Assembly (NCBI GenBank): GCA_038065495.1
Contig: JBBTQW010000001.1
Location: 44,137 to 108,136 of the forward strand
Reading direction: 5' to 3'
DNA: 64,000 nt
DNA from: Patescibacteria group bacterium
GTDB taxonomy: Bacteria > Patescibacteriota > Minisyncoccia > Phycocordibacterales > JACOZG01
The translations under genes and the position numbers were made by a program. Below the pieces are notes generated by a model. The model saw nothing but the letters and a program-made list of their open reading frames with translations. It had not been told where the DNA came from and ran no database searches. Positions within the stretch are counted from its first letter, which is position 1, and every line of letters begins with the position of its first letter. Shown here in pieces: positions 1 through 64,000 of the stretch.

Positions 1-2486
1 TATAATCCACCACTCTTGTTTCCCCATTTTCGCCCAATTCTAATTTATCAATCTTGCCATTCAGTTTAATGTCACCCAAAAAAACGCCCCGCACGCTAAA
101 CTCATTCACTATTCTGTTTGGCCACTGATATTTATACCACTTCAAGTAACCACTCAAGGCTTTCTCGCCTTTCGTCAAACTAGCCGTAAAGTCAGACGGC
201 GAGAACGGTTGTTTCTCCAGATGATACTTAAACCGCGTCAGCAATTTTTCTTCTCGCCACTTCACATCTTCGCGGTATTGATCGAAAAATTCTTTGAGCG
301 TGCTGTGCACGGCTGTACCATAGAGCAAGTGCTTTTCTTGCACTTGCGTCAGTCGCAAAAGATTCTGGTAAAAATATTTGAGTGGACAGGACAGATAATT
401 ATTAAGATCTGTTACCGACATTCCTCTATCTAAGAATATTTTGTTGAGATAAGCTTTCTCGCTCAAACTAGATTTAATTACCGGCTTCATCTTCAGTGTT
501 TCAGCCGCTGAAATTTGCAAATCTTTTGGCTCTATAAATTCCACCAAGCTCTTGTCTATCTCTTCGATAAACTGACTAGCTAGTTGCGGTCGACCGTCCG
601 GCGTATGCTTAGCATAAGTGATACTCACGCTTTTTTTCGCCCTGGTAAGTGCAACATAAAATAATCTCCTTTCGCCATTCTCGTCTTCTGCTTCTTGTTT
701 GCTAAAGCTGCTACGCTTCCGCCGGTTACCGAAGTGGCCGTCGGTGGCGCCAATAATATACACGTGCTCGAATTCTAAACCTTTCGAGCGATGCGCCGTC
801 ATCAAGCGCACACCGCTCTGCGCGGCCAAGACAGTCTGATTCATGCCCAAGCTATGACGTTTTAACGTTTCTAAATAATCAATAAAATCGGCCAATCTAT
901 AATCGTGATGACTCCCCGCTAGTTCTCTGATTTCTTCATAAAAAGCTTGCACTTTGGCGAGCTTTTCTTCGGCTTGATCAGCTTTTAGCAAATAATTCAG
1001 CAAATTACTGTCTTCTAGCACGAGACTGAAAACGTCCAGCAAATTCTGATTATGGCCCGCACGATGCCACTTCTCTAACTTTTTATAAATCTCAACTAAT
1101 TCTTTATTTTTTGTTAACTTCAAATCCTGATAACTTTTTACTTTATAAACTTCCAGACTATCTAAACCCAAGAAATCTAAGCGCAAGAATCGCATCAGAA
1201 AGCTTTCAGAACCAAAGTGATGAATAGTCTCTAAAATCAAAATAATTTTGCTAATCGTGATGTCTTGCAAGAGATTAGTATTAGATTGCACCACAATCGC
1301 CACACTTTCTCGCTCCAGCGCGCGAGCAATGGCATCAGCATCAGCATTATCGCGATAAATCACGGCAATTTCGTCAGGACTTACTCCAGCTTTGATTTTC
1401 TCTTTAATCTCTTGCGCGAGAAAGTAATTTTCCAGATTAGTGTCACGCAGAGCGAGTACTTTAATTTTCTCAGGTAATAATTTATTCGCTGTTAATAATT
1501 TTCCCGAATCAATCAAGCTGTGCGCGGCGTCGAGAATAGTCTGATGCGAGCGATAGCTGTGCGTGAGCGAAATCAATTTCGCTTCTGGATAAAGCTTCTG
1601 GAAATAATTAAAATTGTCTAAGCTGGCACCTTGAAACTGGAAAATCGCCTGTTTCTCATCGCCCACGATAAACAAATTTGGACTCTGGTGAAAGTTAGAT
1701 AATAAAGCGAGCAGTTCATTTTGGCTCTGATTAGCATCTTGATGTTCGTCGGCCAGAATATAGAGAAACTCTTCTTGCAGTTTGCGCAAAAAGCTTTTTT
1801 TCTTTTTTAATACACTCAAGACTTCCATAATCATATCCGCAAAGTCGTACAGATTCTGCGCGCGCAACGCCTGCTCGTATTCGCGATAAATTAATGCCAG
1901 TTCTTGCTCTTTACTATTTTCTTCTACTTTATTCTCAGTAGATTTTAGATAATCAGTAAAATTAATATTATCTTTTTTTAAGCGCTCAATCTCGCTCAAC
2001 AAACTCGGCAAATAATAAAACGGTGCGCCATATGGTCGCAAAATTTTCAGCTTCAGTTTATCTTCCTGATCAGTGATGATTTTTTCTAAAATCTTGACCT
2101 GTGCCACGCGCGAGGCATTACTCGAGCCAATGATTCTGGGGAATTCTTCCGGATAATTCTGAATAATCTCATTACAGAAGCCGTGGAAAGTATTGATATT
2201 GACGCGATAACCCCGCGAGCCGATCAAACTCACCAAGCGCTCCCGCATGGAGTGCACGCCAGAATTGGTGAAAGTGAGCGCCAAGATGCCATCTGGCGGC
2301 GTATCAGTTTCGCGCAAGATATTCGCAATCCGCAAAGTCAAAACCTGCGTCTTGCCTGTGCCCGGGCCAGCCACGACCATCACTGGGCCTTCGATCGTAT
2401 CCACGGCCTCCTTCTGCGCCGGATTAAGCTTGTTATAAGCCAGTGAGAATTTATCAGAAATTTTGTCGAGATGGCGGTCAGGCATG
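1..2486 (-). CDS. UvrD/PcrA-family ATP-dependent DNA helicase with C-terminal PD-(D/E)xK (RecB-like) nuclease domain; partial, C-terminus runs off the left edge
   Basis: Minus-strand translation from ATG at 2486 gives MPDRHLDKISDKFSLAYNKLNPAQKEAVDTIEGPVMVVAGPGTGKTQVLT (Walker A), and later the motif VI stretch TAHRSKGLEFEHVYIIG...EERRLFYVALTRA. The distal part contains LNNYLSCPLKYFYQN, typical of the start of a RecB-type nuclease fold. No minus-strand stop occurs before position 1, so the ORF is absent from the track because it is edge-truncated. Confidence 0.85.
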
Positions 2487-2514
2487 ATGGCTAGATTATA
2501 GCAAATCTGCTAGA

Positions 2515-2976
2515 ATGCCGATTATGTTACACGAAAAAATCAAAAGTGAAGTGAAGCAAGCAATGCTGGAGAAGAATCAGGTCAAGCTGGGCGTGGTGCG
2601 GGGTCTGCTCGCCGCTTTTACGAATGAGTTAGTAAACTTAAAGCGCAAACCGGATGAGTTTCTCGATGACGAGACGGTAATATCAGTCATCAGGCGCGAA
2701 GCGAAAAAGCGCAAAGATTCTATTACGCAATTTGAGGCGGGCGGACGCGCCGATCTAGCTGATGCCGAAAAAGCGGAATTAGTTTTTATCGAAGTTTATT
2801 TGCCGCAACTCATGAGTCGCGATGAGATCAAAAAAATTGCGGAAAGTAAAAAAACAGAATTAGGCGTGAGTAGCAAGGCTGATGCTGGTAAATTTACTGG
2901 CGCGCTGATGAAGGAACTGAAAGGCAAGGCTGACGGCGGTGATGTGAAGGCCGTGGTGGACGAGTTATTGGCTTAA
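2515..2976 (+). CDS. yqeY: GatB/YqeY domain protein
   Basis: 153-aa ORF with typical YqeY sequence (LKEAMKaK..., RREAKKRKDSI..., LSRDEIKKIAE, KGKADGGxV). Confidence 0.8.
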   Translation: MPIMLHEKIKSEVKQAMLEKNQVKLGVVRGLLAAFTNELVNLKRKPDEFLDDETVISVIRREAKKRKDSITQFEAGGRADLADAEKAELVFIEVYLPQLMSRDEIKKIAESKKTELGVSSKADAGKFTGALMKELKGKADGGDVKAVVDELLA

Positions 2977-3031
2977 TTTAAAATAAAAAAAAGAAACCCG
3001 CTCGCGATGCATGACACATCGGGAACGGGTT
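2972..3031 (-). terminator. Rho-independent terminator (nested hairpin AACCCG...CGGGTT plus T-run on minus strand)
   Basis: aagaaacccgctcgcgatgcatgacacatcgggaacgggtt is preceded on the plus strand by an A-run, which is a T-run on the minus strand. It sits directly after the stop of the 3034..3738 gene. Confidence 0.6.
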
Positions 3032-3033
3032 CT

Positions 3034-3738
3034 TCAGCCCACAAGCGCCAGGACGATGTCACCGGCCTCGTGCTTACCATAAGCTGGAAAGAAGAAAAGA
3101 TTGAGAATCTTCTTCGTGCTCCACTTACCCAGAGCCAAGATATACTCTGTCTTGTCTTCTGTGCCGTCAGCAATCCCGAGGAAGCGACCATTGAGCGGAC
3201 ACTCCCTGTGATAGCGACTCATGAACTTAAGCAAGTGAACCGCCCGTGCTGGCCGAGCACCACGGAGCGCAAGCCATCTAACAATCTCGTCATTGGTCAT
3301 GTCGTCTCGGTCTAAGATGAAGAGCCGACAAGACACAATCTGACCGGCCTCTACGGTGTATGAGAACTCTTTCTGAAGAAGCTCACACTGTGTCACTGCC
3401 CGAGGGGCCTCAATTCCTGAAATTGGCCAGTTCCTGGCTGCCGTCTCGCCCGAAGATAGGTCGAGATAGAAAAGCTGCTCCTGAATCACCTCGGTCCAGA
3501 GAACAATCTGATTAGCTGGTGATTCTTGGGCCGATACCGGCGTCACCGCCACTGGTGGTGACAGAAACAGAACTCTCGCCTCAACCTTCTTCATTGGCAG
3601 AGCCGGCTGGACTCGCCGACCGAGACCGGTCAGACGATGAAGCAACCGATGCATCGGTAACCCCAGCCAATGAGGCCAGTGCCGAATCGTTCGGCTAATC
3701 TTGGTCGCCAGAGAAGCAATCAGAACATTGGTCTGCAC
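3034..3738 (-). CDS. hypothetical protein (Arg-rich N-terminus); GTG start
   Basis: 234-aa ORF with GTG start preceded by a strong SD (AAAGGAGGTGA, 5-nt spacer). A nested hairpin plus T-run terminator sits immediately after its stop. GC is visibly higher than the neighbours. No recognisable domain. Confidence 0.6.
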   Translation of the reverse strand: MQTNVLIASLATKISRTIRHWPHWLGLPMHRLLHRLTGLGRRVQPALPMKKVEARVLFLSPPVAVTPVSAQESPANQIVLWTEVIQEQLFYLDLSSGETAARNWPISGIEAPRAVTQCELLQKEFSYTVEAGQIVSCRLFILDRDDMTNDEIVRWLALRGARPARAVHLLKFMSRYHRECPLNGRFLGIADGTEDKTEYILALGKWSTKKILNLFFFPAYGKHEAGDIVLALVG

Positions 3739-3788
3739 AAGTCACCTCCTTTCGGGAGAGTAAAAGACCAGTCCAATTCCAGCCTACT

Positions 3789-4613
3789 CTACTCTATCTC
3801 GTAACGCAAGGTCACAGACACACGCACTTCTTGCGAACCGGGCTGGATGCTTGGCGCTGGAGCGGCCGCCATACCAAGATCGCGACTCGCCTCCATGCTA
3901 TAAATTTTGGTCATTGGATAATCCATACCACCTTCGTCGATACCCAATAATTCTCCAAGCGAGAAACCGGCCGCTTTGGCAATTGACTTAGCCTTAACCT
4001 TGGCCTCCGCAATGGCTTGAGCGCGAGCTTCGTTCTCGGCTGTCACTGGATCATCAATCGTAAAGTCGAGTTGCGAGACCGAGTTAGCGCCTTGTTTGAT
4101 TACACCCGAGAGCGCCTCGCCGATTTTACTAAAATTATCTTGGCGCACTTTCACCGAAACTGTCTGACTAATGGAGTAGCCAACGATCTCTGGCGGCGGA
4201 CAAGTCTGATTGAAACCGTCTGGACGAAAACCGCAATTGGCCGTCTCATAGCGCGGTGAGAGATTGTAACTCTCGGTCTTAATATCTTTCTCATCTAGCC
4301 CCTGATCTTTTAAGAATTTGATGGCTTTATTAACTTTCTCAGTATTGCTTGTCTGCAGTTTGCTAATATCGGTATCGCCCTCGGTGATTACGCTAAACGT
4401 GAACTTAGCGACGTCTGGCACCACCACCACCTTGCCCTCACCACTAGCCGAGAAGCTGCGGAAAGAGGCTGGCTGGATGGAACGCGCATAAGCGCTCACA
4501 TAACGCCAAGCGGAAAAAGCCACTAATAAAATGCTAATAATCAAAACCCAGCCCAAATAATTCTTTAATTTTTCAGTCATGTTCCACATTATAGCTTTTT
4601 TACTTCTAAACAC
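3789..4613 (-). CDS. SIMPL/DUF541-family periplasmic protein (YggE-like), N-terminal TM anchor
   Basis: 274-aa ORF. An N-terminal hydrophobic segment is followed by a SIMPL-like region (...SISQTVSVKVRQ...IAEAKVKAKSIAKAAGFSLGELLGIDEGG...). The start is ambiguous between 4613, 4589 and 4580. Confidence 0.75.
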   Translation of the reverse strand: MFRSKKAIMWNMTEKLKNYLGWVLIISILLVAFSAWRYVSAYARSIQPASFRSFSASGEGKVVVVPDVAKFTFSVITEGDTDISKLQTSNTEKVNKAIKFLKDQGLDEKDIKTESYNLSPRYETANCGFRPDGFNQTCPPPEIVGYSISQTVSVKVRQDNFSKIGEALSGVIKQGANSVSQLDFTIDDPVTAENEARAQAIAEAKVKAKSIAKAAGFSLGELLGIDEGGMDYPMTKIYSMEASRDLGMAAAPAPSIQPGSQEVRVSVTLRYEIE

Positions 4614-5359
4614 AAGAACAAGGGAAATTCATGTCTCGCGCTATTTTCTGCCTTTTGCCTTGGGCCAGATTCACTTTCGCGATGCGAGATCCACTCCTCT
4701 AATCTCGTGACCGCCAAGCCAGCACTAGCGATGAGCTTGAAATAATACTGCAACGGTCTATGAAAAGAAACTGTTTTCTCGCTGGCTGTCTGACTGCCCG
4801 GATGCATGAGGATTTCTGTCTTGCTCTCACTCATGTATTTATCCAGCCGACGAGCTTGCGTTTTCATTACATCATCCCAGAGCCAAGAACTAGCGCCAGC
4901 AATCCGGAACGCCGGATGGTTCAACACCAGAATTATTTTCCCTGACTTTTTCACTACTCTGTTTATTTCACTAAAAACTAATTTAATATTCTCAATATTT
5001 TGCACTGCCAGCACGCAGATTATTTTATCAAAACTGTTACTTTCTAAACTCGCTAAACTTTCTGCATTAGCAATAAGATATTTTATATTTTTGAAATTTT
5101 TACTATTTTCTTGCGCTAGTTTTACCAATTCAGAAGAAATATCAGCACCAACTATTTCTACTCCACCAACTCTCGCCATTTCGCGAGAGAAAAAACCCGA
5201 ACCACAAGCTAAGTCTAAAACTTTCTCGCCACTTTTTAAGTCCAGCAAGCGCAACAAATTTGGCAGAATTACTTGTTTCTGATAAGTGTCTGGATTCTGC
5301 TCGAGATGATCGTCGTACCAATCAGCGACATTGCCCCAAGAAGTGTTATTTTTTACCAT
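4589..5359 (-). CDS. class I SAM-dependent methyltransferase (Methyltransf_11-like)
   Basis: 256 aa with the VLDLACGSGFFSREMA glycine-rich SAM motif and a DKIICVLAVQNIEN motif II region. Confidence 0.85.
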   Translation of the reverse strand: MVKNNTSWGNVADWYDDHLEQNPDTYQKQVILPNLLRLLDLKSGEKVLDLACGSGFFSREMARVGGVEIVGADISSELVKLAQENSKNFKNIKYLIANAESLASLESNSFDKIICVLAVQNIENIKLVFSEINRVVKKSGKIILVLNHPAFRIAGASSWLWDDVMKTQARRLDKYMSESKTEILMHPGSQTASEKTVSFHRPLQYYFKLIASAGLAVTRLEEWISHRESESGPRQKAENSARHEFPLFLCLEVKKL

Positions 5360-5966
5360 GTTTTTTACGCCACCAGAAGAAGACGAGAATTGCGAGTAAA
5401 ATTATCAGTCCCAAATCTTCTAGTTTATTGAAATACTGACTGTATTTGTAGAAAGCGCCGCCGATTTGCCAGCCAAAGAAGCTCACCACGTAAGCGCGAA
5501 CCACGATACCAAAAAAAGTCAGTAAAATATATCTAGTCACTGGCAAGCGTGTGAGGCCAGAAAAGATATTAATCACCACGCTCGGGATTACTGGCACCAA
5601 GCGCAAGCCGAAGAACACCAACTCATCCGCCCGACCACGATGAAACCGGCCCTGCAACTGCTCGATCTCGAGCCAACTCACGCCCACATAGCGCCCCCAA
5701 CGCTCAATCGCCGGCTTGCCGAGGCGATAAGCCAAGCCGTAAGTGACCAGCGAGCCAAGCGTCAGCCCCAGCGCGACCGGGATAGCCACTTGAGTAAGTA
5801 GCGCGAGCAGAGAAGCGCCGGAGATAGCCTGCGCGCCGAGGATAAAAAATCCCGCCGAGAGCATCACTAATGCTGACGGAATCGGCACAATCACCTCTTC
5901 CGTAAAAGCCGCTAAGAAAGCGCCGAGCGCGCCATAATGCGTAATCCAATCAGCCAAGTGTTGCAT
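5346..5966 (-). CDS. DedA/VTT-domain family membrane protein
   Basis: The ORF extends to 6092, but the conserved DedA core begins at MQHLADWITHYGALGAFLAAFTEEVIVPIPS (start 5966). A TATAAT-like element lies just upstream. Downstream motifs YxLGKPAIERWGRYVG and FGLRLVPVIPSVV are typical of DedA. Confidence 0.8.
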   Translation of the reverse strand: MQHLADWITHYGALGAFLAAFTEEVIVPIPSALVMLSAGFFILGAQAISGASLLALLTQVAIPVALGLTLGSLVTYGLAYRLGKPAIERWGRYVGVSWLEIEQLQGRFHRGRADELVFFGLRLVPVIPSVVINIFSGLTRLPVTRYILLTFFGIVVRAYVVSFFGWQIGGAFYKYSQYFNKLEDLGLIILLAILVFFWWRKKHGKK

Positions 5967-6088
5967 GAGAATGAGATTATAACACGATTTTAGACAATCC
6001 TCCTTCGCCAAGGCTTCGGCGAGATAAAGAAAAAAGGCGCATCCAGTTGGACGCGCCCCACCACTTGCGTGGGTTTTCGATCTTTCAT

Positions 6089-6385
6089 TCATTGACTGCG
6101 AATGGTTGCTCCCTTAAACAACCAGCCCGTAAAGACTTCCACCGTCACCCGCTTGCCCACAGGATTGGTCGCCTCTGCGGTGAATCTGGCCGCATCGCTA
6201 TCACTACCTCCGCGGACGCCGATCGCGAACCACGAATGGTCAACAATTTTGATATCGCTGAAACCACTTGTCTCAAGTGCCTTGATTGCGACCTGATCGC
6301 TTACCGTGCACCCGCGACACGACATCAGCGCGACAAGGACAACGATTACGACAACAACGACAACACTGAACCTGTCGATATTCAC
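6089..6385 (-). CDS. small secreted/membrane-anchored hypothetical protein
   Basis: 98 aa with a hydrophobic N-terminus (VVVVVIVVLVALMSCRGC), a good SD (GAAGGAGAAGAATC-GTG/ATG) and consensus promoter module copy P1 upstream. Confidence 0.55.
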   Translation of the reverse strand: MNIDRFSVVVVVVIVVLVALMSCRGCTVSDQVAIKALETSGFSDIKIVDHSWFAIGVRGGSDSDAARFTAEATNPVGKRVTVEVFTGWLFKGATIRSQ

Positions 6386-6458
6386 GATTCTTCTCCTTCA
6401 GAAAAAGTGTTTTACTTGTTTTCAAGGTCCTAGAACAATCTAGTGCCTTCCAACCTCC

Positions 6459-6486
6459 ATTATAGCAAATGGGTAGAAATTGTCAA
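6459..6486 (-). promoter_or_regulatory. sigma70 consensus promoter module P1 (TTGACA-16-TATAAT, then GGAGGTTGG)
   Basis: Reverse complement reads ttgacaatttctacccatttgcTATAATggaggttgg. It drives the 6089..6385 gene. Confidence 0.6.
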
Positions 6487-6550
6487 GGAGCAAAAAAAGC
6501 CTTATTCTTAGGCCTCTTTTAGATCTCAATTTTCGAGTTTCTAACGGGAT

Positions 6551-7282
6551 TTATGATTCCAATGATTGCCCCAAGAACACTTTCTCCAATATCCCCCGCG
6601 CCAGCAAATCTGCTGGCACACCCTCCACCACCACTTTACCTTTATCCAGCACATAAGCCCTCGTAGCGATGCTCGCGAGCGATTGCAAATTATGCTCCAC
6701 CACCACAATCGCCATCTGCCGCGCTTCGTTAATTTCTTTTATTTTTGCAAAAACTTCTTTGACAATCTTTGGCGCCAAGCCCAAGCTCGGCTCATCTAAG
6801 AGCAAAATTTCTGGCTCGCACATCAAGCCGCGCGCAATTGCGAGCATCTGTTGCTGGCCACCAGAGAGGCTACCAGACTTGGCTTTTAATTTAGTCTTCA
6901 AAGCCGGGAAAAGTTCTAAAACACCAGCTAATCTCTCAGCAATTAACTTTTTATCCTTGACCTGCCAGGCGCCGAGCTCTAGATTCTCCGCCACGGTCAA
7001 GTGCCGGAACACGCGCCGGCCTTGCGGCACGAAGGCGATACCCCGCGCCGTCATCTGGTGTGAGACTGGCTGGATCGCCTGCCCGCGCCAGCGCACTGTG
7101 CCCGTATCGATTGGCGCCAGACCAAAGATCGCCTTGAGCACCGTGCTCTTGCCCGCGCCGTTCGGGCCCATCAGCGCCACAATCTCACCCTCATCAGCCG
7201 TCACGCTGGCACCATCCAGTGCCCGCACGCCGCCATAATGGACGTGAACACCAGCGAGTTGTAACAGAGTTTCGGTAGGCAT
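6551..7282 (-). CDS. livF: branched-chain amino acid ABC transporter ATP-binding protein (LivF-type)
   Basis: 243 aa with Walker A GPNGAGKST, ABC signature LSGGQQQ and Walker B ILLLDEP. Confidence 0.9.
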   Translation of the reverse strand: MPTETLLQLAGVHVHYGGVRALDGASVTADEGEIVALMGPNGAGKSTVLKAIFGLAPIDTGTVRWRGQAIQPVSHQMTARGIAFVPQGRRVFRHLTVAENLELGAWQVKDKKLIAERLAGVLELFPALKTKLKAKSGSLSGGQQQMLAIARGLMCEPEILLLDEPSLGLAPKIVKEVFAKIKEINEARQMAIVVVEHNLQSLASIATRAYVLDKGKVVVEGVPADLLARGILEKVFLGQSLES

Positions 7283-7288
7283 TAGAAA

Positions 7289-8416
7289 CTATTCGTACGG
7301 GACATATTTACCATCACGAGCAACTTTTACGCTAGTTTGATCGTTAATGTCGCCGTTGTTGTCAAAATTGATCTGATACGATAAGCCGGGAAAATCAGAC
7401 AGGTCGTCTAATTGCTTCTTAATACATTCTCCAGAATAAGCGCTGTTCTGACAAGCTTCGCCAACAAACGAGAGAATCTTGATCGCATCGTAGTGACGCA
7501 AAGTGAGATAACTAAGAAAATCCTGACCGTAACTCTTCTGATATTCTTCGGCAAATTTAGCTGAGGTTTTATTAGTAGGAGCAGTCACTAGCAAGCCCTC
7601 GGCGGCAGATCCAGCTGTCGAAAATAACTCCGGAACATCACAGGGTTGCCCGCACATCATTGGCACTTTAATCCCCAACTCTTTGGCTTGTTTTAGGATC
7701 GTGCCAGCCTCACGATAGAGAGTAGCCAAGAAAATGCCATCCGGATTAGCCGCCTTGACCTTGGCCAGTTGCGCCCGATAATCCGACTGACCAGGAGCGG
7801 AACTTTCTTCCGCGACAATAGTGGCTCTATTGGCCGCATACTTCTTGAACGCGGCTAGAGCGCCAGTGCCATAGTCACTATTGAGATAAAGCACTGCGAT
7901 TTTCTTCTTACCAAGCTTATCGATAAGCACATCTGCCGTGAGTTCAGCCTCTTTATCCGCCGTACCCACAATGCGAAAAGCGTAATCATCCGGGGTCGAA
8001 TAAGCTGGAGCAGCTGTCAACGCGAGCATTGGAACTTGGTCTTGGTTAACGATCGGGATCAGAGGCATCGCGGCTGGACTGCCAAACACCACAACCACAT
8101 CCACCTTGTTTAACGTCCGCAGTTTATTGTAAGCACTTAGAGCCACTTTTGAATCATAAGCATTGTCCTCAAAAATCACTTCGACCTTCTTCCCTTCAGC
8201 TAGTAAATCTTTCACCGCCAATTCCACGCCCTGCTTGGCAAATTCCCCAGCACTAGCAATCGGTCCAGTCAGCGGCAAAATCGCGCCAATTTTAATTACC
8301 TTTTCAGTGGTAGGAGTGACTGGTGTTACTGAATCTTTCTTCACCAAACAAGAAATCCCCCAGATCACCAGAGCAATCACAACTATCCAGAGCACGATTT
8401 TTGTGGTTTTGTTCAT
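7289..8416 (-). CDS. ABC transporter substrate-binding protein, LivK/Peripla_BP_6 family, N-terminal TM anchor (paralog 1)
   Basis: 375 aa. A TM helix is followed by IKIGAILPLTGPIASAGEFAKQGVELAVKDL..., the Leu/Ile/Val-binding protein family signature. Confidence 0.85.
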   Translation of the reverse strand: MNKTTKIVLWIVVIALVIWGISCLVKKDSVTPVTPTTEKVIKIGAILPLTGPIASAGEFAKQGVELAVKDLLAEGKKVEVIFEDNAYDSKVALSAYNKLRTLNKVDVVVVFGSPAAMPLIPIVNQDQVPMLALTAAPAYSTPDDYAFRIVGTADKEAELTADVLIDKLGKKKIAVLYLNSDYGTGALAAFKKYAANRATIVAEESSAPGQSDYRAQLAKVKAANPDGIFLATLYREAGTILKQAKELGIKVPMMCGQPCDVPELFSTAGSAAEGLLVTAPTNKTSAKFAEEYQKSYGQDFLSYLTLRHYDAIKILSFVGEACQNSAYSGECIKKQLDDLSDFPGLSYQINFDNNGDINDQTSVKVARDGKYVPYE

Positions 8417-8505
8417 GAGTTTAAATTTGGCTTAAATTTTTAACAGCCAAATTCTAGCAAACTAGCGCCTATTAGCCAAGAGTCGAAGCAGAGTCTCGGT
8501 GGGCA

Positions 8506-9675
8506 TTAGTTATTCATCGGCAGAAATGTCTCCTTTCCGTCTATGACCTGCGTCAAAGCTAGAGCATATGTGGGTTTGTGATCTGAACCAAAAATGATTC
8601 GTCCAGCAACACCATCCCAAGTGGTTGCCCGCTTGAAATAATCTCGTAGACATTCAACCTCTTGATTGCCACAAGATTCGATAGCCGCCTTCAGACGGAA
8701 CGGCATATCGTAAACCAGTGCAATCAAATGGTTGTTAAATGCAATAGGACGACCATATTTCGCTTCGTAATTAGCCAGAAAATTTATTGCTACGGATTTT
8801 TCTCGGTCAAAGAGCCCGCCAAAAGCAAAGTGCTTTGGCGGCAAATAACCACCAGTAACTTCCATGATCTTCTTAGCACTAAAGGCGGCGTTAAAGGCTG
8901 TGGGCCTCTCCACACCCAACTCTTTAAGTTGCTTCACAATAAGGCCCATTGTTTCTGGTCCTTGAGTGCCGATCAAGATTCCATCAAAAGTATGTGTTTT
9001 TAACTTTTGAACGATTGTGCGGAAATCATTTACCCCCGGAGAAAAACTCTCATCAAAAACTACTACTCCCCCAGCAGCCTGAAAAGCGGTCTTAAAATTC
9101 TCAGAGAAATCTACCGCGAATTCTTTCTTCTCGGTGATAACAGCGATACTTTTGATATCTTGACCAAAAACATATTTAGCACCCTCTTGGGCATAATAGC
9201 TACTGGGCACAGAGTTACGAAAAACCCATTCCCCTTCATTGGGAATGTTCGATACTGACGTAAGATTGGCAAGGACCAAAACTTTGTCTACAGATGATTG
9301 TGGAGCGATTGTCATCGTCTCGGTCGAGCAATGACCACCCAAAATAACACTGACCTTATCGCTGTTAACCAGTTTTTGCCAGGCATTAATAGCCGACTTA
9401 CCGTCACATTTCCCATCTTCGACAATCATCTCAAATGACCGGCCCAGTACTCCACCACTGCTGTTAATTTCCTCGACCGCCAGAAGAATTGCATTCCTAG
9501 CATCCTCACCATAAATTGCCGCCGTCCCCGATAGTGGCGCAATCACCCCAATCTTAATCGGCTCGGCAGAAATAGCCGGAGCTGGGGCTGGCTCTGTTTT
9601 GCCGCTTTTGCTAACCCAAACCCCCAAGCCAATAACTACTAAAATAACCACAATCCAGCCGATGATTTTGTTCAT
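8506..9675 (-). CDS. ABC transporter substrate-binding protein, LivK/Peripla_BP_6 family (paralog 2)
   Basis: 389 aa with IKIGVIAPLSGTAAIYGEDARNAILLAVEEINSSGGVLGR. Confidence 0.85.
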   Translation of the reverse strand: MNKIIGWIVVILVVIGLGVWVSKSGKTEPAPAPAISAEPIKIGVIAPLSGTAAIYGEDARNAILLAVEEINSSGGVLGRSFEMIVEDGKCDGKSAINAWQKLVNSDKVSVILGGHCSTETMTIAPQSSVDKVLVLANLTSVSNIPNEGEWVFRNSVPSSYYAQEGAKYVFGQDIKSIAVITEKKEFAVDFSENFKTAFQAAGGVVVFDESFSPGVNDFRTIVQKLKTHTFDGILIGTQGPETMGLIVKQLKELGVERPTAFNAAFSAKKIMEVTGGYLPPKHFAFGGLFDREKSVAINFLANYEAKYGRPIAFNNHLIALVYDMPFRLKAAIESCGNQEVECLRDYFKRATTWDGVAGRIIFGSDHKPTYALALTQVIDGKETFLPMNN

Positions 9676-9722
9676 ATTTTATTTGTTAATTTCTAATTTA
9701 TCAAAATCCTAGCACAAGCTGA

Positions 9723-10472
9723 TTATTCTCCCAAATACGCCTCCACTACCTCTCGCTGCGCCAGCACCGCACTTGGCTCGCCCTCGGCGAGCAACTGACC
9801 GGAATCCAGCACAATCACGCGATCCGAAAGTTGCCGAATCAGCTCCATATTATGCTCGATCAAGATCACGACTTTATTTTGCTGTTTTAAATCTTGCAAC
9901 ACATTCGTCACAATTTTGATCATCTCGGGGAAAAGTCCGGCAAATGGTTCGTCGAAAAGAAAGATTTGAATCGGGAAAGTCTGCGCCATCGCGAGCACGC
10001 GCGCGATTTCCAACAATTTTCTCTGTCCGTACGAGAGATTAATCGCCAGTTCGCCATGTTTGCTCCACAAATTTACTTTTTCTAAAACCTCGCGCGCTCG
10101 AGCTAAGTGCAGATTGTTATGCTTTTCAAATAGTGCGCTAAAAACTGGTCTGTCTGTTAGGACTACCAAAATATTATCCAGCACACTCATTTGTTCAAAA
10201 AGTCGCACATCCTGAAAAGTCCGGGTAATCCCGTAACTCGGCACTTGCGCTATCTCTACTTTCTTTAACTTCGTCCGTTCCAGAACTACAATTTCCCCAC
10301 CATCTAGCGGCAAAACGCCGGTAAGCAAATTCACCAGCGTACTCTTGCCCGAGCCGTTGGGTCCAATGATGCTGGTAATCTGCCCGGCGGCAAACTGGAG
10401 CGACAAGTGATCCACCGCGTGCACGGCATCAAACTTCTTTACTAGATTGTGAGTGGAGAGGATGGGAGGCAT
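9723..10472 (-). CDS. livG: branched-chain amino acid ABC transporter ATP-binding protein (LivG-type)
   Basis: 249 aa with GPNGSGKST, LSYGQRKLLEIAR and FLFDEP. It shares a start/stop junction with the upstream SBP gene. Confidence 0.9.
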   Translation of the reverse strand: MPPILSTHNLVKKFDAVHAVDHLSLQFAAGQITSIIGPNGSGKSTLVNLLTGVLPLDGGEIVVLERTKLKKVEIAQVPSYGITRTFQDVRLFEQMSVLDNILVVLTDRPVFSALFEKHNNLHLARAREVLEKVNLWSKHGELAINLSYGQRKLLEIARVLAMAQTFPIQIFLFDEPFAGLFPEMIKIVTNVLQDLKQQNKVVILIEHNMELIRQLSDRVIVLDSGQLLAEGEPSAVLAQREVVEAYLGE

Positions 10473-11599
10473 TATGGTTGGGTATAAAGAACCGCTTTCC
10501 CATTAACGATTTGCTTGACGGTTGGCAGAAGACCAATTGCGTCGCCATTTTCATCGAAACCATAAGTCCCCATTACCCCTTTAAAATCCTTGAGGCTGTG
10601 CAAATAGTCTTTTAGTTTCGAGTTATCCAAACCAACATTATCAATAGCCTGCTTTATCATATAAACAGAATCGTATGTAACAGCGTCAGCAAACTTGATT
10701 GTTGGTGCACGACCATAAAGCGACTCAAATTTATGGAAAAGTTCACTTTTTATTTGATTGTTACCAACATTAGGATCAGCAAAGAAAATCATTCCTTCTG
10801 CTTCGGATATTTCAATGACTTCTTCTAATTCACCAAAATAATTACCGTAAATTGGACCTTTATATCCCAATTGCCGCAATTGTCTTAACGCAGAGATTCC
10901 CCCAAGTGGTGCATTTGGATTCATAACCACTGTTTCTGGTTTTTTGGAAATTACATCAAGGACATAACCCCTAAAATCGGTAGTACCTGGAGGGTAATTT
11001 TCTTCAATGACTTCTCCTTGAAAATATTTTTTAAATGCCTTAAGTAAACCGACTGTAAAATCACTCGTTTCTGTTATGACTGCTACTTTCCCATACTTTT
11101 TATTAATCGTCTCCGCCATAACTCTACCAGTATCATCATCAGAGTAAGAATTACGGAAAATAAATTCTCCAGCACCAGTTAAATCAGGATGCGTAGCCCA
11201 CATCGACATCATCAAAACTTGATTCCTCTCGGCCACCGGTGCTACCGCCAAGGCTTCTTGACCACAAATCACCAACAGAATCTTCACCTTGTTTACCGTA
11301 ATCAATTTTTGCGCCGCAGAGAGTGCATCCTTGGGACCACATTTACCATCCTCGTAAATGATTTCTAAAGCCTGACCATTAACACCTCCGGAAGTGTTTA
11401 TTTCCTCGCGAGCGATTTCCACAACATCCCTCATTTCTTCCCCCCAAGCTGCAGCAAAACCAGACAACGGGCCGATAAAACCAATCTTCACAGTCTCACC
11501 ATTTTTTTCTCCAGAATTCTCACTTTTGCTCGCATAAACAGCGATAAAAATTAGCGCGAGAAGTACGAATAACCAGATTATTTTGTTTTGGGCTTGCAT
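10472..11599 (-). CDS. ABC transporter substrate-binding protein, LivK/Peripla_BP_6 family (paralog 3)
   Basis: 375 aa with VKIGFIGPLSGFAAAWGEEMRDVVEIAREEINTSGGVNGQ. Confidence 0.85.
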   Translation of the reverse strand: MQAQNKIIWLFVLLALIFIAVYASKSENSGEKNGETVKIGFIGPLSGFAAAWGEEMRDVVEIAREEINTSGGVNGQALEIIYEDGKCGPKDALSAAQKLITVNKVKILLVICGQEALAVAPVAERNQVLMMSMWATHPDLTGAGEFIFRNSYSDDDTGRVMAETINKKYGKVAVITETSDFTVGLLKAFKKYFQGEVIEENYPPGTTDFRGYVLDVISKKPETVVMNPNAPLGGISALRQLRQLGYKGPIYGNYFGELEEVIEISEAEGMIFFADPNVGNNQIKSELFHKFESLYGRAPTIKFADAVTYDSVYMIKQAIDNVGLDNSKLKDYLHSLKDFKGVMGTYGFDENGDAIGLLPTVKQIVNGKAVLYTQP

Positions 11600-11611
11600 G
11601 ATTTTATTTTT

Positions 11612-12478
11612 TTATAATTTATATTCCCCTACCAAGCCTTGCGGGCGGTAAAGCATTAGTATAACTAAAATCAGACCATAGACCACCTGCCGCATCTGCG
11701 CCGCGATGTCGCTGGGGAAGCCCACAAAGCGCAATAATTCTGGCAAGAGAATGAGAAACAAAGCGCCGAGTAGCGAGCCACGGAGATTGGCTAAGCCGCC
11801 CAGAATGATAATAGCGAGAATAAAGATAGATTCAAATAGAACGAAACTAGACGGATCAACGAAGGTGATGTAAGAGGCAAAGAGCGAACCAGCCACGGCA
11901 GCCAGCGCGGCTGATAAAACAAAGATTATGAGTTTGTAAAAAGTGGTACGATAGCCAAAAACTTGGAGCGCTTGTTCGTCCTCGCGAATAGCGCGGAGGG
12001 CGCGGCCGAAAGAAGAATTGACGATAAAGCGGCATAAGAAATAAACTAATAACAAAATCGCTAGCACTAATAGCAAAAAGTGAAAGTTGTCAGTCAAGTT
12101 GAGGCCAAAAATCTCCGGACGTCTAATACCGGGGATGCCGAGCGGACCTCTGGTTAGGCTTTGCCAGTTGAGGAAAACCGAATAGATAATAATGTTAAAG
12201 CCAAAAGAGCCGAGCGCGTAATAATCGCCGTGGAAGCGGGACAAAACTAAACCAATTAACAAAGCCAAGACAGAAGTGATGAGCACGCCGAGTAGCAAAG
12301 CCACGAAAAAGTTGAGCCCGGTGCTGGTGAGCAAGATCGCCGTGGCATAGGCGCCCAGACCATAGAACGCCGCATGCGTCACACTTAGCAAGCCGGTGTA
12401 GCCCACCACCAAGTTTAAGCTCAAGCCGAGGATGCCGTAGATGCCAACAAGGATTGCTAAGTGAATTAAGTAAGGCAT
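11612..12478 (-). CDS. livM: branched-chain amino acid ABC transporter permease (LivM-type)
   Basis: 288 aa, polytopic, with the LivM-like GYTGLLSVTHAAFYGLGAY motif. Confidence 0.85.
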   Translation of the reverse strand: MPYLIHLAILVGIYGILGLSLNLVVGYTGLLSVTHAAFYGLGAYATAILLTSTGLNFFVALLLGVLITSVLALLIGLVLSRFHGDYYALGSFGFNIIIYSVFLNWQSLTRGPLGIPGIRRPEIFGLNLTDNFHFLLLVLAILLLVYFLCRFIVNSSFGRALRAIREDEQALQVFGYRTTFYKLIIFVLSAALAAVAGSLFASYITFVDPSSFVLFESIFILAIIILGGLANLRGSLLGALFLILLPELLRFVGFPSDIAAQMRQVVYGLILVILMLYRPQGLVGEYKL

Positions 12479-12490
12479 GATTTTTTACTT

Positions 12491-13351
12491 CTATCTTTTG
12501 AACAAGCCCTGCGGGCGGAAAATTAAGAACACAATTAGTAAAGCAAAAGCGATCGCGTCCTTCCACTCGCCCGAGATCTGCCAAATGCCAAAGTTCTCCA
12601 CCGTGCCAAGCAAGAAGGCGCCCAGCACGCCGCCATAGATATTGCCGATGCCGCCCACAATCGCCGCGATCACGCCCTTGAGCAGCAAGTTGAGCCCCAT
12701 CGTCGGCTCAATGCCAGTGTCGAAGCCCACCAAGACGCCCGCCAAGCCACCAATGGCCGCGGAGAGGAAGAAGACAAAGCTGATGATTTTATCAGTATTA
12801 ATCCCCACCACCCGCGCCACCTCTTCATCATCGCCCACCGCTTTAATTGCCCGGCCAAATCTAGTCCGATTGAGGAAGAACGCTAGCGCGAGCATAATCA
12901 GCAAGCCGCTGGCAAGAATCACCAACTGCACGCCGGTAATCGCGCCGCCAATCACTTCATAAATTTTCCCTTCGCCAGCCGAGAGAGTTTGAAACTGACT
13001 GGAAAACAGGATCGCAATCACGGCTTGGAGAGCTGTGAAAATCCCGAGCGAGGCCACTAGCAAGACCATTGTCGAGGCTTTGCGGCGGCGCAATGGTCGG
13101 TAAACGAAGTAATCTGCTAAGTAACCAACCAAACCGGCAAGTAAAATTGCCAAGACCACGCTCAAGCCCAAGTTCAGACCGATTATTTTATACAACCAAT
13201 ACACGCCATAACCACCGATCGCCATCATCACGCCGTAACTAAGGTCAAAAAACTTGACCGTGCTGTAGATGAGATTAAAGCCAAGCGCGATCATCGTGTA
13301 GATCGCGCCGGCGATAATGCTATTGAGAATGAGTTGCGGCAGGATGCCCAT
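12491..13351 (-). CDS. livH: branched-chain amino acid ABC transporter permease (LivH-type)
   Basis: 286 aa, polytopic BPD_transp_2-like. Confidence 0.85.
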   Translation of the reverse strand: MGILPQLILNSIIAGAIYTMIALGFNLIYSTVKFFDLSYGVMMAIGGYGVYWLYKIIGLNLGLSVVLAILLAGLVGYLADYFVYRPLRRRKASTMVLLVASLGIFTALQAVIAILFSSQFQTLSAGEGKIYEVIGGAITGVQLVILASGLLIMLALAFFLNRTRFGRAIKAVGDDEEVARVVGINTDKIISFVFFLSAAIGGLAGVLVGFDTGIEPTMGLNLLLKGVIAAIVGGIGNIYGGVLGAFLLGTVENFGIWQISGEWKDAIAFALLIVFLIFRPQGLFKR

Positions 13352-13371
13352 TGGGCGAGATTTTTACTTTT

Positions 13372-14544
13372 TTAGCTAGCCAGTTCGGCCTTGCCGTTCT
13401 TGATGACTTTCAACACGTGGCCGCCCACACGATCACCGTCCGCGCCGATCGTTACCAAACCAGAAGCTCCCGGCCAATCTTTGACTGTTCTTACCCAAGT
13501 GGCAATCTTTCCCGCATCAGTCCCGTTTTTGTTAATTCCTTCTGCCAGAATATAGACTAAGTCGTATTGTGCTTGAGCATAGTTACGATAAATCATTTCT
13601 TTGCCGTATTTTTTGAGATAGTCCGCGTCGAGTTTTTGCGATTTCGGCAAGCTCGCTGTCCCTTGTTCGGCAACCAATGCGCCCTCAAGTCTCGTTTTGT
13701 GATTAGTAATCAAGTCAGCATTGCCAGAGACAATGTCGTTTGCCAAGAGTGGCACCGACCACTTGAGATCAGCTAGCTGTTTGAGAATCCGTTCGGCCGT
13801 GCCAGGAGATTGAGGATCGATGAACAAAGCATCAGCATTCGCTGCCCGCAATTTCGTGAGAGTAGAACGAAAGTCAGTGGTAGTGCCTGGATACTCTTCT
13901 TTCGTGATTGTCCCCGCCGTTGCTGGGTAATTAGCTTCGAAAGCACGATAAATACCAAGAGCATAATCCGAGGATTCCTGCAGAACGGCTACCTTTTTCC
14001 AACCATGAGCAATCGCGGCCTCGGCTAGCACCCGACCCTGGCCATTGTCGCTAGCCACAGTCCGGGCGAAAAACAGACTTTTGTTTGTCAAATCAGGACT
14101 AGTGGCTGTGCCAGAAAACACAAAGACTTTCGCTTGCTCGGCAATTGGCAAACCGGCCAGAACGGCGCCAGAACAATCCGAGGCGATCACAATCTTGACG
14201 CCGTCAGCGTTGACTAACTTCTGCATTGCATTAGCACCGCCAGTGCCATTGCATTTCCCGTCTTCGTAAACTAGTTCAAATGTTCGGCCATTAATCACAT
14301 TATTTGTGTTGACTTCTTCCACCGCTAGATCAGTCACATTTTTCACAAACTCTCCCAAAGCTGCGGCGTCGCCAGTTAGTGGCGTAATCACACCAACCTT
14401 AATCGGCCCAGTTTCCACCACCGGAGTGGGAGTTTCTGTAGTAGTGGGTGCGCTAGATTGACTCGCTTTGCCGAGATAGGCCAGACCGATAACCAACAGA
14501 ACCAAGATAATCAAACCAACTATCGCTTTGCCAGTATTGCTCAT
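13372..14544 (-). CDS. ABC transporter substrate-binding protein, LivK/Peripla_BP_6 family (paralog 4), first gene of operon
   Basis: 390 aa with IKVGVITPLTGDAAALGEFVKNVTDLAVEEVNTNNVINGR. Confidence 0.85.
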   Translation of the reverse strand: MSNTGKAIVGLIILVLLVIGLAYLGKASQSSAPTTTETPTPVVETGPIKVGVITPLTGDAAALGEFVKNVTDLAVEEVNTNNVINGRTFELVYEDGKCNGTGGANAMQKLVNADGVKIVIASDCSGAVLAGLPIAEQAKVFVFSGTATSPDLTNKSLFFARTVASDNGQGRVLAEAAIAHGWKKVAVLQESSDYALGIYRAFEANYPATAGTITKEEYPGTTTDFRSTLTKLRAANADALFIDPQSPGTAERILKQLADLKWSVPLLANDIVSGNADLITNHKTRLEGALVAEQGTASLPKSQKLDADYLKKYGKEMIYRNYAQAQYDLVYILAEGINKNGTDAGKIATWVRTVKDWPGASGLVTIGADGDRVGGHVLKVIKNGKAELAS

Positions 14545-14593
14545 GTTATGTATTATTTTAAATTTTTAATTTCTCTATTTTTCACAGTCTTTC

Positions 14594-14627
14594 TGCACAC
14601 TCTATTATTATATCATTTCCTCCAACT
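14594..14627 (-). promoter_or_regulatory. candidate promoter for the liv-type operon (TTGCAA-15-TGaTATAAT, extended -10), overlapping the 3' end of pepF
   Basis: Reverse complement reads ttgcaaagttggaggaaatgaTATAAT. Inferred by eye only. Confidence 0.35.
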
Positions 14628-16392
14628 TTGCAATCTTCGCCTCTATTTCCTTCAAACCGCGCTCAAAAAACGCCGGATTTCTCACGTCTACACCAACTTG
14701 CGCGAAAATATCCTCCGGCGAAGCGCTAGAACCGGCAGATAAAAACTGTCTGATTTTTTCTTCAAACTTATTATTTTCTTGATAGCTGGAATATAAAGCA
14801 TTAGAGACTAATTCGCCGAAAGCGTAAGAATAAACATAGAAAAAATTGCGCAAGTGCGACCATGAGACGAAAAAGTAGCCATCAGCTTCTGTGAGCTTAA
14901 ACACCGGCCCAAGATAAGCGCTCATGTGCTGATTTAACAATTTCGCAATTTTTTCTTTACTCAAGCTCCCCTGTTTTCTGATTTGATTATGCAGATCAAG
15001 CTCAAAGTTGAAGCACGCGATTTGCCGGAAGATGGTCATCACAGAGTCATTAATCCGGTCATGTAAAGCTATTATTTTCTCTTTTTCAGTCAGCAGATTA
15101 AACACTTCGTCAAAGACGAAATTTTCGAATAAAGTGCTGGCCACTTCGGCCGTCGCGATGCTGTGGCCGCGGTAGAGCGGCGGCTGGGCGGCATCGCCCA
15201 GCCTGGCATGCATGGCATGCCCCAGCTCGTGAGCCAAAGTCATCAGTGACTTAAAATCCGACAAGTGATTGAGCAAGACAAAGGTTGGCAAGCCTTCTGT
15301 ACTAGAGCAATAAGCGCCGCCGGTCTTCCCGACTTTCGGAAACACATCAATCTGGCCGTTGGCCAAGAATTCTTCAAAAGCCGTCACATAAATCGGATTA
15401 ACTCGGCCGAAAGCTTTCTTCACAATTTCTACCGCTTGGGCAAAAGTAATTTTCTGCGTGGTCTGGCCTACTGGCGCAGCGCGATCGGCGTAAGTTAGGT
15501 TTTTCAAACCCAACATTTTCGCTTTCGCTTTATAAAATCTGTGGCTGATGTGAAAATTTTTAGTAACCGTTTTGACGAGATTATCCACGGTTTTCTCTTC
15601 ATTCTGATAACCCAGAACCGTGGCCGAGTAAGGTTGCGCATAGCCGCGCAGTTCGTCATTGATTTTTTTGTTTAAAACTATGGCGTTTAGTTCACTCTCG
15701 GCGAAATCAGCGACGCTGGCTAATTTTTGATTTACCAAAGTGTGCAATTCTCGTCGCTCTTTCGTTGCCAAAGATTGGATTTTCCCCATTGCTTCGGCCA
15801 GTGGCAATTTTTTATTTTTCCAGAGAATTTCTTGTTTAGAAACAATTTTGTCGTTCCCGCGCACCCACAGCTCATGGGCTGGCAAACTCTTCAAGTTCAT
15901 GATTTTTTCTTCAGCAACAGAGAGCACATGCTTGGCTTCGCGAAAAGCGCATTGGAGTAAAAAACTATATTTCTGCAACTTAGCGTGCTTAAGAAATTTG
16001 GCCTGCAGTTCTGGTTTAATTTTCGTCAGCGCCACACCAAAGAAGGTGATCTTGTTGCCACTATTGGTGTACCTCTGCCCGAGCAAATTTAGCTTCGCCT
16101 CCACTTTGGCATTTTTACTGTCCAGATCATGTTGATAAGCAAAGTAAGCATAAGGCTTACTAAATGCCTGATCAGATAATTTCTCATAATCTGCGAGCGC
16201 TAGCGCGAGCTTGACCGGATCAGTCAGGTAATCCGTTTTGTTCGCATATTTCTGCGCAAACTTTTCATGTGCTTGTTCCATCTTCTGCAAATCACGTTCT
16301 ATGGCCGAATCAGCGTTATTCCGGTACAGCAAACTAAAATCCCAATCCGTTTTGATTTTACTTGTTTTATTTCCAGTCATAATAATCCGCAA
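14608..16392 (-). CDS. pepF: oligoendopeptidase F (M3 family zinc metallopeptidase)
   Basis: 594 aa with an HELGHAMH zinc-binding HEXXH motif and M3B-like length and architecture. Confidence 0.9.
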   Translation of the reverse strand: MRIIMTGNKTSKIKTDWDFSLLYRNNADSAIERDLQKMEQAHEKFAQKYANKTDYLTDPVKLALALADYEKLSDQAFSKPYAYFAYQHDLDSKNAKVEAKLNLLGQRYTNSGNKITFFGVALTKIKPELQAKFLKHAKLQKYSFLLQCAFREAKHVLSVAEEKIMNLKSLPAHELWVRGNDKIVSKQEILWKNKKLPLAEAMGKIQSLATKERRELHTLVNQKLASVADFAESELNAIVLNKKINDELRGYAQPYSATVLGYQNEEKTVDNLVKTVTKNFHISHRFYKAKAKMLGLKNLTYADRAAPVGQTTQKITFAQAVEIVKKAFGRVNPIYVTAFEEFLANGQIDVFPKVGKTGGAYCSSTEGLPTFVLLNHLSDFKSLMTLAHELGHAMHARLGDAAQPPLYRGHSIATAEVASTLFENFVFDEVFNLLTEKEKIIALHDRINDSVMTIFRQIACFNFELDLHNQIRKQGSLSKEKIAKLLNQHMSAYLGPVFKLTEADGYFFVSWSHLRNFFYVYSYAFGELVSNALYSSYQENNKFEEKIRQFLSAGSSASPEDIFAQVGVDVRNPAFFERGLKEIEAKIAKLEEMI

Positions 16393-16431
16393 TCTAGCAC
16401 AAAAAGGGTAACAAGTCAGCGCTTTCTCGTT

Positions 16432-16674
16432 TTACCGATGAGGACAACCGGCCCAGCAACAAGGTCGGCGTTTACCAGCGATCAGCTCTGCGCGCGTTCT
16501 GGTAATTCGGTGCGTTCTGGTTTCTACTTTTTTCGCCGATTCAATCCAACAAATCCACTCATTGCGCGCAAGTGGTGTGATGCTTTCCCAAGCTGTCAGA
16601 GCTCTTGGCGCGGTAGCAAGCTCTTGGCGCAAATCTGACAACATTTTGTGTGGGAGTGGTTTGGCGGTTTTCAT
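16432..16674 (-). CDS. YdeI/OmpD-associated (bacteriocin-protection-like) family small protein
   Basis: 80 aa. WESITPLARNEWICWIESAKKVETRTHRITRTRAELIAGKRRP matches the conserved core of the YdeI/OmdA family as I remember it. Confidence 0.55.
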   Translation of the reverse strand: MKTAKPLPHKMLSDLRQELATAPRALTAWESITPLARNEWICWIESAKKVETRTHRITRTRAELIAGKRRPCCWAGCPHR

Positions 16675-16750
16675 GTGCTGCTATTTTAGCATTTTTTGAG
16701 CCTCGTAAAGTCCTTTTCTTTACCAGATTTATCATATAGTATGTGAGCAT

Positions 16751-16821
16751 TGCCGGCTCGTCTAATGGTAGGACGACTGCCTCTGGAGCAGTTAATTGGG
16801 GTTCGAGTCCCTGGCCGGCAG
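16751..16821 (+). tRNA. tRNA-Gln (anticodon CTG)
   Basis: Acceptor TGCCGGC/GCCGGCA, 3-bp D-stem (Gln-like), anticodon stem ACTGC/GCAGT with loop CTCTGGA, T-loop TTCGAGT. No encoded CCA. Confidence 0.85.
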
Positions 16822-16825
16822 CAGT

Positions 16826-17470
16826 ATGGGACAAAAAAACTACGATTGGGCCAAAACTCCGAGTCTAGCAATATTCATTGTGTATGTAACTGGGTTTTTA
16901 GTTTGGAATATGTATTTAGCTCATTTTGCCTTTTTCGAATACGACCTACTTCAAACTAGATTTATTTCTGCAGGGATATTAACGCTCTTTCTGCCAGCAA
17001 TTTTAATCCTATGGAAAGAAAAAAATGAGTGGCTTTTTTCTAAAAGAGACCGACTTGTAAAGTTTGTTTTGTACGCGATATGGATAGTATTTTTTGGTGG
17101 TTTAATCTTCCCCCACATACCACAACACCTAGGTGGTAGCAAACCGAAAATATCAAGCGTAGTGGCGTCTACAAGCACTCTGGAAAATCTTAGTATAATG
17201 GGTGTAACCCTGGCTGATGCCGGAGAAGGAAAACAACGAGTTCAGACTATTCCGATGTGTAAAATATACCAGAACAGAGACTCTGTAATTTTTGGCGTTG
17301 TAAGAGACACAGGGAGTGAGATCATCTCCAACAGAGTTTTAATCTTAAATAAAGTTCAAGTCGAGGCAGAATCTGTAACACCCGATGATCCCCAACAATA
17401 CACCCAGATATGCAGGTTAATTAGAGAGGTATATGGAATCAAAGAAGGAGTAGTAACTGAAACCCGGTAG
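16826..17470 (+). CDS. hypothetical polytopic membrane protein
   Basis: The ORF-track entry starts at 16796 inside the tRNA. The first ATG after the tRNA is 16826 (MGQKNYDW...). Several hydrophobic helices, AT-rich, no recognisable domain. Confidence 0.5.
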   Translation: MGQKNYDWAKTPSLAIFIVYVTGFLVWNMYLAHFAFFEYDLLQTRFISAGILTLFLPAILILWKEKNEWLFSKRDRLVKFVLYAIWIVFFGGLIFPHIPQHLGGSKPKISSVVASTSTLENLSIMGVTLADAGEGKQRVQTIPMCKIYQNRDSVIFGVVRDTGSEIISNRVLILNKVQVEAESVTPDDPQQYTQICRLIREVYGIKEGVVTETR

Positions 17471-17585
17471 AAAACTATCGCTTCTTAAAGTCTTCGCCAG
17501 CGGCGGAATAATATGCTAAATTAACAGAGTTAGTGAAGAAATTATTAAAATAAAAATAAAAGTTAGCTAAAATAAAAAAAATAAC

Positions 17586-18203
17586 ATGATGAAACAAGAA
17601 CAAACACAACGCGGTTTTATTTTCCCACTTGTGATCGTAATCGTCGCGGCTCTCGCCATTGGCGGCGGCGTTTATTACTCTAAACAGAAACAGAACGCCA
17701 ACCCAGCAAGTACTGAAACAGCAACAACTGAAACTACAACCACCACCGAGACCAGCACGGCGACGAGCAATACGAGTGATGGTACTAATGTCAGCAACAA
17801 TGGCACTAATGGCACACTCCGCCAACTCTTGGCCCTTAGCGGCGACTGGACCTGCACGGTGGAGAATAAAACTCCAGGCGCGGAATCAACCGGCACGGTT
17901 TATCTCTCCGGCCAGATGATGCGCGGCGACTTTATGCTCCAGAATCAAGCCACGAGCGAAGCGCACATGATCAAGACCGGCAATGATATGTATGTGTGGA
18001 ACGGCGCGCAAGGCGCCAAAATGAGCATGGATATGACCACGCAAGCTGGTAATACACAGACAAAAAGCAACAACAGCGTGGATCTGGATCAGAAAGTGGA
18101 TTACCAGTGCCAGAGCTGGACCAAAGATGAGAGTAAATTTGCCGTACCAAGTGGCGTCAGCTTTATTGATCTCGCGGCAATGTTGAAACTAAAAGCTTAC
18201 TAA
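17586..18203 (+). CDS. secreted/anchored Thr/Ser-rich low-complexity protein, hypothetical
   Basis: 205 aa with an N-terminal hydrophobic anchor (FIFPLVIVIVAALAIGGG), then TETATTETTTTTETSTATSNTS low complexity and a Cys-containing C-terminal domain. Confidence 0.55.
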   Translation: MMKQEQTQRGFIFPLVIVIVAALAIGGGVYYSKQKQNANPASTETATTETTTTTETSTATSNTSDGTNVSNNGTNGTLRQLLALSGDWTCTVENKTPGAESTGTVYLSGQMMRGDFMLQNQATSEAHMIKTGNDMYVWNGAQGAKMSMDMTTQAGNTQTKSNNSVDLDQKVDYQCQSWTKDESKFAVPSGVSFIDLAAMLKLKAY

Positions 18204-18212
18204 AAATAAAAA

Positions 18213-19250
18213 CTAAACTGGTTTTGCTAGTTTAACCAGCGCCAGTTCCAGAGGTAAGAGAGAAACCGCCGCTTTGGCGGTTTCTGTATGTGCCGCGAGC
18301 AGTTCCCGCAGAATTTCTGGCAAGCGGCTAGCGTTCTCGTGTTCACTTAATTTTTTAATACTATTTATTTCATCAGCGCTCAAACCGGCCAACCAAATTG
18401 TTTGCGAATTTTTGTCATCAAGTCTAACTAACAAAGCGAGACGCAACTGGCGCAATAATAATTTAATCAGCGTCTGCGCGGAATAACTACGCGAGTTACT
18501 CGCTTGCACTTGCTCTAGGGCCACACTCAAATTATTTTCCAGAATCGCTTGCGCGAGCCTGCGGACGAGAACAGCCGCGGGTGCGCCAGTCACCAGTTCG
18601 GCCTCGGCCAGCGTGATTTTGTGATCGCTTGAAGCGCTCATCGCTTGTTGGAGCAAGCCGGTCACGTCGCGGAAGGAGCCATCGCCGAGCAAAGCGATTA
18701 ACTCGCCCGCATCTTTGTCTAATTTAAATTTTTCTTGTTTGGCAATATGTTGCAAGAGATCTTGCAAAGCCGGCTGGCTGGGCTTCTGGAAGGCAAAAGT
18801 CTGACAACGAGAAATGATCGTCTCCGGTACGCGTTCGAGTTCTGTCGTCGCCAAGATAAACACCACATGACTTGGCGGCTCTTCCAGAATTTTCAAGAGT
18901 GCGTTGAACGCCTCTTTCGTCAGCATATGCACTTCGTCAATAATGTAGACTTTCCGCGGCGAGCGAAACGGCAGTGTGCCTACTGCCTCGCGCAAAGCTC
19001 TAATCTCATCAATTCCCCGATTAGAAGCGCCGTCAATTTCGTACAAATCTTCTGGCTGGGTTTCCAGTTCTCTGGCCAAAATTCTAGCCACGCTGGTCTT
19101 GCCCGTGCCGCGCGAGCCGGCAAAGAGGTAAGCATGCGCGATATTGCCGAGCTTGAGCGCGCCGGAGAGCACTTGCACCACGCTCTCTTGCCCGATCACT
19201 TCGCTAAATTTACTTGGCCGATATTTGCGATACAGTGCGAGTTCAGACAT
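18213..19250 (-). CDS. dnaX: DNA polymerase III subunit gamma/tau, short form
   Basis: 345 aa with YRKYRPSKFSEVIGQESVV...AHAYLFAGSRGTGKTSVARILA (Walker A), a DEVHML box and SRCQ sensor. Confidence 0.85.
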   Translation of the reverse strand: MSELALYRKYRPSKFSEVIGQESVVQVLSGALKLGNIAHAYLFAGSRGTGKTSVARILARELETQPEDLYEIDGASNRGIDEIRALREAVGTLPFRSPRKVYIIDEVHMLTKEAFNALLKILEEPPSHVVFILATTELERVPETIISRCQTFAFQKPSQPALQDLLQHIAKQEKFKLDKDAGELIALLGDGSFRDVTGLLQQAMSASSDHKITLAEAELVTGAPAAVLVRRLAQAILENNLSVALEQVQASNSRSYSAQTLIKLLLRQLRLALLVRLDDKNSQTIWLAGLSADEINSIKKLSEHENASRLPEILRELLAAHTETAKAAVSLLPLELALVKLAKPV

Positions 19251-19284
19251 GAATATTAGCGCATTATAACGGAATTTTGAGCAA

Positions 19285-19321
19285 GAAAAAAGGGCCCCAA
19301 CATCACAATGATGAGGGGCCC
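19285..19321 (-). terminator. Rho-independent terminator (GGGCCCC...GGGGCCC hairpin plus T-run on minus strand)
   Basis: Plus strand reads aaaaaaGGGCCCCaacatcacaatgatgaGGGGCCC. It terminates the minus-strand gene 19360..19593. Confidence 0.6.
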
Positions 19322-19359
19322 GGAAAGTACTCCATTTTCTAGCTTCGGGCTGCTGGCCG

Positions 19360-19593
19360 TTAGCTGAAGGTCATACCAGATTTGTTGTTGCTACCGAACG
19401 CGAAAGCGAGCGCGCTGGCGACGAGAGAGTTGATCTGCGCGGTGATCCTCTTCTTCAGGTGGTTGGTAGCGCGGCTGGTGGGATCGTTGTTGTGTCGCGT
19501 AATCAATTTGTTCACGATGAATCCTCCAAAAAATGGAGACCACTTGGCGAAGCAGTTCTCTCTGGCAAACGAGCCAGAAACTGGATCAAACAT
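19360..19593 (-). CDS. small hypothetical protein (77 aa), weakly supported
   Basis: ORF flanked by two terminators with a weak upstream promoter-like element (TTGGCA-14-TATATT) but no SD. The C-terminus is hydrophobic. Confidence 0.35.
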   Translation of the reverse strand: MFDPVSGSFARENCFAKWSPFFGGFIVNKLITRHNNDPTSRATNHLKKRITAQINSLVASALAFAFGSNNKSGMTFS

Positions 19594-19669
19594 AAAGAAC
19601 TGCGGCCACGTTTAATATAGCACAAAACTATTCTGCCAAGCCAGAGTTATCCACAGTGGATTTTTAAGC

Positions 19670-19706
19670 AAAAAAAAATGCCCCCGAACAACAGCTGTTC
19701 GGGGGC
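19670..19706 (-). terminator. Rho-independent terminator (GCCCCCGAACA...TGTTCGGGGGC plus T9 on minus strand)
   Basis: Plus strand reads aaaaaaaaatGCCCCCGAACAacagcTGTTCGGGGGC. It ends the transcript started at promoter P2. Confidence 0.65.
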
Positions 19707-19876
19707 AGAAGGGATCATGTTTTGGCATCTGTTATCTTTGGGCCATCCTAGGGACAGCTTGCAGAGCGTGTCAGGCTCAATGATGCTCAACGATTGAATC
19801 CTTTCAATGGTTGGTCTCTACATTGTTTAGTGGCCGGCCACACAGTGTGGCCGGGTCGCTGCGCCGCCGAGGTTGA

Positions 19877-19990
19877 TCAGCTGCTGGCGTCGTCGCCGTC
19901 GTGCATCGTGATGTCGTGAGAACTCTGATAACAATTACGATGGGTGTTGACCGTGGCGAAATTGCCACCATAGTGATTCCGGACGAGCAT
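19877..19990 (-). CDS. candidate 37-aa peptide (MLVRNHYGGNFATVNTHRNCYQSSHDITMHDGDDASS) on a promoter-to-terminator transcript of about 400 nt; could instead be a non-coding sRNA
   Basis: ATG at 19990 is preceded by AAAGGAGCCTCAA (strong SD, 7-nt spacer). Promoter P2 lies upstream and the terminator at 19670-19706 downstream. The longer track ORF 19877..20080 would need a GTG start without an SD. Confidence 0.35.
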   Translation of the reverse strand: MLVRNHYGGNFATVNTHRNCYQSSHDITMHDGDDASS

Positions 19991-20089
19991 TTGAGGCTCC
20001 TTTGGTCCAAAACGTGGACCGGTAGAAAGAACTTGTCCCCTGTGACTGCGTGTGTCTCTCAAGACAACTCCTCCAATCACTCTACCCCC

Positions 20090-20117
20090 AGTATAGCAAG
20101 CCCACAGGATTTGTCAA
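20090..20117 (-). promoter_or_regulatory. sigma70 consensus promoter module P2 (TTGACA-16-TATACT, then GGGGGTAGAGTG)
   Basis: Reverse complement reads ttgacaaatcctgtgggcttgcTATACTgggggtagagtg, nearly identical to P6. Confidence 0.65.
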
Positions 20118-20158
20118 GTGTTTTGGCAAGATCAAGAGTTTAAATAGCCGAAATACGC

Positions 20159-21145
20159 CTAACTAGAGCCGTTTTTTAGATACTCACTCACAATTTGCTC
20201 AACTTCTGAAGCGCTATTGGTGAGCATTAGCTTCTCACGCAGTTCTTTCGCTCCATCCCAGCCATTTACATACGCTTTATAGTGCTTCTTCATGATCGCG
20301 AAGCTTTTTATTTCTCCCAAAAGTTCAGCAAAAAGCTTAGTATGCTCCAGCATCACACGTAAACGTAACTCCCGCCCCTCGATTCCCCCGGGAAATTTAT
20401 TTTTGGAAAATAGAAATGGATTGCCGAAAATCGCTCGGCCGAGCATCGCGCCATCAGCGCCAGTTGTTGATACTTTTTCTCGCGCATCAGCTAAATCTTT
20501 CAGATCGCCATTGCCAATTATTAAACACGTGCTTCCCGAATTATTTCTAATCTCTACTGCTCTCTTCACTTCTTCCCAACGCGCCGGCACTTTCGACATT
20601 TCTTCGCGCGTGCGCGCGTGGATCGTGATAACCGCTGGCTCTTCAGCCAATAACTCTGGCAACCAGTTTTCTAGCTCATTATTTTTGTAACCCAATCTAG
20701 TTTTGACCGAAACCGGAATATTTTTACCAGCTAATGCTATCCCCTGTTTCGCTGATCTGATTAATTCGCGCGCGAGTTTGGGTGTTTTAATTAAAGCTGC
20801 GCCAGCGCCTTGCTTCTCAATACTCCGGTCCGGACAGCCCATATTAATATCCAAACCATCGAAACCCAGTTCCGCAATCAGCTTGCTTGCCTGCTCCATC
20901 TTGGCCGGCTTGCTTGTAAAAATCTGCGCCACGATTGGCCGCTCTTGTTCAGAATATTTGAGATCATGAAGCAAAACTTCCCGCCCCGGACTCATCAGGC
21001 CATCAGCGGAGACAAACTCCGTCCAGAGTACATCCGGTTTGCCATATTTGGTGATGATTCTTCTGAAAGCGCAGTCAGTCACATCCGCCATTGGCGCAAG
21101 GACGAAAAATGGCTTAGCCAAATCTTGCCAAAAATTTCCACTCAT
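20159..21145 (-). CDS. dus: tRNA-dihydrouridine synthase
   Basis: 328 aa with LAPMADVTDCAFRRII..., the FMN-binding TIM-barrel Dus signature and the catalytic Cys region INMGCP. Confidence 0.9.
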   Translation of the reverse strand: MSGNFWQDLAKPFFVLAPMADVTDCAFRRIITKYGKPDVLWTEFVSADGLMSPGREVLLHDLKYSEQERPIVAQIFTSKPAKMEQASKLIAELGFDGLDINMGCPDRSIEKQGAGAALIKTPKLARELIRSAKQGIALAGKNIPVSVKTRLGYKNNELENWLPELLAEEPAVITIHARTREEMSKVPARWEEVKRAVEIRNNSGSTCLIIGNGDLKDLADAREKVSTTGADGAMLGRAIFGNPFLFSKNKFPGGIEGRELRLRVMLEHTKLFAELLGEIKSFAIMKKHYKAYVNGWDGAKELREKLMLTNSASEVEQIVSEYLKNGSS

Positions 21146-21157
21146 ACTTAATCAAGT

Positions 21158-22042
21158 TTAATTAGCAAATTTATAAAAAACTTTCCCCGGGAAGCGTAAA
21201 TCAAGATATTCTAACTCTTGCTTATTCTTTTGCGCTATTTGATATTCTGTAACAAAATCCGGCGCGAGCAGAGCCGCTTGCAGAGTTAAATTTAATTCAC
21301 TACTCACCTGTTCCAGATTAGCCAAAACTGTGAGTGGCCGAGAGAGCGTATCAGCCGCGCGCGTGGCCGTCAAACGATAATCGCTAGCGCTATTCGCCAC
21401 CAGTTCGCTAATCGCCAAGCCAGATAGAATCGTCTGACTGAACGTGTGATTGAGCGTCGTGATTAAATTAGTGATTTGGGTAAAGTTTTGGACCGAAAAT
21501 GGTCGCGTGTTGAGCGCAAGATTTGGGCCTGATGTGGTAAATCTGACAAAAGATTCGCCGGAGAAAACTGGTGCCGGCGCAAAGGCCAGACCAGACTGAT
21601 CGAGCAAGAAACAGATTTGTGGCTGATCACTACCACACCAGAGATATTGCCCGCGCCGCTCGGCCACAACAATCTTGATCGTTGTAAAGTTCTCGCGTGA
21701 GATTTGCGCTGACTCTAGGGTTGGGAATTGCGCGAGCAAGGCTTGCGCGAGCGCCCGCCGCGGATACCACAGGGCATTGCGCCGTGGTAGCACGAACAAA
21801 TAATCACCGGCGAGAAATTCTTGCGTGGCTTGATCTAAAATATCCTGACTCACTGTTTCTTGACCAGCGATCTGGACTTGGCTGATGAGCAAACGCGAGT
21901 GATTGGCAAAAATAATAAAATCAGCAAGCAGCGCGAGAGCGAGCAACAGCCACAGGCTAGAGCGCCAGAGGCGCTCGCGCTGGCGCCGCGCCAGCGCTTG
22001 CTCGCTAAAAATCGCTTTCTTACTTTGCCGGGCGGCACTCAT
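21158..22042 (-). CDS. FtsQ/DivIB-like cell division protein (TM anchor + POTRA-like region), tentative
   Basis: 294 aa. A TM segment (WRSSLWLLLALALLADFIIF) is followed by ...ISQVQIAGQETVSQDILDQA... resembling the POTRA start of FtsQ. Weak family call. Confidence 0.45.
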   Translation of the reverse strand: MSAARQSKKAIFSEQALARRQRERLWRSSLWLLLALALLADFIIFANHSRLLISQVQIAGQETVSQDILDQATQEFLAGDYLFVLPRRNALWYPRRALAQALLAQFPTLESAQISRENFTTIKIVVAERRGQYLWCGSDQPQICFLLDQSGLAFAPAPVFSGESFVRFTTSGPNLALNTRPFSVQNFTQITNLITTLNHTFSQTILSGLAISELVANSASDYRLTATRAADTLSRPLTVLANLEQVSSELNLTLQAALLAPDFVTEYQIAQKNKQELEYLDLRFPGKVFYKFAN

Positions 22043-24510
22043 GCGTTAGTACTAGTTTGCAAACTCAAAGTGCCAGCGAGCCAAGTGGCGCTCGCGCCCG
22101 GCTTGAGCCGACCACTGATAATGGCATCGGCCACCGCTTGCTCTACGTGATCTTGAATATAACGCGCCATTGGCCGAGCGCCAAAGAGCGGATCACTACC
22201 CTTCTGCACCACTTCGGCCACCAATTCTGGCGTGACTTGGAAAGCGATCCCCTGCTCGCGCAAGCGCAGAACTAATTTCTCTAGCTGGAGCTTAGCCACT
22301 TGCGCTAGATTCTGCTCGCTAAGCGGCTGGAAGATCACAACTTCATCAAATCGGTTCAGCAATTCTGGACGGAAAATGCCCGCCTGCACGATTTGATTGA
22401 TTAGTTCAGCCCGCATCGTGCTGGGATCACGCTTAGCTCTGATCATTTGCCAAATAATTTCGGCGCCGGCATTGGACGTAGCCAAGAAAACGATATTTCG
22501 CGCATTAACTCTCCGACCCAACATATCAGAAAAGTAGCCTTCGTCGAGAATTTGCAAAAATAAATTCAGCACGTCTTTGTTAGTCTTTTCAAATTCATCC
22601 AAGAGCAAGACGCCATAAGGATTCTGGCGCAAAAGCTTGGCGAGTAGGCCAGGTTTACCATCGCTAAACGAGCCGATCAAGCGCGAGAGTGACTCGGCGG
22701 ATTGATACTCGCTCATATCCAGGCGCATCATCGCCTCCTCGCGGCCAAAGAGTACCCGCGCCAAGGCTTTGGCCGTTTCCGTCTTACCCACGCCAGTGGA
22801 GCCGAGGAACAAGAACGAGCCAATCGGGCGTTTCTCGTTCCGCACACCCGCGCGAGCTCGTCTTAGAGCCTCACTAATCGCCGCGAGCGCTGTCTCCTGG
22901 CCAATTACTTGCTTTTTCAGCTCTGTTTCTAGACCCAATAACTTAGCCTGTTCCGGCGCGGCAATCGGACCGAGCGGAATGCCGGTCTTCTCTTGCACAA
23001 AAGTGAGCACTTCATCGCGTTCGATTATTCTCGTCTCTCTCCCCGCTTCTCGCTCATGATTTATCACCCACGGCACAATTTCCGTCAGCAGATCCAACGC
23101 CTGATCAGAAATATTCTCAGACGGAAAATAGCGTTCCGCACTGGTGATTAGTGCTGTTAGTGCCTGATAAGTAAAAAAGATTTGTGACTTATTTTTTGAC
23201 TCTAAATCAACCGCCTGCGTTTCTAGAATTTTTATCAATCTAGTTTGATCAATAGTGGCGACTAATAATTGCTCAAAGCGTTGCAAGAGCGTGTCGCGTG
23301 TTTCTAACTCCCGATGGAAGAGTTCACGATCAGCGAGTGCTACTACCATCAGCGCCGGCGAGATGAGAAACTGATCAAGTAAAGCCGTGATGTTACTGCC
23401 TAAGCGTTCGGCCCCAGCCAGCAAAGCGGGCAAGTCGTCGATAATCAGAATAATATTGCCGGCGCTGATAGCCTCACTCAAGAGCTTGAACAATTCCCGC
23501 TCCAGCAGCTCCCGCTCGCGGAAGGCGGCCAAGAAGAGCGCGGTGTGGAAGAGTATTGGCCGGCGATGTTCCAAGCCGGGCGGCACCGCGCCCAGCGCGA
23601 GCTCGCGCACCAGTTCCCACACAATATCTAGCTTGCCGGAGCCAGCCTCGCCCACCACCAGCGCATTGGCCTCCGCCGAGCGCAAGAGAATAGTGGCGAG
23701 CCGCCGCGCCTCGGCGCGGCGGGCACTGGTGCCCGCGGCCAGCGTGGCCGTGGGCTCGCCCGCGAGCAAGTCCTCGCTGTAGCGGAGCAAGGTCGGCACT
23801 TGGCCATAAGACCAAGTCTTGGCCAAGCCCGGGATGCGCTCTAAGTGCTCGCGACTCCACCAACGCTCGGCTCGCGCTCGCGCTTCGATCTCATTCACGA
23901 TCCACTCCACAGCGCCATCAAGTTCCGCGATTTTAATATTTAAGCTAAATAGCCACTTGCTAAAACTCTCATCATGCTGGTAGAGCCAGTCGGCCAAGCG
24001 GCGCAAAGTGAGCGCCTCTGCGCCGCCCAGTTCTAGTTTGACCACTGTTTGTAAATTAGCGTCGCGTTGCTGGAGAAAGCTCGCAATTTGCTGGTAACTC
24101 ACGCCCAAGCGTTGCATCACAGCGAGACCAGTTGAGGAAGTTAAGAAAGCGCTCCAGACATCATCATTTTTTAACTTAAACAAAATCCGGCCAACGGTGA
24201 AAGTAAACAGATCTGCGCGATGATAATTATTATCCAGAATATTGTCGTAATAATAAGAACGGAAAAAGCACTCTATTAAATAGACTAGTAGAGTTAGTGC
24301 CAGCGTGATCATCGCCAAGCCAATCCAGCGTGAGAGAGCGACAGCGCCGCCTTGCCACCAAGCGTGAGCGAGCAACAAAATCAGACCAAGCGCGAGCAAT
24401 TTGCCAACAAACAACAAAATATTCCGCGCACGACGGGAGATTAATTCTTCCAGCAACAAAACTGGATAGAGACGACTCAAACGAATTTTATCAGCAAGGG
24501 TAGAGGGCAT
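22039..24510 (-). CDS. membrane-anchored Clp/Hsp100-like AAA+ ATPase with a degenerate first ATPase module and an intact ClpA/ClpC-type D2 module
   Basis: 823 aa. The N-terminus has 2-3 TM helices. The first module is degenerate (GEAGSGKLDIV...IILIIDDLP) and the second is a canonical ClpA/B D2 (GSTGVGKTETAKALA...LLDEFEKTNKDVLNLFLQILDEG...FLATSN). GC-rich. Confidence 0.7.
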   Translation of the reverse strand: MPSTLADKIRLSRLYPVLLLEELISRRARNILLFVGKLLALGLILLLAHAWWQGGAVALSRWIGLAMITLALTLLVYLIECFFRSYYYDNILDNNYHRADLFTFTVGRILFKLKNDDVWSAFLTSSTGLAVMQRLGVSYQQIASFLQQRDANLQTVVKLELGGAEALTLRRLADWLYQHDESFSKWLFSLNIKIAELDGAVEWIVNEIEARARAERWWSREHLERIPGLAKTWSYGQVPTLLRYSEDLLAGEPTATLAAGTSARRAEARRLATILLRSAEANALVVGEAGSGKLDIVWELVRELALGAVPPGLEHRRPILFHTALFLAAFRERELLERELFKLLSEAISAGNIILIIDDLPALLAGAERLGSNITALLDQFLISPALMVVALADRELFHRELETRDTLLQRFEQLLVATIDQTRLIKILETQAVDLESKNKSQIFFTYQALTALITSAERYFPSENISDQALDLLTEIVPWVINHEREAGRETRIIERDEVLTFVQEKTGIPLGPIAAPEQAKLLGLETELKKQVIGQETALAAISEALRRARAGVRNEKRPIGSFLFLGSTGVGKTETAKALARVLFGREEAMMRLDMSEYQSAESLSRLIGSFSDGKPGLLAKLLRQNPYGVLLLDEFEKTNKDVLNLFLQILDEGYFSDMLGRRVNARNIVFLATSNAGAEIIWQMIRAKRDPSTMRAELINQIVQAGIFRPELLNRFDEVVIFQPLSEQNLAQVAKLQLEKLVLRLREQGIAFQVTPELVAEVVQKGSDPLFGARPMARYIQDHVEQAVADAIISGRLKPGASATWLAGTLSLQTSTNA

Positions 24511-24516
24511 GATTTT

Positions 24517-24906
24517 TTATTTAAACAACAAGGCTAGACCCAAAACTAAAGCCAAAATAATAATCAACGGCAAAACCAGCCATAGAATTAAAGTAACTGA
24601 GCCGAGCAAAATTACTAATAAATAAACCAAACCACCGAACACGAGCATAATTATTCTGATCACAGCGCCAACCAAACGCATGAGAGAATTGATGAAGAAA
24701 GTCGCAAGCGTAGCGCCGAGATTAAAGCGCGCTGGATAAACTTCGCCCAACCTCTTCCACGGCGCTAATAAAGTTCTGGCTAAAACTGAGATTGAGAAAA
24801 AGTGATAAATAAACCAGAGATAATTGCCCCAGATCACGACCAAATCGCGCCAGGCTAGGGTGTAATGCCACCAGAGATACTCAAACGGTAGGGCCAATAA
24901 CGGCAT
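24517..24906 (-). CDS. hypothetical polytopic membrane protein
   Basis: 129 aa, highly hydrophobic, overlapping the serS stop by about 26 nt. Confidence 0.45.
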   Translation of the reverse strand: MPLLALPFEYLWWHYTLAWRDLVVIWGNYLWFIYHFFSISVLARTLLAPWKRLGEVYPARFNLGATLATFFINSLMRLVGAVIRIIMLVFGGLVYLLVILLGSVTLILWLVLPLIIILALVLGLALLFK

Positions 24907-26143
24907 AGCCTAAATATTTTGCTAAAGCCTCTGGCAACTTAATGCTGCCGTCAGCTTGTTGATAATTCTCGATCAGTGAGACCAAAATTCTTGGCGTCGG
25001 TATAGCCGTGCTATTGAGCGAGTGCGCATATTTTAACTTCCCATCTTCTCCATCGCGATAACGGATATTCAATCTTCTCGTCTGGAAATCATGGAAATAA
25101 GAAGCCGAACTAATCTCGCGATATTTGCCCTCCAGTGGCACCCACAGTTCAATGTCATATTTCTTCACCTGACCCAAACCAAGATCGCCACCGCAGTTCA
25201 CCACCGTGCGATACGGAATGCCGAGCAACTCAATAAATTCTTCCGTATTTCTATTCAGCGCCTCATGCTCTTGCACGGATAAATTGTGATCGGCGGCGCA
25301 GAGCGTGACTTGTTCTAGTTTGTAAAATTCATGAACTCTAATCAAGCCTTTCACATCACGGCTGTGGCTGCCCGCTTCTCTGCGAAAGCACGGCGAGAAG
25401 GCTAAATATTTTACCGGCAAATCAGCTAGTTCTAAAATCTCATCTCCATGCAAGCCCATCGTGGCCACTTCGGCAGTTCCCGCAAGATAATCTGCATCTT
25501 GCGTTTTATACAAGTCCTCTTCGCTCTGCGGCAAAAAGCCCGTGCCCAGCAAATTCTCACGCTTCACCAGCGACGGTACAATAATTGGCGTAAAACCTTT
25601 CTGACTAAAGAAGTCCAGCGCCATTCGCCAGATCGCCATAGAGAGCGTGACGCCAGCGTTCTTGAGAACATAACCTCGGAAACCCGCTACTTTCGTGCCA
25701 CGTTCTAGATCAAGCAAGTTTAATTTAGTCATCAGCTCAATGTGATCTTTGGGAGTAAAATCAAACTTTGGCTTCTCGCCCCAAGTTTTGATCTCCTGAT
25801 TGTCAGCATCGCTCTCACCGTCCGGCACAGAAATATCCGGAATATTCGGCACTTGCAACATCAGCTTCTGCCAGCTTGTCATCAATTCTCGCAGCGCTTC
25901 TTCGCCAGTTTTGAACTTCACTTTCAACTCTTTTAATTTTTCCAAAAGTTCTGGGGTTTTATTTCTGGCCAATTCTTCGCCCAGTTTATTCTGTTCAGAT
26001 CTAAGCGCTTGCACTTCTTGCATCAGTTTTAACCGCTCGTCATCTATTTTCAGTAAATCTTCAACGTTAAAATCCACACGCTTCTTCTTAGCCGCGGCAC
26101 GCACCAGATCAGCATTTTCCCGAATAAACTTGATGTCTAGCAT
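24881..26143 (-). CDS. serS: seryl-tRNA synthetase
   Basis: Start at MLDIKFIRENADLV (the ORF extends 11 codons upstream). An N-terminal coiled coil is followed by class II motifs (FRREAGSHSRDVKGLIRVHEF..., GGDLG...). Confidence 0.9.
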   Translation of the reverse strand: MLDIKFIRENADLVRAAAKKKRVDFNVEDLLKIDDERLKLMQEVQALRSEQNKLGEELARNKTPELLEKLKELKVKFKTGEEALRELMTSWQKLMLQVPNIPDISVPDGESDADNQEIKTWGEKPKFDFTPKDHIELMTKLNLLDLERGTKVAGFRGYVLKNAGVTLSMAIWRMALDFFSQKGFTPIIVPSLVKRENLLGTGFLPQSEEDLYKTQDADYLAGTAEVATMGLHGDEILELADLPVKYLAFSPCFRREAGSHSRDVKGLIRVHEFYKLEQVTLCAADHNLSVQEHEALNRNTEEFIELLGIPYRTVVNCGGDLGLGQVKKYDIELWVPLEGKYREISSASYFHDFQTRRLNIRYRDGEDGKLKYAHSLNSTAIPTPRILVSLIENYQQADGSIKLPEALAKYLGYAVIGPTV

Positions 26144-26221
26144 GTTAAATAAAATTATAACAAAAAAACGCCTCATCTCACAATCAAGTGGGACAAGGCG
26201 TGGCGGACGACAAAACAGAAC

Positions 26222-26545
26222 TTAATCGAATTTGGACTTTAGTGCCTTCTTCAATCGTTCGAAATCTCCATTACTCAAGGGATTGCCCTCACTTTGTTCC
26301 GGGCAATTGTACAAGCGAAGCACGAAAGCATCGGCTTGCGATTTGACCAAATCGAGCTCAGCAATCAACTTTCTAGTCAAAACCTTGAGACGACTCGCAG
26401 TACCAACTCCCATGTTTGGCTTATCAGCCCGACCAAAGCGAAAACGGAAACGAGCTTCCACACTCGGATCTTCAGAAATTATTACCCGAATCACATTAGC
26501 TCGAGCAATTTCAATTTCCGTTAGTTCAGCAAACTCTCGAATCAT
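26222..26545 (-). CDS. hypothetical protein (107 aa)
   Basis: ORF with a plausible context upstream of serS. No recognisable domain. Confidence 0.45.
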   Translation of the reverse strand: MIREFAELTEIEIARANVIRVIISEDPSVEARFRFRFGRADKPNMGVGTASRLKVLTRKLIAELDLVKSQADAFVLRLYNCPEQSEGNPLSNGDFERLKKALKSKFD

Positions 26546-26600
26546 ATGATCCTCCCATGTTTAGAGACCAAGTCCATTCTAATGCTACAATATTCCGCAC

Positions 26601-27467
26601 ATGAGCACAATCAAGCGCTTATCCCCAAGCCAGTTTCCGTCACTTCTGCGCGAAATTAATGACCCGCCGAAAGAGCTATATTTAGAAGGCAAATTGCCGG
26701 ACGCCAGTTTTATTTATCTCACGATCGTTGGCTCGCGCAAATATTCTAGTTACGGCCGAGAAGCTTGTGAGAAAGTTATTGCCGAACTAGCTGGCTATCC
26801 CGTCGCGATTATTTCTGGCTTGGCGGTGGGAATAGACACGATTGCGCATCAAGCAGCACTCCAAGCTGGCTTGCCCACCGTGGCGATCCCGGGTTCGGGC
26901 TTGGGCCGGAATGTGCTCCATCCCAGTTCTAATAAAAAACTCGCTGATGAAATCATAGAAGCCGGTGGCGCGCTCTTGAGTGAATTCCCGCCCGATTATC
27001 CAGCTGGCTTACACACTTTCCCACGCCGAAATAGAATCATGGCTGGCCTCGCGAAAGCTGTGCTGATAGTAGAAGCCGGCGACAAAAGTGGCACGCTGAT
27101 CACAGCGAAATTAGCAACAGATTATAATCGCGACGTCCTCGCCATCCCGGGCTCAATCTTCTCAGCCGGCTCGCTGGGCACGAATAATTTGATCAAGCTT
27201 GGCGCGACGCCGGTTTGCTCGGGTCGTGATTTGCTGATTGGTTTGGGTTTTGACTTACCTGACGAATATGGCCAGCAGAAATTAAATTTAGAGAGTTTAA
27301 CTAAATCAGAACAGAAAGTTTATGAAATCCTAAAGATCGAACCCCTCCCGCGCGACGAATTGATCCGGAATCTCAATCTGCCAATTAGTGAAGCAAATGT
27401 GCTACTAGCGATGATGGAAATTAAGGGAATTATCAAAGAGATGATGGGAGAATTACGGGTGGGGTGA
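26601..27467 (+). CDS. dprA: DNA processing protein DprA (Smf)
   Basis: 288 aa with the Rossmann-like DprA core (VGSRKYSSYGREA..., GLAVGIDTIAHQAALQAG..., GSLITAKLA). Confidence 0.85.
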   Translation: MSTIKRLSPSQFPSLLREINDPPKELYLEGKLPDASFIYLTIVGSRKYSSYGREACEKVIAELAGYPVAIISGLAVGIDTIAHQAALQAGLPTVAIPGSGLGRNVLHPSSNKKLADEIIEAGGALLSEFPPDYPAGLHTFPRRNRIMAGLAKAVLIVEAGDKSGTLITAKLATDYNRDVLAIPGSIFSAGSLGTNNLIKLGATPVCSGRDLLIGLGFDLPDEYGQQKLNLESLTKSEQKVYEILKIEPLPRDELIRNLNLPISEANVLLAMMEIKGIIKEMMGELRVG

Positions 27468-27472
27468 GAAAT

Positions 27473-27506
27473 AAAAAAACCCCGCACCATTTCTGGTTTG
27501 GGGTCT
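27473..27506 (-). terminator. Rho-independent terminator for gene 27539..27838 (hairpin plus T-run on minus strand)
   Basis: Plus strand reads aaaaaaACCCCGCACCatttctGGTTTGGGGT. Confidence 0.5.
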
Positions 27507-27538
27507 TACGAACAGTTCTTGAAGACCAGGGTCGTCTC

Positions 27539-27838
27539 CTAAGCTGGCCAATCCCTGCTGTATGGAGTGGTCATGATCCGCATTGTCTCCCGAGGATCTC
27601 TGGAGAGAATGTGATGACAGGACCGATCATCCAAGAAACCAAACTTGTGGTAGTCTCCCAAGACCATTTGGTCAACCTCGGAGTAGAATGCAAGCGCGCT
27701 GGCGGCAACTTTTTTCAGAACATGTTCGATTCTTGTGCCATCGGGCAGATCGAGCACCTGCATTCTGGGGAAATCGTCCTCCTTAGTAACAACGCCATCA
27801 CCGATGTAAAGGGGGCGATAAACCAATTTAACCTTCAT
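27539..27838 (-). CDS. small hypothetical protein A (99 aa) expressed from consensus promoter P3
   Basis: Strong SD (GGAAGGAGAAAATCC-ATG), promoter P3 upstream and a terminator downstream. The antisense track ORF 27464..27904 is rejected. Confidence 0.6.
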   Translation of the reverse strand: MKVKLVYRPLYIGDGVVTKEDDFPRMQVLDLPDGTRIEHVLKKVAASALAFYSEVDQMVLGDYHKFGFLDDRSCHHILSRDPRETMRIMTTPYSRDWPA

Positions 27839-27917
27839 GGATTTTCTCCTTCCGGCCTTTTGGGGCCAAAAATAAGGTTATTTCTTGTCAAAGTGCTACG
27901 ATAGCACCTCAACCCCC

Positions 27918-27946
27918 AGTATAGCAAATTGCGGTTTATTTGTCAA
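27918..27946 (-). promoter_or_regulatory. sigma70 consensus promoter module P3 (TTGACA-17-TATACT, then GGGGGTTGAGG)
   Basis: Reverse complement reads ttgacaaataaaccgcaatttgcTATACTgggggttgagg. Confidence 0.65.
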
Positions 27947-27966
27947 GTATTATAACTCACCCCCAG

Positions 27967-27993
27967 CCCCCTCTCTTAATTTAAGAGAGGGGG
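27967..27993. promoter_or_regulatory. 27-bp perfect palindrome (CCCCCTCTCTTAA-T-TTAAGAGAGGGGG) between divergent promoters; candidate operator
   Basis: Self-complementary 13+1+13 nt, centred between the -35 of P3 (minus) and a plus-strand TTGACA-16-TAAACT element at 28009-28036. No T-run on either side, so unlikely to be a terminator. Confidence 0.5.
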
Positions 27994-28042
27994 CGAGATG
28001 TTAGAAATTTGACAAAAAAGTAGCTCATGCTAAACTTTCCCA

Positions 28043-28256
28043 AGTTCACACCAGCTGGTAGTCCCTTGACCCCGACGCGTCCGCCGATAACCGCAAGCTT
28101 GGTTTCGGCGTCCGAGGCGACCCGTAGCGTTCGGGAGCCGGCCACGAAAAGTGGTTGGCTCGAGCCCGAGAAAATATCGGATACGTCGGGAAGCATTTTG
28201 GGGATTTCCGTGAACACAGTTTGCATTGGTACTCACTGATGCAAACTGTTTTTTTA
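28043..28256 (+). ncRNA. candidate structured small RNA or topA leader (about 210 nt, GC-rich) ending in a canonical terminator
   Basis: A plus-strand promoter-like TTGACA-16-TAAACT lies at 28009-28036. The GC-rich segment has several hairpins (CCGA...TCGG, GGCCAC-GAAAA-GTGGTT) and ends with ACAGTTTGCAT...ATGCAAACTGT plus T7 at 28215-28256. The overlapping track ORFs are low-complexity and lack an RBS. Confidence 0.35.
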
Positions 28257-28314
28257 TTTCTCACAAATTTGCAACTTGTTAACAATCTGTGCTACTAATG
28301 TAACTTAAGATGAT

Positions 28315-28391
28315 CCCGTTAGAAGTAACTCTTTCTACTTTCGTAACGGAAAAACAAAATTAAAAATTAATATTCTTAAACTTCTAACGGG
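28315..28391 (+). promoter_or_regulatory. 12-bp perfect inverted repeat (CCCGTTAGAAGT ... ACTTCTAACGGG) in the topA 5' leader; the right arm abuts the ATG
   Basis: Left arm 28315-28326, right arm 28380-28391, with the topA ATG at 28392. Could sequester the translation initiation region. Confidence 0.4.
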
Positions 28392-30578
28392 ATGAAATTA
28401 CTGATTGTCGAGTCGCCGGCGAAAGCGAAAACGATTGCCAAATATCTGGATGGCGAGTACACCGTGCGCGCGAGCGTCGGGCATATTCGTGATCTGCCGA
28501 AGAGTAATAAAAACGCGATTGATATCGAGGCCGGCTTCGTGCCGAATTATGTGATTAGTCCAGGGAAAGAAAAAGTGGTGAGTGAATTGAAAAGCTTGGC
28601 CAAGAAGGCTGAGAAAACGGTGCTCGCGACAGATCCGGACCGTGAAGGTGAAGCAATCGCTTGGCACATTAAGGAAGCACTGGGCTTGAAGAATCCGGAC
28701 AGAATCGTGTTCCATGAGATTACGAAAGAAGCCGTGCAAGAAGCGGCCGAACATCCAAGAAAAATTGATGAAAATTTAAGATCAGCGCAAGAGGCGCGAC
28801 GCGTGCTCGACAGACTATTTGGTTATGACTTGTCTGGTTTGATCTGGCAGAAGTTGCGCTACGGTTTATCAGCTGGCCGCGTGCAGTCCCCCGCGCTAAG
28901 AATCTTGGTGGAACGCGAACGCGAGATTAAAGCGTTTATTCCGGAAAAATTCTGGGTGCTGGAAGCGCTGTTGGCTACTAAAGAAAAAAAAGAAATCTTG
29001 TTTACTTGCGTAGAAGAGCCGAAGACGCAAGAAAGCGCTGACGAGATTGTGAATCTAGCGAAAAAATCAGACTGGCAAGTGGCGAGCGTCAAACAAACGC
29101 CAACGAAACGCTCGCCGCGCGCACCGTTTACGACATCAACGCTCCAGCAAGCGGCTTCTTCTCGTCTCGGCTACTCACCGTCTATCACAATGCGACTGGC
29201 GCAGAAGCTGTATGAAGCCGGTCACATCACTTACATGCGCACGGACAGCACTAATCTATCCCAACAAGCGCTGGCTGAAATTGCTGGTTTGGTGGAAACA
29301 CAATTTGGTCAGAAATATTTGCAAGTCAGAAAGTATGCGACTAAATCGAAGAACGCGCAGGAAGCGCATGAGGCGATCCGGCCATCTCACGCAAGTAATC
29401 TGAATGCTGGCAATTCGCCGCAAGAGCAGAAACTTTACAAATTAATCTGGTCACGCGCGGTGGCGAGTCAGATGAAAGACGCTGAGATGCTGAAAACAGA
29501 AATTATTGCGCAAGCTCGCCCCGCCAATGGCGGGGCAGGTGAGAAAAAAGTTCCTGATTTTAAAACTTTGGGATCAGTCATCACTTTCGACGGCTGGCTC
29601 AAAGCTGACCCGGCCGCGCGCGGCGAAGACGTGGAATTGCCAAAAATTTCTGACGGCGAAAAGCTTGATCTCAAAAATATCAACGCGCTTGGTAAAGAAA
29701 CGCAACCGCCGAAGAGATATAGTGAAGCTGGCCTCGTGAAAGAATTGGAAAAGCGCGGGATTGGCCGACCGAGCACTTATGCGCCCACCATCAAGACGAT
29801 TATTGATCGCGGTTATGTGGAAAAGGTGGAACGCAGTCTCAAGCCGACAGAAACGGGCGAAGTGGTGAGTAGCTTTTTGGAAGAAAATTTTGCCAGCTAT
29901 ATCAGCGACGACTTCACTCGCGAGATGGAAGATAAGCTGGACTTGATCGCGACTGGCGAACATGAGTATGTGAAGACGCTGAAAGATTTCTACGGCCCCT
30001 TCAAGAAAGAAATCGCGTCGAAGAAAAAATTGCCGAAAATTACTAATCTTGGGGCTGCGCCGGCTGATCTGCTCTGCCCGGTCTGTGGTAGCGCAATGAT
30101 TATCAAACTCAGTCGCTCTGGCAAATTTTATTCTTGTTCACGATTCCCAGACTGCGTGGGAGCGCGCAAGATGGACGGGAATGTGATGGAAGGGCCGAAA
30201 GAAACGGGCGAGCTCTGCCCAGACTGCAAAGACGGCAAATTGATCGAGCGCGAAGGTAAATTTGGTAAGTTTATTGCTTGCAGTAATTATCCGAAGTGCA
30301 AATTTATCAAAAAAGATCCAAGCCAAGAAGCAGCCGGCGATACTGGCGTAACTTGCACAGTTTGTAAGAAAGGCACGATGCGCGAGAAGCGCGGGAGATT
30401 TGGCATATTCTATGGTTGCTCAAATTATCCGGACTGCAAAAATATTATTAAAACCAAACCAACTGGCAAGATCTGCGAGATGTGTGGCGCGCTAATGATG
30501 GCGGGGACGAAAACGATTCCGGACAGATGCTCGAACAAAGCCTGCGCCAATCACAATCCGCACAAGCTGATGAAATAA
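28392..30578 (+). CDS. topA: DNA topoisomerase I with C-terminal zinc-ribbon repeats
   Basis: 728 aa with MKLLIVESPAKAKTIAKYLDGEYTVRASVGHIRDLP (Toprim), active-site Tyr region (HITYMRTDS) and three C4 zinc ribbons near the C-terminus. Confidence 0.95.
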   Translation: MKLLIVESPAKAKTIAKYLDGEYTVRASVGHIRDLPKSNKNAIDIEAGFVPNYVISPGKEKVVSELKSLAKKAEKTVLATDPDREGEAIAWHIKEALGLKNPDRIVFHEITKEAVQEAAEHPRKIDENLRSAQEARRVLDRLFGYDLSGLIWQKLRYGLSAGRVQSPALRILVEREREIKAFIPEKFWVLEALLATKEKKEILFTCVEEPKTQESADEIVNLAKKSDWQVASVKQTPTKRSPRAPFTTSTLQQAASSRLGYSPSITMRLAQKLYEAGHITYMRTDSTNLSQQALAEIAGLVETQFGQKYLQVRKYATKSKNAQEAHEAIRPSHASNLNAGNSPQEQKLYKLIWSRAVASQMKDAEMLKTEIIAQARPANGGAGEKKVPDFKTLGSVITFDGWLKADPAARGEDVELPKISDGEKLDLKNINALGKETQPPKRYSEAGLVKELEKRGIGRPSTYAPTIKTIIDRGYVEKVERSLKPTETGEVVSSFLEENFASYISDDFTREMEDKLDLIATGEHEYVKTLKDFYGPFKKEIASKKKLPKITNLGAAPADLLCPVCGSAMIIKLSRSGKFYSCSRFPDCVGARKMDGNVMEGPKETGELCPDCKDGKLIEREGKFGKFIACSNYPKCKFIKKDPSQEAAGDTGVTCTVCKKGTMREKRGRFGIFYGCSNYPDCKNIIKTKPTGKICEMCGALMMAGTKTIPDRCSNKACANHNPHKLMK

Positions 30579-30592
30579 GTTAGAATAGACTT

Positions 30593-31147
30593 ATGCCGAG
30601 CTGGCACATATTACTTACAATCACTCACCTCTTCGGCCTCGCGCTGGGCGCTGGCGGGGCCTTCGCGAGCGATTGGATCTTCCTCCTTAGCGCTCATGAT
30701 AGTCATATCTCGCGCACCGAGACGCGCTTCTTGAGCCTCGGCAGTAAGCTCGTCTGGACGGGCGTGGCGATTCTCGCTCTATCCGGCTTGGGTTTATTCT
30801 TACTCGATCCCACTCGCCTGCTCGCTTCGCCCAAGTTCCTCGCCAAGATGAGCGTTATTCTGATAATTATCTTGAACGGCATCTCGTTCCACTTTCTGCA
30901 CTTGCCCAGAATTAGACGCCATGCCGGCGAACACTTCCCCTCCTCCGACGAATTTATGCGTTACCGCTTCCCGCTCGTCGCGAGTGGCGCAATCTCCTTC
31001 GTCTCCTGGTCCAGCGCGCTCATCCTCGGTGCTTGGCGATCAGTTCCCTTTTCTTATCCCCAGATCATGCTCGTTTATCTCGCTACGCTGATTATCGCCA
31101 TTCTCGTATCTTATTTAGCCAGAAAAAAGCTTGTGCCGGATGAGTGA
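30593..31147 (+). CDS. hypothetical polytopic membrane protein
   Basis: 184 aa with 4-5 TM helices, just downstream of topA. Confidence 0.55.
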   Translation: MPSWHILLTITHLFGLALGAGGAFASDWIFLLSAHDSHISRTETRFLSLGSKLVWTGVAILALSGLGLFLLDPTRLLASPKFLAKMSVILIIILNGISFHFLHLPRIRRHAGEHFPSSDEFMRYRFPLVASGAISFVSWSSALILGAWRSVPFSYPQIMLVYLATLIIAILVSYLARKKLVPDE

Positions 31148-31252
31148 GTTTTTAAAGCTTAACAAATAAAGTGCAATATGCTAGGCTGGGATGTCAGATC
31201 GTTGAAAAGCAAATAAACCCCGTTTTTTGGCCCTAGGTCAAAAGGAGATTGT

Positions 31253-31474
31253 ATGTCGCTTGAACTAGCATGGAAATCTATCAGAGTCTTTGGGCTTTTT
31301 TGGATGTTCGGCTTTTTCGCCAGTGGGACACTCTTGGCGCAGGTAATGATTGGGACCAGACCACTGATCTTCGTGAACGGAGTGGTCTTTGTCATGGTCT
31401 ACATGACTGGAGCGCTGAGGGGTGTCAGATACAACATCGACCACCTCTTCATGAAACCTCCCGCCGACAATTAA
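31253..31474 (+). CDS. small membrane protein (73 aa), hypothetical
   Basis: Strong SD (AAAAGGAGATTGT-ATG), two TM helices and the terminator hairpin at 31494-31535 (GGCACATTTGG...CCAGATGTGC plus T-run). Confidence 0.5.
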   Translation: MSLELAWKSIRVFGLFWMFGFFASGTLLAQVMIGTRPLIFVNGVVFVMVYMTGALRGVRYNIDHLFMKPPADN

Positions 31475-31493
31475 CGCGTAGATCTACCACATT

Positions 31494-31535
31494 GGCACAT
31501 TTGGCCTAACAAACCAGATGTGCTTTTTTCTTTTT
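31494..31535 (+). terminator. Rho-independent terminator
   Basis: GGCACATTTGGcctaacaaaCCAGATGTGC followed by TTTTTTCTTTTTC. Confidence 0.6.
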
Positions 31536-31558
31536 CTAAAAACTAAACCGTAAAATTT

Positions 31559-31963
31559 CTATTCAAAAACTTTTTCCTTCAAAGCGCTGGCAACAAATTC
31601 GTCGAGATCTTCTTGCTTAGCCATTTCTGCCACTGTCAACCAGAGGAAAGCATCATGCTCCGGACTTAATTTAACTTTGCCATCAGCAGTCGAAAGATAA
31701 CTTAGACGAACCACTTGCTTATCAGCTCTGATAATATCTTGCGCTAGAAAAAGTTGTGGCGACGAAGTGAGCACGAGACCTGTTTCTTCTTCAACTTCTC
31801 TCGCTAAATTGGTAATTAAGTCAGTTCCGGGTTCAATCCGTCCACCAACAACGTCCCAAATGCCATTTACCAAATGCCGATTCTCAGGCGCACGACGCAC
31901 CAGTAAATATTTGCCGTCTTTATTTTTGAGAAAAGCTTTTACTCCCACTTGTAATGGCAACAT
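31559..31963 (-). CDS. NUDIX hydrolase
   Basis: 134 aa with the Nudix box GGRIEPGTDLITNLAREVEEETGL (GX5EX7REUXEEXGU). Confidence 0.8.
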   Translation of the reverse strand: MLPLQVGVKAFLKNKDGKYLLVRRAPENRHLVNGIWDVVGGRIEPGTDLITNLAREVEEETGLVLTSSPQLFLAQDIIRADKQVVRLSYLSTADGKVKLSPEHDAFLWLTVAEMAKQEDLDEFVASALKEKVFE

Positions 31964-31965
31964 AT

Positions 31966-32910
31966 TTAAACTGTGAAATTTTTGAGATTATAAAGCTCGG
32001 CCTCGTCGTCAGGCGAGCTATCGTCTATTGCTTCTGGTAAAACTTCTGAAACATTTTCCGGAATCGGCGAGGCTTGTTGGAACTGCGGCGAGTTTAATAA
32101 ATCAAAAATTTGCGAGAGATCGTCATTGGAGAAAAAGTCGATAGTCACTTTGCCACCTACCTCTTTTTTTTCTACGCGCACGCGGGTGCCCAGTTTCTCG
32201 GTCAACTTCTGCTCTAGTTCCACGATCGTTGGATCAACGAGATAATTCTTGTTACGAACTTTCTCATGTGCCACTCTTCTGGCGAGACTTTCGGCCTCAC
32301 GCACGGTCAGTTTGCGCGTCATAATTTCTTGGAAGAGCGTTTGCTGTTCGGCTGGCCGGTCACCAAGCATCAAGAGCGGTCGGGTGTGACCCTCAGAAAT
32401 TTTCCCATCAGCCAGCGCTTGGATCATCTCGGCTGGTAGAGCGAGTAGGCGAATCGAATTAGAAACATACTCTCGACTCTTGCCCACGCGCTTGGCCACC
32501 TCCACATGCGTGAGTTTGAAGTCTTGGACAAGTTGCTGGAAGGCGCTGGCGCGATCCACCGGATTCAAGTCTTCGCGTTGCAAGTTCTCGATAATCGCCA
32601 TCTCCAGCTTGAGCTTATCGCTCTGCTCGCCGTCGCGGATCACCGCCGGCACTTGCGAGATGCCGGCTAGCTTAGACGCCCGCCAACGCCGCTCGCCAGC
32701 AATCAGTTCGTACTCCACGGCTAATCCCCCATCTGGCCGGGCAAATTCTTGTCTTGTCACCACCAGTGGCTGGAGCACGCCGTATTGCCGGATCGAATCG
32801 GCCAAGGCGCGGAGCTTGTCTTCGTCAAAGTCATGCCGCGGCTGAAAAGGATTCGGCTTGATCTTATCAACCTCAATCCAGAAGATAGCGTTATTGTAAG
32901 TCTCGCTCAT
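31966..32910 (-). CDS. parB: ParB/Spo0J chromosome partitioning protein (no adjacent parA)
   Basis: 314 aa. ParB box region IKPNPFQPRHDFDEDKLRALADSIRQYGVLQPLVV and the HTH region GISQ...VAKRVGKSREYVSNSIRLLAL. Confidence 0.85.
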   Translation of the reverse strand: MSETYNNAIFWIEVDKIKPNPFQPRHDFDEDKLRALADSIRQYGVLQPLVVTRQEFARPDGGLAVEYELIAGERRWRASKLAGISQVPAVIRDGEQSDKLKLEMAIIENLQREDLNPVDRASAFQQLVQDFKLTHVEVAKRVGKSREYVSNSIRLLALPAEMIQALADGKISEGHTRPLLMLGDRPAEQQTLFQEIMTRKLTVREAESLARRVAHEKVRNKNYLVDPTIVELEQKLTEKLGTRVRVEKKEVGGKVTIDFFSNDDLSQIFDLLNSPQFQQASPIPENVSEVLPEAIDDSSPDDEAELYNLKNFTV

Positions 32911-32932
32911 TTCTGCTATTTTAACACAAGTT

Positions 32933-33018
32933 GCCGGAGTGGCGGAATGGCATACGCATACGACTCAAAATCGTACGACCGCAAGGTCTTGTGGGTTCAA
33001 GTCCCACCTCCGGCACCA
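32933..33018 (+). tRNA. tRNA-Leu (anticodon CAA), CCA encoded
   Basis: Acceptor GCCGGAG/CTCCGGC, anticodon stem TACGA/TCGTA with loop CTCAAAA, a 15-nt variable arm, T-loop TTCAAGT and a 3' ACCA. Confidence 0.85.
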
Positions 33019-33021
33019 ATT

Positions 33022-33093
33022 GCTCTCGTCTTTCAATGGATAGGATATCTCCCTCCGAAGGAGATGATGCAGGTTCGATTCCTGCCGAGAGCA
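33022..33093 (+). tRNA. tRNA-Arg (anticodon CCG)
   Basis: Acceptor GCTCTCG/CGAGAGC, anticodon stem TCTCC/GGAGA with loop CTCCGAA, T-arm GCAGG-TTCGATT-CCTGC. The D-arm is imperfect by eye. Confidence 0.75.
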
Positions 33094-33102
33094 CAGTCAA
33101 AT

Positions 33103-33132
33103 AAAAAAAACCGGACGTTGGTGGTCCGGTTT
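33103..33132 (-). terminator. bidirectional hairpin terminator (ACCGGAC...GTCCGGT; T8 on minus strand)
   Basis: Plus strand reads aaaaaaaACCGGACgttggtgGTCCGGTtt. It follows the tRNA pair and terminates the minus-strand gene 33151..33345. Confidence 0.6.
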
Positions 33133-33150
33133 GAGCGTGATCAGTAAAAG

Positions 33151-33345
33151 CTAGTAAAGAATCGGTCCGTGGAAATCTTCCGCGGTAAGCCGCCGTGAAC
33201 GCTCAATTGCTTCCAACTCTTCGCGAGCGGCCTCACGAAACTCACTCACAATCCGCTCATGACGAATTCTGGCTTCCGCACTTGAGGCAAGAAGTTTACC
33301 AATTTCAGTTTCTTCAACCCGAAGAATTCGCGGTTTAAGACGCAT
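33151..33345 (-). CDS. small hypothetical protein (64 aa), charged/helical
   Basis: SD AAGGAGAAAACTAGT-ATG with a terminator immediately downstream. Confidence 0.45.
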   Translation of the reverse strand: MRLKPRILRVEETEIGKLLASSAEARIRHERIVSEFREAAREELEAIERSRRLTAEDFHGPILY

Positions 33346-33511
33346 ACTAGTTTTCTCCTTGTTACAGTTTACAAATGTGCGACTATGTCTATACTACATA
33401 AATTATGACCAAAAACAAAATCCTCGTCCTCCTCGGATCAACGGCCAGTGACAAAATAACAGAATAAAAAAGTGCCGTCCGTCTTGGTAGACGAACGGCA
33501 CTGGGATGGAA

Positions 33512-34378
33512 TCATGGTTTGGCAATCACCACTTGATCCTTCTTCCTGAATCGAGCAGTTGCTCGAACAATCGGCAGGACCACCAGAGCGGCAAATTGTG
33601 AGAAAGGACTTTCTTGAAGCCCGTCAGTATGGCTCTTGACCATATCGGCGAGCTCCTGTTCCTCCTCCAAGATAGTGTCGTAGCCGGGCCAGTCGATGGG
33701 GTCTTCTCCCGTATAATTGGCCCAGATCCGAGCAGCGTCCTTCTTGGACCTCTCATACTCCTCTTTCGCACCACGACGATAAACCTCCCAAGCGTGCATG
33801 ATCATCATGTCATACATACGGAAGATTGTTTTGATCCGCCGATCAGCCACCAAAGCCTTGAGCAACGACCCTACTAAGACCGCACCGAAGGCCAGGACGA
33901 AAGAAGCATAAGTCGGCTGCACTGGTTGCTCGAAGTTGACCCAAGGGATGAAGGCTTTACCAAAGGTAAAGCCGAACCCGCCGAGGATTGCGGTACGACC
34001 AAGTGCTTTGGCCAACCCAATCCGTTTGGTGGATTGAGTGATTTCTTGGATCCGGTGCTCGCGCTCCTTAATGGCTCGTTGTTCAAGCTCTTCCACATCG
34101 TGACGTCGTCGCTCGATACCTCGCGCCAAGGAAACAATCACCGTCTTGAGACCAGAGAGGAACTGCCATTCGGCTGTCCCAATCCGGGCCTCATACCTAC
34201 GGCAGACCTTCTCAAAATCACTAACCGACTCGGAAGCAAGCTTGAGAGTGGGTCGAGTTGAGCCACCATTCATGCTCGCCAGATAGTAACAGTAGGCAAT
34301 GTCGAGAACTCGGTCTGGTGTATAGAACGCCAAGGCCGAGTCCTTCTTTCGCGAACTCTTTCTCTTCATGTTCATCAA
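33512..34378 (-). CDS. hypothetical membrane protein (288 aa), GC-rich block
   Basis: Two central TM helices flanked by charged soluble regions. No recognisable domain. Confidence 0.55.
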   Translation of the reverse strand: MMNMKRKSSRKKDSALAFYTPDRVLDIAYCYYLASMNGGSTRPTLKLASESVSDFEKVCRRYEARIGTAEWQFLSGLKTVIVSLARGIERRRHDVEELEQRAIKEREHRIQEITQSTKRIGLAKALGRTAILGGFGFTFGKAFIPWVNFEQPVQPTYASFVLAFGAVLVGSLLKALVADRRIKTIFRMYDMMIMHAWEVYRRGAKEEYERSKKDAARIWANYTGEDPIDWPGYDTILEEEQELADMVKSHTDGLQESPFSQFAALVVLPIVRATARFRKKDQVVIAKP

Positions 34379-35193
34379 CCCTCGGGAGTAAGCTGGTTGG
34401 CGTCGTCCTCTTGACTACTGTGACTGTCGTGAGAATCGTGACCGGAATCAGTGATTTCGATATCGTCAGCCCCCTTCACAGCTACGCTGTCGTAGAGACT
34501 ATCGATACGACTCTCCTGCAATCTAAGAAACGGCACATTCTCTATCTTACGCAGAAGGCGCAAGCCATCAGGCGTAAAGATCAGGATTGTGCCAGCCAGA
34601 AGGAGCATCTGTTCGGCCGCATCGGGATACTGATAGCTCACAGTTTTAGAACCGCGAGCCAGCGAGTCATCCTTCTTGCCAAACTGATAATGCTCAATCG
34701 AGTTGGGCGAGAGAACCCAACGATCGTTCAGCCTTGTGTCAACAAACATGAGCGCCCCCAACATCGACAAGATAACACTGATAGTCAAGCCAAAGTTCGG
34801 ACTGTATGCCGGCTTCAGCTCCCAGAAGGTGTTCATGATTGTACTCAAGAACAAGACATTCTTGACATCTCTAAGCCACAAGCCACCGACCCAAAGCAGA
34901 GCAACCGCGACAAGAGTAAAAATCGTCTGGTCGCGAGAGAGCTCAAAGCCGAGCGCGATGACCACCAGCGTCAAGGCTGTAATGTAGGTCCAACCCGCCG
35001 CCTCTGGACTAATCCAGGCGTAATGAGTTGGTACCCACAGCAGAAACCCGAGAAGCCAGATGGGCCAGAAGAAGATGAACTTGGGATACGCGTACACAAC
35101 AATCTTGGTGGGATCGCGTTCCCGCTTGAAGACGCAGACGCAAGCACTGCAGACCTTCTTCACCGCGGACAAGGGATTAAACTTAAACGACAT
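34375..35193 (-). CDS. hypothetical polytopic membrane protein (272 aa) with Cys-rich N-terminus and acidic His/Ser/Asp-rich C-terminal tail
   Basis: Its stop overlaps the downstream start by 4 nt (ATGA), indicating a co-translated pair. N-terminal CSACVCV, 4-5 TM helices, C-terminal DSGHDSHDSHSSQEDD. Confidence 0.55.
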   Translation of the reverse strand: MSFKFNPLSAVKKVCSACVCVFKRERDPTKIVVYAYPKFIFFWPIWLLGFLLWVPTHYAWISPEAAGWTYITALTLVVIALGFELSRDQTIFTLVAVALLWVGGLWLRDVKNVLFLSTIMNTFWELKPAYSPNFGLTISVILSMLGALMFVDTRLNDRWVLSPNSIEHYQFGKKDDSLARGSKTVSYQYPDAAEQMLLLAGTILIFTPDGLRLLRKIENVPFLRLQESRIDSLYDSVAVKGADDIEITDSGHDSHDSHSSQEDDANQLTPEG

Positions 35194-35354
35194 ACCGTTC
35201 CTCCAGTGGTGCCGCCAGGCACCAAAAAGTTTTCAAAGAGCGTTCCAAACCATTGGAAGCCAGCAAGAGGTTAGCATACTACACTTTATTTGTCAATAGC
35301 CAAATTCTCCACCCCTGTTTGTGCTCTTGGGACAAAGAGTTTAAGGTGATAATA

Positions 35355-36248
35355 ATGAAAGTCCCCCATTTCCTCGTCATCCTCGGACCAACGGCCTCTG
35401 GCAAGTCAGGACTGGCTGTTAAATTAGCCAAAAAGTTTGATGGTGAAATAATCAGCGCTGACTCCAGACAAGTTTATCGCGGTTTAGATATCGGCGCGGG
35501 GAAAATTACAAAACGCGAAATGCAGAATGTGCCACACTATTTATTAGACGTGGCGAATCCGAAACGCGTGTTTTCTGTCGCGCAATATCAGAAATTGGCA
35601 AAGCAAAAAATTAGAGAGATTCTAGCGAGAAATAAATTGCCAATCATCTGCGGCGGCACGGGCTTCTATATTCAGGCTGTTGTTGATGATTTAGTGTTAC
35701 CAGAAGTGCAAGCTAATCTGAAATTACGTGAGAGCTTAGCGAGAAAAAATCCGGAAGAGTTATTTAAGATTCTGCAGAAATTAGACAAGACTAGAGCGCA
35801 GAATATTGATAAAAATAATCCGAGAAGATTAATTAGAGCAATTGAAATTGCGAAAAGTTTGGGTCAGGTGCCGAATTTTAATAAAAATAAAAAAGCTGAG
35901 AATGAAAATAAGAACATTGTAATCATTGGTCTCAATCCCCCAGCCGAAAAACTAAAAAAACTAATCAAGATTAGACTAGAAAAAAGATTAAAATCTGGAC
36001 TGATTACGGAAGTGAGAAATTTGCATGAGCAAGAGAAGTTGAGCTGGAAGAGATTAGAAAACTTGGGACTAGAATATAAATTTGTCGCGCTATTCCTCCA
36101 GAAAAAAATAAAAGATAAGAAAGAATTCACAGAAAAATTAAATACCGCGATTTGGCATTATGCGAAGAGGCAAATGACTTGGTTCAAGCGCGACGAACGA
36201 ATACGCTGGCTGACAGAAAAACAAGCGTTGAAGTTAAAGCTGAAATAA
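35355..36248 (+). CDS. miaA: tRNA dimethylallyltransferase
   Basis: Start at MKVPHFLVILGPTASGKSGLAV (P-loop), with ISADSRQVYRGLDIGAGKIT. The track ORF extends 34 codons upstream without an RBS. Confidence 0.85.
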   Translation: MKVPHFLVILGPTASGKSGLAVKLAKKFDGEIISADSRQVYRGLDIGAGKITKREMQNVPHYLLDVANPKRVFSVAQYQKLAKQKIREILARNKLPIICGGTGFYIQAVVDDLVLPEVQANLKLRESLARKNPEELFKILQKLDKTRAQNIDKNNPRRLIRAIEIAKSLGQVPNFNKNKKAENENKNIVIIGLNPPAEKLKKLIKIRLEKRLKSGLITEVRNLHEQEKLSWKRLENLGLEYKFVALFLQKKIKDKKEFTEKLNTAIWHYAKRQMTWFKRDERIRWLTEKQALKLKLK

Positions 36249-36603
36249 GACAATACAAGCACCAAGCGTTAATCACGAAAGCTTGGAGATAAACGAAAGC
36301 AAGCGAGGCCGAGAACGCAAGCAAACTGAGCCACCAGACTACTTTGATCAACTTTTTATTCGGCTGTTGAAGGTTAAGTAAGATTAAAATAAAAACCGTG
36401 AGATAGAAAAGCGCGCCAAGCAGAGCGACTGGCACGCCAGCGATCTGGGAATAGACACTATTCGTGACCGTATCGCAACCAGCTAGGATAGTACACGGGA
36501 TAGGCGTGCCAGTGTAGTGCTTGATCGTGAGAAAAGTGGCATCGGCAAAGCCAATGAAGCTAAGCGCTAAGAGCGTCAGTGATAAGTTTTTTGAATTCAT
36601 CAT
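36184..36603 (-). CDS. vitamin K epoxide reductase (VKOR) family membrane protein
   Basis: 139 aa. VKOR family placement is by resemblance only; no canonical CXXC redox motif was located. Confidence 0.7.
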   Translation of the reverse strand: MMNSKNLSLTLLALSFIGFADATFLTIKHYTGTPIPCTILAGCDTVTNSVYSQIAGVPVALLGALFYLTVFILILLNLQQPNKKLIKVVWWLSLLAFSASLAFVYLQAFVINAWCLYCLISALTSTLVFLSASVFVRRA

Positions 36604-37324
36604 AACTTTTAGGATTAGTGATCTTGCCGCCGTTTAAGTAAAAAGTGGGTGTCCCCTCCACGCCCGAGCGCAAGCCACTCTGATAATGTTGCTCGATTTT
36701 ATCTTTTACTATTTTGGTATCAATATCAACTTCGAGTTTAGTGAGATTAACGCCGGTATTTTTTATTAAATTTACTAGTGTCTCGCGCGCGGCAATCTGC
36801 TCGGACCAAGCCTGCTGACCAGCATAGATTGCATCGGCGGCTAACCAGAACTTGCCCTGCAAACCAGCCGCCTCGACTACTTGTGAGGCCAGTTGAGCGT
36901 TCGCGTGATTCTGGCGGAGTGGGAAGTGGCGGAAGGTCACACCAATCTTATCACCAAACTCCTCACGCAACTGCGTTACCCAAGTAGCATAAAAGGCGCA
37001 AGCTGGGCATTGGAAGTCGCCATACTCCACCAATTGCACTGGAGATTCTTGACTACCAGCCGTCCAATCTGCGGCGGTCACCGGATCAGCCAGCTTGCCC
37101 GCCACAGCGCCAGCGCCTGGAGGCGTGACTGTGGCGAGTTTATATAAACCAAAAACCGTGCCAGCGAGAATCAATACTGCGAGTAACCAGGGCCAGAGTT
37201 TGCGTCCAGAATTACCACCACTACTCGCGCTAGCGCTGGAATTGCTATTCTTCTGCTTTTGCCGCGCCTCGCGCTCTTGCTCGTAAAGTTCTTTGGGACT
37301 CAAATTAGATTGATTTTCAGTCAT
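36560..37324 (-). CDS. DsbA-like thioredoxin-fold thiol:disulfide oxidoreductase, TM anchored
   Basis: 254 aa. A TM anchor is followed by YGDFQCPACAFY (CXXC). It overlaps the VKOR gene by 44 nt. Confidence 0.8.
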   Translation of the reverse strand: MTENQSNLSPKELYEQEREARQKQKNSNSSASASSGGNSGRKLWPWLLAVLILAGTVFGLYKLATVTPPGAGAVAGKLADPVTAADWTAGSQESPVQLVEYGDFQCPACAFYATWVTQLREEFGDKIGVTFRHFPLRQNHANAQLASQVVEAAGLQGKFWLAADAIYAGQQAWSEQIAARETLVNLIKNTGVNLTKLEVDIDTKIVKDKIEQHYQSGLRSGVEGTPTFYLNGGKITNPKSYDEFKKLITDALSA

Positions 37325-37347
37325 AATTCCTATATCCTACCAGATAA

Positions 37348-37419
37348 GGGCCTATAGTTTCAATGGTAAAACAGCGGTCTCCAAAACCGTAGTTCCCCGT
37401 TCGAGTCGGGGTGGGCCCG
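37348..37419 (+). tRNA. tRNA-Trp (anticodon CCA)
   Basis: Acceptor GGGCCTA/TGGGCCC, anticodon stem GCGGT/ACCGT with loop CTCCAAA, T-arm CCCCG-TTCGAGT-CGGGG. Confidence 0.8.
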
Positions 37420-37497
37420 CCTTCGCTAGCGCTTCGGCGGGCAAGCCCGCTTTACCACAATCCGTAAACCCGCTTTAGCAAAATTTGCTCTACTAGC

Positions 37498-37656
37498 CTA
37501 CTTTTTGATCTCTTTGTGAGTCGTGTGTTTGCGGCACCAGCGACAGTGCTTCTTGGTCTCAATCTTGCGCTCCACGAGCTTGCGATTTTTCCGGCTCCAG
37601 TAATTAACCCGTTTGCAGGTCGTGCAGGCCAGCCGAATCAGTTGATCTTGTGACAT
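37498..37656 (-). CDS. rpmG: 50S ribosomal protein L33
   Basis: 52-aa ORF MSQDQLIRLACTTCKRVNYWSRKNRKLVERKIETKKHCRWCRKHTTHKEIKK. The CxxC...CxxC pattern and length match L33. Absent from the ORF track because it is under 60 aa. Confidence 0.8.
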   Translation of the reverse strand: MSQDQLIRLACTTCKRVNYWSRKNRKLVERKIETKKHCRWCRKHTTHKEIKK

Positions 37657-37699
37657 AGGTAGATAAGACTAATATAAAACGAGAAAAAGAGCAAATAAC

Positions 37700-37786
37700 T
37701 GGTGCGCCGGGCAGGATTCGAACCTGCGTAGCCCAATGGGCGACAGATTTACAGTCTGTTGTAATTGACCACTCTACCACCGACGC
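37700..37786 (-). tRNA. tRNA-Tyr (anticodon GTA), CCA encoded
   Basis: Reverse complement has acceptor GCGTCGG/CCGGCGC, anticodon stem ACAGA/TCTGT with loop CTGTAAA, a long variable arm, T-arm GCAGG-TTCGAAT-CCTGC and ACCA. Confidence 0.85.
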
Positions 37787-37800
37787 GTGGCCACACTATA

Positions 37801-40515
37801 TTACTTTACGCTATGCGAGGCAACTGGATTGGCGCGCAAGGTGCGACGACCAGACTTGAGCGCTTTCTTGATCTCTAGCGCTGGTTTGCCATTTTTTAGC
37901 TCCACCGAGAGCGCACCGCCGCCCTCGATCTGCTTGGCAATAATAAACTCGGCGACTTGGTTAAGAATCTCGTTCTGGATCAAGCGCTTGAGCGGCCGCA
38001 CGCCATACTCGGCGCTATAGCCCTCACGCGCCAGATAAGCCATCACTTCGGCCGAGACTTGCAAACTGATGTTCTTGTGACTCAAACGCCGGCGCACTAG
38101 CTCCAGTTGGATGTCCACAATTTCTTTAATCACTTCGGCTGGTAGTGGATTGAAAATAATAATGTCGTCTAATCTATTCAAGAATTCCGGGCGGAAATGA
38201 TTTTTTAAACTTTCCATGATTCTCTGCTTGGTTTCGTTATAATCCGGCAAACCAGCATTCTCGCCGCTGGCGAAGCCGATTTTCTGCAATCTCTGGATAA
38301 ACTCACTGCCGATATTGGACGTGAGAATAATGATCGTGTTCTTGAAATTTACTGTTCTCCCTTTGCCGTCAGTTAGCCGGCCATTGTCTAAGACTTGTAG
38401 AAGAATGTTAAAGACTTCTGGATGCGCTTTCTCAATTTCATCAAACAGCAAGACCGAATATGGCCGATGGCGCACCGTCTCGGTGAGTGAGCCGCCTTCC
38501 TCATAACCCACATAGCCGGGCGGCGAGCCGATCAGTTTGGAAACCGAATATTTCTCCATATATTCGCTCATATCGATCCGCACCAGCGCCTTGTCGTCGT
38601 CGAACATAAAATGCGCCAGCGTCCGGGCCAGTTCCGTCTTGCCCACGCCCGTTGGCCCGAGCAGCATAAACGAGCCAATCGGCCGATCCGGGTCCGCCAC
38701 GCCAGCGCGAGAACGTTTAACGGCTTCTGCAATCTTCCGCACCGCTTCATCTTGGCCCCGCACGCGGCGCTTGAGCTCGTCCTCCATCCGCGTTAGCCGA
38801 CCCACCTCGCTCTCCAGCATCTTGGTCACTGGGATATGCGTCCAGCGCGCCACCACCTTGGCAATCTCCTCATCCGTCACTTCTTCTTTTAGAATCCTTC
38901 TAGAACTCTGCAGCTTTTTTAACTTAACATCACGCAGCTTTAGTTCTTTTTCCAATTGCGGAATCCGACCATATCTAATCTCCGCCGCGCGGGAGAGATC
39001 TGCTCGGGCCTCGGTCTGCTCGGCTTCCAGTTTGAGATTATTTAGCTCGCGCTTAAGCGTTTTGATCTCACCAATCACCTCCTTCTCATTCTTCCACTTC
39101 AGCTCCAGCTCGCTCACTTGCTCGCGCAAGTCGCTGATTTCTTTATCAATTTTCTTGACGCGCGCCTTAGTCGCTTTGTCGTCATTGAGAGTTAACTCTT
39201 TCTTGAGCGCTTCGCGTTCTACTTCTAATCTCATAATCTTCGTATCTGCTTCGCCTAATGCTATTGGCTTATTCTCCAATTGCAATCTTAGCGCGCTCGC
39301 CGCTTCGTCTACCAAGTCGATCGCCTTGTCTGGCAAGAACCTGTCAGCAATATACCTACTCGACAAGTTTACGGCCGCCACAATCGCGCTATCCGTGATG
39401 TGCACGCCGTGATGCGACTCATAGCGCGGTTTGAGTCCGCGCAAGATCGTAATCGCGTCTTCCACCGTTGGCTCTTCCACGTAGACTGGTTGGAAGCGGC
39501 GCGTGAGCGCTTGATCTTTCTCAATATACTTCTGATATTCCTTCGTCGTCGTCGCGCCAATCGCGCGCAGTTCGCCGCGCGCCAGCGCCGGCTTAAGCAT
39601 ATTACTCGCATCAATCGCTCCTTCCGCTGCCCCCGCTCCCACGATAGTGTGAATTTCGTCAATAAATAAAATAAATTTGTTACTCGAGCGTTCTAATTCT
39701 TTCAAAACACCCTTCAAACGCTCTTCGAACTCGCCCCGATACTTCGTCCCCGCCACGAGCAAGCCCAAATCAAGTGAGATTAATTCTTTCTCGCGTAGCG
39801 ATTCCGGAATATCACCACGCACAATCTTAATCGCCAAACCTTCGGCAATTGCCGTCTTGCCCGTCCCCGCTTCGCCAATCAAAATTGGATTATTTTTGGT
39901 CCGGCGCGACAAGATTTCCATTAATCTCTGGATTTCTTCTTCCCGGCCAATCACCGGATCCAGTTTATCTTCTCGTGCTAGATCGGTTAAGTTTTTTGTA
40001 AACTTTTCAATATTCTTAAACTTTTTTGGCACTTCCGGCTCTGGATTATTATCTTGATTTGCCCGCAATTCTTGCAACACTTTCAACACCCTGTCTTTAG
40101 TCACCCGAAATCTGTTTAAAACCTCATGCGCTGGGTTGGGAGTTTCTAATAAGCCTAACAACAGATGCTCAACAGAAACAAATTCATCTTGCAAATTTGC
40201 ACTAATCTTAGCTGCAGTGTCGAAAACTTTCACCAATTCTGGCGTGAGATAGATTTGGTAAGCAGCCGATAAAACCGCCGGTTGCTCGTGACCATCCAAA
40301 CTTTCTAGCACATAATCTGCGAGCATCACCGTGTCCACTTCGATTTTGTCGAGAATAGAATTAAACAAACTATCTTCTTGCAAGAGTAATGCCGCCAGCA
40401 AGTGGAGTGGCCCAACCTGATTCTGCCCACGCTCAATGGCCAGCTCGTGCGTTTTGCGAATTACTTCTTTGGCCTTAGACGTAAAATTAGAAAATGGCGG
40501 CGGCAAATTACTCAT
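37801..40515 (-). CDS. clpB: ATP-dependent chaperone ClpB
   Basis: 904 aa with two AAA+ modules (GEAGTGKTAIAEGLA; GPTGVGKTELARTLA) and a long middle coiled-coil domain. Confidence 0.95.
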   Translation of the reverse strand: MSNLPPPFSNFTSKAKEVIRKTHELAIERGQNQVGPLHLLAALLLQEDSLFNSILDKIEVDTVMLADYVLESLDGHEQPAVLSAAYQIYLTPELVKVFDTAAKISANLQDEFVSVEHLLLGLLETPNPAHEVLNRFRVTKDRVLKVLQELRANQDNNPEPEVPKKFKNIEKFTKNLTDLAREDKLDPVIGREEEIQRLMEILSRRTKNNPILIGEAGTGKTAIAEGLAIKIVRGDIPESLREKELISLDLGLLVAGTKYRGEFEERLKGVLKELERSSNKFILFIDEIHTIVGAGAAEGAIDASNMLKPALARGELRAIGATTTKEYQKYIEKDQALTRRFQPVYVEEPTVEDAITILRGLKPRYESHHGVHITDSAIVAAVNLSSRYIADRFLPDKAIDLVDEAASALRLQLENKPIALGEADTKIMRLEVEREALKKELTLNDDKATKARVKKIDKEISDLREQVSELELKWKNEKEVIGEIKTLKRELNNLKLEAEQTEARADLSRAAEIRYGRIPQLEKELKLRDVKLKKLQSSRRILKEEVTDEEIAKVVARWTHIPVTKMLESEVGRLTRMEDELKRRVRGQDEAVRKIAEAVKRSRAGVADPDRPIGSFMLLGPTGVGKTELARTLAHFMFDDDKALVRIDMSEYMEKYSVSKLIGSPPGYVGYEEGGSLTETVRHRPYSVLLFDEIEKAHPEVFNILLQVLDNGRLTDGKGRTVNFKNTIIILTSNIGSEFIQRLQKIGFASGENAGLPDYNETKQRIMESLKNHFRPEFLNRLDDIIIFNPLPAEVIKEIVDIQLELVRRRLSHKNISLQVSAEVMAYLAREGYSAEYGVRPLKRLIQNEILNQVAEFIIAKQIEGGGALSVELKNGKPALEIKKALKSGRRTLRANPVASHSVK

Positions 40516-40545
40516 AATATTTTAATTAACTAAAAATTTAGTAAA

Positions 40546-41370
40546 TTATTTCGGCAAAGCATTAAGCGTTTCTCGCACCATCTTGGCGGTGAGGGCGAGA
40601 CCAACGTCAGTCGAGACGCCCACGGCCTTGCCCTTAGTATTAACAATCGGCCCGCCCAGATTGTTCTGATTGGCCGCGCTGGTGTTGATAAATACGGTGG
40701 ACGAAGCAGTATTACTAAACAGGCCCGAGACAATACCACCAGCCACCGTAATTGGTCCATTGTCTGGCACACCCAGCGCCACGACCGTCTGGCCGGGCAG
40801 AGCTTCCGTCTCAACCAAATCTAATTTGGTAAGTTTGGGATTAGTAATATTTTTCCCGTCAGCGTCCTTGAGACTGGCCAAATCTAACTTGAGTAGCGTG
40901 ATCCCGCGCTTGGCGTCGCTCCGCACCACTTGCGCCATAGCTGTGCGCTTATCGCTCAAGAAAACTTGATAAGCACCCGGGACATTAGCAATCGTCGCTT
41001 GATTATTGGTGGCAAAAATTTTATCAGCTGTGGCGAGCAAACCTTCGTCAGTAATAATAAAACCCGAGCCAAGTGTACTGCCAGCTTTGTCGGCAATGCG
41101 CACTACCGCCGGGCTAGCCGCGTTGATCACATCCACAATCAATTGCTCCTCCGTCACGATCACCGGCACCTCTTTGATCACCGTGGTGGTCTTGGTATCG
41201 CCGGGCACGGTCTTCTCGATCGTCCGCTCCACCACGCGATTAATCGTCTGCGTTACTGTCGGTGGCGCTTGCTCTAATAAAGTGACTGTTACAATCCCCG
41301 TCGCGATACTCGTGACGAAGCTAATCAACAAAGTGAGCAAAACGATTTGATTTTTGTTTAATTCTTCCAT
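40546..41370 (-). CDS. trypsin-like (S1/HtrA-type) serine protease domain protein without PDZ, TM anchored
   Basis: 274 aa. A TM anchor is followed by GSGFIITDEGLLATADKI, HV...D and NNLGGPIVNTKG (equivalent to GNSGGP). There is no evident PDZ domain, so the HtrA assignment is tentative. Confidence 0.65.
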   Translation of the reverse strand: MEELNKNQIVLLTLLISFVTSIATGIVTVTLLEQAPPTVTQTINRVVERTIEKTVPGDTKTTTVIKEVPVIVTEEQLIVDVINAASPAVVRIADKAGSTLGSGFIITDEGLLATADKIFATNNQATIANVPGAYQVFLSDKRTAMAQVVRSDAKRGITLLKLDLASLKDADGKNITNPKLTKLDLVETEALPGQTVVALGVPDNGPITVAGGIVSGLFSNTASSTVFINTSAANQNNLGGPIVNTKGKAVGVSTDVGLALTAKMVRETLNALPK

Positions 41371-41383
41371 TTTTCTTTATTTT

Positions 41384-41974
41384 TTAACTATTTTGCATAA
41401 TATACCATACTTTTTCCCAATTTACAACGTTCCAAAACGCGTCCACGTAATCCGCTCTTTTGTTCTGATACTTGAGATAATAAGCGTGTTCCCACACATC
41501 CAAGCCAAGCAAAATCTTGGCACCACTCGGCAAATCCTGATTCGCGCTTGTTTCAATCTTTAATCTTCCCGCCTCATCAACAATCAACCAGACCCAACCA
41601 GAACCAAACCGACTCAAAGCCGCGTCTTTAAATAATTTTTTAAAATTCTCCAAACTTTCGAAATTCTCATTTATTTTTGCCAGCAATTCCGAATAATTGG
41701 TAATTTGCGTTTGAGTATTTTCTGCCGGTATTAGAATTTCCCAGAAAAAACTGTGATTCCAGTGGCCACCAGCATTATTTTTCACTACCGGATTTTCACT
41801 GGCACACAGTTCCAACAAACTTTTCTGGGCCAACTCCGGATTTTTCTCTAGCTCACCGTTTAGCTTATCAATATAAGCCTGATGATGCTTAGTGTGATGA
41901 ATCCGCATCGTCGCCTCATCAATCCACGGCTCTAATGTGTTGTATTCGTAATTTAGTTTGGGTAGTGTGTACAT
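41384..41974 (-). CDS. sodA: Fe/Mn superoxide dismutase
   Basis: Start at [25 protein letters not shown] and [18 protein letters not shown] are classic SOD motifs. Confidence 0.9.
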
Positions 41975-42067
41975 ATCCAGATTATAATAAAAAAACGACC
42001 TCATGTCAGCAACCAGGCTGATGTGAGGTCGTTATAATATTTCGTACAGTCCTGATGGGTCTGCACG

Positions 42068-42418
42068 CTACTTCTTCTCCTTTGGTCGGACACTTGGCTC
42101 AAAAGACCGGAGGAATGCCAGAGCCGCTTTCTTGATGATAATTTTTCCACCCTGCATCGGTGGAAGAATTGGCATCCAACAATTTCCCATTGCATCATAC
42201 GGACGATAACCGAGTCTAAACCCTATTGATTCCTTGAAAGGAACCCGGACATGGGCCGTGAGGAAACCAGGACACCCTTTCTCGGCGAAACAATGTATAT
42301 CACCCTCATCACGCGGTCTGAATTTCTCTGGATCCATCGCATGTTTGAGCCATCTAATCTTCCGGAGATTGAGCAGATCTTCCCTTTCGCTGACCGCTTC
42401 ACTTGGCTTTTTTGCCAT
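42068..42418 (-). CDS. small basic hypothetical protein B (116 aa) expressed from consensus promoter P4
   Basis: Promoter P4 upstream, Cys/His-containing (HCFAEKGCPGF), no recognisable family. Confidence 0.5.
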   Translation of the reverse strand: MAKKPSEAVSEREDLLNLRKIRWLKHAMDPEKFRPRDEGDIHCFAEKGCPGFLTAHVRVPFKESIGFRLGYRPYDAMGNCWMPILPPMQGGKIIIKKAALAFLRSFEPSVRPKEKK

Positions 42419-42493
42419 CTGAGCTCTCGCTTTCTTTGCAATGTACTTCTAGCATAATCTGGCTAGAATTCAGCTGCTGGTAATACCAGCTCA

Positions 42494-42522
42494 ACTCTCA
42501 CTATAGCAAATACTGGAGACTT
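42494..42522 (-). promoter_or_regulatory. sigma70 consensus promoter module P4 (TTGACA-17-TATAGT, then GAGAGTTGAGC)
   Basis: Reverse complement reads ttgacaagtctccagtatttgcTATAGTgagagttgagc. Confidence 0.6.
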
Positions 42523-42523
42523 G

Positions 42524-43597
42524 TCAAGTCACAGAAGGATCGAGCTGTTTGTTTAATTTCTTCACACTGTTTAATTTTTTCAAAATATCCGGCAAAACTC
42601 GCAAAACGTAATCTAAATCACTCTTTTTCGTTTCCGGACTCAAACTAAATCTGACTGCACTCGAATCTGTCTTAATTAGATCATGTGTCTGCAAACTGCA
42701 AGCCGCGCCAGTAGAACAAGCAATGCCTTTGGCATCCAGTTCCAGGACAATCTGCTCGCCCAGCAAACCAGCGAAGCTCACGCTCACATTATTCGCCAAC
42801 CTAACTTCTTTTTTATTTTCAGTTATTTCTGGTCCGTTTAATTTTACATTTTTTAACTTTAATAATTTAACAATAAAATAATCGCGAAGTTTGCTCACTT
42901 TCTGATTATTCATTTCTCTATTTTTCTGTGCTAATTCTAACGCTCGCGCAAATTTAATTATCCCTGCCACATTTTCTGTCCCCGAACGCAATCCCCGCTC
43001 TTGTCCGCCACCAAGCAAAACTGGTAATATTTTTATCCCACGCCGCACAAACAAACAACCTACGCCAGCCACGCCAATTTTTGCGCCGTTCAAAGTCAGC
43101 AAATCCACGCCAAGCTTCTGCACATTGAGATCTAAATATTTCGCCGCCTGGCAAGCGTCGGTGTGCAGATACGGTGTTCTAGATTTATTTGCTAATCTAA
43201 ATTTTCTAATTACTTTCGCTACTTCTCTAATATTATTTATCACGCCAATCTCGTTGTGTGCATAAATAACAGAAACGAGATCTGTTTGTTTTTTTAAATT
43301 ATTTTTTAATTCAGAAATATTAGAAATAAAACTAGCGTTAAACTTTTTTGCTGGTTCTAAGACAGATGCATGCTCTAAATCTGTTGTGATTAAGTGTCTA
43401 GGTTTAAGACCAAAAATCGCGAGATTGTTAGATTCTGTGCCGCCAGAGGTAAAAATAATTTCATCTGGTTGCGCGTGTAATATTTCTGCTACTTTTCGGC
43501 GCGCTTGATCTAACTTTCTCGCAGCTAGAATTCCCTCTTGATGTAAACTTGAGGGATTGTCTTGCCCGGCGGCGGAGTCAAGATAAATTTGCTTCAT
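42524..43597 (-). CDS. cysteine desulfurase (class V aminotransferase, NifS/IscS/SufS-like)
   Basis: 357 aa with a PLP-lysine region and the catalytic Cys region GIACSTGAACS. Confidence 0.85.
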   Translation of the reverse strand: MKQIYLDSAAGQDNPSSLHQEGILAARKLDQARRKVAEILHAQPDEIIFTSGGTESNNLAIFGLKPRHLITTDLEHASVLEPAKKFNASFISNISELKNNLKKQTDLVSVIYAHNEIGVINNIREVAKVIRKFRLANKSRTPYLHTDACQAAKYLDLNVQKLGVDLLTLNGAKIGVAGVGCLFVRRGIKILPVLLGGGQERGLRSGTENVAGIIKFARALELAQKNREMNNQKVSKLRDYFIVKLLKLKNVKLNGPEITENKKEVRLANNVSVSFAGLLGEQIVLELDAKGIACSTGAACSLQTHDLIKTDSSAVRFSLSPETKKSDLDYVLRVLPDILKKLNSVKKLNKQLDPSVT

Positions 43598-43627
43598 TAC
43601 GCCGATTCTAGTATAATTTCCGCCACG

Positions 43628-44083
43628 ATGCCAGCTTTTCTTAATTTTGCGATTTTTGAGCCTTTTTACTTACTGCTAGCCGCCGTGCTCATTTTGCTAG
43701 CCTGGGTCGCCTACTTGGAGTGGCGGCTCAAGCGCTTTATGACCGGCCAGACCGGCGCGAGCTTGGAAAATAGCTTTGCTGATTTAACCGAAAGCGTCAA
43801 ACAAACTGACAAAGTTAACGAAGAGATTCAGCAACACTTGATCAAAATGGAAGAGCGTCTCCAGAAGAGCGTGCAGCATGTCAAAACAGTTAGATTTAAT
43901 CCGTTTACGGAAACTGGCGGCAATCACAGCTTTGCCACGGCTCTACTCGACGAACATGGCAATGGCGCAGTGATCTCCACACTGTACTCGCGCGATAAGA
44001 CCAGCGTCTTTGCCAAGCCAATCAAATCTCGCGTTTCAGAGTTTGAGCTAACCAAAGAAGAAGAACAAGCTATCGCTAAATAG
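43628..44083 (+). CDS. hypothetical membrane-anchored protein (possibly DUF4446-like)
   Basis: Start at MPAFLNFAIFEPFYLLLAAVLILLAWVAY (TM), then charged helices and TETGGNHSFATALLDEHGNGAVIS. Confidence 0.5.
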   Translation: MPAFLNFAIFEPFYLLLAAVLILLAWVAYLEWRLKRFMTGQTGASLENSFADLTESVKQTDKVNEEIQQHLIKMEERLQKSVQHVKTVRFNPFTETGGNHSFATALLDEHGNGAVISTLYSRDKTSVFAKPIKSRVSEFELTKEEEQAIAK

Positions 44084-44115
44084 CAAAATAGCCAAAATAA
44101 TTTTTTACTAAAATC

Positions 44116-45603
44116 ATGTCTAAACAAAAACGCTCGCCAATTGTGGTGGTGATGGGTCACATCGACCACGGCAAATCCAGTTTGCTTGACTACATCCGGC
44201 AAACCAATGTCACTGCCGGCGAAGCTGGGGGCATTACCCAAGCCGTGAGCGCTTACGAAGCGGATGGCCTCACTTTCTTAGACACGCCCGGCCACGAGGC
44301 TTTCTCTGGTATTCGCGAACGTGGCGCCAGTATTGCTGATTTGGCTATTTTAATTGTCTCGGCGGAGGAAGGCGTGAAAGCGCAAACCCTAGAAACACTA
44401 GCGCAAATCCAAGCGGCTAATATTCCGTTCATTGTGGCGATTAATAAAATAGACAGACCAAATGCCAATGCTAATTTAGTAAAACAGCAGTTAGCTGAAA
44501 AAAATTTATTGCTGGAAGGTTATGGCGGCACGGTACCGGTCGCCGAAATCTCGGCCAAGACGGGCGCTGGTGTGCCAGAACTGCTGGAACTACTACACTT
44601 ACTGGCTGAAATGCAAAATCTCACGGCTGACTCAGCCGCACCGGCACAAGGCTTTGTACTAGAGGCGCACATGGACCACCGTGCCGGCGTGACGACAACT
44701 TTAATTATCAAAGACGGCACGCTCCAGACTGGCAGTTTTATCTTGATCGGTAATGATCTGAGTAAGATAAAGAGGTTAAATAATTTTAAAGGCGAAATGG
44801 TAAGAAGTCTGGGACCAGCTTCCCCAGCGCAGGTCGTGGGCCTCGCGGCATTGCCGACTGTGGGCGCGAGCTTCGTGGCTTATGCTGGTAAAGTAGAAGC
44901 AGAAAAAGCGCTAGCAGAAAGTGTCACGCCAGAAAAAAACCAACACAAAACGGCCGAGAATAATCAAGCTAACACTAATCAAGAAACTAAAAATAATCAG
45001 ACGGAAGTGCCAGTGATCCTGAAAGCCGATGTGCTCGGCAGTCTGGAGGCGCTCAAGAAAGAAGTGCTGAAGTTAGGTTCTGATCTGGTGCGGATAAAAA
45101 TCTTGAGCGAGGGCGTGGGTCGGATTAACGAGAACGAAGTCAAGCAAGCAGGTTCCGCGCGTGGGGCGATCATCCTCGGCTTCAACGTCGCACGAGAAAA
45201 CAGCGTAAACGAACTAGCAGAAAAGCTGGGTGTGGAAATTGCCACTTTTGAGATTATTTATAAATTGTCAGAATGGTTAGCAGAACAGCTTAAGCTCCGC
45301 ACGCCTAAGCAAGAAGTGGTGACGACCCTTGGTCGAGCTAAATTATTAAAAATCTTTAGCGCCACGCGCGAGCGGCAGATTGTGGGCGGCGTGGTGACAG
45401 AAGGCCAGATCGCACTGGGCAAGACGATCAAAATCTTGCGGCGTGATAACGAGATTGCGCGCGGCAAGATTGTGGAACTGCAAGAGCAGAAACTGCCGAC
45501 GAAAGAAGTTGGCGCCGATCGGCAGTTTGGTGCCGCGGTGGAAGTGAAAGTCGCACTGGTAGCTGGCGATGTGATTGAGGCGATTACAGTCGTCCAATCT
45601 TAA
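44116..45603 (+). CDS. infB: translation initiation factor IF-2, N-terminally truncated form (G domain to C-terminus)
   Basis: 495 aa starting directly at the G domain (VVVMGHIDHGKSSLLDYIR, DTPGHEAF, NKID) and continuing into the IF-2 C-terminal beta-barrels. Confidence 0.9.
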   Translation: MSKQKRSPIVVVMGHIDHGKSSLLDYIRQTNVTAGEAGGITQAVSAYEADGLTFLDTPGHEAFSGIRERGASIADLAILIVSAEEGVKAQTLETLAQIQAANIPFIVAINKIDRPNANANLVKQQLAEKNLLLEGYGGTVPVAEISAKTGAGVPELLELLHLLAEMQNLTADSAAPAQGFVLEAHMDHRAGVTTTLIIKDGTLQTGSFILIGNDLSKIKRLNNFKGEMVRSLGPASPAQVVGLAALPTVGASFVAYAGKVEAEKALAESVTPEKNQHKTAENNQANTNQETKNNQTEVPVILKADVLGSLEALKKEVLKLGSDLVRIKILSEGVGRINENEVKQAGSARGAIILGFNVARENSVNELAEKLGVEIATFEIIYKLSEWLAEQLKLRTPKQEVVTTLGRAKLLKIFSATRERQIVGGVVTEGQIALGKTIKILRRDNEIARGKIVELQEQKLPTKEVGADRQFGAAVEVKVALVAGDVIEAITVVQS

Positions 45604-45618
45604 TCAAGCTAAAAAATT

Positions 45619-45969
45619 ATGCCGAGACATGAAGAACGATTAGTAGCCGAACTGCGACGCCTAGCCGCGAGTTTCCTTACACGCGAATCTGACGGCCGCT
45701 CGCTGATTACGGTGACGCACGTGGAGCTATTGCCATCGGGGCGCAAAGCGGTGATTCTGATTTCGGTTTTGCCCGAGCAAGAAGAATTGCGGGCCATCGC
45801 CTTTGCCCGTCGGCGACGCAACGATCTCACTCACTACATTCGCGAACATGTGCGCACCGGCCACCTGCCGGAGCTGGACTTTGCTCTGGACTTAGGCGAG
45901 AAGCATCGACAGAAAATTGACGCCCTAGTGCTAAGCGATGAGCAGAAAAAATTAGATAAGCTGCGCTAA
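45619..45969 (+). CDS. rbfA: ribosome-binding factor A
   Basis: 116 aa with the KH-like RbfA core (LITVTHVELLPSGRKAVILISVL). It lies directly downstream of infB, the conserved gene order. Confidence 0.8.
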   Translation: MPRHEERLVAELRRLAASFLTRESDGRSLITVTHVELLPSGRKAVILISVLPEQEELRAIAFARRRRNDLTHYIREHVRTGHLPELDFALDLGEKHRQKIDALVLSDEQKKLDKLR

Positions 45970-45990
45970 GTTTGCTAGAGTAAATTGGTC

Positions 45991-46062
45991 GGCCTAGTCG
46001 CCAAGTGGTAAGGCAAGAGTCTGCAAAACTCTTATACGGCGGTTCGATTCCGCCCTAGGCCT
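45991..46062 (+). tRNA. tRNA-Cys (anticodon GCA)
   Basis: Acceptor GGCCTAG/CTAGGCC, anticodon stem AGAGT/ACTCT with loop CTGCAAA, T-loop TTCGATT. Confidence 0.85.
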
Positions 46063-46067
46063 CCTCT

Positions 46068-46150
46068 GCCCGGGTGGCGGAATGGTATACGCGACAGACT
46101 TAAAATCTGTTGACCGTAAGGTCTTGTGGGTTCGAGTCCCACCCCGGGCA
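46068..46150 (+). tRNA. tRNA-Leu (anticodon TAA)
   Basis: Acceptor GCCCGGG/CCCGGGC, anticodon stem ACAGA/TCTGT with loop CTTAAAA, long variable arm, T-loop TTCGAGT. Confidence 0.85.
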
Positions 46151-46175
46151 CTGTGTTATGATTTAAAAAAATTAA

Positions 46176-46251
46176 GCCCTGTTAGCTCAGCTGGTAGAGC
46201 AGTCGCCTCTTAAGCGAACGGTCGGGGGTTCGATTCCCTCACAGGGCACCA
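46176..46251 (+). tRNA. tRNA-Lys (anticodon CTT), CCA encoded
   Basis: Acceptor GCCCTGT/ACAGGGC, D-arm GCTCAGCTGGTAGAGC, anticodon loop CTCTTAA, T-loop TTCGATT and ACCA. Confidence 0.85.
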
Positions 46252-46298
46252 AAAAAATCATCTCTCCATAAGCTCGGGATGATTTTTCTTTTCGCGAA
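46252..46298. terminator. bidirectional terminator hairpin (A-run, hairpin, T-run)
   Basis: aaaaaaATCATCtctccataagctcggGATGATttttcttttc lies between the tRNA cluster (+) and the 46306..46554 gene (-). Confidence 0.45.
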
Positions 46299-46305
46299 AA
46301 CCAGA

Positions 46306-46554
46306 CTAGAGACCGTAGACGTAATAACCCACTATCGCGTAATCGGCCAGATTATCCAGTAGCATCACACCGCTGCGATTATCGATCGCGCCGTTATTGA
46401 ATAGCGCGGCGGAAGCGTTATCGGCAATAACCGTCTGCACGTAACCACTCTGGCTTACATAAGCAAATGTGGCAGCTTGAGAGAAAGCCGGGATACCCAC
46501 GAGCAATAACGCCATTACTAGCAAACTGACTGGGAAAGTTAAATTCTTAATCAT
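46306..46554 (-). CDS. small secreted hypothetical protein (82 aa) with signal peptide
   Basis: N-terminal signal (LLVMALLLVGIPAFSQAATFA), C-terminus ...GYYVYGL. Confidence 0.5.
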   Translation of the reverse strand: MIKNLTFPVSLLVMALLLVGIPAFSQAATFAYVSQSGYVQTVIADNASAALFNNGAIDNRSGVMLLDNLADYAIVGYYVYGL

Positions 46555-46653
46555 TAGTTTTATTTTTTATTTTATTTTTCTATTAATAATCTCGATCACT
46601 CTTACCCTGTGCCGTTAAAGCACCAGAAACATTACAGTTATTCCTGCTATTTC

Positions 46654-47208
46654 CTATTTCCTTTTGAGCTCACTCACCTCTTTCTCTAATTTCTTGATCT
46701 GGAGTTCCAGCTTCTGCGTATGTCCCACCAGCTTAGACTCCACTTGTTTAGCATGACTAGCCAGCGTCTCGGCCACCACCATCATGTCGGTAACATCTTC
46801 GATCGCCAATAGGATAATGGGCGGGAAAATCCCCGAAGTCGCATCTTCTTTGGGGTGGATCTGCCGGGCGTTTAAGATCATCACCTTGCGGCCAATCACC
46901 GGGAACTCATGCGCCACCTCAAAGCCTTTAAAGAAAGTGTTCTTGGGCAAAATATCTTCTAATAATTTCCTTAGAGACGGAATATTCCACTGGCCATTGC
47001 CCAGCTCATAGACTACCCGGTTCTCCGTTTCTCTGGCTTCCACCTGGAAGGCTAGATAAAATGATTCATTGGCCGCCATGACCCGTAACTCTTTATCCAG
47101 AATCAGAACCGGCTCACGCACCACGTCCACCACCGTCTTAATGTAAGTCCAACTCTCTTCCCACAATCGTCCGACGAGATCAGCATTTTTATTTGTTTCC
47201 ATAGCCAC
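46654..47208 (-). CDS. PAS-like sensor domain protein with C-terminal coiled coil (putative regulator), tentative
   Basis: 184 aa with a PAS-fold-like stretch of about 110 aa (REPVLILDKELRVMAANESFYLAFQVE...VMILNARQI) and a KLELQIKKLEKEVSELKRK coiled coil. Divergent from the ECF sigma gene. Confidence 0.45.
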   Translation of the reverse strand: MAMETNKNADLVGRLWEESWTYIKTVVDVVREPVLILDKELRVMAANESFYLAFQVEARETENRVVYELGNGQWNIPSLRKLLEDILPKNTFFKGFEVAHEFPVIGRKVMILNARQIHPKEDATSGIFPPIILLAIEDVTDMMVVAETLASHAKQVESKLVGHTQKLELQIKKLEKEVSELKRK

Positions 47209-47402
47209 CTAGACGTTGAAATTTCCAAAACATTACAGTCACCCATTCTATCCAATCCATCCAATCCATTGTCATTAGCTATTACCAGCCGACAAGCGTA
47301 AGATCAGAGTAAGACTGGCGCAAACGTTCTTAGAGCTATTGACTTTTGTGCTGTAATATTCCGGTAATCAAAGCTCCTCCAACGCGTCTTAAACTAGATA
47401 AC

Positions 47403-47930
47403 ATGCTAACCACCAAACAAGCGATTATCCAACGGGCATTGCTCGCTCTCGCCCACAGCGATTACAGCAAGGGGCTTAATTCCCATGCTTTCTTCAAAGT
47501 CAGCGACCGGGCAGTGGGCGAAGACTTAGTCCAAGACACTTTTACCAAAACTTGGCGCTATCTGGTGCGCGGCGGCAAGATCGAGATCATGAAGGCGTTT
47601 CTCTATCACATTCTTAATAATCTAATTATCGACGAGTACCGCAAGCGCAAACATAAGAACGCTTCGCTAGACTTGTTACTAGAAAAAGGCTTTGAGCCCA
47701 GCGCGCGAGAAACTGATAAATTATTCGACATCTTGGATGGCAGAGCGGCGCTGTTGCTAATCCAAAATCTGCCGGCAAATTATCAGAGGGTGATGCGCTT
47801 GCGTTATGTGCAAGATTTATCGCTCAAAGAAATTTCGCTCATCACCGGGCAGTCTACCAATACCGTGGCGGTCCAGACTCATCGCGGACTGGAAAAGCTC
47901 AAAGTCTTGTACCATTCGTCTCGGCCGTAA
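47403..47930 (+). CDS. RNA polymerase sigma factor, sigma-70 family (ECF-type)
   Basis: Start at MLTTKQAIIQ. Region 2 is DLVQDTFTKTWRYL and region 4 is YQRVMRLRYVQDLSLKEISLITGQSTNTVAVQTHRGLEKLK. Confidence 0.85.
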   Translation: MLTTKQAIIQRALLALAHSDYSKGLNSHAFFKVSDRAVGEDLVQDTFTKTWRYLVRGGKIEIMKAFLYHILNNLIIDEYRKRKHKNASLDLLLEKGFEPSARETDKLFDILDGRAALLLIQNLPANYQRVMRLRYVQDLSLKEISLITGQSTNTVAVQTHRGLEKLKVLYHSSRP

Positions 47931-47953
47931 ACTCCTGCTACAATAAATCCGCC

Positions 47954-48040
47954 AGCCGAGGTGGCGAAATGGCAGACGCATCAGCTTTAGGAGCTGACGG
48001 GGGCAACCCCATGGAGGTTCAAGTCCTCTCCTCGGCACCA
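47954..48040 (+). tRNA. tRNA-Leu (anticodon TAG), CCA encoded
   Basis: Acceptor GCCGAGG/CCTCGGC, anticodon stem TCAGC/GCTGA with loop TTTAGGA, long variable arm, T-loop TTCAAGT and ACCA. Confidence 0.85.
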
Positions 48041-48047
48041 GTATAAC

Positions 48048-48611
48048 GTGAAGAAAAAACTTAATTTTATCAAAACCGCCGCACTGGATCCCAATATCGG
48101 CGCCGTGGCGCGCAGTTCGCGATATGTCGTTAAGACTGTTTTAAGCAAATTAAAAGGCGAGGTCTTGAATCAAGTTTGGGAATATGGCCCAGGCGATGGC
48201 GTGGTGACCCGAGAAATTCTCAAGTTGTTACCAAAAAACGGCAAACTGACAGTAATCGAAACTAATGCGCATTTTGTCCGATCGCTAAAGCAAATCCCTG
48301 ATGCGCGATTAGAGATTATCCACGGCACGATCCAAGAAACACTACCAAGATTGCTCAAGCAAATTAGTCTAGAGAAAATTAAAGTAGATGCAACTATCTC
48401 CAGCGTGCCTTTTTCTTTCTTCACTCCACGCGAGCGTGATCAGATTATAAGACAAACCAGCTCGGCACTACGAGACGATGGCAAGTTTGTGGTCTTCAAC
48501 CAATACACGCCACTGATGTTCTTCCCAATCAAAAAACACCTCAAAAAGCTCAGGCTAAGTTATGAATTCCGCAATCTGCCACCGTGTTTCATCTTTTCTG
48601 CCAAAAAATAG
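48048..48611 (+). CDS. small class I SAM-dependent methyltransferase (rRNA-adenine-dimethylase-like fold), GTG start
   Basis: 187 aa with the SAM motif VWEYGPGDGVVTREIL. The start is uncertain, since the GTG lies 8 nt after the tRNA. Confidence 0.65.
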   Translation: MKKKLNFIKTAALDPNIGAVARSSRYVVKTVLSKLKGEVLNQVWEYGPGDGVVTREILKLLPKNGKLTVIETNAHFVRSLKQIPDARLEIIHGTIQETLPRLLKQISLEKIKVDATISSVPFSFFTPRERDQIIRQTSSALRDDGKFVVFNQYTPLMFFPIKKHLKKLRLSYEFRNLPPCFIFSAKK

Positions 48612-48650
48612 AGAGTATTTCCAGGCCTAAAAATAAGGCTTTTTTACCCC

Positions 48651-48680
48651 TTGACAAGAATGGGCCTATGGGTGTATAAT
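48651..48680 (+). promoter_or_regulatory. sigma70 consensus promoter module P5 (TTGACA-18-TATAAT, then GGGGGTTGG)
   Basis: ttgacaagaatgggcctatgggtgTATAATgggggttgg lies about 95 nt upstream of the SPFH gene. Confidence 0.65.
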
Positions 48681-48773
48681 GGGGGTTGGTTGAGTAAGGG
48701 GCTCGTGTGAGCTTCTGAAAATAGGAAACGGACAGTTGTTTGTAAACTGAATATAGAAGAAGGAGAATGTGTT

Positions 48774-49955
48774 ATGGCAGAGGTAAACTATCGCTCAACA
48801 GAAAACTTGGGGTGGTATCGCTCCGTTGTGGTACTTTTGTACATCACCTTTGTGGCAGTCGGTATTGCACTTTGGTGCTTCCCGATCGAAATCGTAAAGG
48901 GAAAGCCATTTGGACTTGATGTAACGTTCGGGTTCTTAGTCGTTTGTTACACCCTGGCTAGCTTACGGCAAGTTGGTGAAGATGAGCACGCGGCCAAAAC
49001 ATTTTTTGGTCGACCAATGCAGAACGTAGACTCTGGTCTAACGTTCGTACCGCTCTTTATCTGCAGACTGGTACGCTTCTCTACCAATCTCCAGACACTC
49101 GTTATCGGTTCTCCACGAGAACATCCAACGGAAAGGGACTCAGATGGTAAGATAAAAACATTTGACTTTGTCCCATCTCGAGGAACTCTGGTCAGTGAGG
49201 AGCCACTACGCATTACCACAGCAAGCTATACTGCTGCTGAGTGGAAAGTAGACGGGAATCCACTGTCAGAGGACGATGTTAAGAAAAGATTCCCAAGAGA
49301 AGACGCTTTAGCTGGCCGAAGTACCATTGACCCACAGATCATTGTCACATTTATCGTGCTTGACGCATGTAAATTTGTGAAGGCAGTTGGCTCAAAAATC
49401 GAATTGGCCGTTGCGCCAATTGCCCAAGCGGCACGTGGGACACTCCAGGCCTTTTGTGGTAAAAGAGATTTGTCGTTTATCATCCACCAACTTGAGGACG
49501 AAGCACAGAAACAACTGCTCCGCGACCTTGAGATACTGGTTGGTGACCCGGATTCTCTTGACCCAAATTCCAAGAAAGAACCTTTACACTGGGGTGTAGA
49601 CATCCGTGGTGTACGCATTAGTGACATCGGATTATCCTACAAGGTGAACAATGCCTTGTCGGAAGCCAGAGCGGCTGGAGCCAGAAAAGAGACGACGATC
49701 ACCGATGCCGAAGCTAACAAGAAAAAGTTCGAGCTTGAGGGCGAAGGTGCTGCGAAAGCTGCTTTCTTACTCCTACAAGCTCAGGCGCGAGGTTCTGCCA
49801 AGATGGCCAAGATAATGAAAACGGACGAAGGCAAACTTGCCGCCCAGCTACAAGCGATGAAAGAAGCGCTGAGCAAGGGCGACAACAAGCTCTTCATGGT
49901 CGGAGGAAAATTCCACGATCTGATGGAAATCCTGGCCAGCGCGCTTGGAAAGTGA
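48774..49955 (+). CDS. SPFH/Band-7 (stomatin/flotillin/HflKC-like) domain membrane protein
   Basis: 393 aa. An N-terminal TM hairpin is followed by a Band-7-like core, then an Ala/Lys/Glu-rich coiled coil (EANKKKFELEGEGAAKAAFLLLQAQARG) typical of flotillin-like proteins. SD GAAGGAGAA. Confidence 0.7.
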   Translation: MAEVNYRSTENLGWYRSVVVLLYITFVAVGIALWCFPIEIVKGKPFGLDVTFGFLVVCYTLASLRQVGEDEHAAKTFFGRPMQNVDSGLTFVPLFICRLVRFSTNLQTLVIGSPREHPTERDSDGKIKTFDFVPSRGTLVSEEPLRITTASYTAAEWKVDGNPLSEDDVKKRFPREDALAGRSTIDPQIIVTFIVLDACKFVKAVGSKIELAVAPIAQAARGTLQAFCGKRDLSFIIHQLEDEAQKQLLRDLEILVGDPDSLDPNSKKEPLHWGVDIRGVRISDIGLSYKVNNALSEARAAGARKETTITDAEANKKKFELEGEGAAKAAFLLLQAQARGSAKMAKIMKTDEGKLAAQLQAMKEALSKGDNKLFMVGGKFHDLMEILASALGK

Positions 49956-50017
49956 GAATGATGATTTAGGCTAAGACAAGGCCGTTTGCAGTATTCTGCA
50001 GGCGGCCTTTTTTATAC

Positions 50018-50045
50018 TTGACAAATCCTATGTACTTGCTATAAT
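50018..50045 (+). promoter_or_regulatory. sigma70 consensus promoter module P6 (TTGACA-16-TATAAT, then GGGGGTAGTGG)
   Basis: ttgacaaatcctatgtacttgcTATAATgggggtagtgg is near-identical to P2 over about 40 nt. Confidence 0.65.
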
Positions 50046-50108
50046 GGGGGTAGTGGTGCTGTATTGCGGCACTTTGACAACAAAATAACCAGAAAACAGG
50101 AGAATAAA

Positions 50109-50303
50109 ATGGACATTTTCCAGTGTCTATGCGTGGCCGCTATGATCGTCGGCGTGATTGGCTTTATTGCCAGTTTATGGGGAATCGGTCTCGGTTTCTT
50201 GGCTAGGTTATCACTGCGGACCGCTTGCTTTGCCTGCCAACAAATCCGGAGAGCCCGCCGTGAACACAAAAATAAAACAAAGAAAGAACAGGTGAAATCA
50301 TGA
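50109..50303 (+). CDS. small TM protein (64 aa) with Cys-containing basic tail
   Basis: Start at MDIFQCLCVAAMIVGV with SD AACAGGAGAATAAA-ATG. Its TGA stop overlaps the next ATG (ATGA), indicating translational coupling. Confidence 0.5.
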   Translation: MDIFQCLCVAAMIVGVIGFIASLWGIGLGFLARLSLRTACFACQQIRRARREHKNKTKKEQVKS

Positions 50304-51061
50304 AGTGGAAAAGTGCGCTCATTTCCATTGCTCTCGTAACTCTGACAATTTGGGCATTATCCTGGTGGAACAAAAACTCCACCAAATTACCACCGCCACC
50401 AACAGCACAGACGACAACAGGTACGACAAAGGAAGACAAAGAAACGGAAAGCAAGACAGACCGCACAACACCAACGCTGATCATGGTGGCAATAGTCGCC
50501 ACGATTGTCGTCGGAATTGCAATCAAACGACAGAGAGAAAAAGCTGAACTCGAGCGTCAAAAAAAGATTGCGAAAGAAACCCCCAAAGAGAAAGAGGCCA
50601 GACTGGATCAGGAGAAAAAAGACAAAGAAGCTTGGCAGAAAAGAAAGAAGAGTTTGAGTAAGTGGTTACTTGCCACTTTTCTAATCCTCCTCATCCTCTT
50701 CGCTGGCTGGAAAATCGGAGTAGTGGGTTATGTGCGGCAAGCTATGGCCAGCAACTCACGACCGGTGGGTACTGTTACAACAGTAACCAGAGCTCCGGCA
50801 CCGCAAATGCCGAGGTCTGGACATGCTGAGCTGTGGGTAGATGATCAGCACTGGGAAGAATTCGAGATCCATCACGAGGATGTCGAAATTCACCACTTCA
50901 ATGACGGACCAGTGGTTATCATCCCACCCCACGGCGCACCGGTGAGAAGTTATCCTAAGGAAGTCACCGTGTGGCCAAAGGATACTCAACGCAAGGGTGT
51001 CTGGCGCGTCCAGGCACTAAACCCTGGGCCGAAGTTTCGAGACACGTGGACTTGGGACTAA
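50300..51061 (+). CDS. hypothetical membrane protein (253 aa, 3 TM) with Thr-rich and Lys/Glu-rich linkers and His-rich C-terminal domain
   Basis: Start coupled to the upstream small gene. C-terminal HWEEFEIHHEDVEIHHFNDG. Confidence 0.6.
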   Translation: MKWKSALISIALVTLTIWALSWWNKNSTKLPPPPTAQTTTGTTKEDKETESKTDRTTPTLIMVAIVATIVVGIAIKRQREKAELERQKKIAKETPKEKEARLDQEKKDKEAWQKRKKSLSKWLLATFLILLILFAGWKIGVVGYVRQAMASNSRPVGTVTTVTRAPAPQMPRSGHAELWVDDQHWEEFEIHHEDVEIHHFNDGPVVIIPPHGAPVRSYPKEVTVWPKDTQRKGVWRVQALNPGPKFRDTWTWD

Positions 51062-51134
51062 ACTCCCGAGTACCAAAAAGCCCCGCGCGCAACTACTTGT
51101 TGCGTGGCGGGGCTTTATTTTTTGATTTAGCAGA

Positions 51135-51416
51135 TTAGCGACAGTTAATCGTCGCGCAAACCAAGTTGAGAATACCGATCGCCGAGATCATAATGAAGAG
51201 GCCAATCACACCCCAGAGCACATGCTGGGCGCCCTTCTTGCGCGCCTCCTCATTGGTCTGCTCCGAGAGCATCTCGTACACACCGTAGAGAAAGGTGACA
51301 AAGGCGACGGCCCCCAAGAGTGTAATAATCGGCTTCGCAATTTTATCTACCACCTTATCAAGCACCGGCAAGCCTTTAACAGCTTGGGCATAAGCGACTG
51401 GCCAGAAGTTGGACAT
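51135..51416 (-). CDS. VirB2/TrbC-like (T4SS-pilin-like) small two-TM protein, paralog 1
   Basis: 93 aa. Architecture is leader, TM1, charged loop (EQTNEEARKKGAQH), TM2 (LWGVIGLFIMISAIGIL) and a short tail. Confidence 0.55.
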   Translation of the reverse strand: MSNFWPVAYAQAVKGLPVLDKVVDKIAKPIITLLGAVAFVTFLYGVYEMLSEQTNEEARKKGAQHVLWGVIGLFIMISAIGILNLVCATINCR

Positions 51417-51429
51417 GCTTAATAGCTAA

Positions 51430-51792
51430 CTACTGACGCGGAATCTGAGGCAACGGCTGGCCAGGACCCTGACTATTGCCAAGACGGAAGGTGCCGCCGA
51501 GCAAATTGACTAGACCCCAAACCGAGACCATCACAAAGATCGCGATAATACCATTGATCATCATACTGCGACCGGCGGACTGTGCATCTTCGTCACCAGC
51601 CGACATCACATACTTGAGCACGCCGTAGAGGAAGTAGACCACGGCTAAACCGATGATGAGCGGAATAACGTAAACGTTGATAATCCGGATAATGATCTCA
51701 AAGATTCCCTCCACACTATTCTGCGCTAGCGCGAGCACTGGCAGGGCCAGAGCGGCCAGAGGCACAGCATACTTTTTTACAATCTGTAACAT
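51430..51792 (-). CDS. VirB2/TrbC-like (T4SS-pilin-like) small protein, paralog 2, with signal peptide
   Basis: 120 aa. Signal peptide (AVPLAALALPVLALAQNS), TM1, loop (SAGDEDAQSAGRSMM), TM2 (INGIIAIFVMVSVWGLVNLLGGTF). Confidence 0.6.
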   Translation of the reverse strand: MLQIVKKYAVPLAALALPVLALAQNSVEGIFEIIIRIINVYVIPLIIGLAVVYFLYGVLKYVMSAGDEDAQSAGRSMMINGIIAIFVMVSVWGLVNLLGGTFRLGNSQGPGQPLPQIPRQ

Positions 51793-51868
51793 ATTTTTTA
51801 CTTATTTTACTTCTTATAAACTAATAATAACTAAACTAAGTTGACCCCTAAATTATACTAAACTTGGG

Positions 51869-52153
51869 CTAAGAACCAAAGTAGGGCAATGGCGGCGTGC
51901 TGTTATCTAGCACAAAGGTGCCACCCAGCACATTTACCAAGCCCCACACCGAGATCATCACAAAGAGGCCAATAATCCCGTACAACATCATCTTCCTCCC
52001 CTCTTCTTGCTCTTTGGCATCGCCTGCTTTGCTCATATATTTTAGCACCCCAAGGAGAAAGTAGACAACCGCCGCGCCAATAAATAGCGCAATGAGCGGC
52101 TGCAGAATCGCGTCGGTAAAGAGTTTGACTAAGCCAGCAAAATCTCTAGTCAT
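51869..52153 (-). CDS. VirB2/TrbC-like (T4SS-pilin-like) small protein, paralog 3
   Basis: 94 aa. Clearly paralogous to 51430..51792, sharing ...VVYFLLGVLKYMSKAGDAKEQEEGRKMMLYGIIGLFVMISVWGLVNVLGGTF. Confidence 0.6.
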   Translation of the reverse strand: MTRDFAGLVKLFTDAILQPLIALFIGAAVVYFLLGVLKYMSKAGDAKEQEEGRKMMLYGIIGLFVMISVWGLVNVLGGTFVLDNSTPPLPYFGS

Positions 52154-52180
52154 AATATTTTATATAATTATTTAACAAAA

Positions 52181-52516
52181 TTATTTCAAGCTATTAATCG
52201 TCTGGCCGATGGCAGAAGAAATGATGTACGCACCCAATATAATCGCCGCGCCAATGACCACGCCCAGCAGAGCACGTTTCGCGTCACTCAACTTATCCGG
52301 TGCGCCACGAGCTTGGACGAAGAGGAAACCCACATACACTATCGCCACCACCAGCACCGGCAGGCCCACCTGCACTACAATCTCGAGCAATTTATTTACA
52401 AAATCTTGAATGCTACAAATATTGATCGGATTGCTGATTGGCCCGGAACCGCCGCAGTTGCCTGAGCTTGGACGCGGGATTACATCAGCCGCGTAAACGA
52501 TAAATTGATCTAACAT
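52181..52516 (-). CDS. VirB2/TrbC-like (T4SS-pilin-like) small protein, paralog 4 (Cys pair N-terminal to TM1)
   Basis: 111 aa with NCGGSGPISNPINICSIQDFVNKLLEIVV, TM1, loop (QARGAPDKLSDAKRA) and TM2. Confidence 0.55.
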   Translation of the reverse strand: MLDQFIVYAADVIPRPSSGNCGGSGPISNPINICSIQDFVNKLLEIVVQVGLPVLVVAIVYVGFLFVQARGAPDKLSDAKRALLGVVIGAAIILGAYIISSAIGQTINSLK

Positions 52517-52546
52517 GACGAGTTCATTCTAGCACTTTATTGCTCA

Positions 52547-53011
52547 CTACTGGGGCAAGAAGCTGTGGACAGAGCTCTTGAGCGTATCTTTGGCGAGATA
52601 ATTAAAGATCGTATTGACGATTAGCCACGCGGCCAGCACCAGCGCCAGGCCAATGATCGCCGCCTGCAGGATCTCAATTGCTTGCTTGCGCTTCTCCGGT
52701 TTGGCTGGCTGGCTGGCCATGCCAATGCCGGCATAAGCAATCGCCACGGTGGCCACCGGCACAGCGAGGACAAAAGTAAAATAGTTCACAATATTCTGCA
52801 CAAGCTTAAAGAAGTCATTGGTCTGGCACTCGGCCTGGCCGGGATTGCCGCAAGGCACAATATTACTAGCCACTTGCGCGTGAGTCACCGAAGCCGAAAA
52901 AATTAGCGTGAGGCTAAAAAGTAAAACTAAAGCGAGAACAATAATTCTGCTAAATAAATTATTCATTATTATTTGCCGGCAAGAGATCTTGTAATTGCGC
53001 GCTGGCATCAC
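52547..53011 (-). CDS. VirB2/TrbC-like (T4SS-pilin-like) small protein, paralog 5 (Cys pair; start possibly internal at 52966)
   Basis: 154-aa ORF. A signal/TM is followed by PCGNPGQAECQTNDFFKLVQNIVNYF, TM1, loop (ASQPAKPEKRKQA) and TM2. The upstream 45 nt overlap the SBP-like gene, so the start may be MNNLFSR. Confidence 0.55.
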   Translation of the reverse strand: MMPARNYKISCRQIIMNNLFSRIIVLALVLLFSLTLIFSASVTHAQVASNIVPCGNPGQAECQTNDFFKLVQNIVNYFTFVLAVPVATVAIAYAGIGMASQPAKPEKRKQAIEILQAAIIGLALVLAAWLIVNTIFNYLAKDTLKSSVHSFLPQ

Positions 53012-54284
53012 TCACCGCGCGGCTGGGATCAACGCGGCCAAGCGCAAGCGACTCGGCCATCTGGCGCCAGAGCAGGAGCGTTTTATCCGGTGCCGGATCT
53101 AGCCAGTCGCGGGCAATTACGGCGGCTTGGTAGAGCACACTCTGGTCTGGATCAGCCGGGAGCGTGGCCAGCAAGTCATTACGCGCCGGTGGCAGAGTGG
53201 CCGCCGTGGCAACGAGCGCGGCAAAGTCCGGACCGGAGAGCAAGTTAGCCACGGCTATAGCCGTATTGGGATTGGCCGCGCCGCGAGCGAGGGCGAGGAA
53301 GTGGAAGCGGCCGAGAGTGAGCTGGCGCGATCCGCCCTCACGCTGGGGTGGCGTGGCAATGTAGAAGTTAAGTTGGGGATTCTGCGCAGCTAGGCGGTCG
53401 ATCTCACTGCCCCAGCCCAAGTACATCGCAAGCTTGCCGCGGAGGAAGGCCTCACGCGCCTCGGGTTGAGAACTATTCCACGCATAGAGCGTATTGGCCG
53501 GATCGGTGAAGCGGAGGAAGAAGGCGAGAGCCTCGCTGGCTGGCTGCTGACTAAAACCCAGCGCCTCTTTAAGCGTCACTTTTGGCAACCCGGCCGAGCG
53601 CGCGACAATGGGATTGCCGGCTTGCATAATCAAGAGTGAGAGCAGCTCTTTGGCATTAGAAATATTAGAGAAAGTGCCAAGGGCAATGCCACTCTGGCTG
53701 ATATTGCCGCGGCCATCGGTCTGCGTTAATAATTTGTTCACGGTCGCTAAGTCTTTCCAAGTTCTGGGTACAGACGGCACTTTGGCATTGGCGAGCAAAT
53801 CTTGATTGTAGAAGAGCACAAGTGGATCAACATATACTGGCCAACCATAGACACCGTCCGGACCAAATAATAATTCCCAATCTCGAATATGCGTGCCAAG
53901 CACAAAAGTATCTTTGAAAGTTTGTTTAGAAAATGTTTCGTACGGAATCTGCTGAAGTTTCGCCGCTTGTCTAGTGAGAATATCAGAAGATAAAGTAACT
54001 AAATCCGGTCCGCGGCCCAGCGCTAGCGCTTCGACTAGATCATTCTCTAGCGTCTCGGGATTTTTCTCCACATATACCAGCGAGAACTGGTCTTGGTGTT
54101 CTTGTCGCGCTTTTTCTAGCACGCTATTCAGCCTTTCCGCCGGGATCGTCCCCCACCAGACCACTGTGCCGCCGAGGCCACCCGTGGGCGCGCGGAAGCC
54201 GGGCAAGACACCGGCAAAAACGAGCACGCCCACGAGCAGCGCGACGATAAAAATAGCAATGATAGTGATCTGGAAGCCGTTCAT
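52959..54284 (-). CDS. TM-anchored extracellular solute-binding-protein-like protein (possible ABC SBP family 1), GC-rich
   Basis: 441 aa. A TM anchor is followed by an alpha/beta periplasmic-binding-like sequence (GTVVWWGT..., ...AMYLGWGSE...). Family call is tentative. Confidence 0.5.
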   Translation of the reverse strand: MNGFQITIIAIFIVALLVGVLVFAGVLPGFRAPTGGLGGTVVWWGTIPAERLNSVLEKARQEHQDQFSLVYVEKNPETLENDLVEALALGRGPDLVTLSSDILTRQAAKLQQIPYETFSKQTFKDTFVLGTHIRDWELLFGPDGVYGWPVYVDPLVLFYNQDLLANAKVPSVPRTWKDLATVNKLLTQTDGRGNISQSGIALGTFSNISNAKELLSLLIMQAGNPIVARSAGLPKVTLKEALGFSQQPASEALAFFLRFTDPANTLYAWNSSQPEAREAFLRGKLAMYLGWGSEIDRLAAQNPQLNFYIATPPQREGGSRQLTLGRFHFLALARGAANPNTAIAVANLLSGPDFAALVATAATLPPARNDLLATLPADPDQSVLYQAAVIARDWLDPAPDKTLLLWRQMAESLALGRVDPSRAVSDASAQLQDLLPANNNE

Positions 54285-54823
54285 GATTTTAATTCTTTTA
54301 TTTTAGCAAAAATCAGACCATAATGATGCTCCCCGGCTGGGAAATTTTCTTGGAACTCAAAGCCAGCCTGCGTGGCAATCTCTTTGACCTGATCTGGTTT
54401 AATTATTTTTTCCGTATTTGGTCCGAGATTAGAAAAAGAATCACTCCAGTCTATTACTATTAGTTTTCCATCCGCTTTTAAAATTCTTTTCGCCTCCAAG
54501 AACATGCTATATTTCTGCTCGGACTGGAATAAAATATTCGCTACCAAAACAGCATCTACACTAGCATCTTGCAATTTAGAGCCACCGAGTTTATCCACAT
54601 CGCCCCAGAGATATTTAATATTCGTGACGCGACGAGATTTAGCCTCGTTCGCTAATCTATCTAGCAATTCCTTCTGTACTTCTACTGCATACACCATCCC
54701 GCTATTACCCACGCGCGCCGCCATAGCCAGCGTGTAAGCGCCCGAACCGGCACCAAAGTCGGCGACGCGCGCGCCTTCTCGCAAACCAAAATACGGTACA
54801 TTTTTTTCCGGATCAGAGAACAT
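54281..54823 (-). CDS. class I SAM-dependent methyltransferase
   Basis: 180 aa with the SAM motif VADFGAGSGAYTLAMA and DAVLVANIL motif II. Confidence 0.8.
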   Translation of the reverse strand: MFSDPEKNVPYFGLREGARVADFGAGSGAYTLAMAARVGNSGMVYAVEVQKELLDRLANEAKSRRVTNIKYLWGDVDKLGGSKLQDASVDAVLVANILFQSEQKYSMFLEAKRILKADGKLIVIDWSDSFSNLGPNTEKIIKPDQVKEIATQAGFEFQENFPAGEHHYGLIFAKIKELKS

Positions 54824-54875
54824 GTTGTGGTGAGAATAATTATAACACTAAATCTGATTTAACAGGACAAGTTAC

Positions 54876-55072
54876 CTGTGATAGAATAATTTTCGACAAC
54901 TTAATAGTAAAAGTAGCCTAAACCAGTGAGTAATCACTGGCATGGCGAAAGTCAGTCACGTAATGCACAGAAAACCCATCATGGGGTCGCATTACGTGCC
55001 GTATCGGGAAACCGATACGAGTGGCGCAAGCCACTACCTGTGGTGGGCTTTCTGTTCCTCGCTACAGGTAAT
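54876..55072 (+). ncRNA. candidate structured non-coding RNA or cis-regulatory leader, unknown class
   Basis: Three plus-strand GNRA-capped hairpins: CCAGTGA-GTAA-TCACTGG, CGTATCGG-GAAA-CCGATACG and GTGGC-GCAA-GCCAC. A 10-bp stem CACGTAATGC...GCATTACGTG encloses ACAGAAAACCCATCATGGGGTC. A long-range 8-bp helix pairs TTACCTGT (54877-84) with ACAGGTAA (55065-72). The GCCAC strand can alternatively pair downstream (CCAC-TACCTGT-GGTGG), giving mutually exclusive hairpins. On the minus strand the loops are non-GNRA, so plus orientation is inferred. No ORF with an RBS is present. Confidence 0.4.
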
Positions 55073-55102
55073 TACAAATAAAAACGCAAAAAAAAATAAA
55101 AT

Positions 55103-55765
55103 ATGAAAATAGTGCGAGACCTTACCGTTGAATATAAAAAGAACCCAGTCCAAGCAATAATTGTGTCATTACTCATCCTCCTCGGGTTAATATTTGCGCG
55201 GTACATAACTATTTCCCTAGTTATAATCGTGTACTTAGCGAGAAAGTTTAAGAAAGACGAACGAGAGAAAAAAGACATGAAGAAGAAATGCTCGCATTGT
55301 CAGACAGAAATAACTTGGCTCGCGACAAGGTGTCCGCATTGTCACGGCAAAATGCAAGTATGGACAGCAGATTCAAAAATAGTAGCCACCATCCTAGCCG
55401 TGTCACTTTTTGTAGGAATAGTAAAGATCAGTTCAATGTCATCGAACACTTCTAGCCTAACCAACACATCACCAAGCGCCCCTTCTCAAGAACAAATAAA
55501 CAAAAAGCGAGAAATAGAATCTATTGTTTACGCAAAAGAAGTCATTAAGGAAACACTGAAAGCTCCCTCAACAGCTAAATTCGTTGATGTAAGGAGCTAC
55601 GAACTTTCAAACCAGAAAGATGTTTGGGCGGTAAACGGTTATGTAGATAGCCAAAATAGTTTTGGCGCGATGATAAGAAACATGTGGGAAGTTCAGCTTG
55701 ATTATAGAAACGGAAAAGGAGGGACGGTAAAAAGTATTCTCTTCGACGGAAAGCAGTTACAATAA
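55103..55765 (+). CDS. hypothetical membrane protein with zinc-ribbon (CxxC...CxxC)
   Basis: 220 aa. N-terminal TM, CSHCQTEITWLATRCPHCHG, second TM, and a C-terminal globular domain. Confidence 0.55.
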   Translation: MKIVRDLTVEYKKNPVQAIIVSLLILLGLIFARYITISLVIIVYLARKFKKDEREKKDMKKKCSHCQTEITWLATRCPHCHGKMQVWTADSKIVATILAVSLFVGIVKISSMSSNTSSLTNTSPSAPSQEQINKKREIESIVYAKEVIKETLKAPSTAKFVDVRSYELSNQKDVWAVNGYVDSQNSFGAMIRNMWEVQLDYRNGKGGTVKSILFDGKQLQ

Positions 55766-55791
55766 AAACTTCAGCTAAAAAGTCTCTGTTT

Positions 55792-58263
55792 TTACAAAAA
55801 CGTCAAACTCGCCAATCTGTCATTCTCACGCAGTTTCATAATTCTCACGCCTTGCGTTTGCCGACCGAGGCTGGGGATCTGGCCGAGAGCGGTGCGGATC
55901 ACCTGGCTCTGCTTGCTCATCGCTACAATCTCACTTTCTTCCGGATAAATCACGCGGCCGCTGACGAGCTTGCCGGTTTTGCTCGTAATTTTGGCCGTTT
56001 TGATCCCCGAGCCACCGCGCTTCTGTGTTTTGTATTCTTTTAATTTTGTTTTTTTGCCATAACCATTTTCCGTCATGATTAGAAATTCGGCGTCACTATT
56101 CCCCGCTTTGACGATACTGGCACCGATCACTTCGTCGCCTTTCTTGAGCTTCATCCCGCGCACGCCGCCAGCTGCGCGACCCATCTCGCGGATGTCTTTT
56201 TCTTTAAATCTGATCGCCTGACCACCAGCCGAAGCGGTGATCACTTCGTCCCCGGCTTCGACAAGAATAACAGAGAGTAGCGAGTCGCCAGCTTCTAATC
56301 TGATAGCAAGAATCCCGCTCCGTCGCACGTCTTGGAAGCTCGCGGCCGAGACTTTCTTAGTCACGCCATGCTTGGTAATCATCAAGAGCGAGGCGGTCTT
56401 CCCCTTACTACTTTTTGGTACCGGCAAGACCGAGGTAATTTTCTCATCATCAGCGAGCGGGAGAAAATTCATCACACTCTTGCCGCGTGTGGCGCGTTTG
56501 CCTTCGGGGATATCATACATCTTGAGCTGATAAGCCTTGCCTCGGTTTGTAAAGAAAAGTAAATCACTGTGTGTGTTCGCCGAGAGTAGAATCGTGACAA
56601 AGTCTTCTTCTTTTACATCTAAATCTCCGACTCCAACGCCGCCACGGCGCTGGGCGCGATACTCCACCGGATCTGTACGCTTCACATAACCACCAGCCGT
56701 CAGCACCAGCACATTCTCTTTTTCCGGGATCAAGTCTTCCGTATTAATCTCCGTCGCGCCGTGCTTCACGACTTTCGTCTTTCTCGGTTTAGCATACTTG
56801 GCCGTGATTTCTTCAAATTCCTGACGCACCACAGCGAGAATTTTCTTGCTACTCGCCAATAAATCTCTTAACGCTTTGATCAGTTCTTGCTTCTCTTTCA
56901 GCTCTTCAATAATTTTCTTAATTTCCAGCCCAGCCAATTTCTGCAGTTTCATTTCCAGAATCGCCACGGCTTGCCGCTCCGTAAATTTAAACTTCTTGAT
57001 TAGATTTTCTTTCGCTGCTTCTGTATCTTGTGATTTTTTAATAGTCGCGATAATTTCGTCAATAATATCTATAGCCTTTTTCAAGCCCAGCAAGATATGC
57101 TCCCGTTCTTCCGCTCTAGCTAAATCAAATTTGCTTCTTCTGGTCACAATCTCCTGCCGATGTTTAACAAATTCTTCCGCCACATCACGGATCGAGAGCA
57201 ATCTGGGCACGCCTTCAACGAGAGCGAGCATGTTGTAATGGAAAACTGTTTCTAATTCCGTATTTTTATATAAAGCGTTAACAACTTTCTGCGGAAAAGC
57301 GCCATTCTTGAGCTCAATCACAATGCGCATGTTGTCGAGCGTCGTTGATTCATCACGCAGACCCCTAATTCCCTCAATCTTTTTCTCACGCACCAAGTCC
57401 GCAATTTTGGTAATCAAATCTTGTTTATTAACTTGATACGGAATAGAAGTGATAATAATCTGGAACAAACCACTTTTTTCTTCAATAATTTCCGTCTCGC
57501 CGCGCACCAGCACGCCGCCGCGGCCGGTCGCGCTGGCATGAGCGATGTCTTTTTCATTAAAAATCAAACCGCCGGTGGGGAAATCCGGACCTTTGATAAA
57601 CTTTAAGAGATCATCAGTCGTAGCACTTGGCTCGTCGATGAGGTGAATCAGAGCGCCCATCACTTCGCCAAGATTGTGCGGCAGGATTTTCGTGGCCATG
57701 CCAACGGCAATGCCCACCGTGCCGTTGATCAATAAATTTGGTATGGCCGATGGCAAGACGCTTGGTTCTTGGCGCGTGCCGTCATAATTGGGAAGAAAGT
57801 TGACCGTGTCTTTTTCCAAATCTCGTAATAGCTCCCCAGCAAGTGGCGCCATTTTTACTTCCGTATAACGCATCGCGGCCGGTGGATCGCCGTCAATCGA
57901 GCCAAAATTTCCCTGGCCGATCACCAATGGATGGAGTAGCGAGAAATCTTGGGCAATTCTGGTAAGCGCGCCGTAGCAAGCCGGATCACCGTGTGGATGA
58001 TATTTACCCAACACATCACCCACTACCAGCGCCGACTTCCGAAATTTGGCCGTCGCGCCCAAACCAAGCTCATGCATGGAGTATAAAATTCTTCTTTGTA
58101 CTGGCTTCAGCCCATCACGGACGTCTGGTAGCGCGCGATCCACGATCACGCTCATGGCGTAGTCGATGTAAGAGGTCTTCATCTCGCCGGTAATATCCGT
58201 GAGGATCACCCGCGGTTCGCCCGCCTCAAAGTTATTAACTAATTTTGTTTCAGACTTTGCCAT
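55792..58263 (-). CDS. gyrA: DNA gyrase subunit A
   Basis: 823 aa with the GyrA N-terminal signature [29 protein letters not shown], active-site Tyr region and C-terminal beta-pinwheel repeats. Confidence 0.95.
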
Positions 58264-58496
58264 CCGGTAATAATACTTAATTTAATATTGCCTAACCAGC
58301 TACTGTTCTCGCTCACAATTGCCACCGTGCTGGTGCTGGTTTCTACAGCCGGAGCTGGCGCCAGAGACCAACGCCAAGACAAGAGCCAGATTAGCACGAT
58401 CAAGAGCGTGATCAAAGTGGTGCTCCACCAGAGGATCGCCCGCCTCTTCTCCTCCGGCTCTTGTCGCAATTTCTCAATGTAATCCCAGAAAGCCAT
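58239..58496 (-). CDS. small TM protein (85 aa), hypothetical
   Basis: ORF overlapping the gyrA start by 25 nt, with a single TM. Weak support. Confidence 0.35.
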
Positions 58497-58539
58497 GAAA
58501 GTTATTTAGTAATTTAGTGAGGAGTTAGTTAGTTGAAAA

Positions 58540-59160
58540 TTAGAACGACTTGATGACCACCACATCGCCAGCTTTCTCGCTTAATTCTTTCTTCTTCACT
58601 GTCCAGCTTTCCACTGCTTCCAGTTTTTCCTCACCCATTTCTTTCAAGAACAGCGCCAAGCTAGAACTAGAAAAATTAACTGGCACAATGACTCTTGGCT
58701 CTAGTTTAGTCGCCAATTTCGCCGCTCCTTTCGGCCCCAAGCCACCCTCGGCCGGCTCAGCGAGTGGCGCAAAGAGAATGTCGATTGTCCCCAAGGCTTC
58801 CACTGTTTCGTTACTCAATTCTGCCTCGGCTAGCGCGCCCAAGTGCACCAGCCGTGCGCCCTCCAGCTGGAGCAAATAAACGGTATTAATTTTCTGCCCC
58901 GGACCAATAGTCGCAAAACCGCGAATCAAATTGCCTTCCACCTCATATTCGCCCGGGCCGTCGATCACAAACGGCACGCGATCGGCGCGCGAGACTTGCT
59001 CCACGCCGGCATAGCCAGCGTCAGAGAGCGAGACCAGCGCCAAGTCGGCGCCAAACTTGACCACTTCCTGATCAGCGCCTTTCCCAATCGGATTAAAAGC
59101 GACGACCCAGTCGCCTTGCTGGATCTTGACCATGCCTAAGCCGTAATGACTGATTATCAT
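58540..59160 (-). CDS. MBL-fold metallo-hydrolase-like protein, tentative
   Basis: 206 aa. The beta-lactamase-like fold is inferred from the patterns (...DLALVSLSD...VHLGAL...DILFAPL...) but no canonical HxHxDH motif was found. Family call is tentative. Confidence 0.55.
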   Translation of the reverse strand: MIISHYGLGMVKIQQGDWVVAFNPIGKGADQEVVKFGADLALVSLSDAGYAGVEQVSRADRVPFVIDGPGEYEVEGNLIRGFATIGPGQKINTVYLLQLEGARLVHLGALAEAELSNETVEALGTIDILFAPLAEPAEGGLGPKGAAKLATKLEPRVIVPVNFSSSSLALFLKEMGEEKLEAVESWTVKKKELSEKAGDVVVIKSF

Positions 59161-59186
59161 GATTTAATTTAGTGGCTTAATTATAG

Positions 59187-59220
59187 CAAAAATCTCGCTA
59201 AGAGTGAAGCGAGATTTTTA
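59187..59220 (-). repeat. repeated hairpin element copy 1 (tagcaaaaaTCTCGCTAAGAGTGAAGCGAGattttt)
   Basis: The 20-mer CTCGCTAAGAGTGAAGCGAG is identical to the one at 63001-63020. It is flanked by A-run and T-run, acts as a bidirectional terminator-like hairpin, and overlaps a TTGCTATAAT -10-like element for the MBL gene. Confidence 0.6.
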
Positions 59221-59284
59221 AGAAAATAAAAAACGGCGCACGTGGTTCTTTGGGAACCAAATGCACCGTTTAAGGACGAACATG

Positions 59285-59614
59285 CTAGGGCTTGCAAAGT
59301 AGGCCATTAAAGACTTCGTCTTCAATGTAACCGACAACCTCTGCATCATCTGTCATTGCCTTGAGAACGTCGTCCAGACGCTCGGATAAGAGCTCGCCGG
59401 CACTCGCACCGTGTTTTGACAAAAAGTGCGTGAAGCCAAAACCGATCAGCACACCGAGCGCATGTGCGCTTTTAACCGTGTCCACCCTATCGAGAATGTG
59501 TGAGAAAAAATCATCCACCACACACCTCGCTCGACTGATTTTTGTCAAACGCGTCCTTAATGCCTCTTTCTCAGGCAAACTAACTTCTCTCAGCGCAATA
59601 GAAACTTCAGCCAT
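59285..59614 (-). CDS. hypothetical protein (109 aa)
   Basis: ORF followed by repeat hairpin copy 1 as terminator. No recognisable domain. Confidence 0.45.
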   Translation of the reverse strand: MAEVSIALREVSLPEKEALRTRLTKISRARCVVDDFFSHILDRVDTVKSAHALGVLIGFGFTHFLSKHGASAGELLSERLDDVLKAMTDDAEVVGYIEDEVFNGLLCKP

Positions 59615-59761
59615 AATAAACTCTCCTGCTTGCTGACACTATTTAACTTTCAAGGTCCGGTGGACAACACGTCCACCATCCAACATTGAGTATAGCATAA
59701 TAACCCCACGACCGTCAAGTGGCAAGACGCGATATAAAATAAGCCTAAAATAAGGCGATTT

Positions 59762-60820
59762 TTAGAAGCTCAGAACCTTGAGATACTGGCTGGAATTTAC
59801 CTCACCCGCAGAGTCGAATTGATAAGACGAAACCTGTCCGGTAATACCAGCTAAGATTTTGGCTTTTAGTTGTTCAATCGATAAGTCTTGAGCGTAGAAA
59901 GTATCGAGAATTCCAAACAAATCAAAAGTAATCGAATCATAGAACGGATATTGCGAGTCTTTGCCATATTTTGCTTTGTAGTCACTCACATATTTCTCGT
60001 AACCGGCTGTATCCAGAGACGCCTTCCAACACACGCCATGCAAACCGTAATCAGCTGGCTTGAAGGGGTAATCGCAAGTGTTCACTTCGCTAATAATTTC
60101 TGGCTTAAAGCTCTGAACTTGCATTTCCTTCAGCACCAGTTGCGCCGCTTTATCACTCGTAGGCACAAAGAGTAATGTATCAATGCCGGAGAATTTTAGT
60201 TTAGTAACTTGCGTGCGATAAGTGTTGTCATTGGCATTATATTTTTCTGTCGTCAAGATTTTGCTACCAAGATTTTCTTGCAAAAGATTGGCCAGCGACT
60301 GGGCATAATCTTGTTCTTCGTGCAAGAGACCGATCTTTTTGTTTTCTGGGATAGTCTTGATATGCTCCACCATTGCCTCGCCCACCGAGAGCGCGTCGGG
60401 AATAAATCTGATCACTTCTGTGCCAGTTTTTCTAATTTCGGCCGAGCCAGCGTAAGCGGTTAGGATTAGATCGCCATTTTGTTGAGCGAGCGGTGCGAGG
60501 GCCATCACACTGCCGCTACATGCAACGTAGAAAATCCTGACGTTTTCTAATTTTAATTTCTGGTAAGCTGAGATCGCTTTTTTAGCATCACATGGATCGT
60601 CTTCAAACATTGGGAGAATATTCTGATAAGTTTGGAGATTAATTGCATTCTTAATCGGCTCACCCATCGAGGCCACTGCTCCGCTCAGCGGGATAATCAC
60701 ACCAATCTTCACCGGTCGTTCTAGTTTTACGGCATTATCTGCCTCTGGATTTTTAGAAGCCAAAACAGCAATACCAATAACAACCACAATAACCACCAAC
60801 CAAATTATTACTTTTTTCAT
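59762..60820 (-). CDS. ABC transporter substrate-binding protein, LivK/Peripla_BP_6 family (paralog 5)
   Basis: 352 aa. A TM anchor is followed by VKIGVIIPLSGAVASMGEPIKNAINL. Confidence 0.8.
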   Translation of the reverse strand: MKKVIIWLVVIVVVIGIAVLASKNPEADNAVKLERPVKIGVIIPLSGAVASMGEPIKNAINLQTYQNILPMFEDDPCDAKKAISAYQKLKLENVRIFYVACSGSVMALAPLAQQNGDLILTAYAGSAEIRKTGTEVIRFIPDALSVGEAMVEHIKTIPENKKIGLLHEEQDYAQSLANLLQENLGSKILTTEKYNANDNTYRTQVTKLKFSGIDTLLFVPTSDKAAQLVLKEMQVQSFKPEIISEVNTCDYPFKPADYGLHGVCWKASLDTAGYEKYVSDYKAKYGKDSQYPFYDSITFDLFGILDTFYAQDLSIEQLKAKILAGITGQVSSYQFDSAGEVNSSQYLKVLSF

Positions 60821-60826
60821 GTTTAA

Positions 60827-61951
60827 TTAATTTTCTAGTTTCACAAATTGACCGTCCTTAACAATCTTGAACAAAGTTGGCTTAGAAGCAACGCCATTTT
60901 CGTCAATACTAATGTTGCCACTCACGCCGTGATAATATTTGATCTTGTGCAATTCTGTTTTGATACACTCAACGTCTTCGCCACATACTAGATAAGCCGC
61001 AACTTCCAGATGTAGAGCGTCATAAGCATTGGAAGCAAAGACATCAGGAAAAACTCCGTATAGCTGCTTAAAGTGATCACGGAAGCCGTTGCTGTCGTCG
61101 CCCAAGATAGCTGGGTCAGCAGATGAGATAATAAAACCTTCAGCAGTTTTGCCAGCCACACTAAGAACAACCGGATCCTCGTTCTGATAATTACCAACCA
61201 GTGGTGTTTGAATGTCTAATTCTTTGGTTTGCTTGATGATCGTTCCTAATGCGCCAGTTAGTTGGGTCACAAAAATCACATCCGGTTTTGCCGCTTTAAT
61301 TTTTGTCAGATTGGTTCTGAAGTCGTTAGTGTCGAGAGAAGTCATCTCGTCAGCCACCACTTGACCACCGAGTTCCGTAAATCTAGCCCCAATATATTTC
61401 CGGTAATCTTTGCCAAACTGCGTATTGTAATAAATAAAAGCCGCTTTTTTGGCTTTCAAATTATTAACCGTAAAATCAGCAATCGTTTTAGCATTATCTC
61501 TGACTAAGAAATTAGTGGAGAAGTAATAATTTTTCCCTAACAAATCATCAACGTTCGCCGCAACACCCATGCTGATAATTTTGTTTGGCTCGGTAATTGC
61601 AATAGACGGAACCAAACCAATCGCGCAAAATTGATTAATAGTTTTTACTTTATCAATATTAATCAGTTTCTGGACCGCCGAAGTAATATCTTTTGGTAGG
61701 CAAGCATCTTCGTAAACAAGATTTATCGCTAAATCTTTCTTTCCACTCTCGAGATCTTTTTTAGCGAGATCAAAACCACGTTTGATATTCTCACCAATTG
61801 AGGCGTAGTTGCCTGTCAGTGGAATAGCAATGCCAATCTTGATCACCTCACCACTTTTCACATCACTATTTTCTGTTTTATTTTTACTCGCAAAAACGAC
61901 GATGAAAATTATTGCGAGAATTATTACTAGCCAAATTATTACTTTTTTCAT
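60827..61951 (-). CDS. ABC transporter substrate-binding protein, LivK/Peripla_BP_6 family (paralog 6)
   Basis: 374 aa. A TM anchor is followed by IKIGIAIPLTGNYASIGENIKRGFDLAKKDL. Confidence 0.8.
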   Translation of the reverse strand: MKKVIIWLVIILAIIFIVVFASKNKTENSDVKSGEVIKIGIAIPLTGNYASIGENIKRGFDLAKKDLESGKKDLAINLVYEDACLPKDITSAVQKLINIDKVKTINQFCAIGLVPSIAITEPNKIISMGVAANVDDLLGKNYYFSTNFLVRDNAKTIADFTVNNLKAKKAAFIYYNTQFGKDYRKYIGARFTELGGQVVADEMTSLDTNDFRTNLTKIKAAKPDVIFVTQLTGALGTIIKQTKELDIQTPLVGNYQNEDPVVLSVAGKTAEGFIISSADPAILGDDSNGFRDHFKQLYGVFPDVFASNAYDALHLEVAAYLVCGEDVECIKTELHKIKYYHGVSGNISIDENGVASKPTLFKIVKDGQFVKLEN

Positions 61952-61975
61952 GATTAATTAATTTAGAATAACTTA

Positions 61976-62977
61976 TTACAATTTAACCGGCACACCATCT
62001 TTAATTTGCTTCAAGATCAGATCGCGCTGGTACACGCCACTGTCATTAAATTTACTGGACGAAATTAATTTATCTTTCACACACTCATAATCACCAGCGC
62101 AGGCAACCACGTTATCTGTTAGCAAAGCCGTGGCTTCTCGGGTTAAGCCAAAAACGGCGGCTTCAGCGTCAGCCATGCCGGCTGGGTAAGAATAGAAAAC
62201 GTCAGAGACGAGCGCGCGCACGGCTGGCAGTTCCACCACATAAGTAGAGAAAACGGGAACAGCCACTTTCTGCTGGCGCAATTTACTGAGACCACTGGCA
62301 AAGAAGAAGGAGATATCTGGCGAATAAATTGCATCCACTTTGGCGAGATTAATCTTGGCTATTTCGGTCGAGACATCGCTGGAATCGTCCAGCAATTTGC
62401 TCTCAATCACGATTTTGCCTTTGAAGGCCGCGCGGAAAGCATCCGCATGCGCTTGAGAAAAGGCGTTGCCGTAACTAATTAACGCCACATTCTTGTAACC
62501 CAATTCATACATTTTGTTGGCAATAAACGTTGATTCATCTTGAAGCGAATACTGGATGTTGAAGAAATTGTTACCACTTTTCTGATACAAATCAGCCGAA
62601 GCGGCAGCCGGCACCAGAGCCAAGATTTTCTGATTATTAAGCAATGGCACGATCGCCTCTTGTGGCGAGCCACAAGCCGGGCCAATCAAAAAAGAGATTT
62701 TCTGAAAGCCGGTTAACTTCTGGAAAGCCGAAACCGCTTCCTTGGGATCACATTTGTCGTCTTCGTAAACTAACTCAACATTTTTCCCAGCCGCTCCGGC
62801 CATCGCGCCTTTCCTAATTTCTTCACCGTAATCGGCCACCACTCCAGTCAGTGGTGCAATTACGCCGATCTTGATTGGCTCACTGGCCACTGGCGCAACT
62901 GGCTTCTTGCTCATCCACACCCCGCCGATTATCAAAACTAAGATAATTATTATTGCCCAAATTGTTGATTTATTCAT
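61976..62977 (-). CDS. ABC transporter substrate-binding protein, LivK/Peripla_BP_6 family (paralog 7)
   Basis: 333 aa. A TM anchor is followed by IKIGVIAPLTGVVADYGEEIRKGAMAG. Confidence 0.8.
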   Translation of the reverse strand: MNKSTIWAIIIILVLIIGGVWMSKKPVAPVASEPIKIGVIAPLTGVVADYGEEIRKGAMAGAAGKNVELVYEDDKCDPKEAVSAFQKLTGFQKISFLIGPACGSPQEAIVPLLNNQKILALVPAAASADLYQKSGNNFFNIQYSLQDESTFIANKMYELGYKNVALISYGNAFSQAHADAFRAAFKGKIVIESKLLDDSSDVSTEIAKINLAKVDAIYSPDISFFFASGLSKLRQQKVAVPVFSTYVVELPAVRALVSDVFYSYPAGMADAEAAVFGLTREATALLTDNVVACAGDYECVKDKLISSSKFNDSGVYQRDLILKQIKDGVPVKL

Positions 62978-62993
62978 GATTTACCCACAGTAG

Positions 62994-63027
62994 CAAAAAA
63001 CTCGCTAAGAGTGAAGCGAGTTTTTTG
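62994..63027 (-). repeat. repeated hairpin element copy 2 (tagcaaaaaaCTCGCTAAGAGTGAAGCGAGtttttt)
   Basis: Identical 20-mer to copy 1 with the same flanks. It acts as terminator for 63054..63881 and sits upstream of the SBP paralog 7 start. Confidence 0.6.
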
Positions 63028-63053
63028 TGAGAAACAGAATCAGTTAGCCAGAT

Positions 63054-63881
63054 CTACGGATAACCAGTACCCGTCTTCATACAAGTGTAAGTGTCTGGAA
63101 TATTGTAAGCGTTGGTGCCCACCACAGTGTAAGCATAACCGGTTGGGCAACCTGGGAATGGCACACCCTTACAAGGGAAGCTATTGAGCGTAATAAACCC
63201 AGCGGTGTGCTGGATTCCACACCAGGCACCAGACTGATTACCGTCATTGGTGCAACGGAACTCGTCTGTGCCGCCGCCCACACAGAGACCCTTGCTCGCC
63301 ACGATTGTGTCGTCAGCCCGGATATTACCGGCCACGTGTAGCTTGTCTTGGCTGTATGGACTCTCGATGCCAATACCCACATTGCCGTTCATAATCGTCA
63401 CCGGACCATCGGCATAGATCGCGCGGTTGGCACTGCCCGCACCGCCGCCGCTCTTAACCCACAGCGCGCTCCAGAAGCCGTTCCAGTTCTTGATACCCGA
63501 GAGCTCGGTACCGGTGAGTGTGCCGCCACCCGGATACCAGACGCGGAAGTTGTAGTCATTCGCGCCGCCGTGATTGCCATTGATAATCGCGCCTGTGAGA
63601 GTGGTAAAGTCGCCGGCATTGCCACTGACAGCATTATAGCCAGCCGGTAACTGACTCGCCGGTGTGGCCGGTGGCGGTGTGTAGCCGCCGGTACTACCAG
63701 ACGTATTGCCACCATATTGCGCCGCTAAGCCAAGCAACCAAGCATTAATCCCATCAATTGTGGACTGGCTGGCGCCAGAAACGCTGGACGGATAAGTTTG
63801 CGCTTGCGCTAACTGTGTAGCCAGCACCGCGCCAGAGACCACAAATAACAAAACAAAAAGACTAATAACTAATTTTTTCAT
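63054..63881 (-). CDS. secreted Gly/Thr/Asn-rich, Cys-containing hypothetical protein (possible adhesin or surface protein)
   Basis: 275 aa with a signal peptide (LFVLLFVVSGAVLATQLAQAQT), Gly-rich low complexity and a Cys-rich C-terminal domain (CVGGGTDEFRCTNDGNQSGAWCG...CKGVPFPGCPTGYAY...YTC). Confidence 0.6.
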   Translation of the reverse strand: MKKLVISLFVLLFVVSGAVLATQLAQAQTYPSSVSGASQSTIDGINAWLLGLAAQYGGNTSGSTGGYTPPPATPASQLPAGYNAVSGNAGDFTTLTGAIINGNHGGANDYNFRVWYPGGGTLTGTELSGIKNWNGFWSALWVKSGGGAGSANRAIYADGPVTIMNGNVGIGIESPYSQDKLHVAGNIRADDTIVASKGLCVGGGTDEFRCTNDGNQSGAWCGIQHTAGFITLNSFPCKGVPFPGCPTGYAYTVVGTNAYNIPDTYTCMKTGTGYP

Positions 63882-63978
63882 GAATAATTTTAAACTAATA
63901 ATTTCGACACTATTTCACACTAATTTAGTATACTCGATTATTATACTTGATTAAAGTAAAGGAATCTATATAATGTCT

Positions 63979-64000
63979 GTCTATGACAAATTTGACCAAA
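63979..64000 (+). CDS. possible start of a plus-strand gene running off the right edge (MSVYDKFDQ...)
   Basis: ATG at 63979 with AAAGGAA 9 nt upstream and TATAAT immediately 5'. Only 7 codons are visible. Confidence 0.2.

Follow-up and report, generated by a model that had tools for sequence, protein, structure and literature searches.

The locus described here probably encodes a Patescibacteria-specific form of the SPFH-plus-operon-partner membrane module, of which QmcA-YbbJ of E. coli is the best-known example. It lies on the forward strand of the window (the whole stretch of DNA that was analysed, 64 kb long) and contains three intact ORFs encoding proteins of 393, 64, and 253 aa. These and the other features described in the original prediction, made from the sequence alone, are present, but three of its interpretations (a flotillin-type SPFH protein, a structured leader, and a metal-related His-rich stretch) do not hold. 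Membrane scaffolds of the SPFH type occur almost universally, but their clients are known in few cases, e.g., FtsH and NfeD. The source genome is a Patescibacteria MAG. On its upstream side the locus is limited by a conserved boundary, a tRNA-Leu(tag) gene (47955-48040, + strand, detected with ARAGORN) that also stands directly 5' of the SPFH promoter in four related loci (L001, L009, L010, and L012).

The first gene (48774-49955, + strand) encodes the 393-aa SPFH protein. Its Band_7 domain (PF01145) spans residues 66-315 (E = 9e-10, 39.3 bits against a Pfam gathering cut-off of 23.6), i.e., 250 residues against 176 positions of the Pfam profile, so that insertions would add up to about 70 aa. 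The protein had been called flotillin-like, and only the SPFH part of this assignment stands: as judged from profiles and from its structural model, it is of the stomatin/QmcA type and not of the flotillin type. The profile of its clade matched stomatin best among the solved structures of the PDB (PH1511 of P. horikoshii, PDB 3bk6, 1.7e-15), followed by QmcA (3.7e-10), HflK (2e-8), and prohibitin (1e-6), and this search returned no flotillin at E ≤ 0.01. When the alignment of the clade was compared with E. coli QmcA using hhalign, it gave a probability of 96.6% (E = 5e-10) over 165 columns. The AF2 model, in which the SPFH core has a pLDDT of 72-85, includes a long C-terminal helix (residues 289-348), and its best Foldseek matches are the HflK/C, stomatin, and prohibitin cages, the first flotillin appearing at rank 35. 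By analogy with these solved SPFH assemblies, the long C-terminal helix would let the protein assemble into a membrane-bound ring or cage. Two hydrophobic segments are present in its N-terminal part (residues 15-41 and 48-62), and charge counts are ambiguous as to which side of the membrane the SPFH domain faces. Relatives are rare: about 15 among 5.8 billion proteins, two loci in a scan of metagenomes with the SPFH alignment, and none in the corresponding scan of genomes.

The association with a partner is best seen in the loci of eight more distant relatives (L007-L014), where the SPFH protein is 23-28% identical to that of the window. In all of them the stop codon of the SPFH gene overlaps the start codon of the next gene, by ATGA in seven loci and by TAATG in L011, and an SD-like motif precedes the partner start. 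This is the arrangement of qmcA-ybbJ in E. coli, which also has the SPFH gene first and a 4-nt stop/start overlap (PMC10434171). Hence, the order of the genes, which had been proposed to be unusual by comparison with the NfeD-flotillin pair, is not so, whereas the proposal of an unusual composition holds in that the partner matches no NfeD. The encoded partners have 162-269 aa, with 2-4 TM helices and C-terminal domains of 89-128 aa. Their sequence groups follow the SPFH subclades, and they evolve faster than the SPFH proteins, with 22-32% identity among partners against 64-74% among SPFH proteins. Like YbbJ, the NfeD partner of QmcA (stomatin-type SPFH1, PDB 8z5g), they are small multi-TM proteins with a C-terminal non-membrane domain; unlike YbbJ, they lack detectable NfeD similarity, are longer, carry a Lys/Glu-rich linker, and have a C-terminal domain with a predicted location outside the cell. 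This prediction comes from the positive-inside count, a crude rule, the SPFH orientation being itself ambiguous: lysines and arginines are more numerous before than after the last TM helix in 10 out of 10 partners. Each C-terminal domain of L007-L011, as read from the sequences, also contains two or more cysteines. The partner would thus present a basic linker to the cytoplasm and a C-terminal domain, probably beta-rich, to the outside of the cell.

In the window, the place of the partner is taken by the 253-aa protein (50300-51061, + strand). It has three hydrophobic or TM segments (residues 5-22, 56-77, and 118-145), two linkers, one rich in Thr and the other in Lys/Glu, and a C-terminal domain that covers residues 146-253 (about 108 aa). 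Seven histidines lie in residues 175-211, and the initial description of a three-TM protein with these linkers and a His-rich C-terminal domain is thereby confirmed. Only two relatives were found among 5.8 billion proteins, a scarcity that, together with that of the SPFH protein, bears out the idea of a lineage-specific, SPFH-centred module. An exhaustive HMMER search with the C-terminal domain among 1.84 billion representatives found the protein of the sister genome (L001) as its only relative, and scans for this domain in GTDB genomes and JGI metagenomes gave no match. The HMMER search also gave weak hits to unrelated repeat proteins, through a generic beta-hairpin repeat (H..DG.vtVvD..G.Pv.SPP), and these were discarded as uninformative. 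When the three proteins of the locus were scanned with PADLOC, PHROGs, and NCBIfam, no meaningful match was obtained, and a known defence or phage gene is thereby ruled out. The dN/dS of the partner C-terminal domain relative to L001 (0.10) and the maintenance of the small ORF in three lineages indicate that the genes are real and functional. Compared with the profile of the partners of L012, L007, and L014, the 253-aa protein gave an hhalign probability of 75.8% (E = 2.3e-5, 107 columns) in an alignment that is collinear across the last TM helix and the C-terminal domain; this is one result obtained with very shallow alignments, and comparisons with fewer sequences gave 2-5%. Searches against single distant partners, by BLASTP or hhalign, were negative, and a usable signal arose only with the three-sequence profile. 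The protein is thus probably the positional and diverged homologous equivalent of the partner family. The structure prediction that had been suggested for it produced a model of low confidence (mean pLDDT 49.5, below 50 in the C-terminal domain, from an alignment of only two sequences), which shows only beta strands in the C-terminal domain.

Unlike qmcA-ybbJ, the pair of the window is uncoupled, since a terminator and a promoter stand between its members, along with an additional gene for a 64-aa TM protein. The presence of a consensus promoter in front of each unit was confirmed: P5 (48651-48680, + strand) reads TTGACA-N18-TATAAT then GGGGGT, and P6 (50018-50045, + strand) reads TTGACA-N16-(TG)TATAAT then GGGGGT, with an extended -10 TG. 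Both match the sigma-70 consensus at 12 out of 12 positions, and the 64-kb window contains three such perfect matches for 0.04 expected. The counterpart of P5 in L001 is likewise perfect, as is that of P6 (TTGACA-N16-TATAAT, read from the sequence), and the P6 counterpart in L003 is TTGACA-N17-TACAAT. The SPFH unit ends at an intrinsic terminator (49978-50009, + strand) with a 14-bp stem, eight GC pairs, and a T run. It lies inside a block (49973-50047) that is 88% identical to positions 3311-3385 of L001, where the stem of the counterpart, read from the sequence, still pairs. The SPFH gene itself is preceded by a leader of about 87 nt (87-94 nt; 48687-48773, + strand). Its length is close to the 95 nt of the structured 5' UTR that had been proposed, but the structure was not borne out: the fold energy of the leader is not significantly lower than that of shuffles (z = -0.52), no consensus structure was found across five leaders, and the Rfam search matched no RNA family. 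Leaders of 82-115 nt also precede the SPFH gene in L001, L010, L012, and L014. Within the leader of the window, an imperfect palindrome (CAGTT/AACTG), GGACAGTTGTTTGTAAACTGAATATA (48730-48755, + strand), occurs only once in the window and is found nearly identical, at an equal leader position, in L014, where the SPFH protein is only 23% identical. The candidate TTTGACAA was unconvincing as a general leader motif (eight occurrences in the window for 3.5 expected).

The small membrane protein (50109-50303, + strand) has an AGGAG 8 nt upstream of its ATG; a TTG at 50064, devoid of an RBS, would extend it from 64 to 79 aa. It consists of a single extended hydrophobic segment with a basic tail, and its stop codon overlaps the start of the 253-aa protein in the expected ATGA (50300-50303). 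Its positional counterparts have 65 aa in L001 (31-35% identical) and 104 aa in L003. The gene is absent from L007-L014, where the stop of the SPFH gene overlaps the start of the partner. It is known only from the sublineage of the window, with its ORF kept in three lineages. Two possible origins, a first TM helix split off an ancestral partner and a leftover from the 3' end of an older SPFH gene, lacked sequence support and were dropped. In this sublineage, an original SPFH-ATGA-partner coupling has been broken, with the terminator, the second consensus promoter, and the small TM gene now between the members of the pair, and the small gene bearing the ATGA coupling to the partner.

Comparison with the sister genome L001 shows that the locus is a recombination mosaic, in which the SPFH coding sequence has been exchanged between a conserved promoter and a conserved terminator. 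L001 has, between these same elements, a different gene of 348 aa whose product is weakly SPFH-like (Band_7 E = 6e-4, prohibitin E = 0.006); the possibility that it belongs to the same SPFH clade was rejected (hhalign probability 0.7%). The following block (50048-50626, + strand), which includes the P6 leader, the small gene, and codons 1-109 of the partner gene, has no blastn match to L001, and its coding part shows about 35% aa identity with saturated synonymous differences (pS 0.76-0.81). The dS relative to L001 passes from 0.8-1.5 in the left flank, through a saturated middle, to 0.28-0.44 in the partner C-terminal domain and the pilin genes that follow, which form one recombination block as defined by blastn blocks and dS. 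The breakpoint within the partner gene is near the last TM helix. That the SPFH gene was swapped in L001 with the partner C-terminal domain left unchanged argues against a tight co-adaptation of the two.

The module ends at a hairpin terminator (51077-51116) with an A run and a T run on its flanks, which is common to the convergent pilin gene and is very stable (dG = -31 kcal/mol, z = -4.35, 0 out of 200 shuffles folding as well). Beyond it stand, on the opposite strand as expected, five VirB2-like T4SS_pilin genes (51135-53011, - strand) matching PF18895: 51135-51416 (34.2 bits), 51430-51792 (30.0 bits), 51869-52153 (precomputed match), 52181-52516 (33.1 bits), and 52547-53011 (43.1 bits), the scores being compared with a cut-off of 26.6 bits. 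These five variable pilin-like genes resemble the VirB2-like arrays of Patescibacteria (PF18895/PF04956), of which 441 have been described in 383 assemblies (PMC12102498). The original prediction had treated the array as a mere neighbour, but it is the most conserved neighbour of the SPFH-partner pair. The synteny with relatives is recurrent: the array follows the partner in convergent orientation in eight loci (the window, L001, and L009-L014) and is found on the opposite strand wherever the contig reaches far enough, with the genes upstream of the pair varying. L008 is probably a ninth such locus, because a partial minus-strand ORF after its partner resembles the pilins by eye. A gene for a solute-binding protein lies beyond the array in six loci, where the contig reaches that far. 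In the window, the array is flanked by such a gene and by a methyltransferase gene, not by virB4, and neither VirB4 nor VirB6 was found among the tested ORFs.

The pairing of an SPFH protein with a membrane partner could be a canonical SPFH-NfeD pair in disguise, the partners being NfeD homologues that diverged past sequence recognition and act as YbbJ, YuaF, or PH0471 do. The architecture would fit, since short NfeD proteins are described as carrying a soluble all-beta domain after about three hydrophobic stretches (PMC2636767), and the partners have N-terminal hydrophobic segments and then a C-terminal domain for which, in the low-confidence model of the window protein, only beta strands are predicted. 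The partner gene also occupies the position of ybbJ, overlapping by the same 4 nt the QmcA-like SPFH gene that precedes it. Identity between known NfeD proteins falls as low as 21%, and YuaF-type partners are so diverged that their recognition needed structure (PMC2636767). The YuaF-FloT system of B. subtilis (NfeD2 and flotillin) likewise joins a membrane scaffold to a partner with three TM helices and a beta domain, although, unlike FloT, the SPFH protein described here is not of the flotillin type. The principle of an operon partner is also shared with PH1511 and its NfeD partners PH1510/PH0471 (PDB 2exd; PMC2636767, PMC4208085), but the partner described here has neither the ClpP-type protease domain nor a recognisable OB-fold NfeD domain, and the NfeD gene of P. 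horikoshii is taken to precede the SPFH gene, the opposite order, a reading of the name "NfeD1a-SPFH1a" that is not explicit in the review (PMC2636767). Several observations make such a disguise unlikely. Pfam NfeD (PF01957), a match to which would have favoured it, was found neither in nine partners at E ≤ 1 nor in the 253-aa protein at E ≤ 0.1; the C-terminal domain of about 100 aa matched nothing in Pfam; and three partner profiles showed no similarity to E. coli YbbJ (hhalign probability 0.1-2%). The partners are also longer than typical short NfeD proteins (140-150 aa). Furthermore, the NfeD OB domain works on the SPFH domain's side of the membrane, and the C-terminal domains of the partners are predicted outside the cell by the positive-inside rule and, in some, by cysteines.

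The constancy of the pilin array suggests another explanation, to which we give little credence: the SPFH protein and its partner might be an accessory module of the VirB2-like array, in which the scaffold organises a patch for pilin insertion or assembly and the exposed domain of the partner contacts the pilins. Across eight loci whose upstream genes differ, only the array is invariant as a neighbour, and it shares a recombination block of low dS with the partner C-terminal domain. In a cultured Saccharibacterium such arrays have proved essential (PMC10633639; PMC12102498), and T4SS components of Agrobacterium are reported to be located in detergent-resistant membranes (PMC8656257). Yet the convergent orientation precludes co-transcription, all the loci come from one clade, so that the linkage may be inherited gene order, the window lacks VirB4 and VirB6 among its tested ORFs, and the survey of T4SS genes in Patescibacteria mentions neither SPFH genes nor an SPFH neighbour (PMC12102498). 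Less likely still, the two units would be functionally unrelated neighbours, and the 253-aa protein, being rich in His, would bind metal at the cell surface. Separate consensus promoters with a strong terminator between the units, the conservation in L001 of six out of the seven histidines, and the SPFH swap with an unchanged C-terminal domain would be expected under this scenario, but the relatives couple SPFH and partner through overlapping stop and start codons. The histidine-rich EIHHEDVEIHH falls in an insertion that the alignable homologues lack, only one histidine of the set being retained in them, and the metal-associated system that had been suggested is thus not supported; in addition, no metal-related family was matched, and the locus has no transporter or metal regulator. 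We therefore favour an SPFH-plus-operon-partner module specific to Patescibacteria, even if some observations run counter to it: co-regulation is not enforced in the window, given the separate promoters and the intervening terminator; the homology of the window partner depends on a single hhalign result of 76% from very shallow alignments, and its structural model is of low confidence (pLDDT 49.5); the SPFH gene of L001 was swapped with no change in the partner C-terminal domain; and the synteny with pilins, which are convergent and not co-transcribed, could be gene order inherited in one lineage.

In the module that we favour, the SPFH protein would form a membrane ring or cage that corrals or stabilises the TM region of the partner, and the latter would present its C-terminal domain at the cell surface. 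This stomatin-like clade of Patescibacteria thus pairs with a different, fast-evolving partner family that is predicted to be surface-exposed. The exchange of coding sequences between a conserved promoter and a conserved terminator illustrates how diversity may arise at surface-related loci of reduced genomes. There is an outside chance that the stomatin-like scaffold and its hypervariable, surface-exposed partner are a dedicated accessory module of the pilin array, organising its site of assembly or display and exchanged between strains as cassettes bounded by promoter and terminator. Should the linkage with pilins reflect nothing more than inherited gene order, this would be an ordinary lineage-specific SPFH operon. 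If the linkage is functional, the partner family would be a natural example of an SPFH partner other than NfeD, SPFH microdomains would for the first time be connected in function with the surface apparatus of episymbiotic Patescibacteria, and there would be a testable handle on the assembly of pilin arrays, to which a central role in the lifestyle of these ultrasmall bacteria is ascribed.

A translationally coupled membrane partner of the SPFH gene is conserved among the relatives of this locus. In all eight of the distant loci that we fetched (L007, L008 and L009-L014, with SPFH proteins 23-28% identical to that of the window), the SPFH stop overlaps the start of an ORF of 162-269 aa, as ATGA in seven and as TAATG in one, with a Shine-Dalgarno-like motif upstream. 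These partners match no Pfam family and combine two to four hydrophobic segments with a basic linker and a C-terminal domain (C-domain) of 89-128 aa. Their sequence groups track the SPFH subclades, and they evolve much faster than SPFH itself (22-32% versus 64-74% identity among L008-L011). Since E. coli qmcA-ybbJ has the same gene order and the same 4-nt overlap (PMC10434171), the ancestral layout is an ordinary SPFH-then-partner operon, and not the unusual arrangement put forward in the original prediction.

The adjacency of the pair to a pilin array is also conserved. In the window, five genes for VirB2-like pilins (T4SS_pilin, Pfam PF18895; 51135-53011, minus strand) follow the partner gene, and a convergent array lies downstream of the pair wherever the contig reaches, i.e., in eight loci (the window, the sister-genome locus L001, and L009-L014); an incomplete ORF on the minus strand of L008, past the partner gene, looks pilin-like by eye only. 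Beyond the array, the window and L009-L014 encode a solute-binding protein, then usually a methyltransferase and GyrA. The genes upstream of the pair vary (racemase, RbfA, integrase, cytochrome P460 or glycosyltransferase), and the locus is often immediately preceded by a tRNA-Leu(tag). No VirB4-type ATPase was seen among the large window ORFs tested, so the array does not belong to any recognisable T4SS cluster. It sits between solute-binding protein and methyltransferase genes (51135-54284), a flank that recurs in most distant loci.

The SPFH protein of the window (393 aa; 48774-49955, plus strand) matches Band_7 above the Pfam threshold (39.3 bits, E 9e-10) and is 100% identical to the NCBI entry 'MAG: SPFH domain-containing protein [Patescibacteria group bacterium]'. 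The window was placed in a metagenome-assembled genome of Patescibacteria (CPR; GCA_964356885.1, contig CAYHIU010000001.1). It had been called flotillin-like, but its fold is of the stomatin/QmcA type, as profile, hhalign, and Foldseek matches all indicate. Against solved structures, the profile of its clade retrieved stomatin of P. horikoshii (E 1.7e-15) and human (E 5e-15), E. coli QmcA (E 3.7e-10), HflK (E 2e-8), and prohibitin (E 1e-6), and no flotillin at E <= 0.01; hhalign gave QmcA a probability of 96.6% with the clade. The AF2 model (mean pLDDT 60.6, with 72-85 in the SPFH core) has the expected long C-terminal helix (289-348), and Foldseek matches it best to cages of HflK/C, stomatin, and prohibitin. 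The family is rare: among 5.8 billion proteins, a single-sequence search found three relatives and a profile search about 15, which carry either no name or that of Patescibacteria only. This supports the part of the original interpretation that proposed a lineage-specific, SPFH-based module.

In the window, L001, and L003 (SPFH 44% identical to the window by BLASTP), three elements have been inserted that break the coupling: a terminator, a consensus promoter (TTGACA-N17-TACAAT in L003), and a gene for a small TM protein (64, 65 or 104 aa) with a stop codon that overlaps the partner start. The original observation was mostly right, all three ORFs (393, 64 and 253 aa) being present with their ATGA overlap. 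On the plus strand, the SPFH unit is headed by promoter P5 (48651-48680) and ends in a terminator with a 14-bp stem (49978-50009). The second unit is headed by promoter P6 (50018-50045) and comprises the small gene (50109-50303), read from an ATG preceded by AGGAG, and the partner gene (50300-51061); a TTG at 50064, another possible start of the small ORF, lacks an RBS and is about 11 nt away from the predicted start of transcription. Both promoters are perfect TTGACA/TATAAT matches, of which the 64 kb hold three against 0.04 expected by chance. A hairpin (51077-51116; dG -31 kcal/mol, z -4.35), flanked by A and T runs, ends the second unit and is common to it and the convergent pilin gene. 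The SPFH leader is long, as predicted (about 87-94 nt), but not structured: its fold does not stand out from shuffled sequence (z -0.52), it has no Rfam match, and five related leaders share no consensus structure. It contains an imperfect palindrome, GGACAGTTGTTTG(TA/AC)AACTGAATATA (48730-48755), which is near-identical at L014 1818-1843 although the SPFH proteins of the two loci are just 23% identical, and could act as an operator or in the RNA. The P6 leaders of the window, L001, and L003 hold similar TTTGACAA boxes.

By position, the 253-aa protein is the partner. Among the 5.8 billion proteins, its only two relatives are the L001 protein and a copy at 99%. Exhaustive HMMER searching with the C-domain brought no further credible match, and sequence searches of Pfam, NCBIfam, PADLOC, PHROGs, and PDB gave no meaningful match; its AF2 model is unusable (pLDDT 49.5). 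Over its last 110 residues, the 253-aa protein shares 90% identity with the L001 protein at a dN/dS of 0.10, which shows purifying selection and points clearly to a functional, constrained domain, whereas the first 109 residues are 34% identical with saturated synonymous sites. A three-member profile of the L012, L007, and L014 partners aligned with the window/L001 pair by hhalign (75.8%, E 2.3e-5, 107 columns), collinearly from the basic linker through the last TM helix to the end of the C-domain. Because shallower comparisons with distant partners had given no match, homology is likely but not proven. In this alignment, the His-rich EIHHEDVEIHH is an insertion without counterpart in the other partners, which removes the main support for the suggested metal-associated function of the family.

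The partners might nevertheless be NfeD homologues beyond sequence recognition, as their TM segments followed by a C-domain resemble short NfeDs, in which the final domain is all-beta, and known NfeDs may share just 21% identity (PMC2636767). This divergence and the similar architecture keep the alternative live, even though Pfam NfeD matched none of nine of the ten partners at E <= 1, nor the 253-aa protein, scanned to E <= 0.1 only, and three partner profiles had no similarity to E. coli YbbJ (probability 0.1-2%). Positive-inside counts, a crude rule, would place the C-domain outside the cell in ten of ten partners, and the cysteines seen by eye in the C-domains of L007-L011 (at least two each) fit that location.

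Compared with L001, whose flanking genes are 77-97% identical to those of the window, the locus is a mosaic in blastn blocks and dS. The promoter and terminator-plus-P6 regions retain 79-88% nucleotide identity. Exactly between conserved leader and terminator, the SPFH coding sequence is exchanged in L001 (2243-3289) for an unalignable gene, whose 348-aa product bears only a weak resemblance to SPFH proteins (Band_7 E 6e-4, prohibitin E 0.006; 0.7% by hhalign against the SPFH clade). Divergence is saturated in the small gene and over partner codons 1-109, and the C-domain and pilin genes form a younger block (dS 0.28-0.44, versus 0.8-1.5 in the left flank). Our reading is that recombination has swapped coding cassettes that lie between conserved regulatory sequences, one breakpoint falling within the partner gene.

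A 187-aa SAM-methyltransferase gene (48048-48611, plus strand; RrnaAD/Methyltransf_25 matches) lies between tRNA-Leu (47955-48040) and P5, beginning 8 nt past the tRNA. The syntenic L001 lacks it, keeping just its last ~30 nt and the downstream sequence; the difference is an insertion or deletion at the tRNA 3' end. In L012, a tyrosine-recombinase (phage integrase) gene (3827-4851) adjoins a tRNA-Leu(tag) in inverted orientation, a short way upstream of SPFH, a hint that integration or rearrangement takes place on the side of the locus near the tRNA. In the window, the tRNA and SPFH locus is closely preceded by two divergent genes (46654-47930), one for a PAS-domain protein on the minus strand and one for an ECF-type sigma factor on the plus strand, which L001 keeps at 77% and 91% identity. 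Elsewhere in the window, at least five Peripla_BP_6 solute-binding paralogues are confirmed by Pfam (7289-8416, 8506-9675, 10472-11599, 13372-14544 and 60827-61951), and a sixth (59762-60820) matches the Peripla_BP_6 gene that is truncated where locus L005 ends, an expansion striking for a reduced genome.

SPFH proteins paired with a partner in one operon are known; this partner family is unrecognised. A survey of Patescibacteria T4SS and a Saccharibacteria genetics paper do not mention SPFH, a literature search on Patescibacteria together with SPFH returned nothing relevant, and in the literature searched we found no earlier report linking an SPFH pair to VirB2-like pilin arrays. We infer that the SPFH protein would form a membrane cage enclosing or stabilising the partner's TM region and perhaps the 64-aa protein as well, with the partner C-domain on display at the cell surface. 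The independent promoters of the window genome are strong. An appealing but less probable hypothesis is that the SPFH-partner module serves the pilin array.

Follow-up and report, generated by a model that had tools for sequence, protein, structure and literature searches.

The window, that is, the whole stretch of 64,000 nucleotides analysed here, carries five consecutive small genes on the minus strand between positions 51135 and 53011. An earlier note on this DNA had taken them for a tandem array of paralogous VirB2/TrbC-like pilins, P1 to P5, and because that numbering runs opposite to the positions in the array, P5 is position 1 and P1 is position 5. Position 1 (52547..52966, minus strand) encodes 139 aa from an ATG at 52966, within a maximal ORF reaching to 53011, and is laid out as a signal peptide, a Cys pair, an amphipathic helix, TM1, a basic loop and TM2. 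On the same strand follow position 2 (P4; 52181..52516, 111 aa), which has a Cys pair and two TM helices without a signal peptide; position 3 (P3; 51869..52153, 94 aa), a bare two-TM hairpin; position 4 (P2; 51430..51792, 120 aa), with a signal peptide and two TM helices; and position 5 (P1; 51135..51416, 93 aa), again a bare hairpin of two TM helices, which bears a Cys pair at its C-terminus and, N-terminally, the short segment 'WPVAYAQA'. Positions 2 and 5 both have short N-termini of the form 'PxAxA'. The ORFs were present as first described (P5 as its maximal ORF 52547-53011, 154 aa), and so was their tight packing of 13-76 nt, with gaps of 13, 76, 27 and 30 nt from P1 to P5. The reported size range of 93-154 aa holds for P1-P4 but not for P5, which most likely starts at 52966 and has 139 rather than 154 aa, because this ATG overlaps the stop codon of the gene upstream (ATGAATAA) and is the start called in the public assembly. 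Similarly, the architecture said to be common to all five is common only in part: hydropathy gives two TM segments in every protein, but only P5 and P2 have a signal peptide. Even as maximal ORFs, P1, P3 and P4 encode two TM helices and no signal peptide, and the P4 ATG is preceded, 15 nt upstream, by an in-frame stop. Truncation does not explain these short forms, since both of the nearest relatives keep them.

The array is preceded on the same strand by a gene for a membrane-anchored, oligosaccharide-type solute-binding-like protein (SBP; 52959..54284, 441 aa; Pfam SBP_bac_8 and SBP_bac_1) and by one for a class I SAM-dependent methyltransferase (54281..54823; Pfam Methyltransf_31/11/25), which heads the co-directional run, in agreement with the earlier description of this flank. 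The methyltransferase stop overlaps the SBP start (ATGA). In L086, L089 and L090, which are nearer relatives, the gene likewise stands at this place, and in more distant loci it does not; its inclusion in the functional unit is uncertain. Positions 3 and 4 are separated by an AT-rich spacer (51793..51868, minus strand), in which an extended -10-like box, TAGTATAAT, occupies 51852-51860 and precedes a leader ahead of position 4. Among 39 related five-gene arrays, 34 have a gap of at least 50 nt before the penultimate pilin and 30 have TAnAAT there; a leader hairpin with a GGUCG loop is found in 17 relatives and is degenerate in the window (z = -0.2). Judged from these sequence patterns, the box may act as a promoter for the last two pilins, which appear to form a separate, apparently new sub-unit with its own promoter-like box and leader. 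Beyond position 5 lies an intrinsic-terminator-like hairpin with a U-run (51072..51114, minus strand), shared with the convergent gene 50300-51061 on the plus strand; its RNA folds at -30.3 kcal/mol (z = -4.36), and none of 200 shuffled sequences folded as well.

All five proteins scored above the gathering cut-off (26.6 bits) of the T4SS_pilin family, PF18895, with 34.2, 30.0, 38.7, 33.1 and 43.1 bits for P1 to P5, each match spanning about positions 4-71 of the 71-position model. TrbC/VirB2 (PF04956, cut-off 27.9) was reached by P5 (28.9) but not by P4, just below at 25.9, or by P1 (13.6), and P2 and P3 gave no match. Together these profiles support the original assignment to the VirB2/TrbC-type and CPR T4SS_pilin proteins, and the five are distinct VirB2-like members of PF18895, each of them a membrane hairpin whose two helices are joined by a short basic loop. 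The reported kinship of P2 and P3 was recovered by blastp (57% identity over 82 aa). The motif common to P4 and P5 was also confirmed: in both, an amphipathic stretch resembling DF..KL..IV comes after a Cys pair. Paralogue comparison gave two subgroups, {P1, P2, P3} and {P4, P5}, with pairwise identities of 17-57% among the five members. By hhalign, the alignment for position 5 shows homology to the position-1 family (96.9%, E 1.3e-10). When all six frames of the window were scanned with a profile made from the five genes, exactly these five were recovered, and the AF2 model of P5 is a helical hairpin (helices 49-85 and 90-125, pLDDT 74). That these are instead small, unrelated proteins with two TM helices (holins, bacteriocin immunity proteins or type IV (class III signal) pilins, for example), which resemble PF18895 by hydrophobic composition only, is very improbable. 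In its favour, weak Pfam matches are plentiful for short hydrophobic proteins, the fold search was non-specific, and tblastn of P1 and P2 against 72,556 plasmids gave no match; yet all five independently pass a curated cut-off over nearly the full model, and the competing matches all stay under their own cut-offs. No holin or immunity-protein family, both raised as competitors in the earlier note, and no phage family scored significantly. A PHROG search of the pilins gave no holin match, Pfam N_methyl/pilin did not match the five proteins, and the five sequences lack both the type IV pilin/pseudopilin leader (Gly, then F/M-T-L-I/L-E) and an LPXTG motif. In addition, the family profile has 14,169 relatives of the same architecture at E <= 1e-10, and the conserved chromosomal context is not that of a phage or bacteriocin locus. 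The family also has single chains in which 6-16 hairpins are concatenated.

The layout of the hairpins is that of VirB2 (Agrobacterium T-pilus), TrbC (RP4) and TraA (F pilus), which are likewise small two-helix proteins with a short cytoplasmic loop and termini outside. The canonical conjugative systems, however, have one major pilin with a long cleaved signal peptide, encoded in the T4SS operon, whereas here there are five distinct subunits, three of them without a signal peptide, with Cys pairs, in a monoderm host and at a locus detached from T4SS genes. Positions 3 and 5 also recall PrgF (Enterococcus pCF10, MPF-FATA), a bare hairpin of 75 aa with two TM helices and a polar loop, and the CONJScan PrgF profile apparently matches the two final genes of the array in a related genome, by inferred mapping from the available part of Table S3 of PMC12102498; the position-5 alignment against pCF10 PrgF itself was not significant (hhalign probability 1.9%). 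The Mycoplasma ICE pilin-like proteins Mbov_0395 and ICE_MMCAP2_0565 (NF045849) were the best NCBIfam match for all five proteins over nearly the full model, but the scores of 33.6, 19.6, 28.2, 17.8 and 25.4 bits fall below the cut-off of 40, so the five are not members.

The kinship of the five genes stands, but the idea of a simple paralogous expansion does not, since they are orthologous subunits in a fixed order. Across the 39 five-gene arrays, the best cross-genome match lay at the same position in 1418, 1382, 1165, 1185 and 1278 cases for positions 1-5, with no off-diagonal count above 99, and for 355 of 384 pilins the best match came from another genome, not from the array to which they belong. 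The position-1 pilin always heads the related arrays, the best matches of position 2 in other loci are position-2 genes, and those of position 5 are last-position genes; the positions also differ from one another in architecture, namely in signal peptide, Cys pair and length. Purifying selection acts on every gene, with dN/dS of 0.03-0.19 over the five. Position 4 is the most constrained (93% amino-acid identity and dN/dS 0.03 against L089, compared with 0.04 for GyrA), position 3 has a dN/dS of 0.07, and positions 1 and 2 evolve faster than the others, position 2 being the fastest (0.19). The five therefore appear to be old, distinct subunits under purifying selection rather than interchangeable variants, which is apparently new.

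The SBP-like gene is a conserved and apparently new partner of the array. In 63 of 64 related arrays it is the gene immediately upstream; here its stop and the start of pilin 1 overlap over 8 nt, and its dN/dS is 0.06. The protein scored 60.0 and 57.8 bits in Pfam (SBP_bac_1/SBP_bac_8) and matched oligosaccharide-binding proteins by profile (E 6.8e-29), and its AF2 model (pLDDT 89.5) found manno-, malto-, cyclodextrin- and sophoro-oligosaccharide binding proteins as top Foldseek matches (E about 1e-22). It shares its fold with the family-1 binding proteins of oligosaccharide ABC transporters (CpMnBP1 4r9f/4r9g, MalE) and differs from them in its N-terminal TM anchor, in its linkage to a pilin array and in the absence of an adjacent permease or ATPase: no ABC permease or ATPase lies next to the gene or among the recurrent neighbours in related loci, and such ABC genes as the window has, 40 kb away, belong to the branched-chain amino-acid type. 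Three relatives (P0171, P0173 and P0182, separate protein clusters) carry SBP::pilin-1 fusions, of which P0171 and P0173 were traced to contigs, from different samples. In the fusions a linker takes the place of the pilin signal peptide, so that the SBP domain continues directly into the extracellular Cys-pair region, and the N-terminal hydrophobic anchor is retained. Thus, a protein with an oligosaccharide-binding fold is translationally coupled to pilin 1 and in some relatives covalently fused to it, and it may bind glycans.

The module lies far from any T4SS gene. As the earlier note had stated, VirB4, VirD4 and VirB6 are absent from the window, and neither these nor PrgI occur within the 81.5 kb examined around the array on the 335-kb contig. 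Similarly, the ±10 kb around 80 related arrays, all from Patescibacteria MAGs, contain no VirB4-like ATPase, so that T4SS dependence rests on family homology and on the precedent from Saccharibacteria. The setting is one of chromosomal housekeeping genes, downstream of gyrA, and this context is conserved. Four genomes carrying the module are listed as VirB4-positive elsewhere in the genome in the available entries of Tables S1/S3 of PMC12102498; in one of them, RAAC4_OD1_1, Table S3 places a VirB6/PrgI/TrsD/VirB4 cluster at CDS 531-537, and the array lies near CDS 296, as estimated from contig position. Table S1 also includes Paceibacteria that are VirB4-negative. The suggestion that the array may serve a distant apparatus fits both the T4SS-free 81.5 kb and these four VirB4-positive genomes.

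The window comes from a Patescibacteria MAG that its relatives mark as Paceibacteria-like. VirB2-like pilin arrays are already known in Patescibacteria (Wang 2023, PMC10633639; Quiñonero-Coronel 2025, PMC12102498). In Ca. Southlakia epibionticum ML1 the array SEML1_0014-0019 (Wang et al. 2023, PMC10633639) likewise consists of tandem, sequence-divergent PF18895 hairpin proteins of about 100-185 aa, and all six were growth-defective or essential by Tn-seq (PMC10633639 supplement), a non-redundancy that matches the position-specific orthology found here. The two loci differ in number of genes (six against five), in class (Saccharimonadia against Paceibacteria-like) and in setting, as the Southlakia array sits inside a T4SS cluster beside VirB6-like, PrgI and VirB4 genes, whereas ours lies downstream of gyrA in T4SS-free surroundings; no SBP-like partner is given for the Southlakia locus. 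The second study described 'VirB2 arrays' of 2-11 tandem PF18895/PF04956 genes of low mutual identity, chromosomal and with no relaxase nearby (PMC12102498), a description that also covers the present five genes with their 17-57% identity and housekeeping context. That survey was centred on virB4 neighbourhoods and found arrays mainly in Microgenomatia and Saccharimonadia, and its main text mentions neither a solute-binding partner nor gyrA (PMC12102498). In the available part of its Table S3, no RAAC4_OD1_1 array pilin stands among the VirB2 entries, and for a Nomurabacteria genome three genes, probably of the array by inferred CDS mapping, are listed as VirB2, PrgF and PrgF. Judged from these entries for the two genomes checked, virB4-neighbourhood surveys can miss virB4-distal arrays or detect them in part. 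In the literature searched, we did not find the layout described here, a fixed-order set of five subunits with an SBP, far from the secretion machinery.

The likeliest explanation, which we favour with modest confidence as a whole, is that the SBP and the five pilins form one conserved Paceibacteria (Patescibacteria/CPR) module for a heteromeric surface structure that depends on a T4SS and has a partner able to bind glycans. The hairpins would insert in the cytoplasmic membrane so that the loop faces inwards and both ends stay outside, positions 1 and 4 by way of cleavable signal peptides and positions 2, 3 and 5 as short N-tail proteins. A monoderm-type T4SS (VirB4, TrsD, PrgI/VirB3 and VirB6) encoded elsewhere in the genome would then take them up and use them to build a heteromeric filament at the surface or an extension of the channel. 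The bulk (major) subunit would be position 4, probably together with position 5, as its own promoter-like box and the strongest sequence constraint suggest; positions 1 and 2, with their disulphide pair and fastest evolution, are proposed to be exposed minor subunits. Position 1 would carry the SBP, which may recognise host-surface glycans or capture oligosaccharides in an epibiotic lifestyle. Besides the lack of a VirB4-like ATPase near the arrays, two observations count against a T4SS filament: the N-terminal anchor of the fusions, unless cleaved, would tether pilin 1 to the membrane, and the chains of 6-16 hairpins are awkward for a mechanism that extracts single subunits.

The same observations favour an alternative that is clearly less probable, namely that the SBP and the five hairpins self-assemble without VirB4 or a pilus into a membrane-embedded ring or channel, like ATP-synthase c subunits, which receives oligosaccharide from the SBP or anchors it. 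The fusions with their retained anchor would then be three-TM proteins, and covalent concatemers exist; the module is never beside VirB4 in the 80 related loci, the 81.5 kb here are T4SS-free, and the SBP has no nearby ABC permease or ATPase. In addition, one Southlakia pilin has ATP-synthase subunit c as its top ECOD match in a structure-based annotation, and in the available data RAAC4 has a separate single pilin beside VirB4, possibly the real T4SS pilin. However, the sole experimentally tested array, that of Southlakia, sits within a T4SS cluster, P5 and P4 match the profile of conjugative pilins (P4 just below the cut-off), VirB4 is present in all four module-bearing genomes that could be checked, and an SBP feeding a hairpin-built channel has no known precedent. 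We consider it unlikely that the five genes are interchangeable major pilins that serve to vary antigens or host range, like the paralogous virB2 genes arrayed in Anaplasma and Bartonella, a reading that Quiñonero-Coronel et al. 2025 (PMC12102498) offered for Patescibacteria arrays. The within-array identity is indeed low, in line with the published values (mean 25%, maximum 54%; PMC12102498), positions 1 and 2 evolve faster than the rest, and arrays range from 4 to 8 genes between genomes. Nevertheless, the strong position-specific orthology over 39 genomes argues against the survey's proposal, as do the position-specific architectures, the purifying selection on all members and the requirement for each of the six Southlakia pilins (PMC10633639); recombination cassettes or silent copies were not noticed, although no systematic search was made for them.

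We also put forward, as a distinctly tentative suggestion, that the SBP and the five ordered hairpins are a self-contained apparatus, widespread in Paceibacteria and not recognised before as a unit, in which an oligosaccharide-binding receptor sits on a VirB2-like subunit and in some lineages is fused to it. It could be the glycan-targeting tip or base of a heteromeric pilus or a sugar conduit free of ABC permeases. As a conduit, it would be an SBP-fed channel of pilin hairpins for host-derived sugars. If true, this would be the first solute-binding protein as an integral part of a VirB2-type structure.

Much of the uncultured diversity of bacteria belongs to the Patescibacteria, which live attached to host cells, and their unusual T4SS with pilins is among the few systems shown to be essential for this attached lifestyle. 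If the array does consist of five distinct subunits, one of them with a sugar-binding receptor, a multi-subunit architecture would supersede the published 'variation' reading and, if true, would offer, for the phylum's largest class, the Paceibacteria, a concrete candidate for recognition of the host surface or capture of nutrients that can be put to the test.

Five minus-strand ORFs lie in tandem at 51135-51416 (P1), 51430-51792 (P2), 51869-52153 (P3), 52181-52516 (P4) and 52547-53011 (P5, the maximal ORF, with an ATG at 52966 as an alternative start), exactly where an earlier note had placed them; read in the direction of transcription, they are positions 5, 4, 3, 2 and 1, respectively. A six-frame search of the 64 kb window with a profile built from the five matched those five alone. 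In blastp comparisons they split into two subgroups, P1-P3 and P4-P5, and both homologies singled out by the note were recovered: P2 and P3 are 57% identical over 82 residues, and P4 and P5 (28% identity) have in common a Cys pair and an amphipathic DF..KL..IV stretch. All five exceed the gathering cut-off of PF18895 (30.0-43.1 bits versus 26.6), supporting the note's interpretation of them as pilins, a feature class that has already been published; with the TrbC/VirB2 model, which the note had also proposed, P5 passes (28.9 versus 27.9) and P4 falls just under (25.9). The best NCBIfam match of every one is NF045849, a Mycoplasma ICE pilin-like family, each time under the cut-off. In an AF2 model of P5, a signal-peptide helix leads into a two-helix hairpin, and fold searches with it were uninformative, as expected of a bare hairpin. 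Profile searching of 1.84 billion proteins (77,311 cluster representatives at E <= 1e-3 and 14,169 at E <= 1e-10) places the P5 subfamily in a very large family.

Of the architecture attributed to all five, the two-helix hairpin holds throughout, but by hydropathy and inspection a signal peptide is present only in P5 (MNNLFSRIIVLALVLLFSLTLIFSASVTHA before Q) and P2 (…LALPVLALA before Q). P1, P3 and P4 are hairpins without a signal peptide, even as maximal ORFs, and P4 has an in-frame stop 15 nt 5' of its start. The P5 gene is located as proposed, but its length of 154 aa is not preferred: that ORF starts with GTG and shares 53 nt with the gene upstream, whereas the ATG at 52966, which is the start annotated in the public assembly, gives 139 aa, places the signal peptide at the very N-terminus and overlaps the stop codon of the upstream gene (ATGAATAA). 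In the pilins that lack a signal peptide, the N-terminus is still a short conserved stretch similar to a signal-peptide end, such as 'WPVAYAQA' (51135-51416, minus strand) and 'FIVYAADV' (52181-52516, minus strand), with an N-terminal consensus of 'MxFxxIPxAxA' in the position-5 alignment; these short N-termini could be vestigial signal peptides or leaders cut by a dedicated peptidase. Conserved Cys pairs occur in pilins 1 and 2, and P1 has a C-terminal CxxxxC; a DsbA-like thioredoxin-fold oxidoreductase encoded at 36560-37324 (minus strand) is a candidate that could make extracellular disulphides in these three.

With the P5-family alignment we scanned a single genome for each GTDB species and obtained 80 loci, every one from a Patescibacteria MAG; the informatively named ones belong to Parcubacteria/Paceibacteria lineages (Nomura-, Kaiser-, Zambryski-, Campbell-, Giovannoni- and Moranbacteria, and RAAC4_OD1_1), to whose GyrA that of the window is 62-66% identical. 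In most of the loci a P5-like gene leads 5-8 co-directional pilin genes. Gene order is fixed: across 39 five-gene arrays, the best match in another genome occupied the same position in 1418, 1382, 1165, 1185 and 1278 comparisons for positions 1-5, with a maximum of 99 in any off-diagonal cell, and 355 of 384 pilins were closer to a gene of another genome than to those of their own array. Besides its two TM helices, position 1 invariably carries a signal peptide and a Cys pair; a signal peptide is also usual at positions 2 and 4, and position 5 is in most cases a hairpin alone, its family being homologous to that of position 1 (hhalign 96.9%, E 1.3e-10). Selection was assessed with two nearer relatives, L089 and L090 (88% and 71% identical in the adjacent solute-binding-like protein, SBP), which repeat the window's layout of gyrA, methyltransferase, SBP and five pilins with matching lengths, signal-peptide-less forms included. 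Against L089, dN/dS was 0.11, 0.19, 0.07, 0.03 and 0.12 for positions 1-5, 0.06 for SBP and 0.04 for GyrA. The fixed order and purifying selection thus point to five distinct, non-redundant subunits, not interchangeable variants. This agrees with Ca. Southlakia epibionticum, where a series of predicted pilins lies within an essential T4SS cluster (Wang et al. 2023, PMC10633639) and each of the six PF18895 proteins, SEML1_0014-0019, was growth-defective or essential in Tn-seq (PMC10633639 supplement).

The 57% mutual identity of positions 3 and 4 (51430-52153, minus strand) is above the maximum of 54% (mean 25%) within published arrays (PMC12102498) and at least equals the similarity of either to its orthologues elsewhere; lineage-specific duplication or gene conversion between them is likely. 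In some genomes extra extracellular domains are found at the N-terminus of position 1 and the C-terminus of position 5, giving proteins of up to 603 and 774 aa. About 10 genomes have 150-500 aa added to position 1 (L021:1311-3122, L006:4722-6347, L053:8936-10264 and L080:8909-10279), and about six have a C-terminal extension of 400-680 aa, without a Pfam match, on the last pilin (L007:11738-14062, L010:11846-14116 and L023:11639-13648). These extensions are consistent with surface exposure of the first and last positions and suggest that the two array ends serve as attachment sites of surface domains. Large serine recombinases (Resolvase, Recombinase and Zn_ribbon_recom) lie 1-3 kb downstream of arrays, near tRNA genes (L069:12902-14422, L064:14227-15936 and about 12 other related loci), and may mark an integration hot spot beside the module.

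The array has a conserved partner in SBP (52959-54284, minus strand): of 64 arrays that hold four or more pilins and have sufficient upstream sequence, 63 carry SBP, by profile, directly upstream in the same orientation. In the window its stop overlaps the start of pilin 1 by 8 nt, and its start overlaps the stop of the methyltransferase gene (54281-54823, minus strand) by 4 nt. Three of 50 database homologues of SBP (P0171, P0173 and P0182, from separate protein clusters, two of them traced to contigs from different samples) combine SBP_bac_8 and PF18895 in one chain, with the synteny of the window. In these fusions an Ala-rich or short linker replaces the pilin signal peptide, and the SBP domain leads without a break into the Cys-pair region (LVPC…C), TM1, basic loop and TM2; this arrangement is topologically coherent, since the pilin N-region, like the SBP domain, is predicted to be extracellular. 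We thus regard the SBP gene as belonging to the pilin unit. Its confident model (pLDDT 89.5) matches manno-, malto-, cyclodextrin- and beta-1,2-gluco-oligosaccharide binding proteins (E about 1e-22), as does its sequence profile the oligosaccharide-binding proteins (E 6.8e-29), and no permease or ATPase genes were found beside it in the window or related loci.

The unit ends 3' of P1 in a strong hairpin with a U-run after it (-30.3 kcal/mol, z = -4.4). Within arrays, the sole consistently large gap precedes the penultimate pilin, falling after gene 3, 4 or 5 in five-, six- and seven-gene arrays, respectively. A TAnAAT -10-like box occupies it in 30 of 39 five-gene arrays, with extended TGnTATAAT common, and in 17 relatives a small hairpin with a GGUCG loop, then a AUUAUUAUAAGG-like motif, come after the extended box (L007:11286-11421, L035:8393-8498, L049:11469-11575, L069:8886-8992 and 13 other loci). 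The 18 folded leaders, the window's included, have 15 distinct stems, and in the relatives GUCG is invariant in or at the loop (wholly in the MFE loop in 13 of 17; per-sequence z -1.4 to -4.2). The window retains the box (TAGTATAAT, 51852-51860) with a degenerate hairpin (spacer 51793-51868, minus strand). Rfam returned only tRNAs from seven related loci, which cover one of the 17 leaders and none of the four cited. The conserved leader may be an undescribed cis-regulatory RNA. The box and leader ahead of position 4, together with the extreme conservation of this pilin, make it the best candidate for an abundant structural subunit.

The window lies on contig CAYHIU010000001.1 (334,838 bp) of the MAG GCA_964356885.1, and the surroundings are ordinary chromosomal housekeeping: GyrA, TopA, two ClpB-like ATPases, IF-2, SerRS, SodA, DprA, ParB, MiaA and Dus, along with the DsbA-like oxidoreductase, nine tRNA genes and numerous branched-chain-type binding proteins. 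Paralogues of the last (Peripla_BP_6) are unusually dense at 7289-14544 and 59762-62977 (minus strand), at least seven in the window and others past its edges, with a single permease and ATPase gene set. A full-length LOOT RNA (Rfam RF03000; 54915-55035, plus strand; 89.3 bits versus a gathering score of 46.4, E 1.3e-15) lies between the methyltransferase gene and a 220-aa Zn-ribbon/TM ORF (55103-55765, plus strand), 68 nt 5' of the latter; it is missing from the seven closest related loci and is thus not tied to the module.

The absence of VirB4, VirD4 and VirB6 from the window, reported earlier, was borne out among ORFs of at least 150 aa, as was that of PrgI/VirB3, and none of these was found in the 10 kb past each edge (81.5 kb inspected altogether). 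No VirB4-like ATPase lies within 10 kb on either side of related arrays, where the recurrent neighbours, ORFs above 700 aa and checked Walker-A ORFs of 450-720 aa each have another identity; the conserved neighbourhood comprises S1, Pth, a beta-lactamase-fold protein and GyrA. The four module-bearing genomes in Table S1 of a published survey (PMC12102498), all assigned there to Paceibacteria, are listed as VirB4-positive: RAAC4_OD1_1 (L029), Nomurabacteria GW2011_GWE2_34_25 (L078), Zambryskibacteria RIFOXYD1_FULL_40_13 (L054) and Athens0714_16 (L024). In the survey's Table S3 entries for RAAC4_OD1_1, CDS 531-537 hold VirB6, PrgI, TrsD, VirB4 and one PF18895 pilin; besides this virB4-proximal pilin there is an isolated 'PrgF', and none of the array pilins (at about CDS 296, judged by position; five of five over the PF18895 cut-off) is among the VirB2 entries. 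The Nomurabacteria entries include three consecutive genes far from virB4, VirB2, PrgF and PrgF, which from their closeness to a contig end are probably array positions 3-5; our position-5 alignment gave no significant match to pCF10 PrgF. As 9 of the 10 array genes of these two genomes pass PF18895 yet few are in their Table S3 entries, virB4-distal Paceibacteria arrays appear under-counted, and the survey caught at most fragments of this array type.

We lean, modestly, towards a picture in which a distant T4SS mobilises the hairpins into a heteromeric surface structure. The hairpins would enter the membrane so that both termini face outwards and the loop inwards, a topology that the basic loops and acidic N-tails fit under the positive-inside rule. 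A monoderm-type T4SS would then assemble them, with position 4, perhaps plus position 5, as the bulk subunit and positions 1-2 as exposed minor subunits, and the SBP-like protein, docked on position 1, would bind glycans in host contact or in the capture of nutrients. The main rival, which we consider rather unlikely, is a membrane-embedded complex working without a T4SS. It gains from the constant detachment of the module from virB4, from the N-terminal anchor kept in SBP::pilin fusions and from single chains of 6-16 concatenated hairpins: P0015 (606 aa), P0016 (552 aa) and P0019 (1775 aa) hold 7, 6 and 16 PF18895-like units of amphipathic helix, TM1, 'SGGD..K' loop and TM2. Such covalent 'poly-pilins' would be polytopic membrane proteins, hard to reconcile with single-subunit extraction into a pilus unless processed. 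The survey, which described 441 arrays of 2-11 genes in 383 assemblies (Quiñonero-Coronel et al. 2025, PMC12102498), suggested by analogy with Bartonella and Anaplasma that array variability aids adaptation to different hosts; such interchangeability is improbable here, given position-specific orthology and purifying selection. That the proteins are not pilins at all is very improbable, with PF18895 matched by all five and no scoring match to holin, immunity or phage families.

Tandem VirB2-like pilin arrays in Patescibacteria are already published. The main text of the survey (PMC12102498) mentions neither an SBP link nor a gyrA context, and a full-text literature search for Patescibacteria, solute-binding protein, T4SS and pilin together returned no paper. 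What is seen in Paceibacteria appears to be a variant not yet described, virB4-distal and gyrA-linked, in which an oligosaccharide-type binder accompanies five order-conserved pilins; the fusion proteins back the SBP link, a separate sub-operon signal serves the last two genes, and the mechanistic implication of the variant is testable.

Follow-up and report, generated by a model that had tools for sequence, protein, structure and literature searches.

The gap ahead of the gene that starts at position 55103 raises two questions: what does it encode, and does its product act as a leader of that gene or as an independent RNA? The gap measures 279 nt, close to the 280 nt given in the original prediction, which had placed an unannotated structured RNA within it. 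It lies in a 64,000-nucleotide stretch of DNA from a Patescibacteria group bacterium, called the window below.

A LOOT RNA with four hairpins

Searching the whole window with the Rfam covariance model gave a full-length match to LOOT RNA (RF03000) at 54915–55035 on the plus strand. All model positions (1–121 of 121) were aligned, with a score of 89.3 bits against a gathering score of 46.4 (E = 1.3e-15). Beyond LOOT, no Rfam family matches the element at E ≤ 1, and the Rfam gathering score was passed by 18 of 18 related LOOT loci tested. All 121 positions are shared, and within the modelled region nothing differs in the window element, which is a canonical member of a known orphan family and not an unknown RNA. 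LOOT was absent from the comparisons made in the original prediction, although the Infernal search against Rfam proposed there as a check identifies it at once. The discovery of a new RNA does not stand; the value of the locus is that an orphan family is made testable. LOOT comes from the Weinberg/Breaker ZWD alignments (Weinberg et al. 2017, PMC5737381; Rfam 14, PMC7779021). In the literature consulted it is termed a 'metagenomic-based' RNA and is given no function or host. The core is made up as follows.

54915–55035, plus strand: LOOT RNA core, hairpins P1 to P4, as matched by Rfam RF03000
54916–54946, plus strand: P1 hairpin, with outer pairs GCC/GGC, inner stem 54923–29/54934–40 and loop GUAA
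54957–54998, plus strand: P2 hairpin, with an outer stem of P2a (54957–66) and P2b (54989–98) and a 22-nt apical region
55000–55019, plus strand: P3 hairpin, CGUAUCGG-GAAA-CCGAUACG, with the invariant GAAA loop at 55008–11
55020–55035, plus strand: P4 hairpin, (A)GUGGC-GCAA-GCCAC(U), with the GNRA loop GCAA at 55026–29

The inner hairpin of P1 reads CCAGUGA-GUAA-UCACUGG (54923–40, plus strand), and the outer stem of P2 is a 10-bp helix, CACGUAAUGC/GCAUUACGUG. The window also has the tandem order of LOOT architecture, a long P2 followed by P3 (GAAA) and P4 (GNRA) with linkers of 0–1 nt. The four plus-strand hairpins of the original prediction are thus P1 to P4. Folding goes far beyond chance, with z = −5.8 for 54876–55072 and z = −6.8 for 54896–55057, and none of 200 shuffles folded as well.

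About 120 relatives were compared, with 111 loci used for context counts and 109 sequences for helix tests. The helices of the core covary across the 109 sequences, in which P1 is paired in 100%, P3 in 96.9% and P4 in 96.6%. The core covariation score was 0.595 against 0.208 in shuffles, a level reached by 0 of 500 shuffles; the compared loci are mutually related, so this and the other shuffle-based statistics overstate independence. The RNA sample was picked by a pattern that fixes the receptor and loop sequences, and ten instances found without RNA-pattern selection were checked. The P3 loop is GAAA in all ten of these, as it is in the Rfam consensus, and the internal loop CCUAAA/CAUGG is present in nine. 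Two hits of the pattern (L036 and L105), both false positives, were considered as RNase P RNA sharing the hairpin; this was rejected, there being no Rfam match.

Might the conserved feature be something other than RNA, either an inverted-repeat site acting at the DNA level or a degraded fragment of a protein-coding gene? In its favour, the fold of the reverse strand is likewise more stable than that of shuffles (z = −4.8), and short ORFs of 38–54 aa overlap the region. This explanation is nonetheless vanishingly improbable. G-U pairs, which become A-C mismatches on the other strand, are frequent and strand-specific (UG in 81 of 109 sequences at columns 87:166, GU in 47 at columns 78:173, for example). 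The three tetraloops are GNRA in plus orientation only, as originally claimed, changes follow base-pair covariation and not codon patterns, and there is the covariance-model match itself. The original assignment to a plus-strand RNA was correct.

The internal loop of P1, CCUAAAC at 54917–23 and GCAUGG at 54940–45, consists of positions that are conserved (upper case) in the Rfam consensus. Contacts between a GAAA tetraloop and an 11-nt receptor occur in group I and group II introns and in RNase P, and a related contact is found in the c-di-GMP-I riboswitch. Canonical receptors carry the signature CCUAaG/U.A.GG (PMC2615604). LOOT CCUAAA/CAUGG matches 9 of its 11 positions, whereas the closing G-U is replaced by A-C (C-U in L160), and the GAAA loop lies two helices away. 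As judged from these sequence matches, the P3 loop may dock with the P1 internal loop.

Two mutually exclusive helices

The Rfam model, which ends with P4, omits three things: a 5′ motif, a conserved 3′ tail with a U-tract, and an alternative helix that the tail forms with the apex of P2. Its two strands, and a third segment found further downstream in the window, are as follows.

54967–54985, plus strand: X, an A-tract and the P2 apex, ACAGAAAACCCAUCAUGGG, the 5′ strand of an alternative long-range helix
55037–55055, plus strand: X′, the conserved 3′ tail, CCUGUGGUGGGCUUUCUGU, which lies outside the Rfam model and pairs with X
55058–55069, plus strand: X2, CUCGCUACAGGU, which pairs with 55036–47 (ACCUGUGGUGGG, that is A55036 plus the 5′ part of X′) and leaves a U-rich stretch in the loop

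The outer stem of P2 is strongly maintained. Cognate P2a and P2b strands pair at −14.7 kcal/mol versus −3.1 kcal/mol for non-cognate strands, with 99% of cognates in the best decile (109 relatives), and 9–14 contiguous base pairs form in 107 of 109 with 89 distinct outer-strand sequences. X:X′ behaves in the same manner in these relatives, with −25.6 kcal/mol for cognate versus −14.6 kcal/mol for non-cognate strands and 89% in the best decile. The X:X′ helix comprises 18–22 bp and leaves about 2–6 nt of the P2 loop unpaired. Across the alignment 88.1% of its cells are paired, compared with 73.1% after shuffling (0 of 500 shuffles as high) and 42–52% in slid controls. Compensatory changes on both sides were found in 16 of 18 X:X′ pairs, with 308 cells changed on both sides, and G:C swaps also occur where the A-tract pairs with the U-tract (columns 76:175 and 73:178). 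The P2 outer stem and X:X′ cannot coexist, and both covary and are evolutionarily maintained.

Of 109 sequences, 98 are more stable in the fold containing X:X′ (fold B) than in the Rfam fold (fold A), and the mean difference is 5.5 kcal/mol; the window energies are −67.4 for fold B and −57.0 for fold A. For a terminated transcript spanning 54896–55057, the minimum free energy structure is fold B with X:X′ formed (−68.1 kcal/mol). The shape of the X:X′ helix is terminator-like, with an A-tract, a G+C-rich stem and a U-tract. Within it CCCAUCAUGGG pairs with CCUGUGGUGGG, followed by a C and then by the U-tract UUUCUGUU (55049–56), which is the 3′ part of X′ plus one U; the G+C-rich helix directly precedes the U-tract. 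Of 109 loci, 95 carry at least 5 U in a 9-nt stretch placed at the 3′ end of X′. This anatomy suggests that the U-tract of X:X′ is a site of transcription termination. A standard terminator consensus scan of the window did not call X:X′ and returned a weak 6-bp local hairpin only. X and X′ are about 50 nt apart with P2b, P3 and P4 between them, unlike the short loops (about 3–8 nt) of canonical terminators.

In the window X2 offers X′ a second partner. The X′:X2 pairing, at −19.3 kcal/mol versus −9.2 kcal/mol in shuffles (z = −5.8), is the strongest of 109, and the minimum free energy structure of a read-through transcript is the Rfam fold plus the X′:X2 hairpin (−76.3 kcal/mol). As a universal feature X′:X2 was rejected, since the shuffle test finds real pairing in a subset only; z < −2 was obtained in 24 of 109 loci, making it facultative. 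The non-cognate test was uninformative here, X′ sequences being common to the loci of a class.

These helices bear on the architecture originally proposed, in which mutually exclusive pairing was rightly anticipated and misplaced. There, an RNA running from 54872 to 55071 is closed by UUACCUGU/ACAGGUAA, and the switch is the 3′ strand of P4 pairing with a downstream GGUGG. Both complementarities are present in the window sequence, with the two octamers at 54872–79 and 55064–71 rather than at 54877–84 and 55065–72 as first reported. Neither pairing is conserved among relatives. Flank pairing gave −14.5 kcal/mol for cognate versus −14.2 kcal/mol for non-cognate combinations over 109 loci, with 10% in the best decile, which is the chance level, and the window ranks 29 of 109; for CCAC/GGUGG the values were −3.9 and −4.5 kcal/mol. 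The 5′ octamer sits in a promoter spacer, between the −35 and −10 boxes and upstream of the predicted transcription start. The remaining partners are better explained otherwise, ACAGGUAA as part of X2 in its local hairpin with 55036–47 and GGUGG as part of X′ in its pairing with X. This architecture is highly improbable. The real competition is that of the P2 stem with pairing between the P2 apex and the 3′ tail GUGGUGGGCUUUCUGU, to which the window adds the third partner downstream.

Promoter, downstream genes and mobile elements

Whether the RNA belongs to the gene that follows it depends on where transcription begins and on what lies beyond the U-tract. The relevant features are these.

54859–54887, plus strand: predicted sigma-70-type promoter, with −35 TTAACA at 54859–64, a 17-nt spacer and an extended −10, TGa-TAGAAT, at 54879–87
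54896–54906, plus strand: conserved 5′-terminal motif ACAACUUAAUA, family consensus ACAAYUNAAUA, outside the Rfam model
55103–55765, plus strand: cargo gene, an ORF for a 220-aa membrane protein with a CxxC...CxxC zinc ribbon (weak Zn-ribbon matches only)

The predicted promoter has 10 of 12 consensus matches plus the upstream TG, and its position predicts a transcription start at about 54894–96, where the conserved motif begins. Of 111 loci, 60 have the motif no more than 60 nt upstream of P1, compared with 1 of 111 controls. In 41 of those 60 loci a TAnnnT box is found 6–7 nt upstream of it, and the upstream consensus is tg.TA.aaT. Its variable positions showed no covariation with any RNA column, mutual information being at the null level, and both complementary sites (trans targets) and extra copies of the motif occurred at chance level. 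An apparent cluster of the motif 0.65–1.2 kb downstream was rejected, being inside unrelated coding sequence. The direct repeat GACAAGTTA/GACAACTTA of the window was likewise rejected as an operator, as it is not general among loci.

The 55103 gene starts 47 nt after the U-tract. Its product is homologous to proteins encoded directly downstream of LOOT at three mobile-element loci, L117 (38% identity, 9e-27), L028 and L058. Among related loci, where genes were called by a simple ORF heuristic, 83 have a downstream gene on the strand of LOOT and 9 have one on the opposite strand, although a same-strand ORF is present in most of these 9 as well; upstream genes are opposite in 68 loci and same-strand in 31. 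The ATG follows X′ and the U-tract by a median of 35 nt, and by 60 nt or less in 89% of loci, a distance too small to hold another promoter for the cargo gene. The cargo is heterogeneous, and most of its 88 proteins are unannotated. Their top Pfam families have at most 5 members, and they share no common metabolic or transport theme. With no function in common, they give no clue to a regulatory logic.

LOOT RNAs belong to Patescibacteria/CPR genomes and often to prophage-like serine-recombinase elements that integrate at tRNA or tmRNA genes. A large serine recombinase is encoded 1–4.5 kb from LOOT in 40 of 111 loci, with a tRNA or tmRNA gene adjoining the 3′ end of the recombinase gene in 24 of the 40, and at least one mobile-element hallmark gene is present in 51 of 111. 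When metagenome loci were anchored on the recombinase instead, with a 6-sequence alignment as query, LOOT was found in 10 of 80, and in 8 of these 10 it was upstream and divergent. A prophage around the window copy was rejected, as no recombinase, terminase or ParB-methylase gene is found in the 64 kb; the window LOOT is a solo chromosomal copy. No relevant paper came up in literature searches on the function of LOOT or on serine-recombinase prophages of Patescibacteria.

Models for LOOT function

The original prediction had left the choice between a leader of the 55103 gene and an independent small RNA. We take the first as the best reading and keep the second as a rival. With modest confidence, we propose that LOOT is a cis-acting leader with a conditional terminator and its own promoter, placed at the head of a variable slot for accessory genes in mobile elements of Patescibacteria. 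Transcription from that promoter would produce an RNA that forms the 5′ leader of the 55103 gene. In fold A, P1–P4 would form, and the GAAA loop of P3 would probably dock in the receptor-like internal loop of P1, and P2 would be clamped at its base. Fold B would pair X′ (55037–55) with X (54967–85) and force the P2 outer stem open, yielding a long G+C-rich helix with a U-tract directly behind it, built like an intrinsic terminator. Conditional transcription termination (attenuation) is the function that we consider most likely. As to its direction, stabilisation of fold A would presumably allow RNA polymerase to read through to the downstream gene, and otherwise an RNA of about 160 nt would be released. 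In read-through transcripts of the window, X2 (55058–69) could act as a decoy that captures X′ and restores fold A.

At a subset of other loci, translational control may be added by a copy of the P2 5′ strand beside the start codon. Near-perfect P2a copies adjoin the start codon in L043, L061, L014, L017, L051 and others, and z < −3 was found for such copies in 9 of 87 loci compared with 4 for the control strand. Pairing of P2b with a downstream P2a copy was rejected as a universal feature, being found in about 10% of loci, and no P2a copy near the start codon is present in the window.

Much of the same evidence could be accommodated by a stand-alone small RNA, trans-acting or structural, such as a regulatory or immunity RNA of a mobile element. 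X:X′ and the U-tract would then be a constitutive terminator, fold B the mature form, and the downstream gene an unrelated neighbour expressed by leak-through. Rfam classes LOOT as 'Gene; sRNA', the element has its own strong predicted promoter, and the terminated RNA is thermodynamically most stable in fold B. The conserved ACAAYUNAAUA, apparently single-stranded, could serve as a seed, although complementary target sites for it are not above chance. The heterogeneity of the cargo genes also fits, as does the finding that X:X′ sequences differ between two copies in one genome (L005/L054 and L016/L058). What this reading leaves unexplained is why a P2 outer stem that cannot form in fold B is kept with so many distinct sequences, and why the flanking genes are so asymmetric in orientation. 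The lack of room for a cargo promoter also speaks against it, and P2a copies at start codons and X2 decoys make sense in read-through transcripts only. We consider the stand-alone RNA unlikely, while giving it real weight as a minority possibility.

Could the attenuator instead be a classical riboswitch for a small molecule or an ion? P1–P4 would form an aptamer with a tetraloop-receptor contact as in c-di-GMP-I, and a ligand would stabilise P2, block the X:X′ terminator and turn expression on. The compact architecture with its invariant GAAA loop and receptor-like loop agrees with this, as do a terminator and an antiterminator that exclude each other and differ little in energy, and a conserved structured domain in the predicted 5′-UTR of a same-strand gene. 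The 11-nt receptor contact is, moreover, Mg2+-dependent in model systems (bioRxiv 10.1101/2024.03.11.584472). The reading is weakened, however, because the downstream genes are heterogeneous, falling short of the shared function by which such classes are judged, and because LOOT often travels on mobile elements. The tertiary motif and the terminator also account for most conserved nucleotides, leaving few positions for a ligand pocket. A classical riboswitch is improbable.

The conditional-terminator leader can be set beside two kinds of known system. Like the terminator-antiterminator platforms of riboswitches and attenuators, LOOT has two exclusive helices that are both maintained, one of them directly before a U-tract, in the 5′-UTR of a same-strand gene. 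Unlike them, it takes the 5′ strand of its terminator from the apex of an internal hairpin and not from an adjacent strand, with about 50 nt and two hairpins in between, and its downstream genes are heterogeneous. Leader RNAs and immunity RNAs that control read-through are also found in phages, among them the lambda pR′-6S RNA-tR′ region, the HK022 put RNA and the P4 CI and P1 C4 immunity RNAs. LOOT resembles these in being a short structured RNA with a strong promoter, placed in the divergent control region of a temperate element with a terminator before the downstream genes; it differs in having no sequence or structure similarity to them and in its Patescibacteria hosts.

The comparison contributes the assignment of LOOT to hosts, its extension at both ends (the 5′ motif and the 3′ tail with its U-tract), and the two incompatible helices under selection. 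If the attenuation model is true, LOOT would be among the first regulatory RNAs known from the mobile elements of these uncultivated, host-dependent bacteria, and its terminator would be unusual in that an aptamer-like hairpin hides the upstream strand in its loop. A wider proposal is speculative and, on balance, doubtful: LOOT could be an unrecognised RNA-switch class of temperate Patescibacteria mobile elements, either a riboswitch for host state or an RNA-based device for immunity or lysogeny. It would gate the accessory slot (superinfection exclusion, defence, surface proteins) through the P2-apex terminator, and the variable X:X′ and P2 sequences would provide each element with orthogonal specificity.

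The idea that LOOT is a common feature of viral contigs was rejected, one match having been found in IMG/VR with a strict pattern. This single contig shows the typical architecture.

A LOOT RNA and its relatives

A region within the 279 nt that separate the methyltransferase gene (minus strand, 54281-54823) from the plus-strand gene at 55103 is far more stably folded than its shuffles (z = -5.8). On the plus strand of this gap, positions 54915-55035 match the whole 121-position model of Rfam RF03000, 'LOOT RNA' (Rfam 15), with 89.3 bits where the gathering score is 46.4. This was the only non-tRNA match in the whole window, and no other family appeared in 54780-55160 at E <= 1. The original prediction, which named an Rfam scan among its checks, had called the region an unannotated structured RNA; the structured RNA is real, but it is not unannotated, since it belongs to a curated family. 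The four hairpins described earlier lie in the gap with the sequences given for them, and are the LOOT helices P1-P4:

P1, 54916-54946, plus strand: hairpin capped by a GUAA loop, CCUAAAC/GCAUGG forming its internal loop
P2, 54957-54998, plus strand: LOOT helix
P3, 55000-55019, plus strand: hairpin with a GAAA loop
P4, 55020-55035, plus strand: hairpin with a GCAA loop

The window RNA is a further member of an already catalogued family, and its identification is routine; the family itself is an orphan. LOOT has been presented as a 'metagenomic-based' RNA drawn from Weinberg/Breaker alignments (PMC7779021), cited as an example of unusual covariation (PMC7657543) and listed among R-scape-improved families (PMC11701678). 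None of these three papers gives a function or host, and the main text of the 2017 discovery paper carries no discussion of it.

Relatives were collected by searching one genome of each GTDB species with an exact pattern, a search that returned at least 119 stretches; by inspection, 110 of the 119 matches listed are LOOTs, and all 18 of those tested passed the Rfam gathering score (78-95 bits). E-values obtained with our own covariance model are approximate. Taxon labels among the 110 listed, in part unreliable for MAGs, comprise 50 explicit Patescibacteria/CPR lineages (including Parcubacteria/Paceibacterota, Levy-, Kaiser-, Uhr-, Nomura-, Taylor-, Vogel-, Roizman-, Doudna-, Andersen- and Peregrinibacteria), 27 'uncultured Ca. 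Saccharibacteria', 16 unclassified, 11 'uncultured Gammaproteobacteria' (automated labels, several on single contigs of ~0.8-1.3 Mb) and 6 others, 5 of them on contigs < 20 kb. At loci L015 and L031, the LOOT core and first ~70 nt of 3' flank are identical between DATEAE010000171.1, a 7.2-kb contig binned as 'Nanoarchaeia archaeon', and MGEI01000005.1, from a Ca. Uhrbacteria MAG, probably reflecting either erroneous binning or a mobile element present in both. Two matches on contigs of Proteobacteria-labelled MAGs (L036, 7276-7374, and L105, 2563-2674, both minus strand) carry the GCCUAAAC...GGCAUGG hairpin as in LOOT, then ...AAAGUCCAGACC... and a GC-rich part bearing a GAAA loop; they were rejected as LOOTs by inspection, and no Rfam family matches them at gathering score.

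Predicted alternative folds of P2 and the 3' tail

Pairing between the strands of the P2 outer stem averages -14.7 kcal/mol when both come from one locus (cognate) and -3.1 kcal/mol when they come from different loci (non-cognate); 99% of cognates fall in the best decile, and the stem is represented by 89 distinct strand sequences. Beyond the Rfam model, P4 is followed in nearly all loci by ...GGYGGGCUUUUUGU..., and this tail contains a segment, X' (55037-55), complementary to X (54967-85), the A-rich bulge and apex of P2. The X:X' duplex is 18-22 bp long and averages -25.6 kcal/mol for cognates against -14.6 for non-cognates, with 89% of cognates beating the 90th percentile of their row. When 109 sequences are aligned by plain MAFFT, the paired fraction of X:X' cells is 88.1%, against 73.1% after shuffling and 42-52% with slid partners. 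Changes on both sides affect 16 of 18 pairs (308 cells), a result equalled by none of 500 shuffles, although the loci share phylogeny and such shuffle statistics therefore cannot be read as probabilities. The segment pairing A-tract with U-tract includes G:C substitutions, and the abundance of G-U pairs ties the helix to plus-strand RNA. Support for the P2 outer stem is as strong as that for X:X'.

Because a helix of ~20 bp cannot fit in the loop closed by P2, of which X:X' leaves ~2-6 nt free, geometry argues that X:X' and the P2 outer stem are mutually exclusive. They would define alternative structures: fold A, the Rfam fold with P1-P4, and fold B, in which X:X' forms and the P2 outer stem is opened. 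With the tail present, fold B is more stable than fold A with a free tail in 98 of 109 sequences (mean 5.5 kcal/mol), and it is the MFE structure of the window transcript ending at the U-tract (54896-55057; -68.1 kcal/mol). X:X' runs from an A-tract through a G+C-rich stem to a U-tract, with at least 5 U in a 9-nt window in 95 of 109 loci. The stem and U-tract recall an intrinsic terminator; unlike the canonical form, ~50 nt (the 3' strand of P2, P3 and P4) separate its strands. Two MAGs each carry two LOOT copies (L005/L054 in CAZXKC01; L016/L058 in CAYODY01) with quite different X:X' and P2 sequences, which could represent orthogonal specificities of co-resident elements.

The best-supported model is that LOOT acts in cis as a bistable leader. 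Fold A would permit read-through and leave the translation start free, and fold B would build a terminator-like helix; the balance between them could depend on transcription kinetics or on a ligand, ion or protein. In the main rival reading, LOOT would be a stand-alone small RNA with a constitutive terminator at its end; this agrees with the Rfam classification but leaves the selection on the P2 stem unexplained.

Fold A may also be stabilized by a tertiary contact. The 11-nt GAAA-tetraloop receptor has the signature CCUAaG/U.A.GG (PMC2615604), which the P1 internal loop CCUAAA/CAUGG fits, except that the closing G-U is A-C in LOOT; the P3 loop is always GAAA. Because our sample was chosen by a pattern that forced the receptor-loop and GAAA bases, the motif was checked in ten LOOTs found independently via a neighbouring protein, of which 9 have CCUAAA/CAUGG and all 10 have GAAA in P3 and a GNRA loop in P4. 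It is attractive to suppose that docking of P3 on P1 might clamp the base of P2.

Predicted transcript start and further competing pairings

A predicted promoter, TTAACA-17-TGaTAGAAT, lies at 54859-87, agreeing with the consensus at 10 of 12 positions and carrying the TG. The motif ACAAYTNAATA (54896-906 in the window) is located at the predicted transcription start, beyond the Rfam model and just upstream of P1, and occurs in 60 of 111 loci (controls, 1 of 111); a TAnnnT box precedes it by 6-7 nt in 41 of the 60. Neither a pairing partner for the motif in the RNA nor extra target sites were found. The conserved motif, its spacing from TAnnnT and the promoter match together predict a transcript starting at ~54895. 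A conserved single-stranded 5' motif agrees with the stand-alone RNA. In the window, a direct repeat, GACAAGTTA (54866-54874) and GACAACTTA (54895-54903), flanks the -10 box; other loci do not share it as a general feature.

With this start, the 5' strand of the long-range closing helix in the original prediction falls in the promoter spacer. Its octamers sit at 54872-79 and 55064-71, other than where they had been placed, and pairing of the 5' and 3' flanks is -14.5 kcal/mol for cognates against -14.2 for non-cognates, with 10% in the best decile (109 loci). The proposed switch, in which the 3' strand of P4 re-pairs with GGUGG, is unconserved (cognate -3.9, non-cognate -4.5 kcal/mol). These two of the five structural claims are unsupported; the general idea of a plus-strand, leader-like RNA with competing helices was right.

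A further competitor, X2 (55058-69), follows the U-tract in the window and contains the previously noted ACAGGUAA. Its pairing with A55036 and the 5' part of X' (55036-47) has an energy of -19.3 kcal/mol, shuffles giving -9.2 (z = -5.8), and ranks first among 109 loci, of which 24 have z < -2. This decoy is real but facultative. In line with this pairing, fold A together with the X':X2 hairpin is the MFE structure of the read-through transcript (54896-55108; -76.3 kcal/mol). In ~10% of loci (L043, L061, L014, L017 and L051 among them), the P2 5' strand recurs as a near-perfect copy right beside the downstream start codon, with z < -3 in 9 of 87 loci against 4 for the control strand; this copy is absent from the window. 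The P2 3' strand could sequester the translation start in these loci once P2 opens, and fold B would then free it to mask the start codon. Neither the decoy nor the start-codon copies are explained by a stand-alone RNA.

Downstream genes and mobile elements

By a simple ORF rule for gene calls, LOOT and the gene after it share a strand in 83 loci; that gene is opposite in 9, most of which retain a same-strand ORF, and the upstream gene is opposite in 68 and same-strand in 31. The downstream ATG follows X' at a median of 35 nt, and in 89% of loci it is no more than 60 nt away. Orientation and distance are those of a leader heading a transcription unit, and the stand-alone RNA again leaves the orientation asymmetry unexplained. 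The cargo, as we term the gene directly downstream, is highly diverse and mostly without annotation, and its heterogeneity disfavours a classical metabolite riboswitch. Small membrane or secreted proteins occur among it, as do zinc-ribbon membrane and peptidoglycan-binding proteins, DUF4352, nucleases, methylases, Ltp-type lipoproteins and a Cap15-like effector. The Lipoprotein_Ltp domain, directly downstream of LOOT in L025, L047 and three related loci, is found in the superinfection-exclusion lipoprotein of a temperate Streptococcus phage, and this cargo hints that the slot carries lysogenic-conversion genes. Pfam describes the family as a host cell surface-exposed lipoprotein (PF07553).

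Recurrent neighbours are a large serine recombinase, a ParB-DNA methylase, terminase-like proteins and DUF5659, with at least one hallmark gene in 51 of 111 loci. In 40 of 111 loci the recombinase falls in the same 8-kb block, as a rule upstream, divergent and 1.3-4.5 kb away; 24 of these 40 have a tRNA or tmRNA gene that overlaps the 3' end of the recombinase gene or comes within 300 nt of it. The recombinase gene and a convergent tRNA gene overlap at their 3' ends in L001, L002, L007, L012, L014, L024, L025, L037, L038, L040, L053, L054, L064, L083, L093, L106, L110, L111, L113, L114, L116 and others, and in L082 the overlapped gene is tmRNA. The tRNAs concerned are Asn, Met, Ile, His, Ala, Glu, Ser, Leu and Gln. 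This arrangement is the signature of an integrated element, and identifies prophage-like elements of Patescibacteria that form a tRNA-integrating family. In an independent sample of 80 metagenome loci anchored on the recombinase, 10 have a full LOOT with tail, 8 of them upstream and divergent. The single IMG/VR contig with LOOT has the ParB-methylase, serine integrase and replication initiator leftward, and LOOT with three genes rightward, converging on a large terminase. In the bistable-leader model, a constant promoter-plus-leader unit would precede a variable accessory-gene slot of these elements, and the extended architecture and mobile-element context give an orphan family a concrete, testable mechanism.

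The cargo protein encoded at 55103 is homologous to LOOT-following proteins in the element-borne loci L117, L028 and L058, and the 64 kb contain none of these mobile-element genes (recombinase, terminase, ParB-methylase); the window thus holds a solo LOOT-plus-cargo cassette on the chromosome. Its neighbourhood of T4SS-pilin gene arrays, solute-binding proteins and gyrA is consistent with a Patescibacteria chromosome. One such array, upstream of the methyltransferase gene (51135-53011, minus strand), comprises five small genes for T4SS_pilin/TrbC-like membrane proteins and adjoins a solute-binding protein gene.
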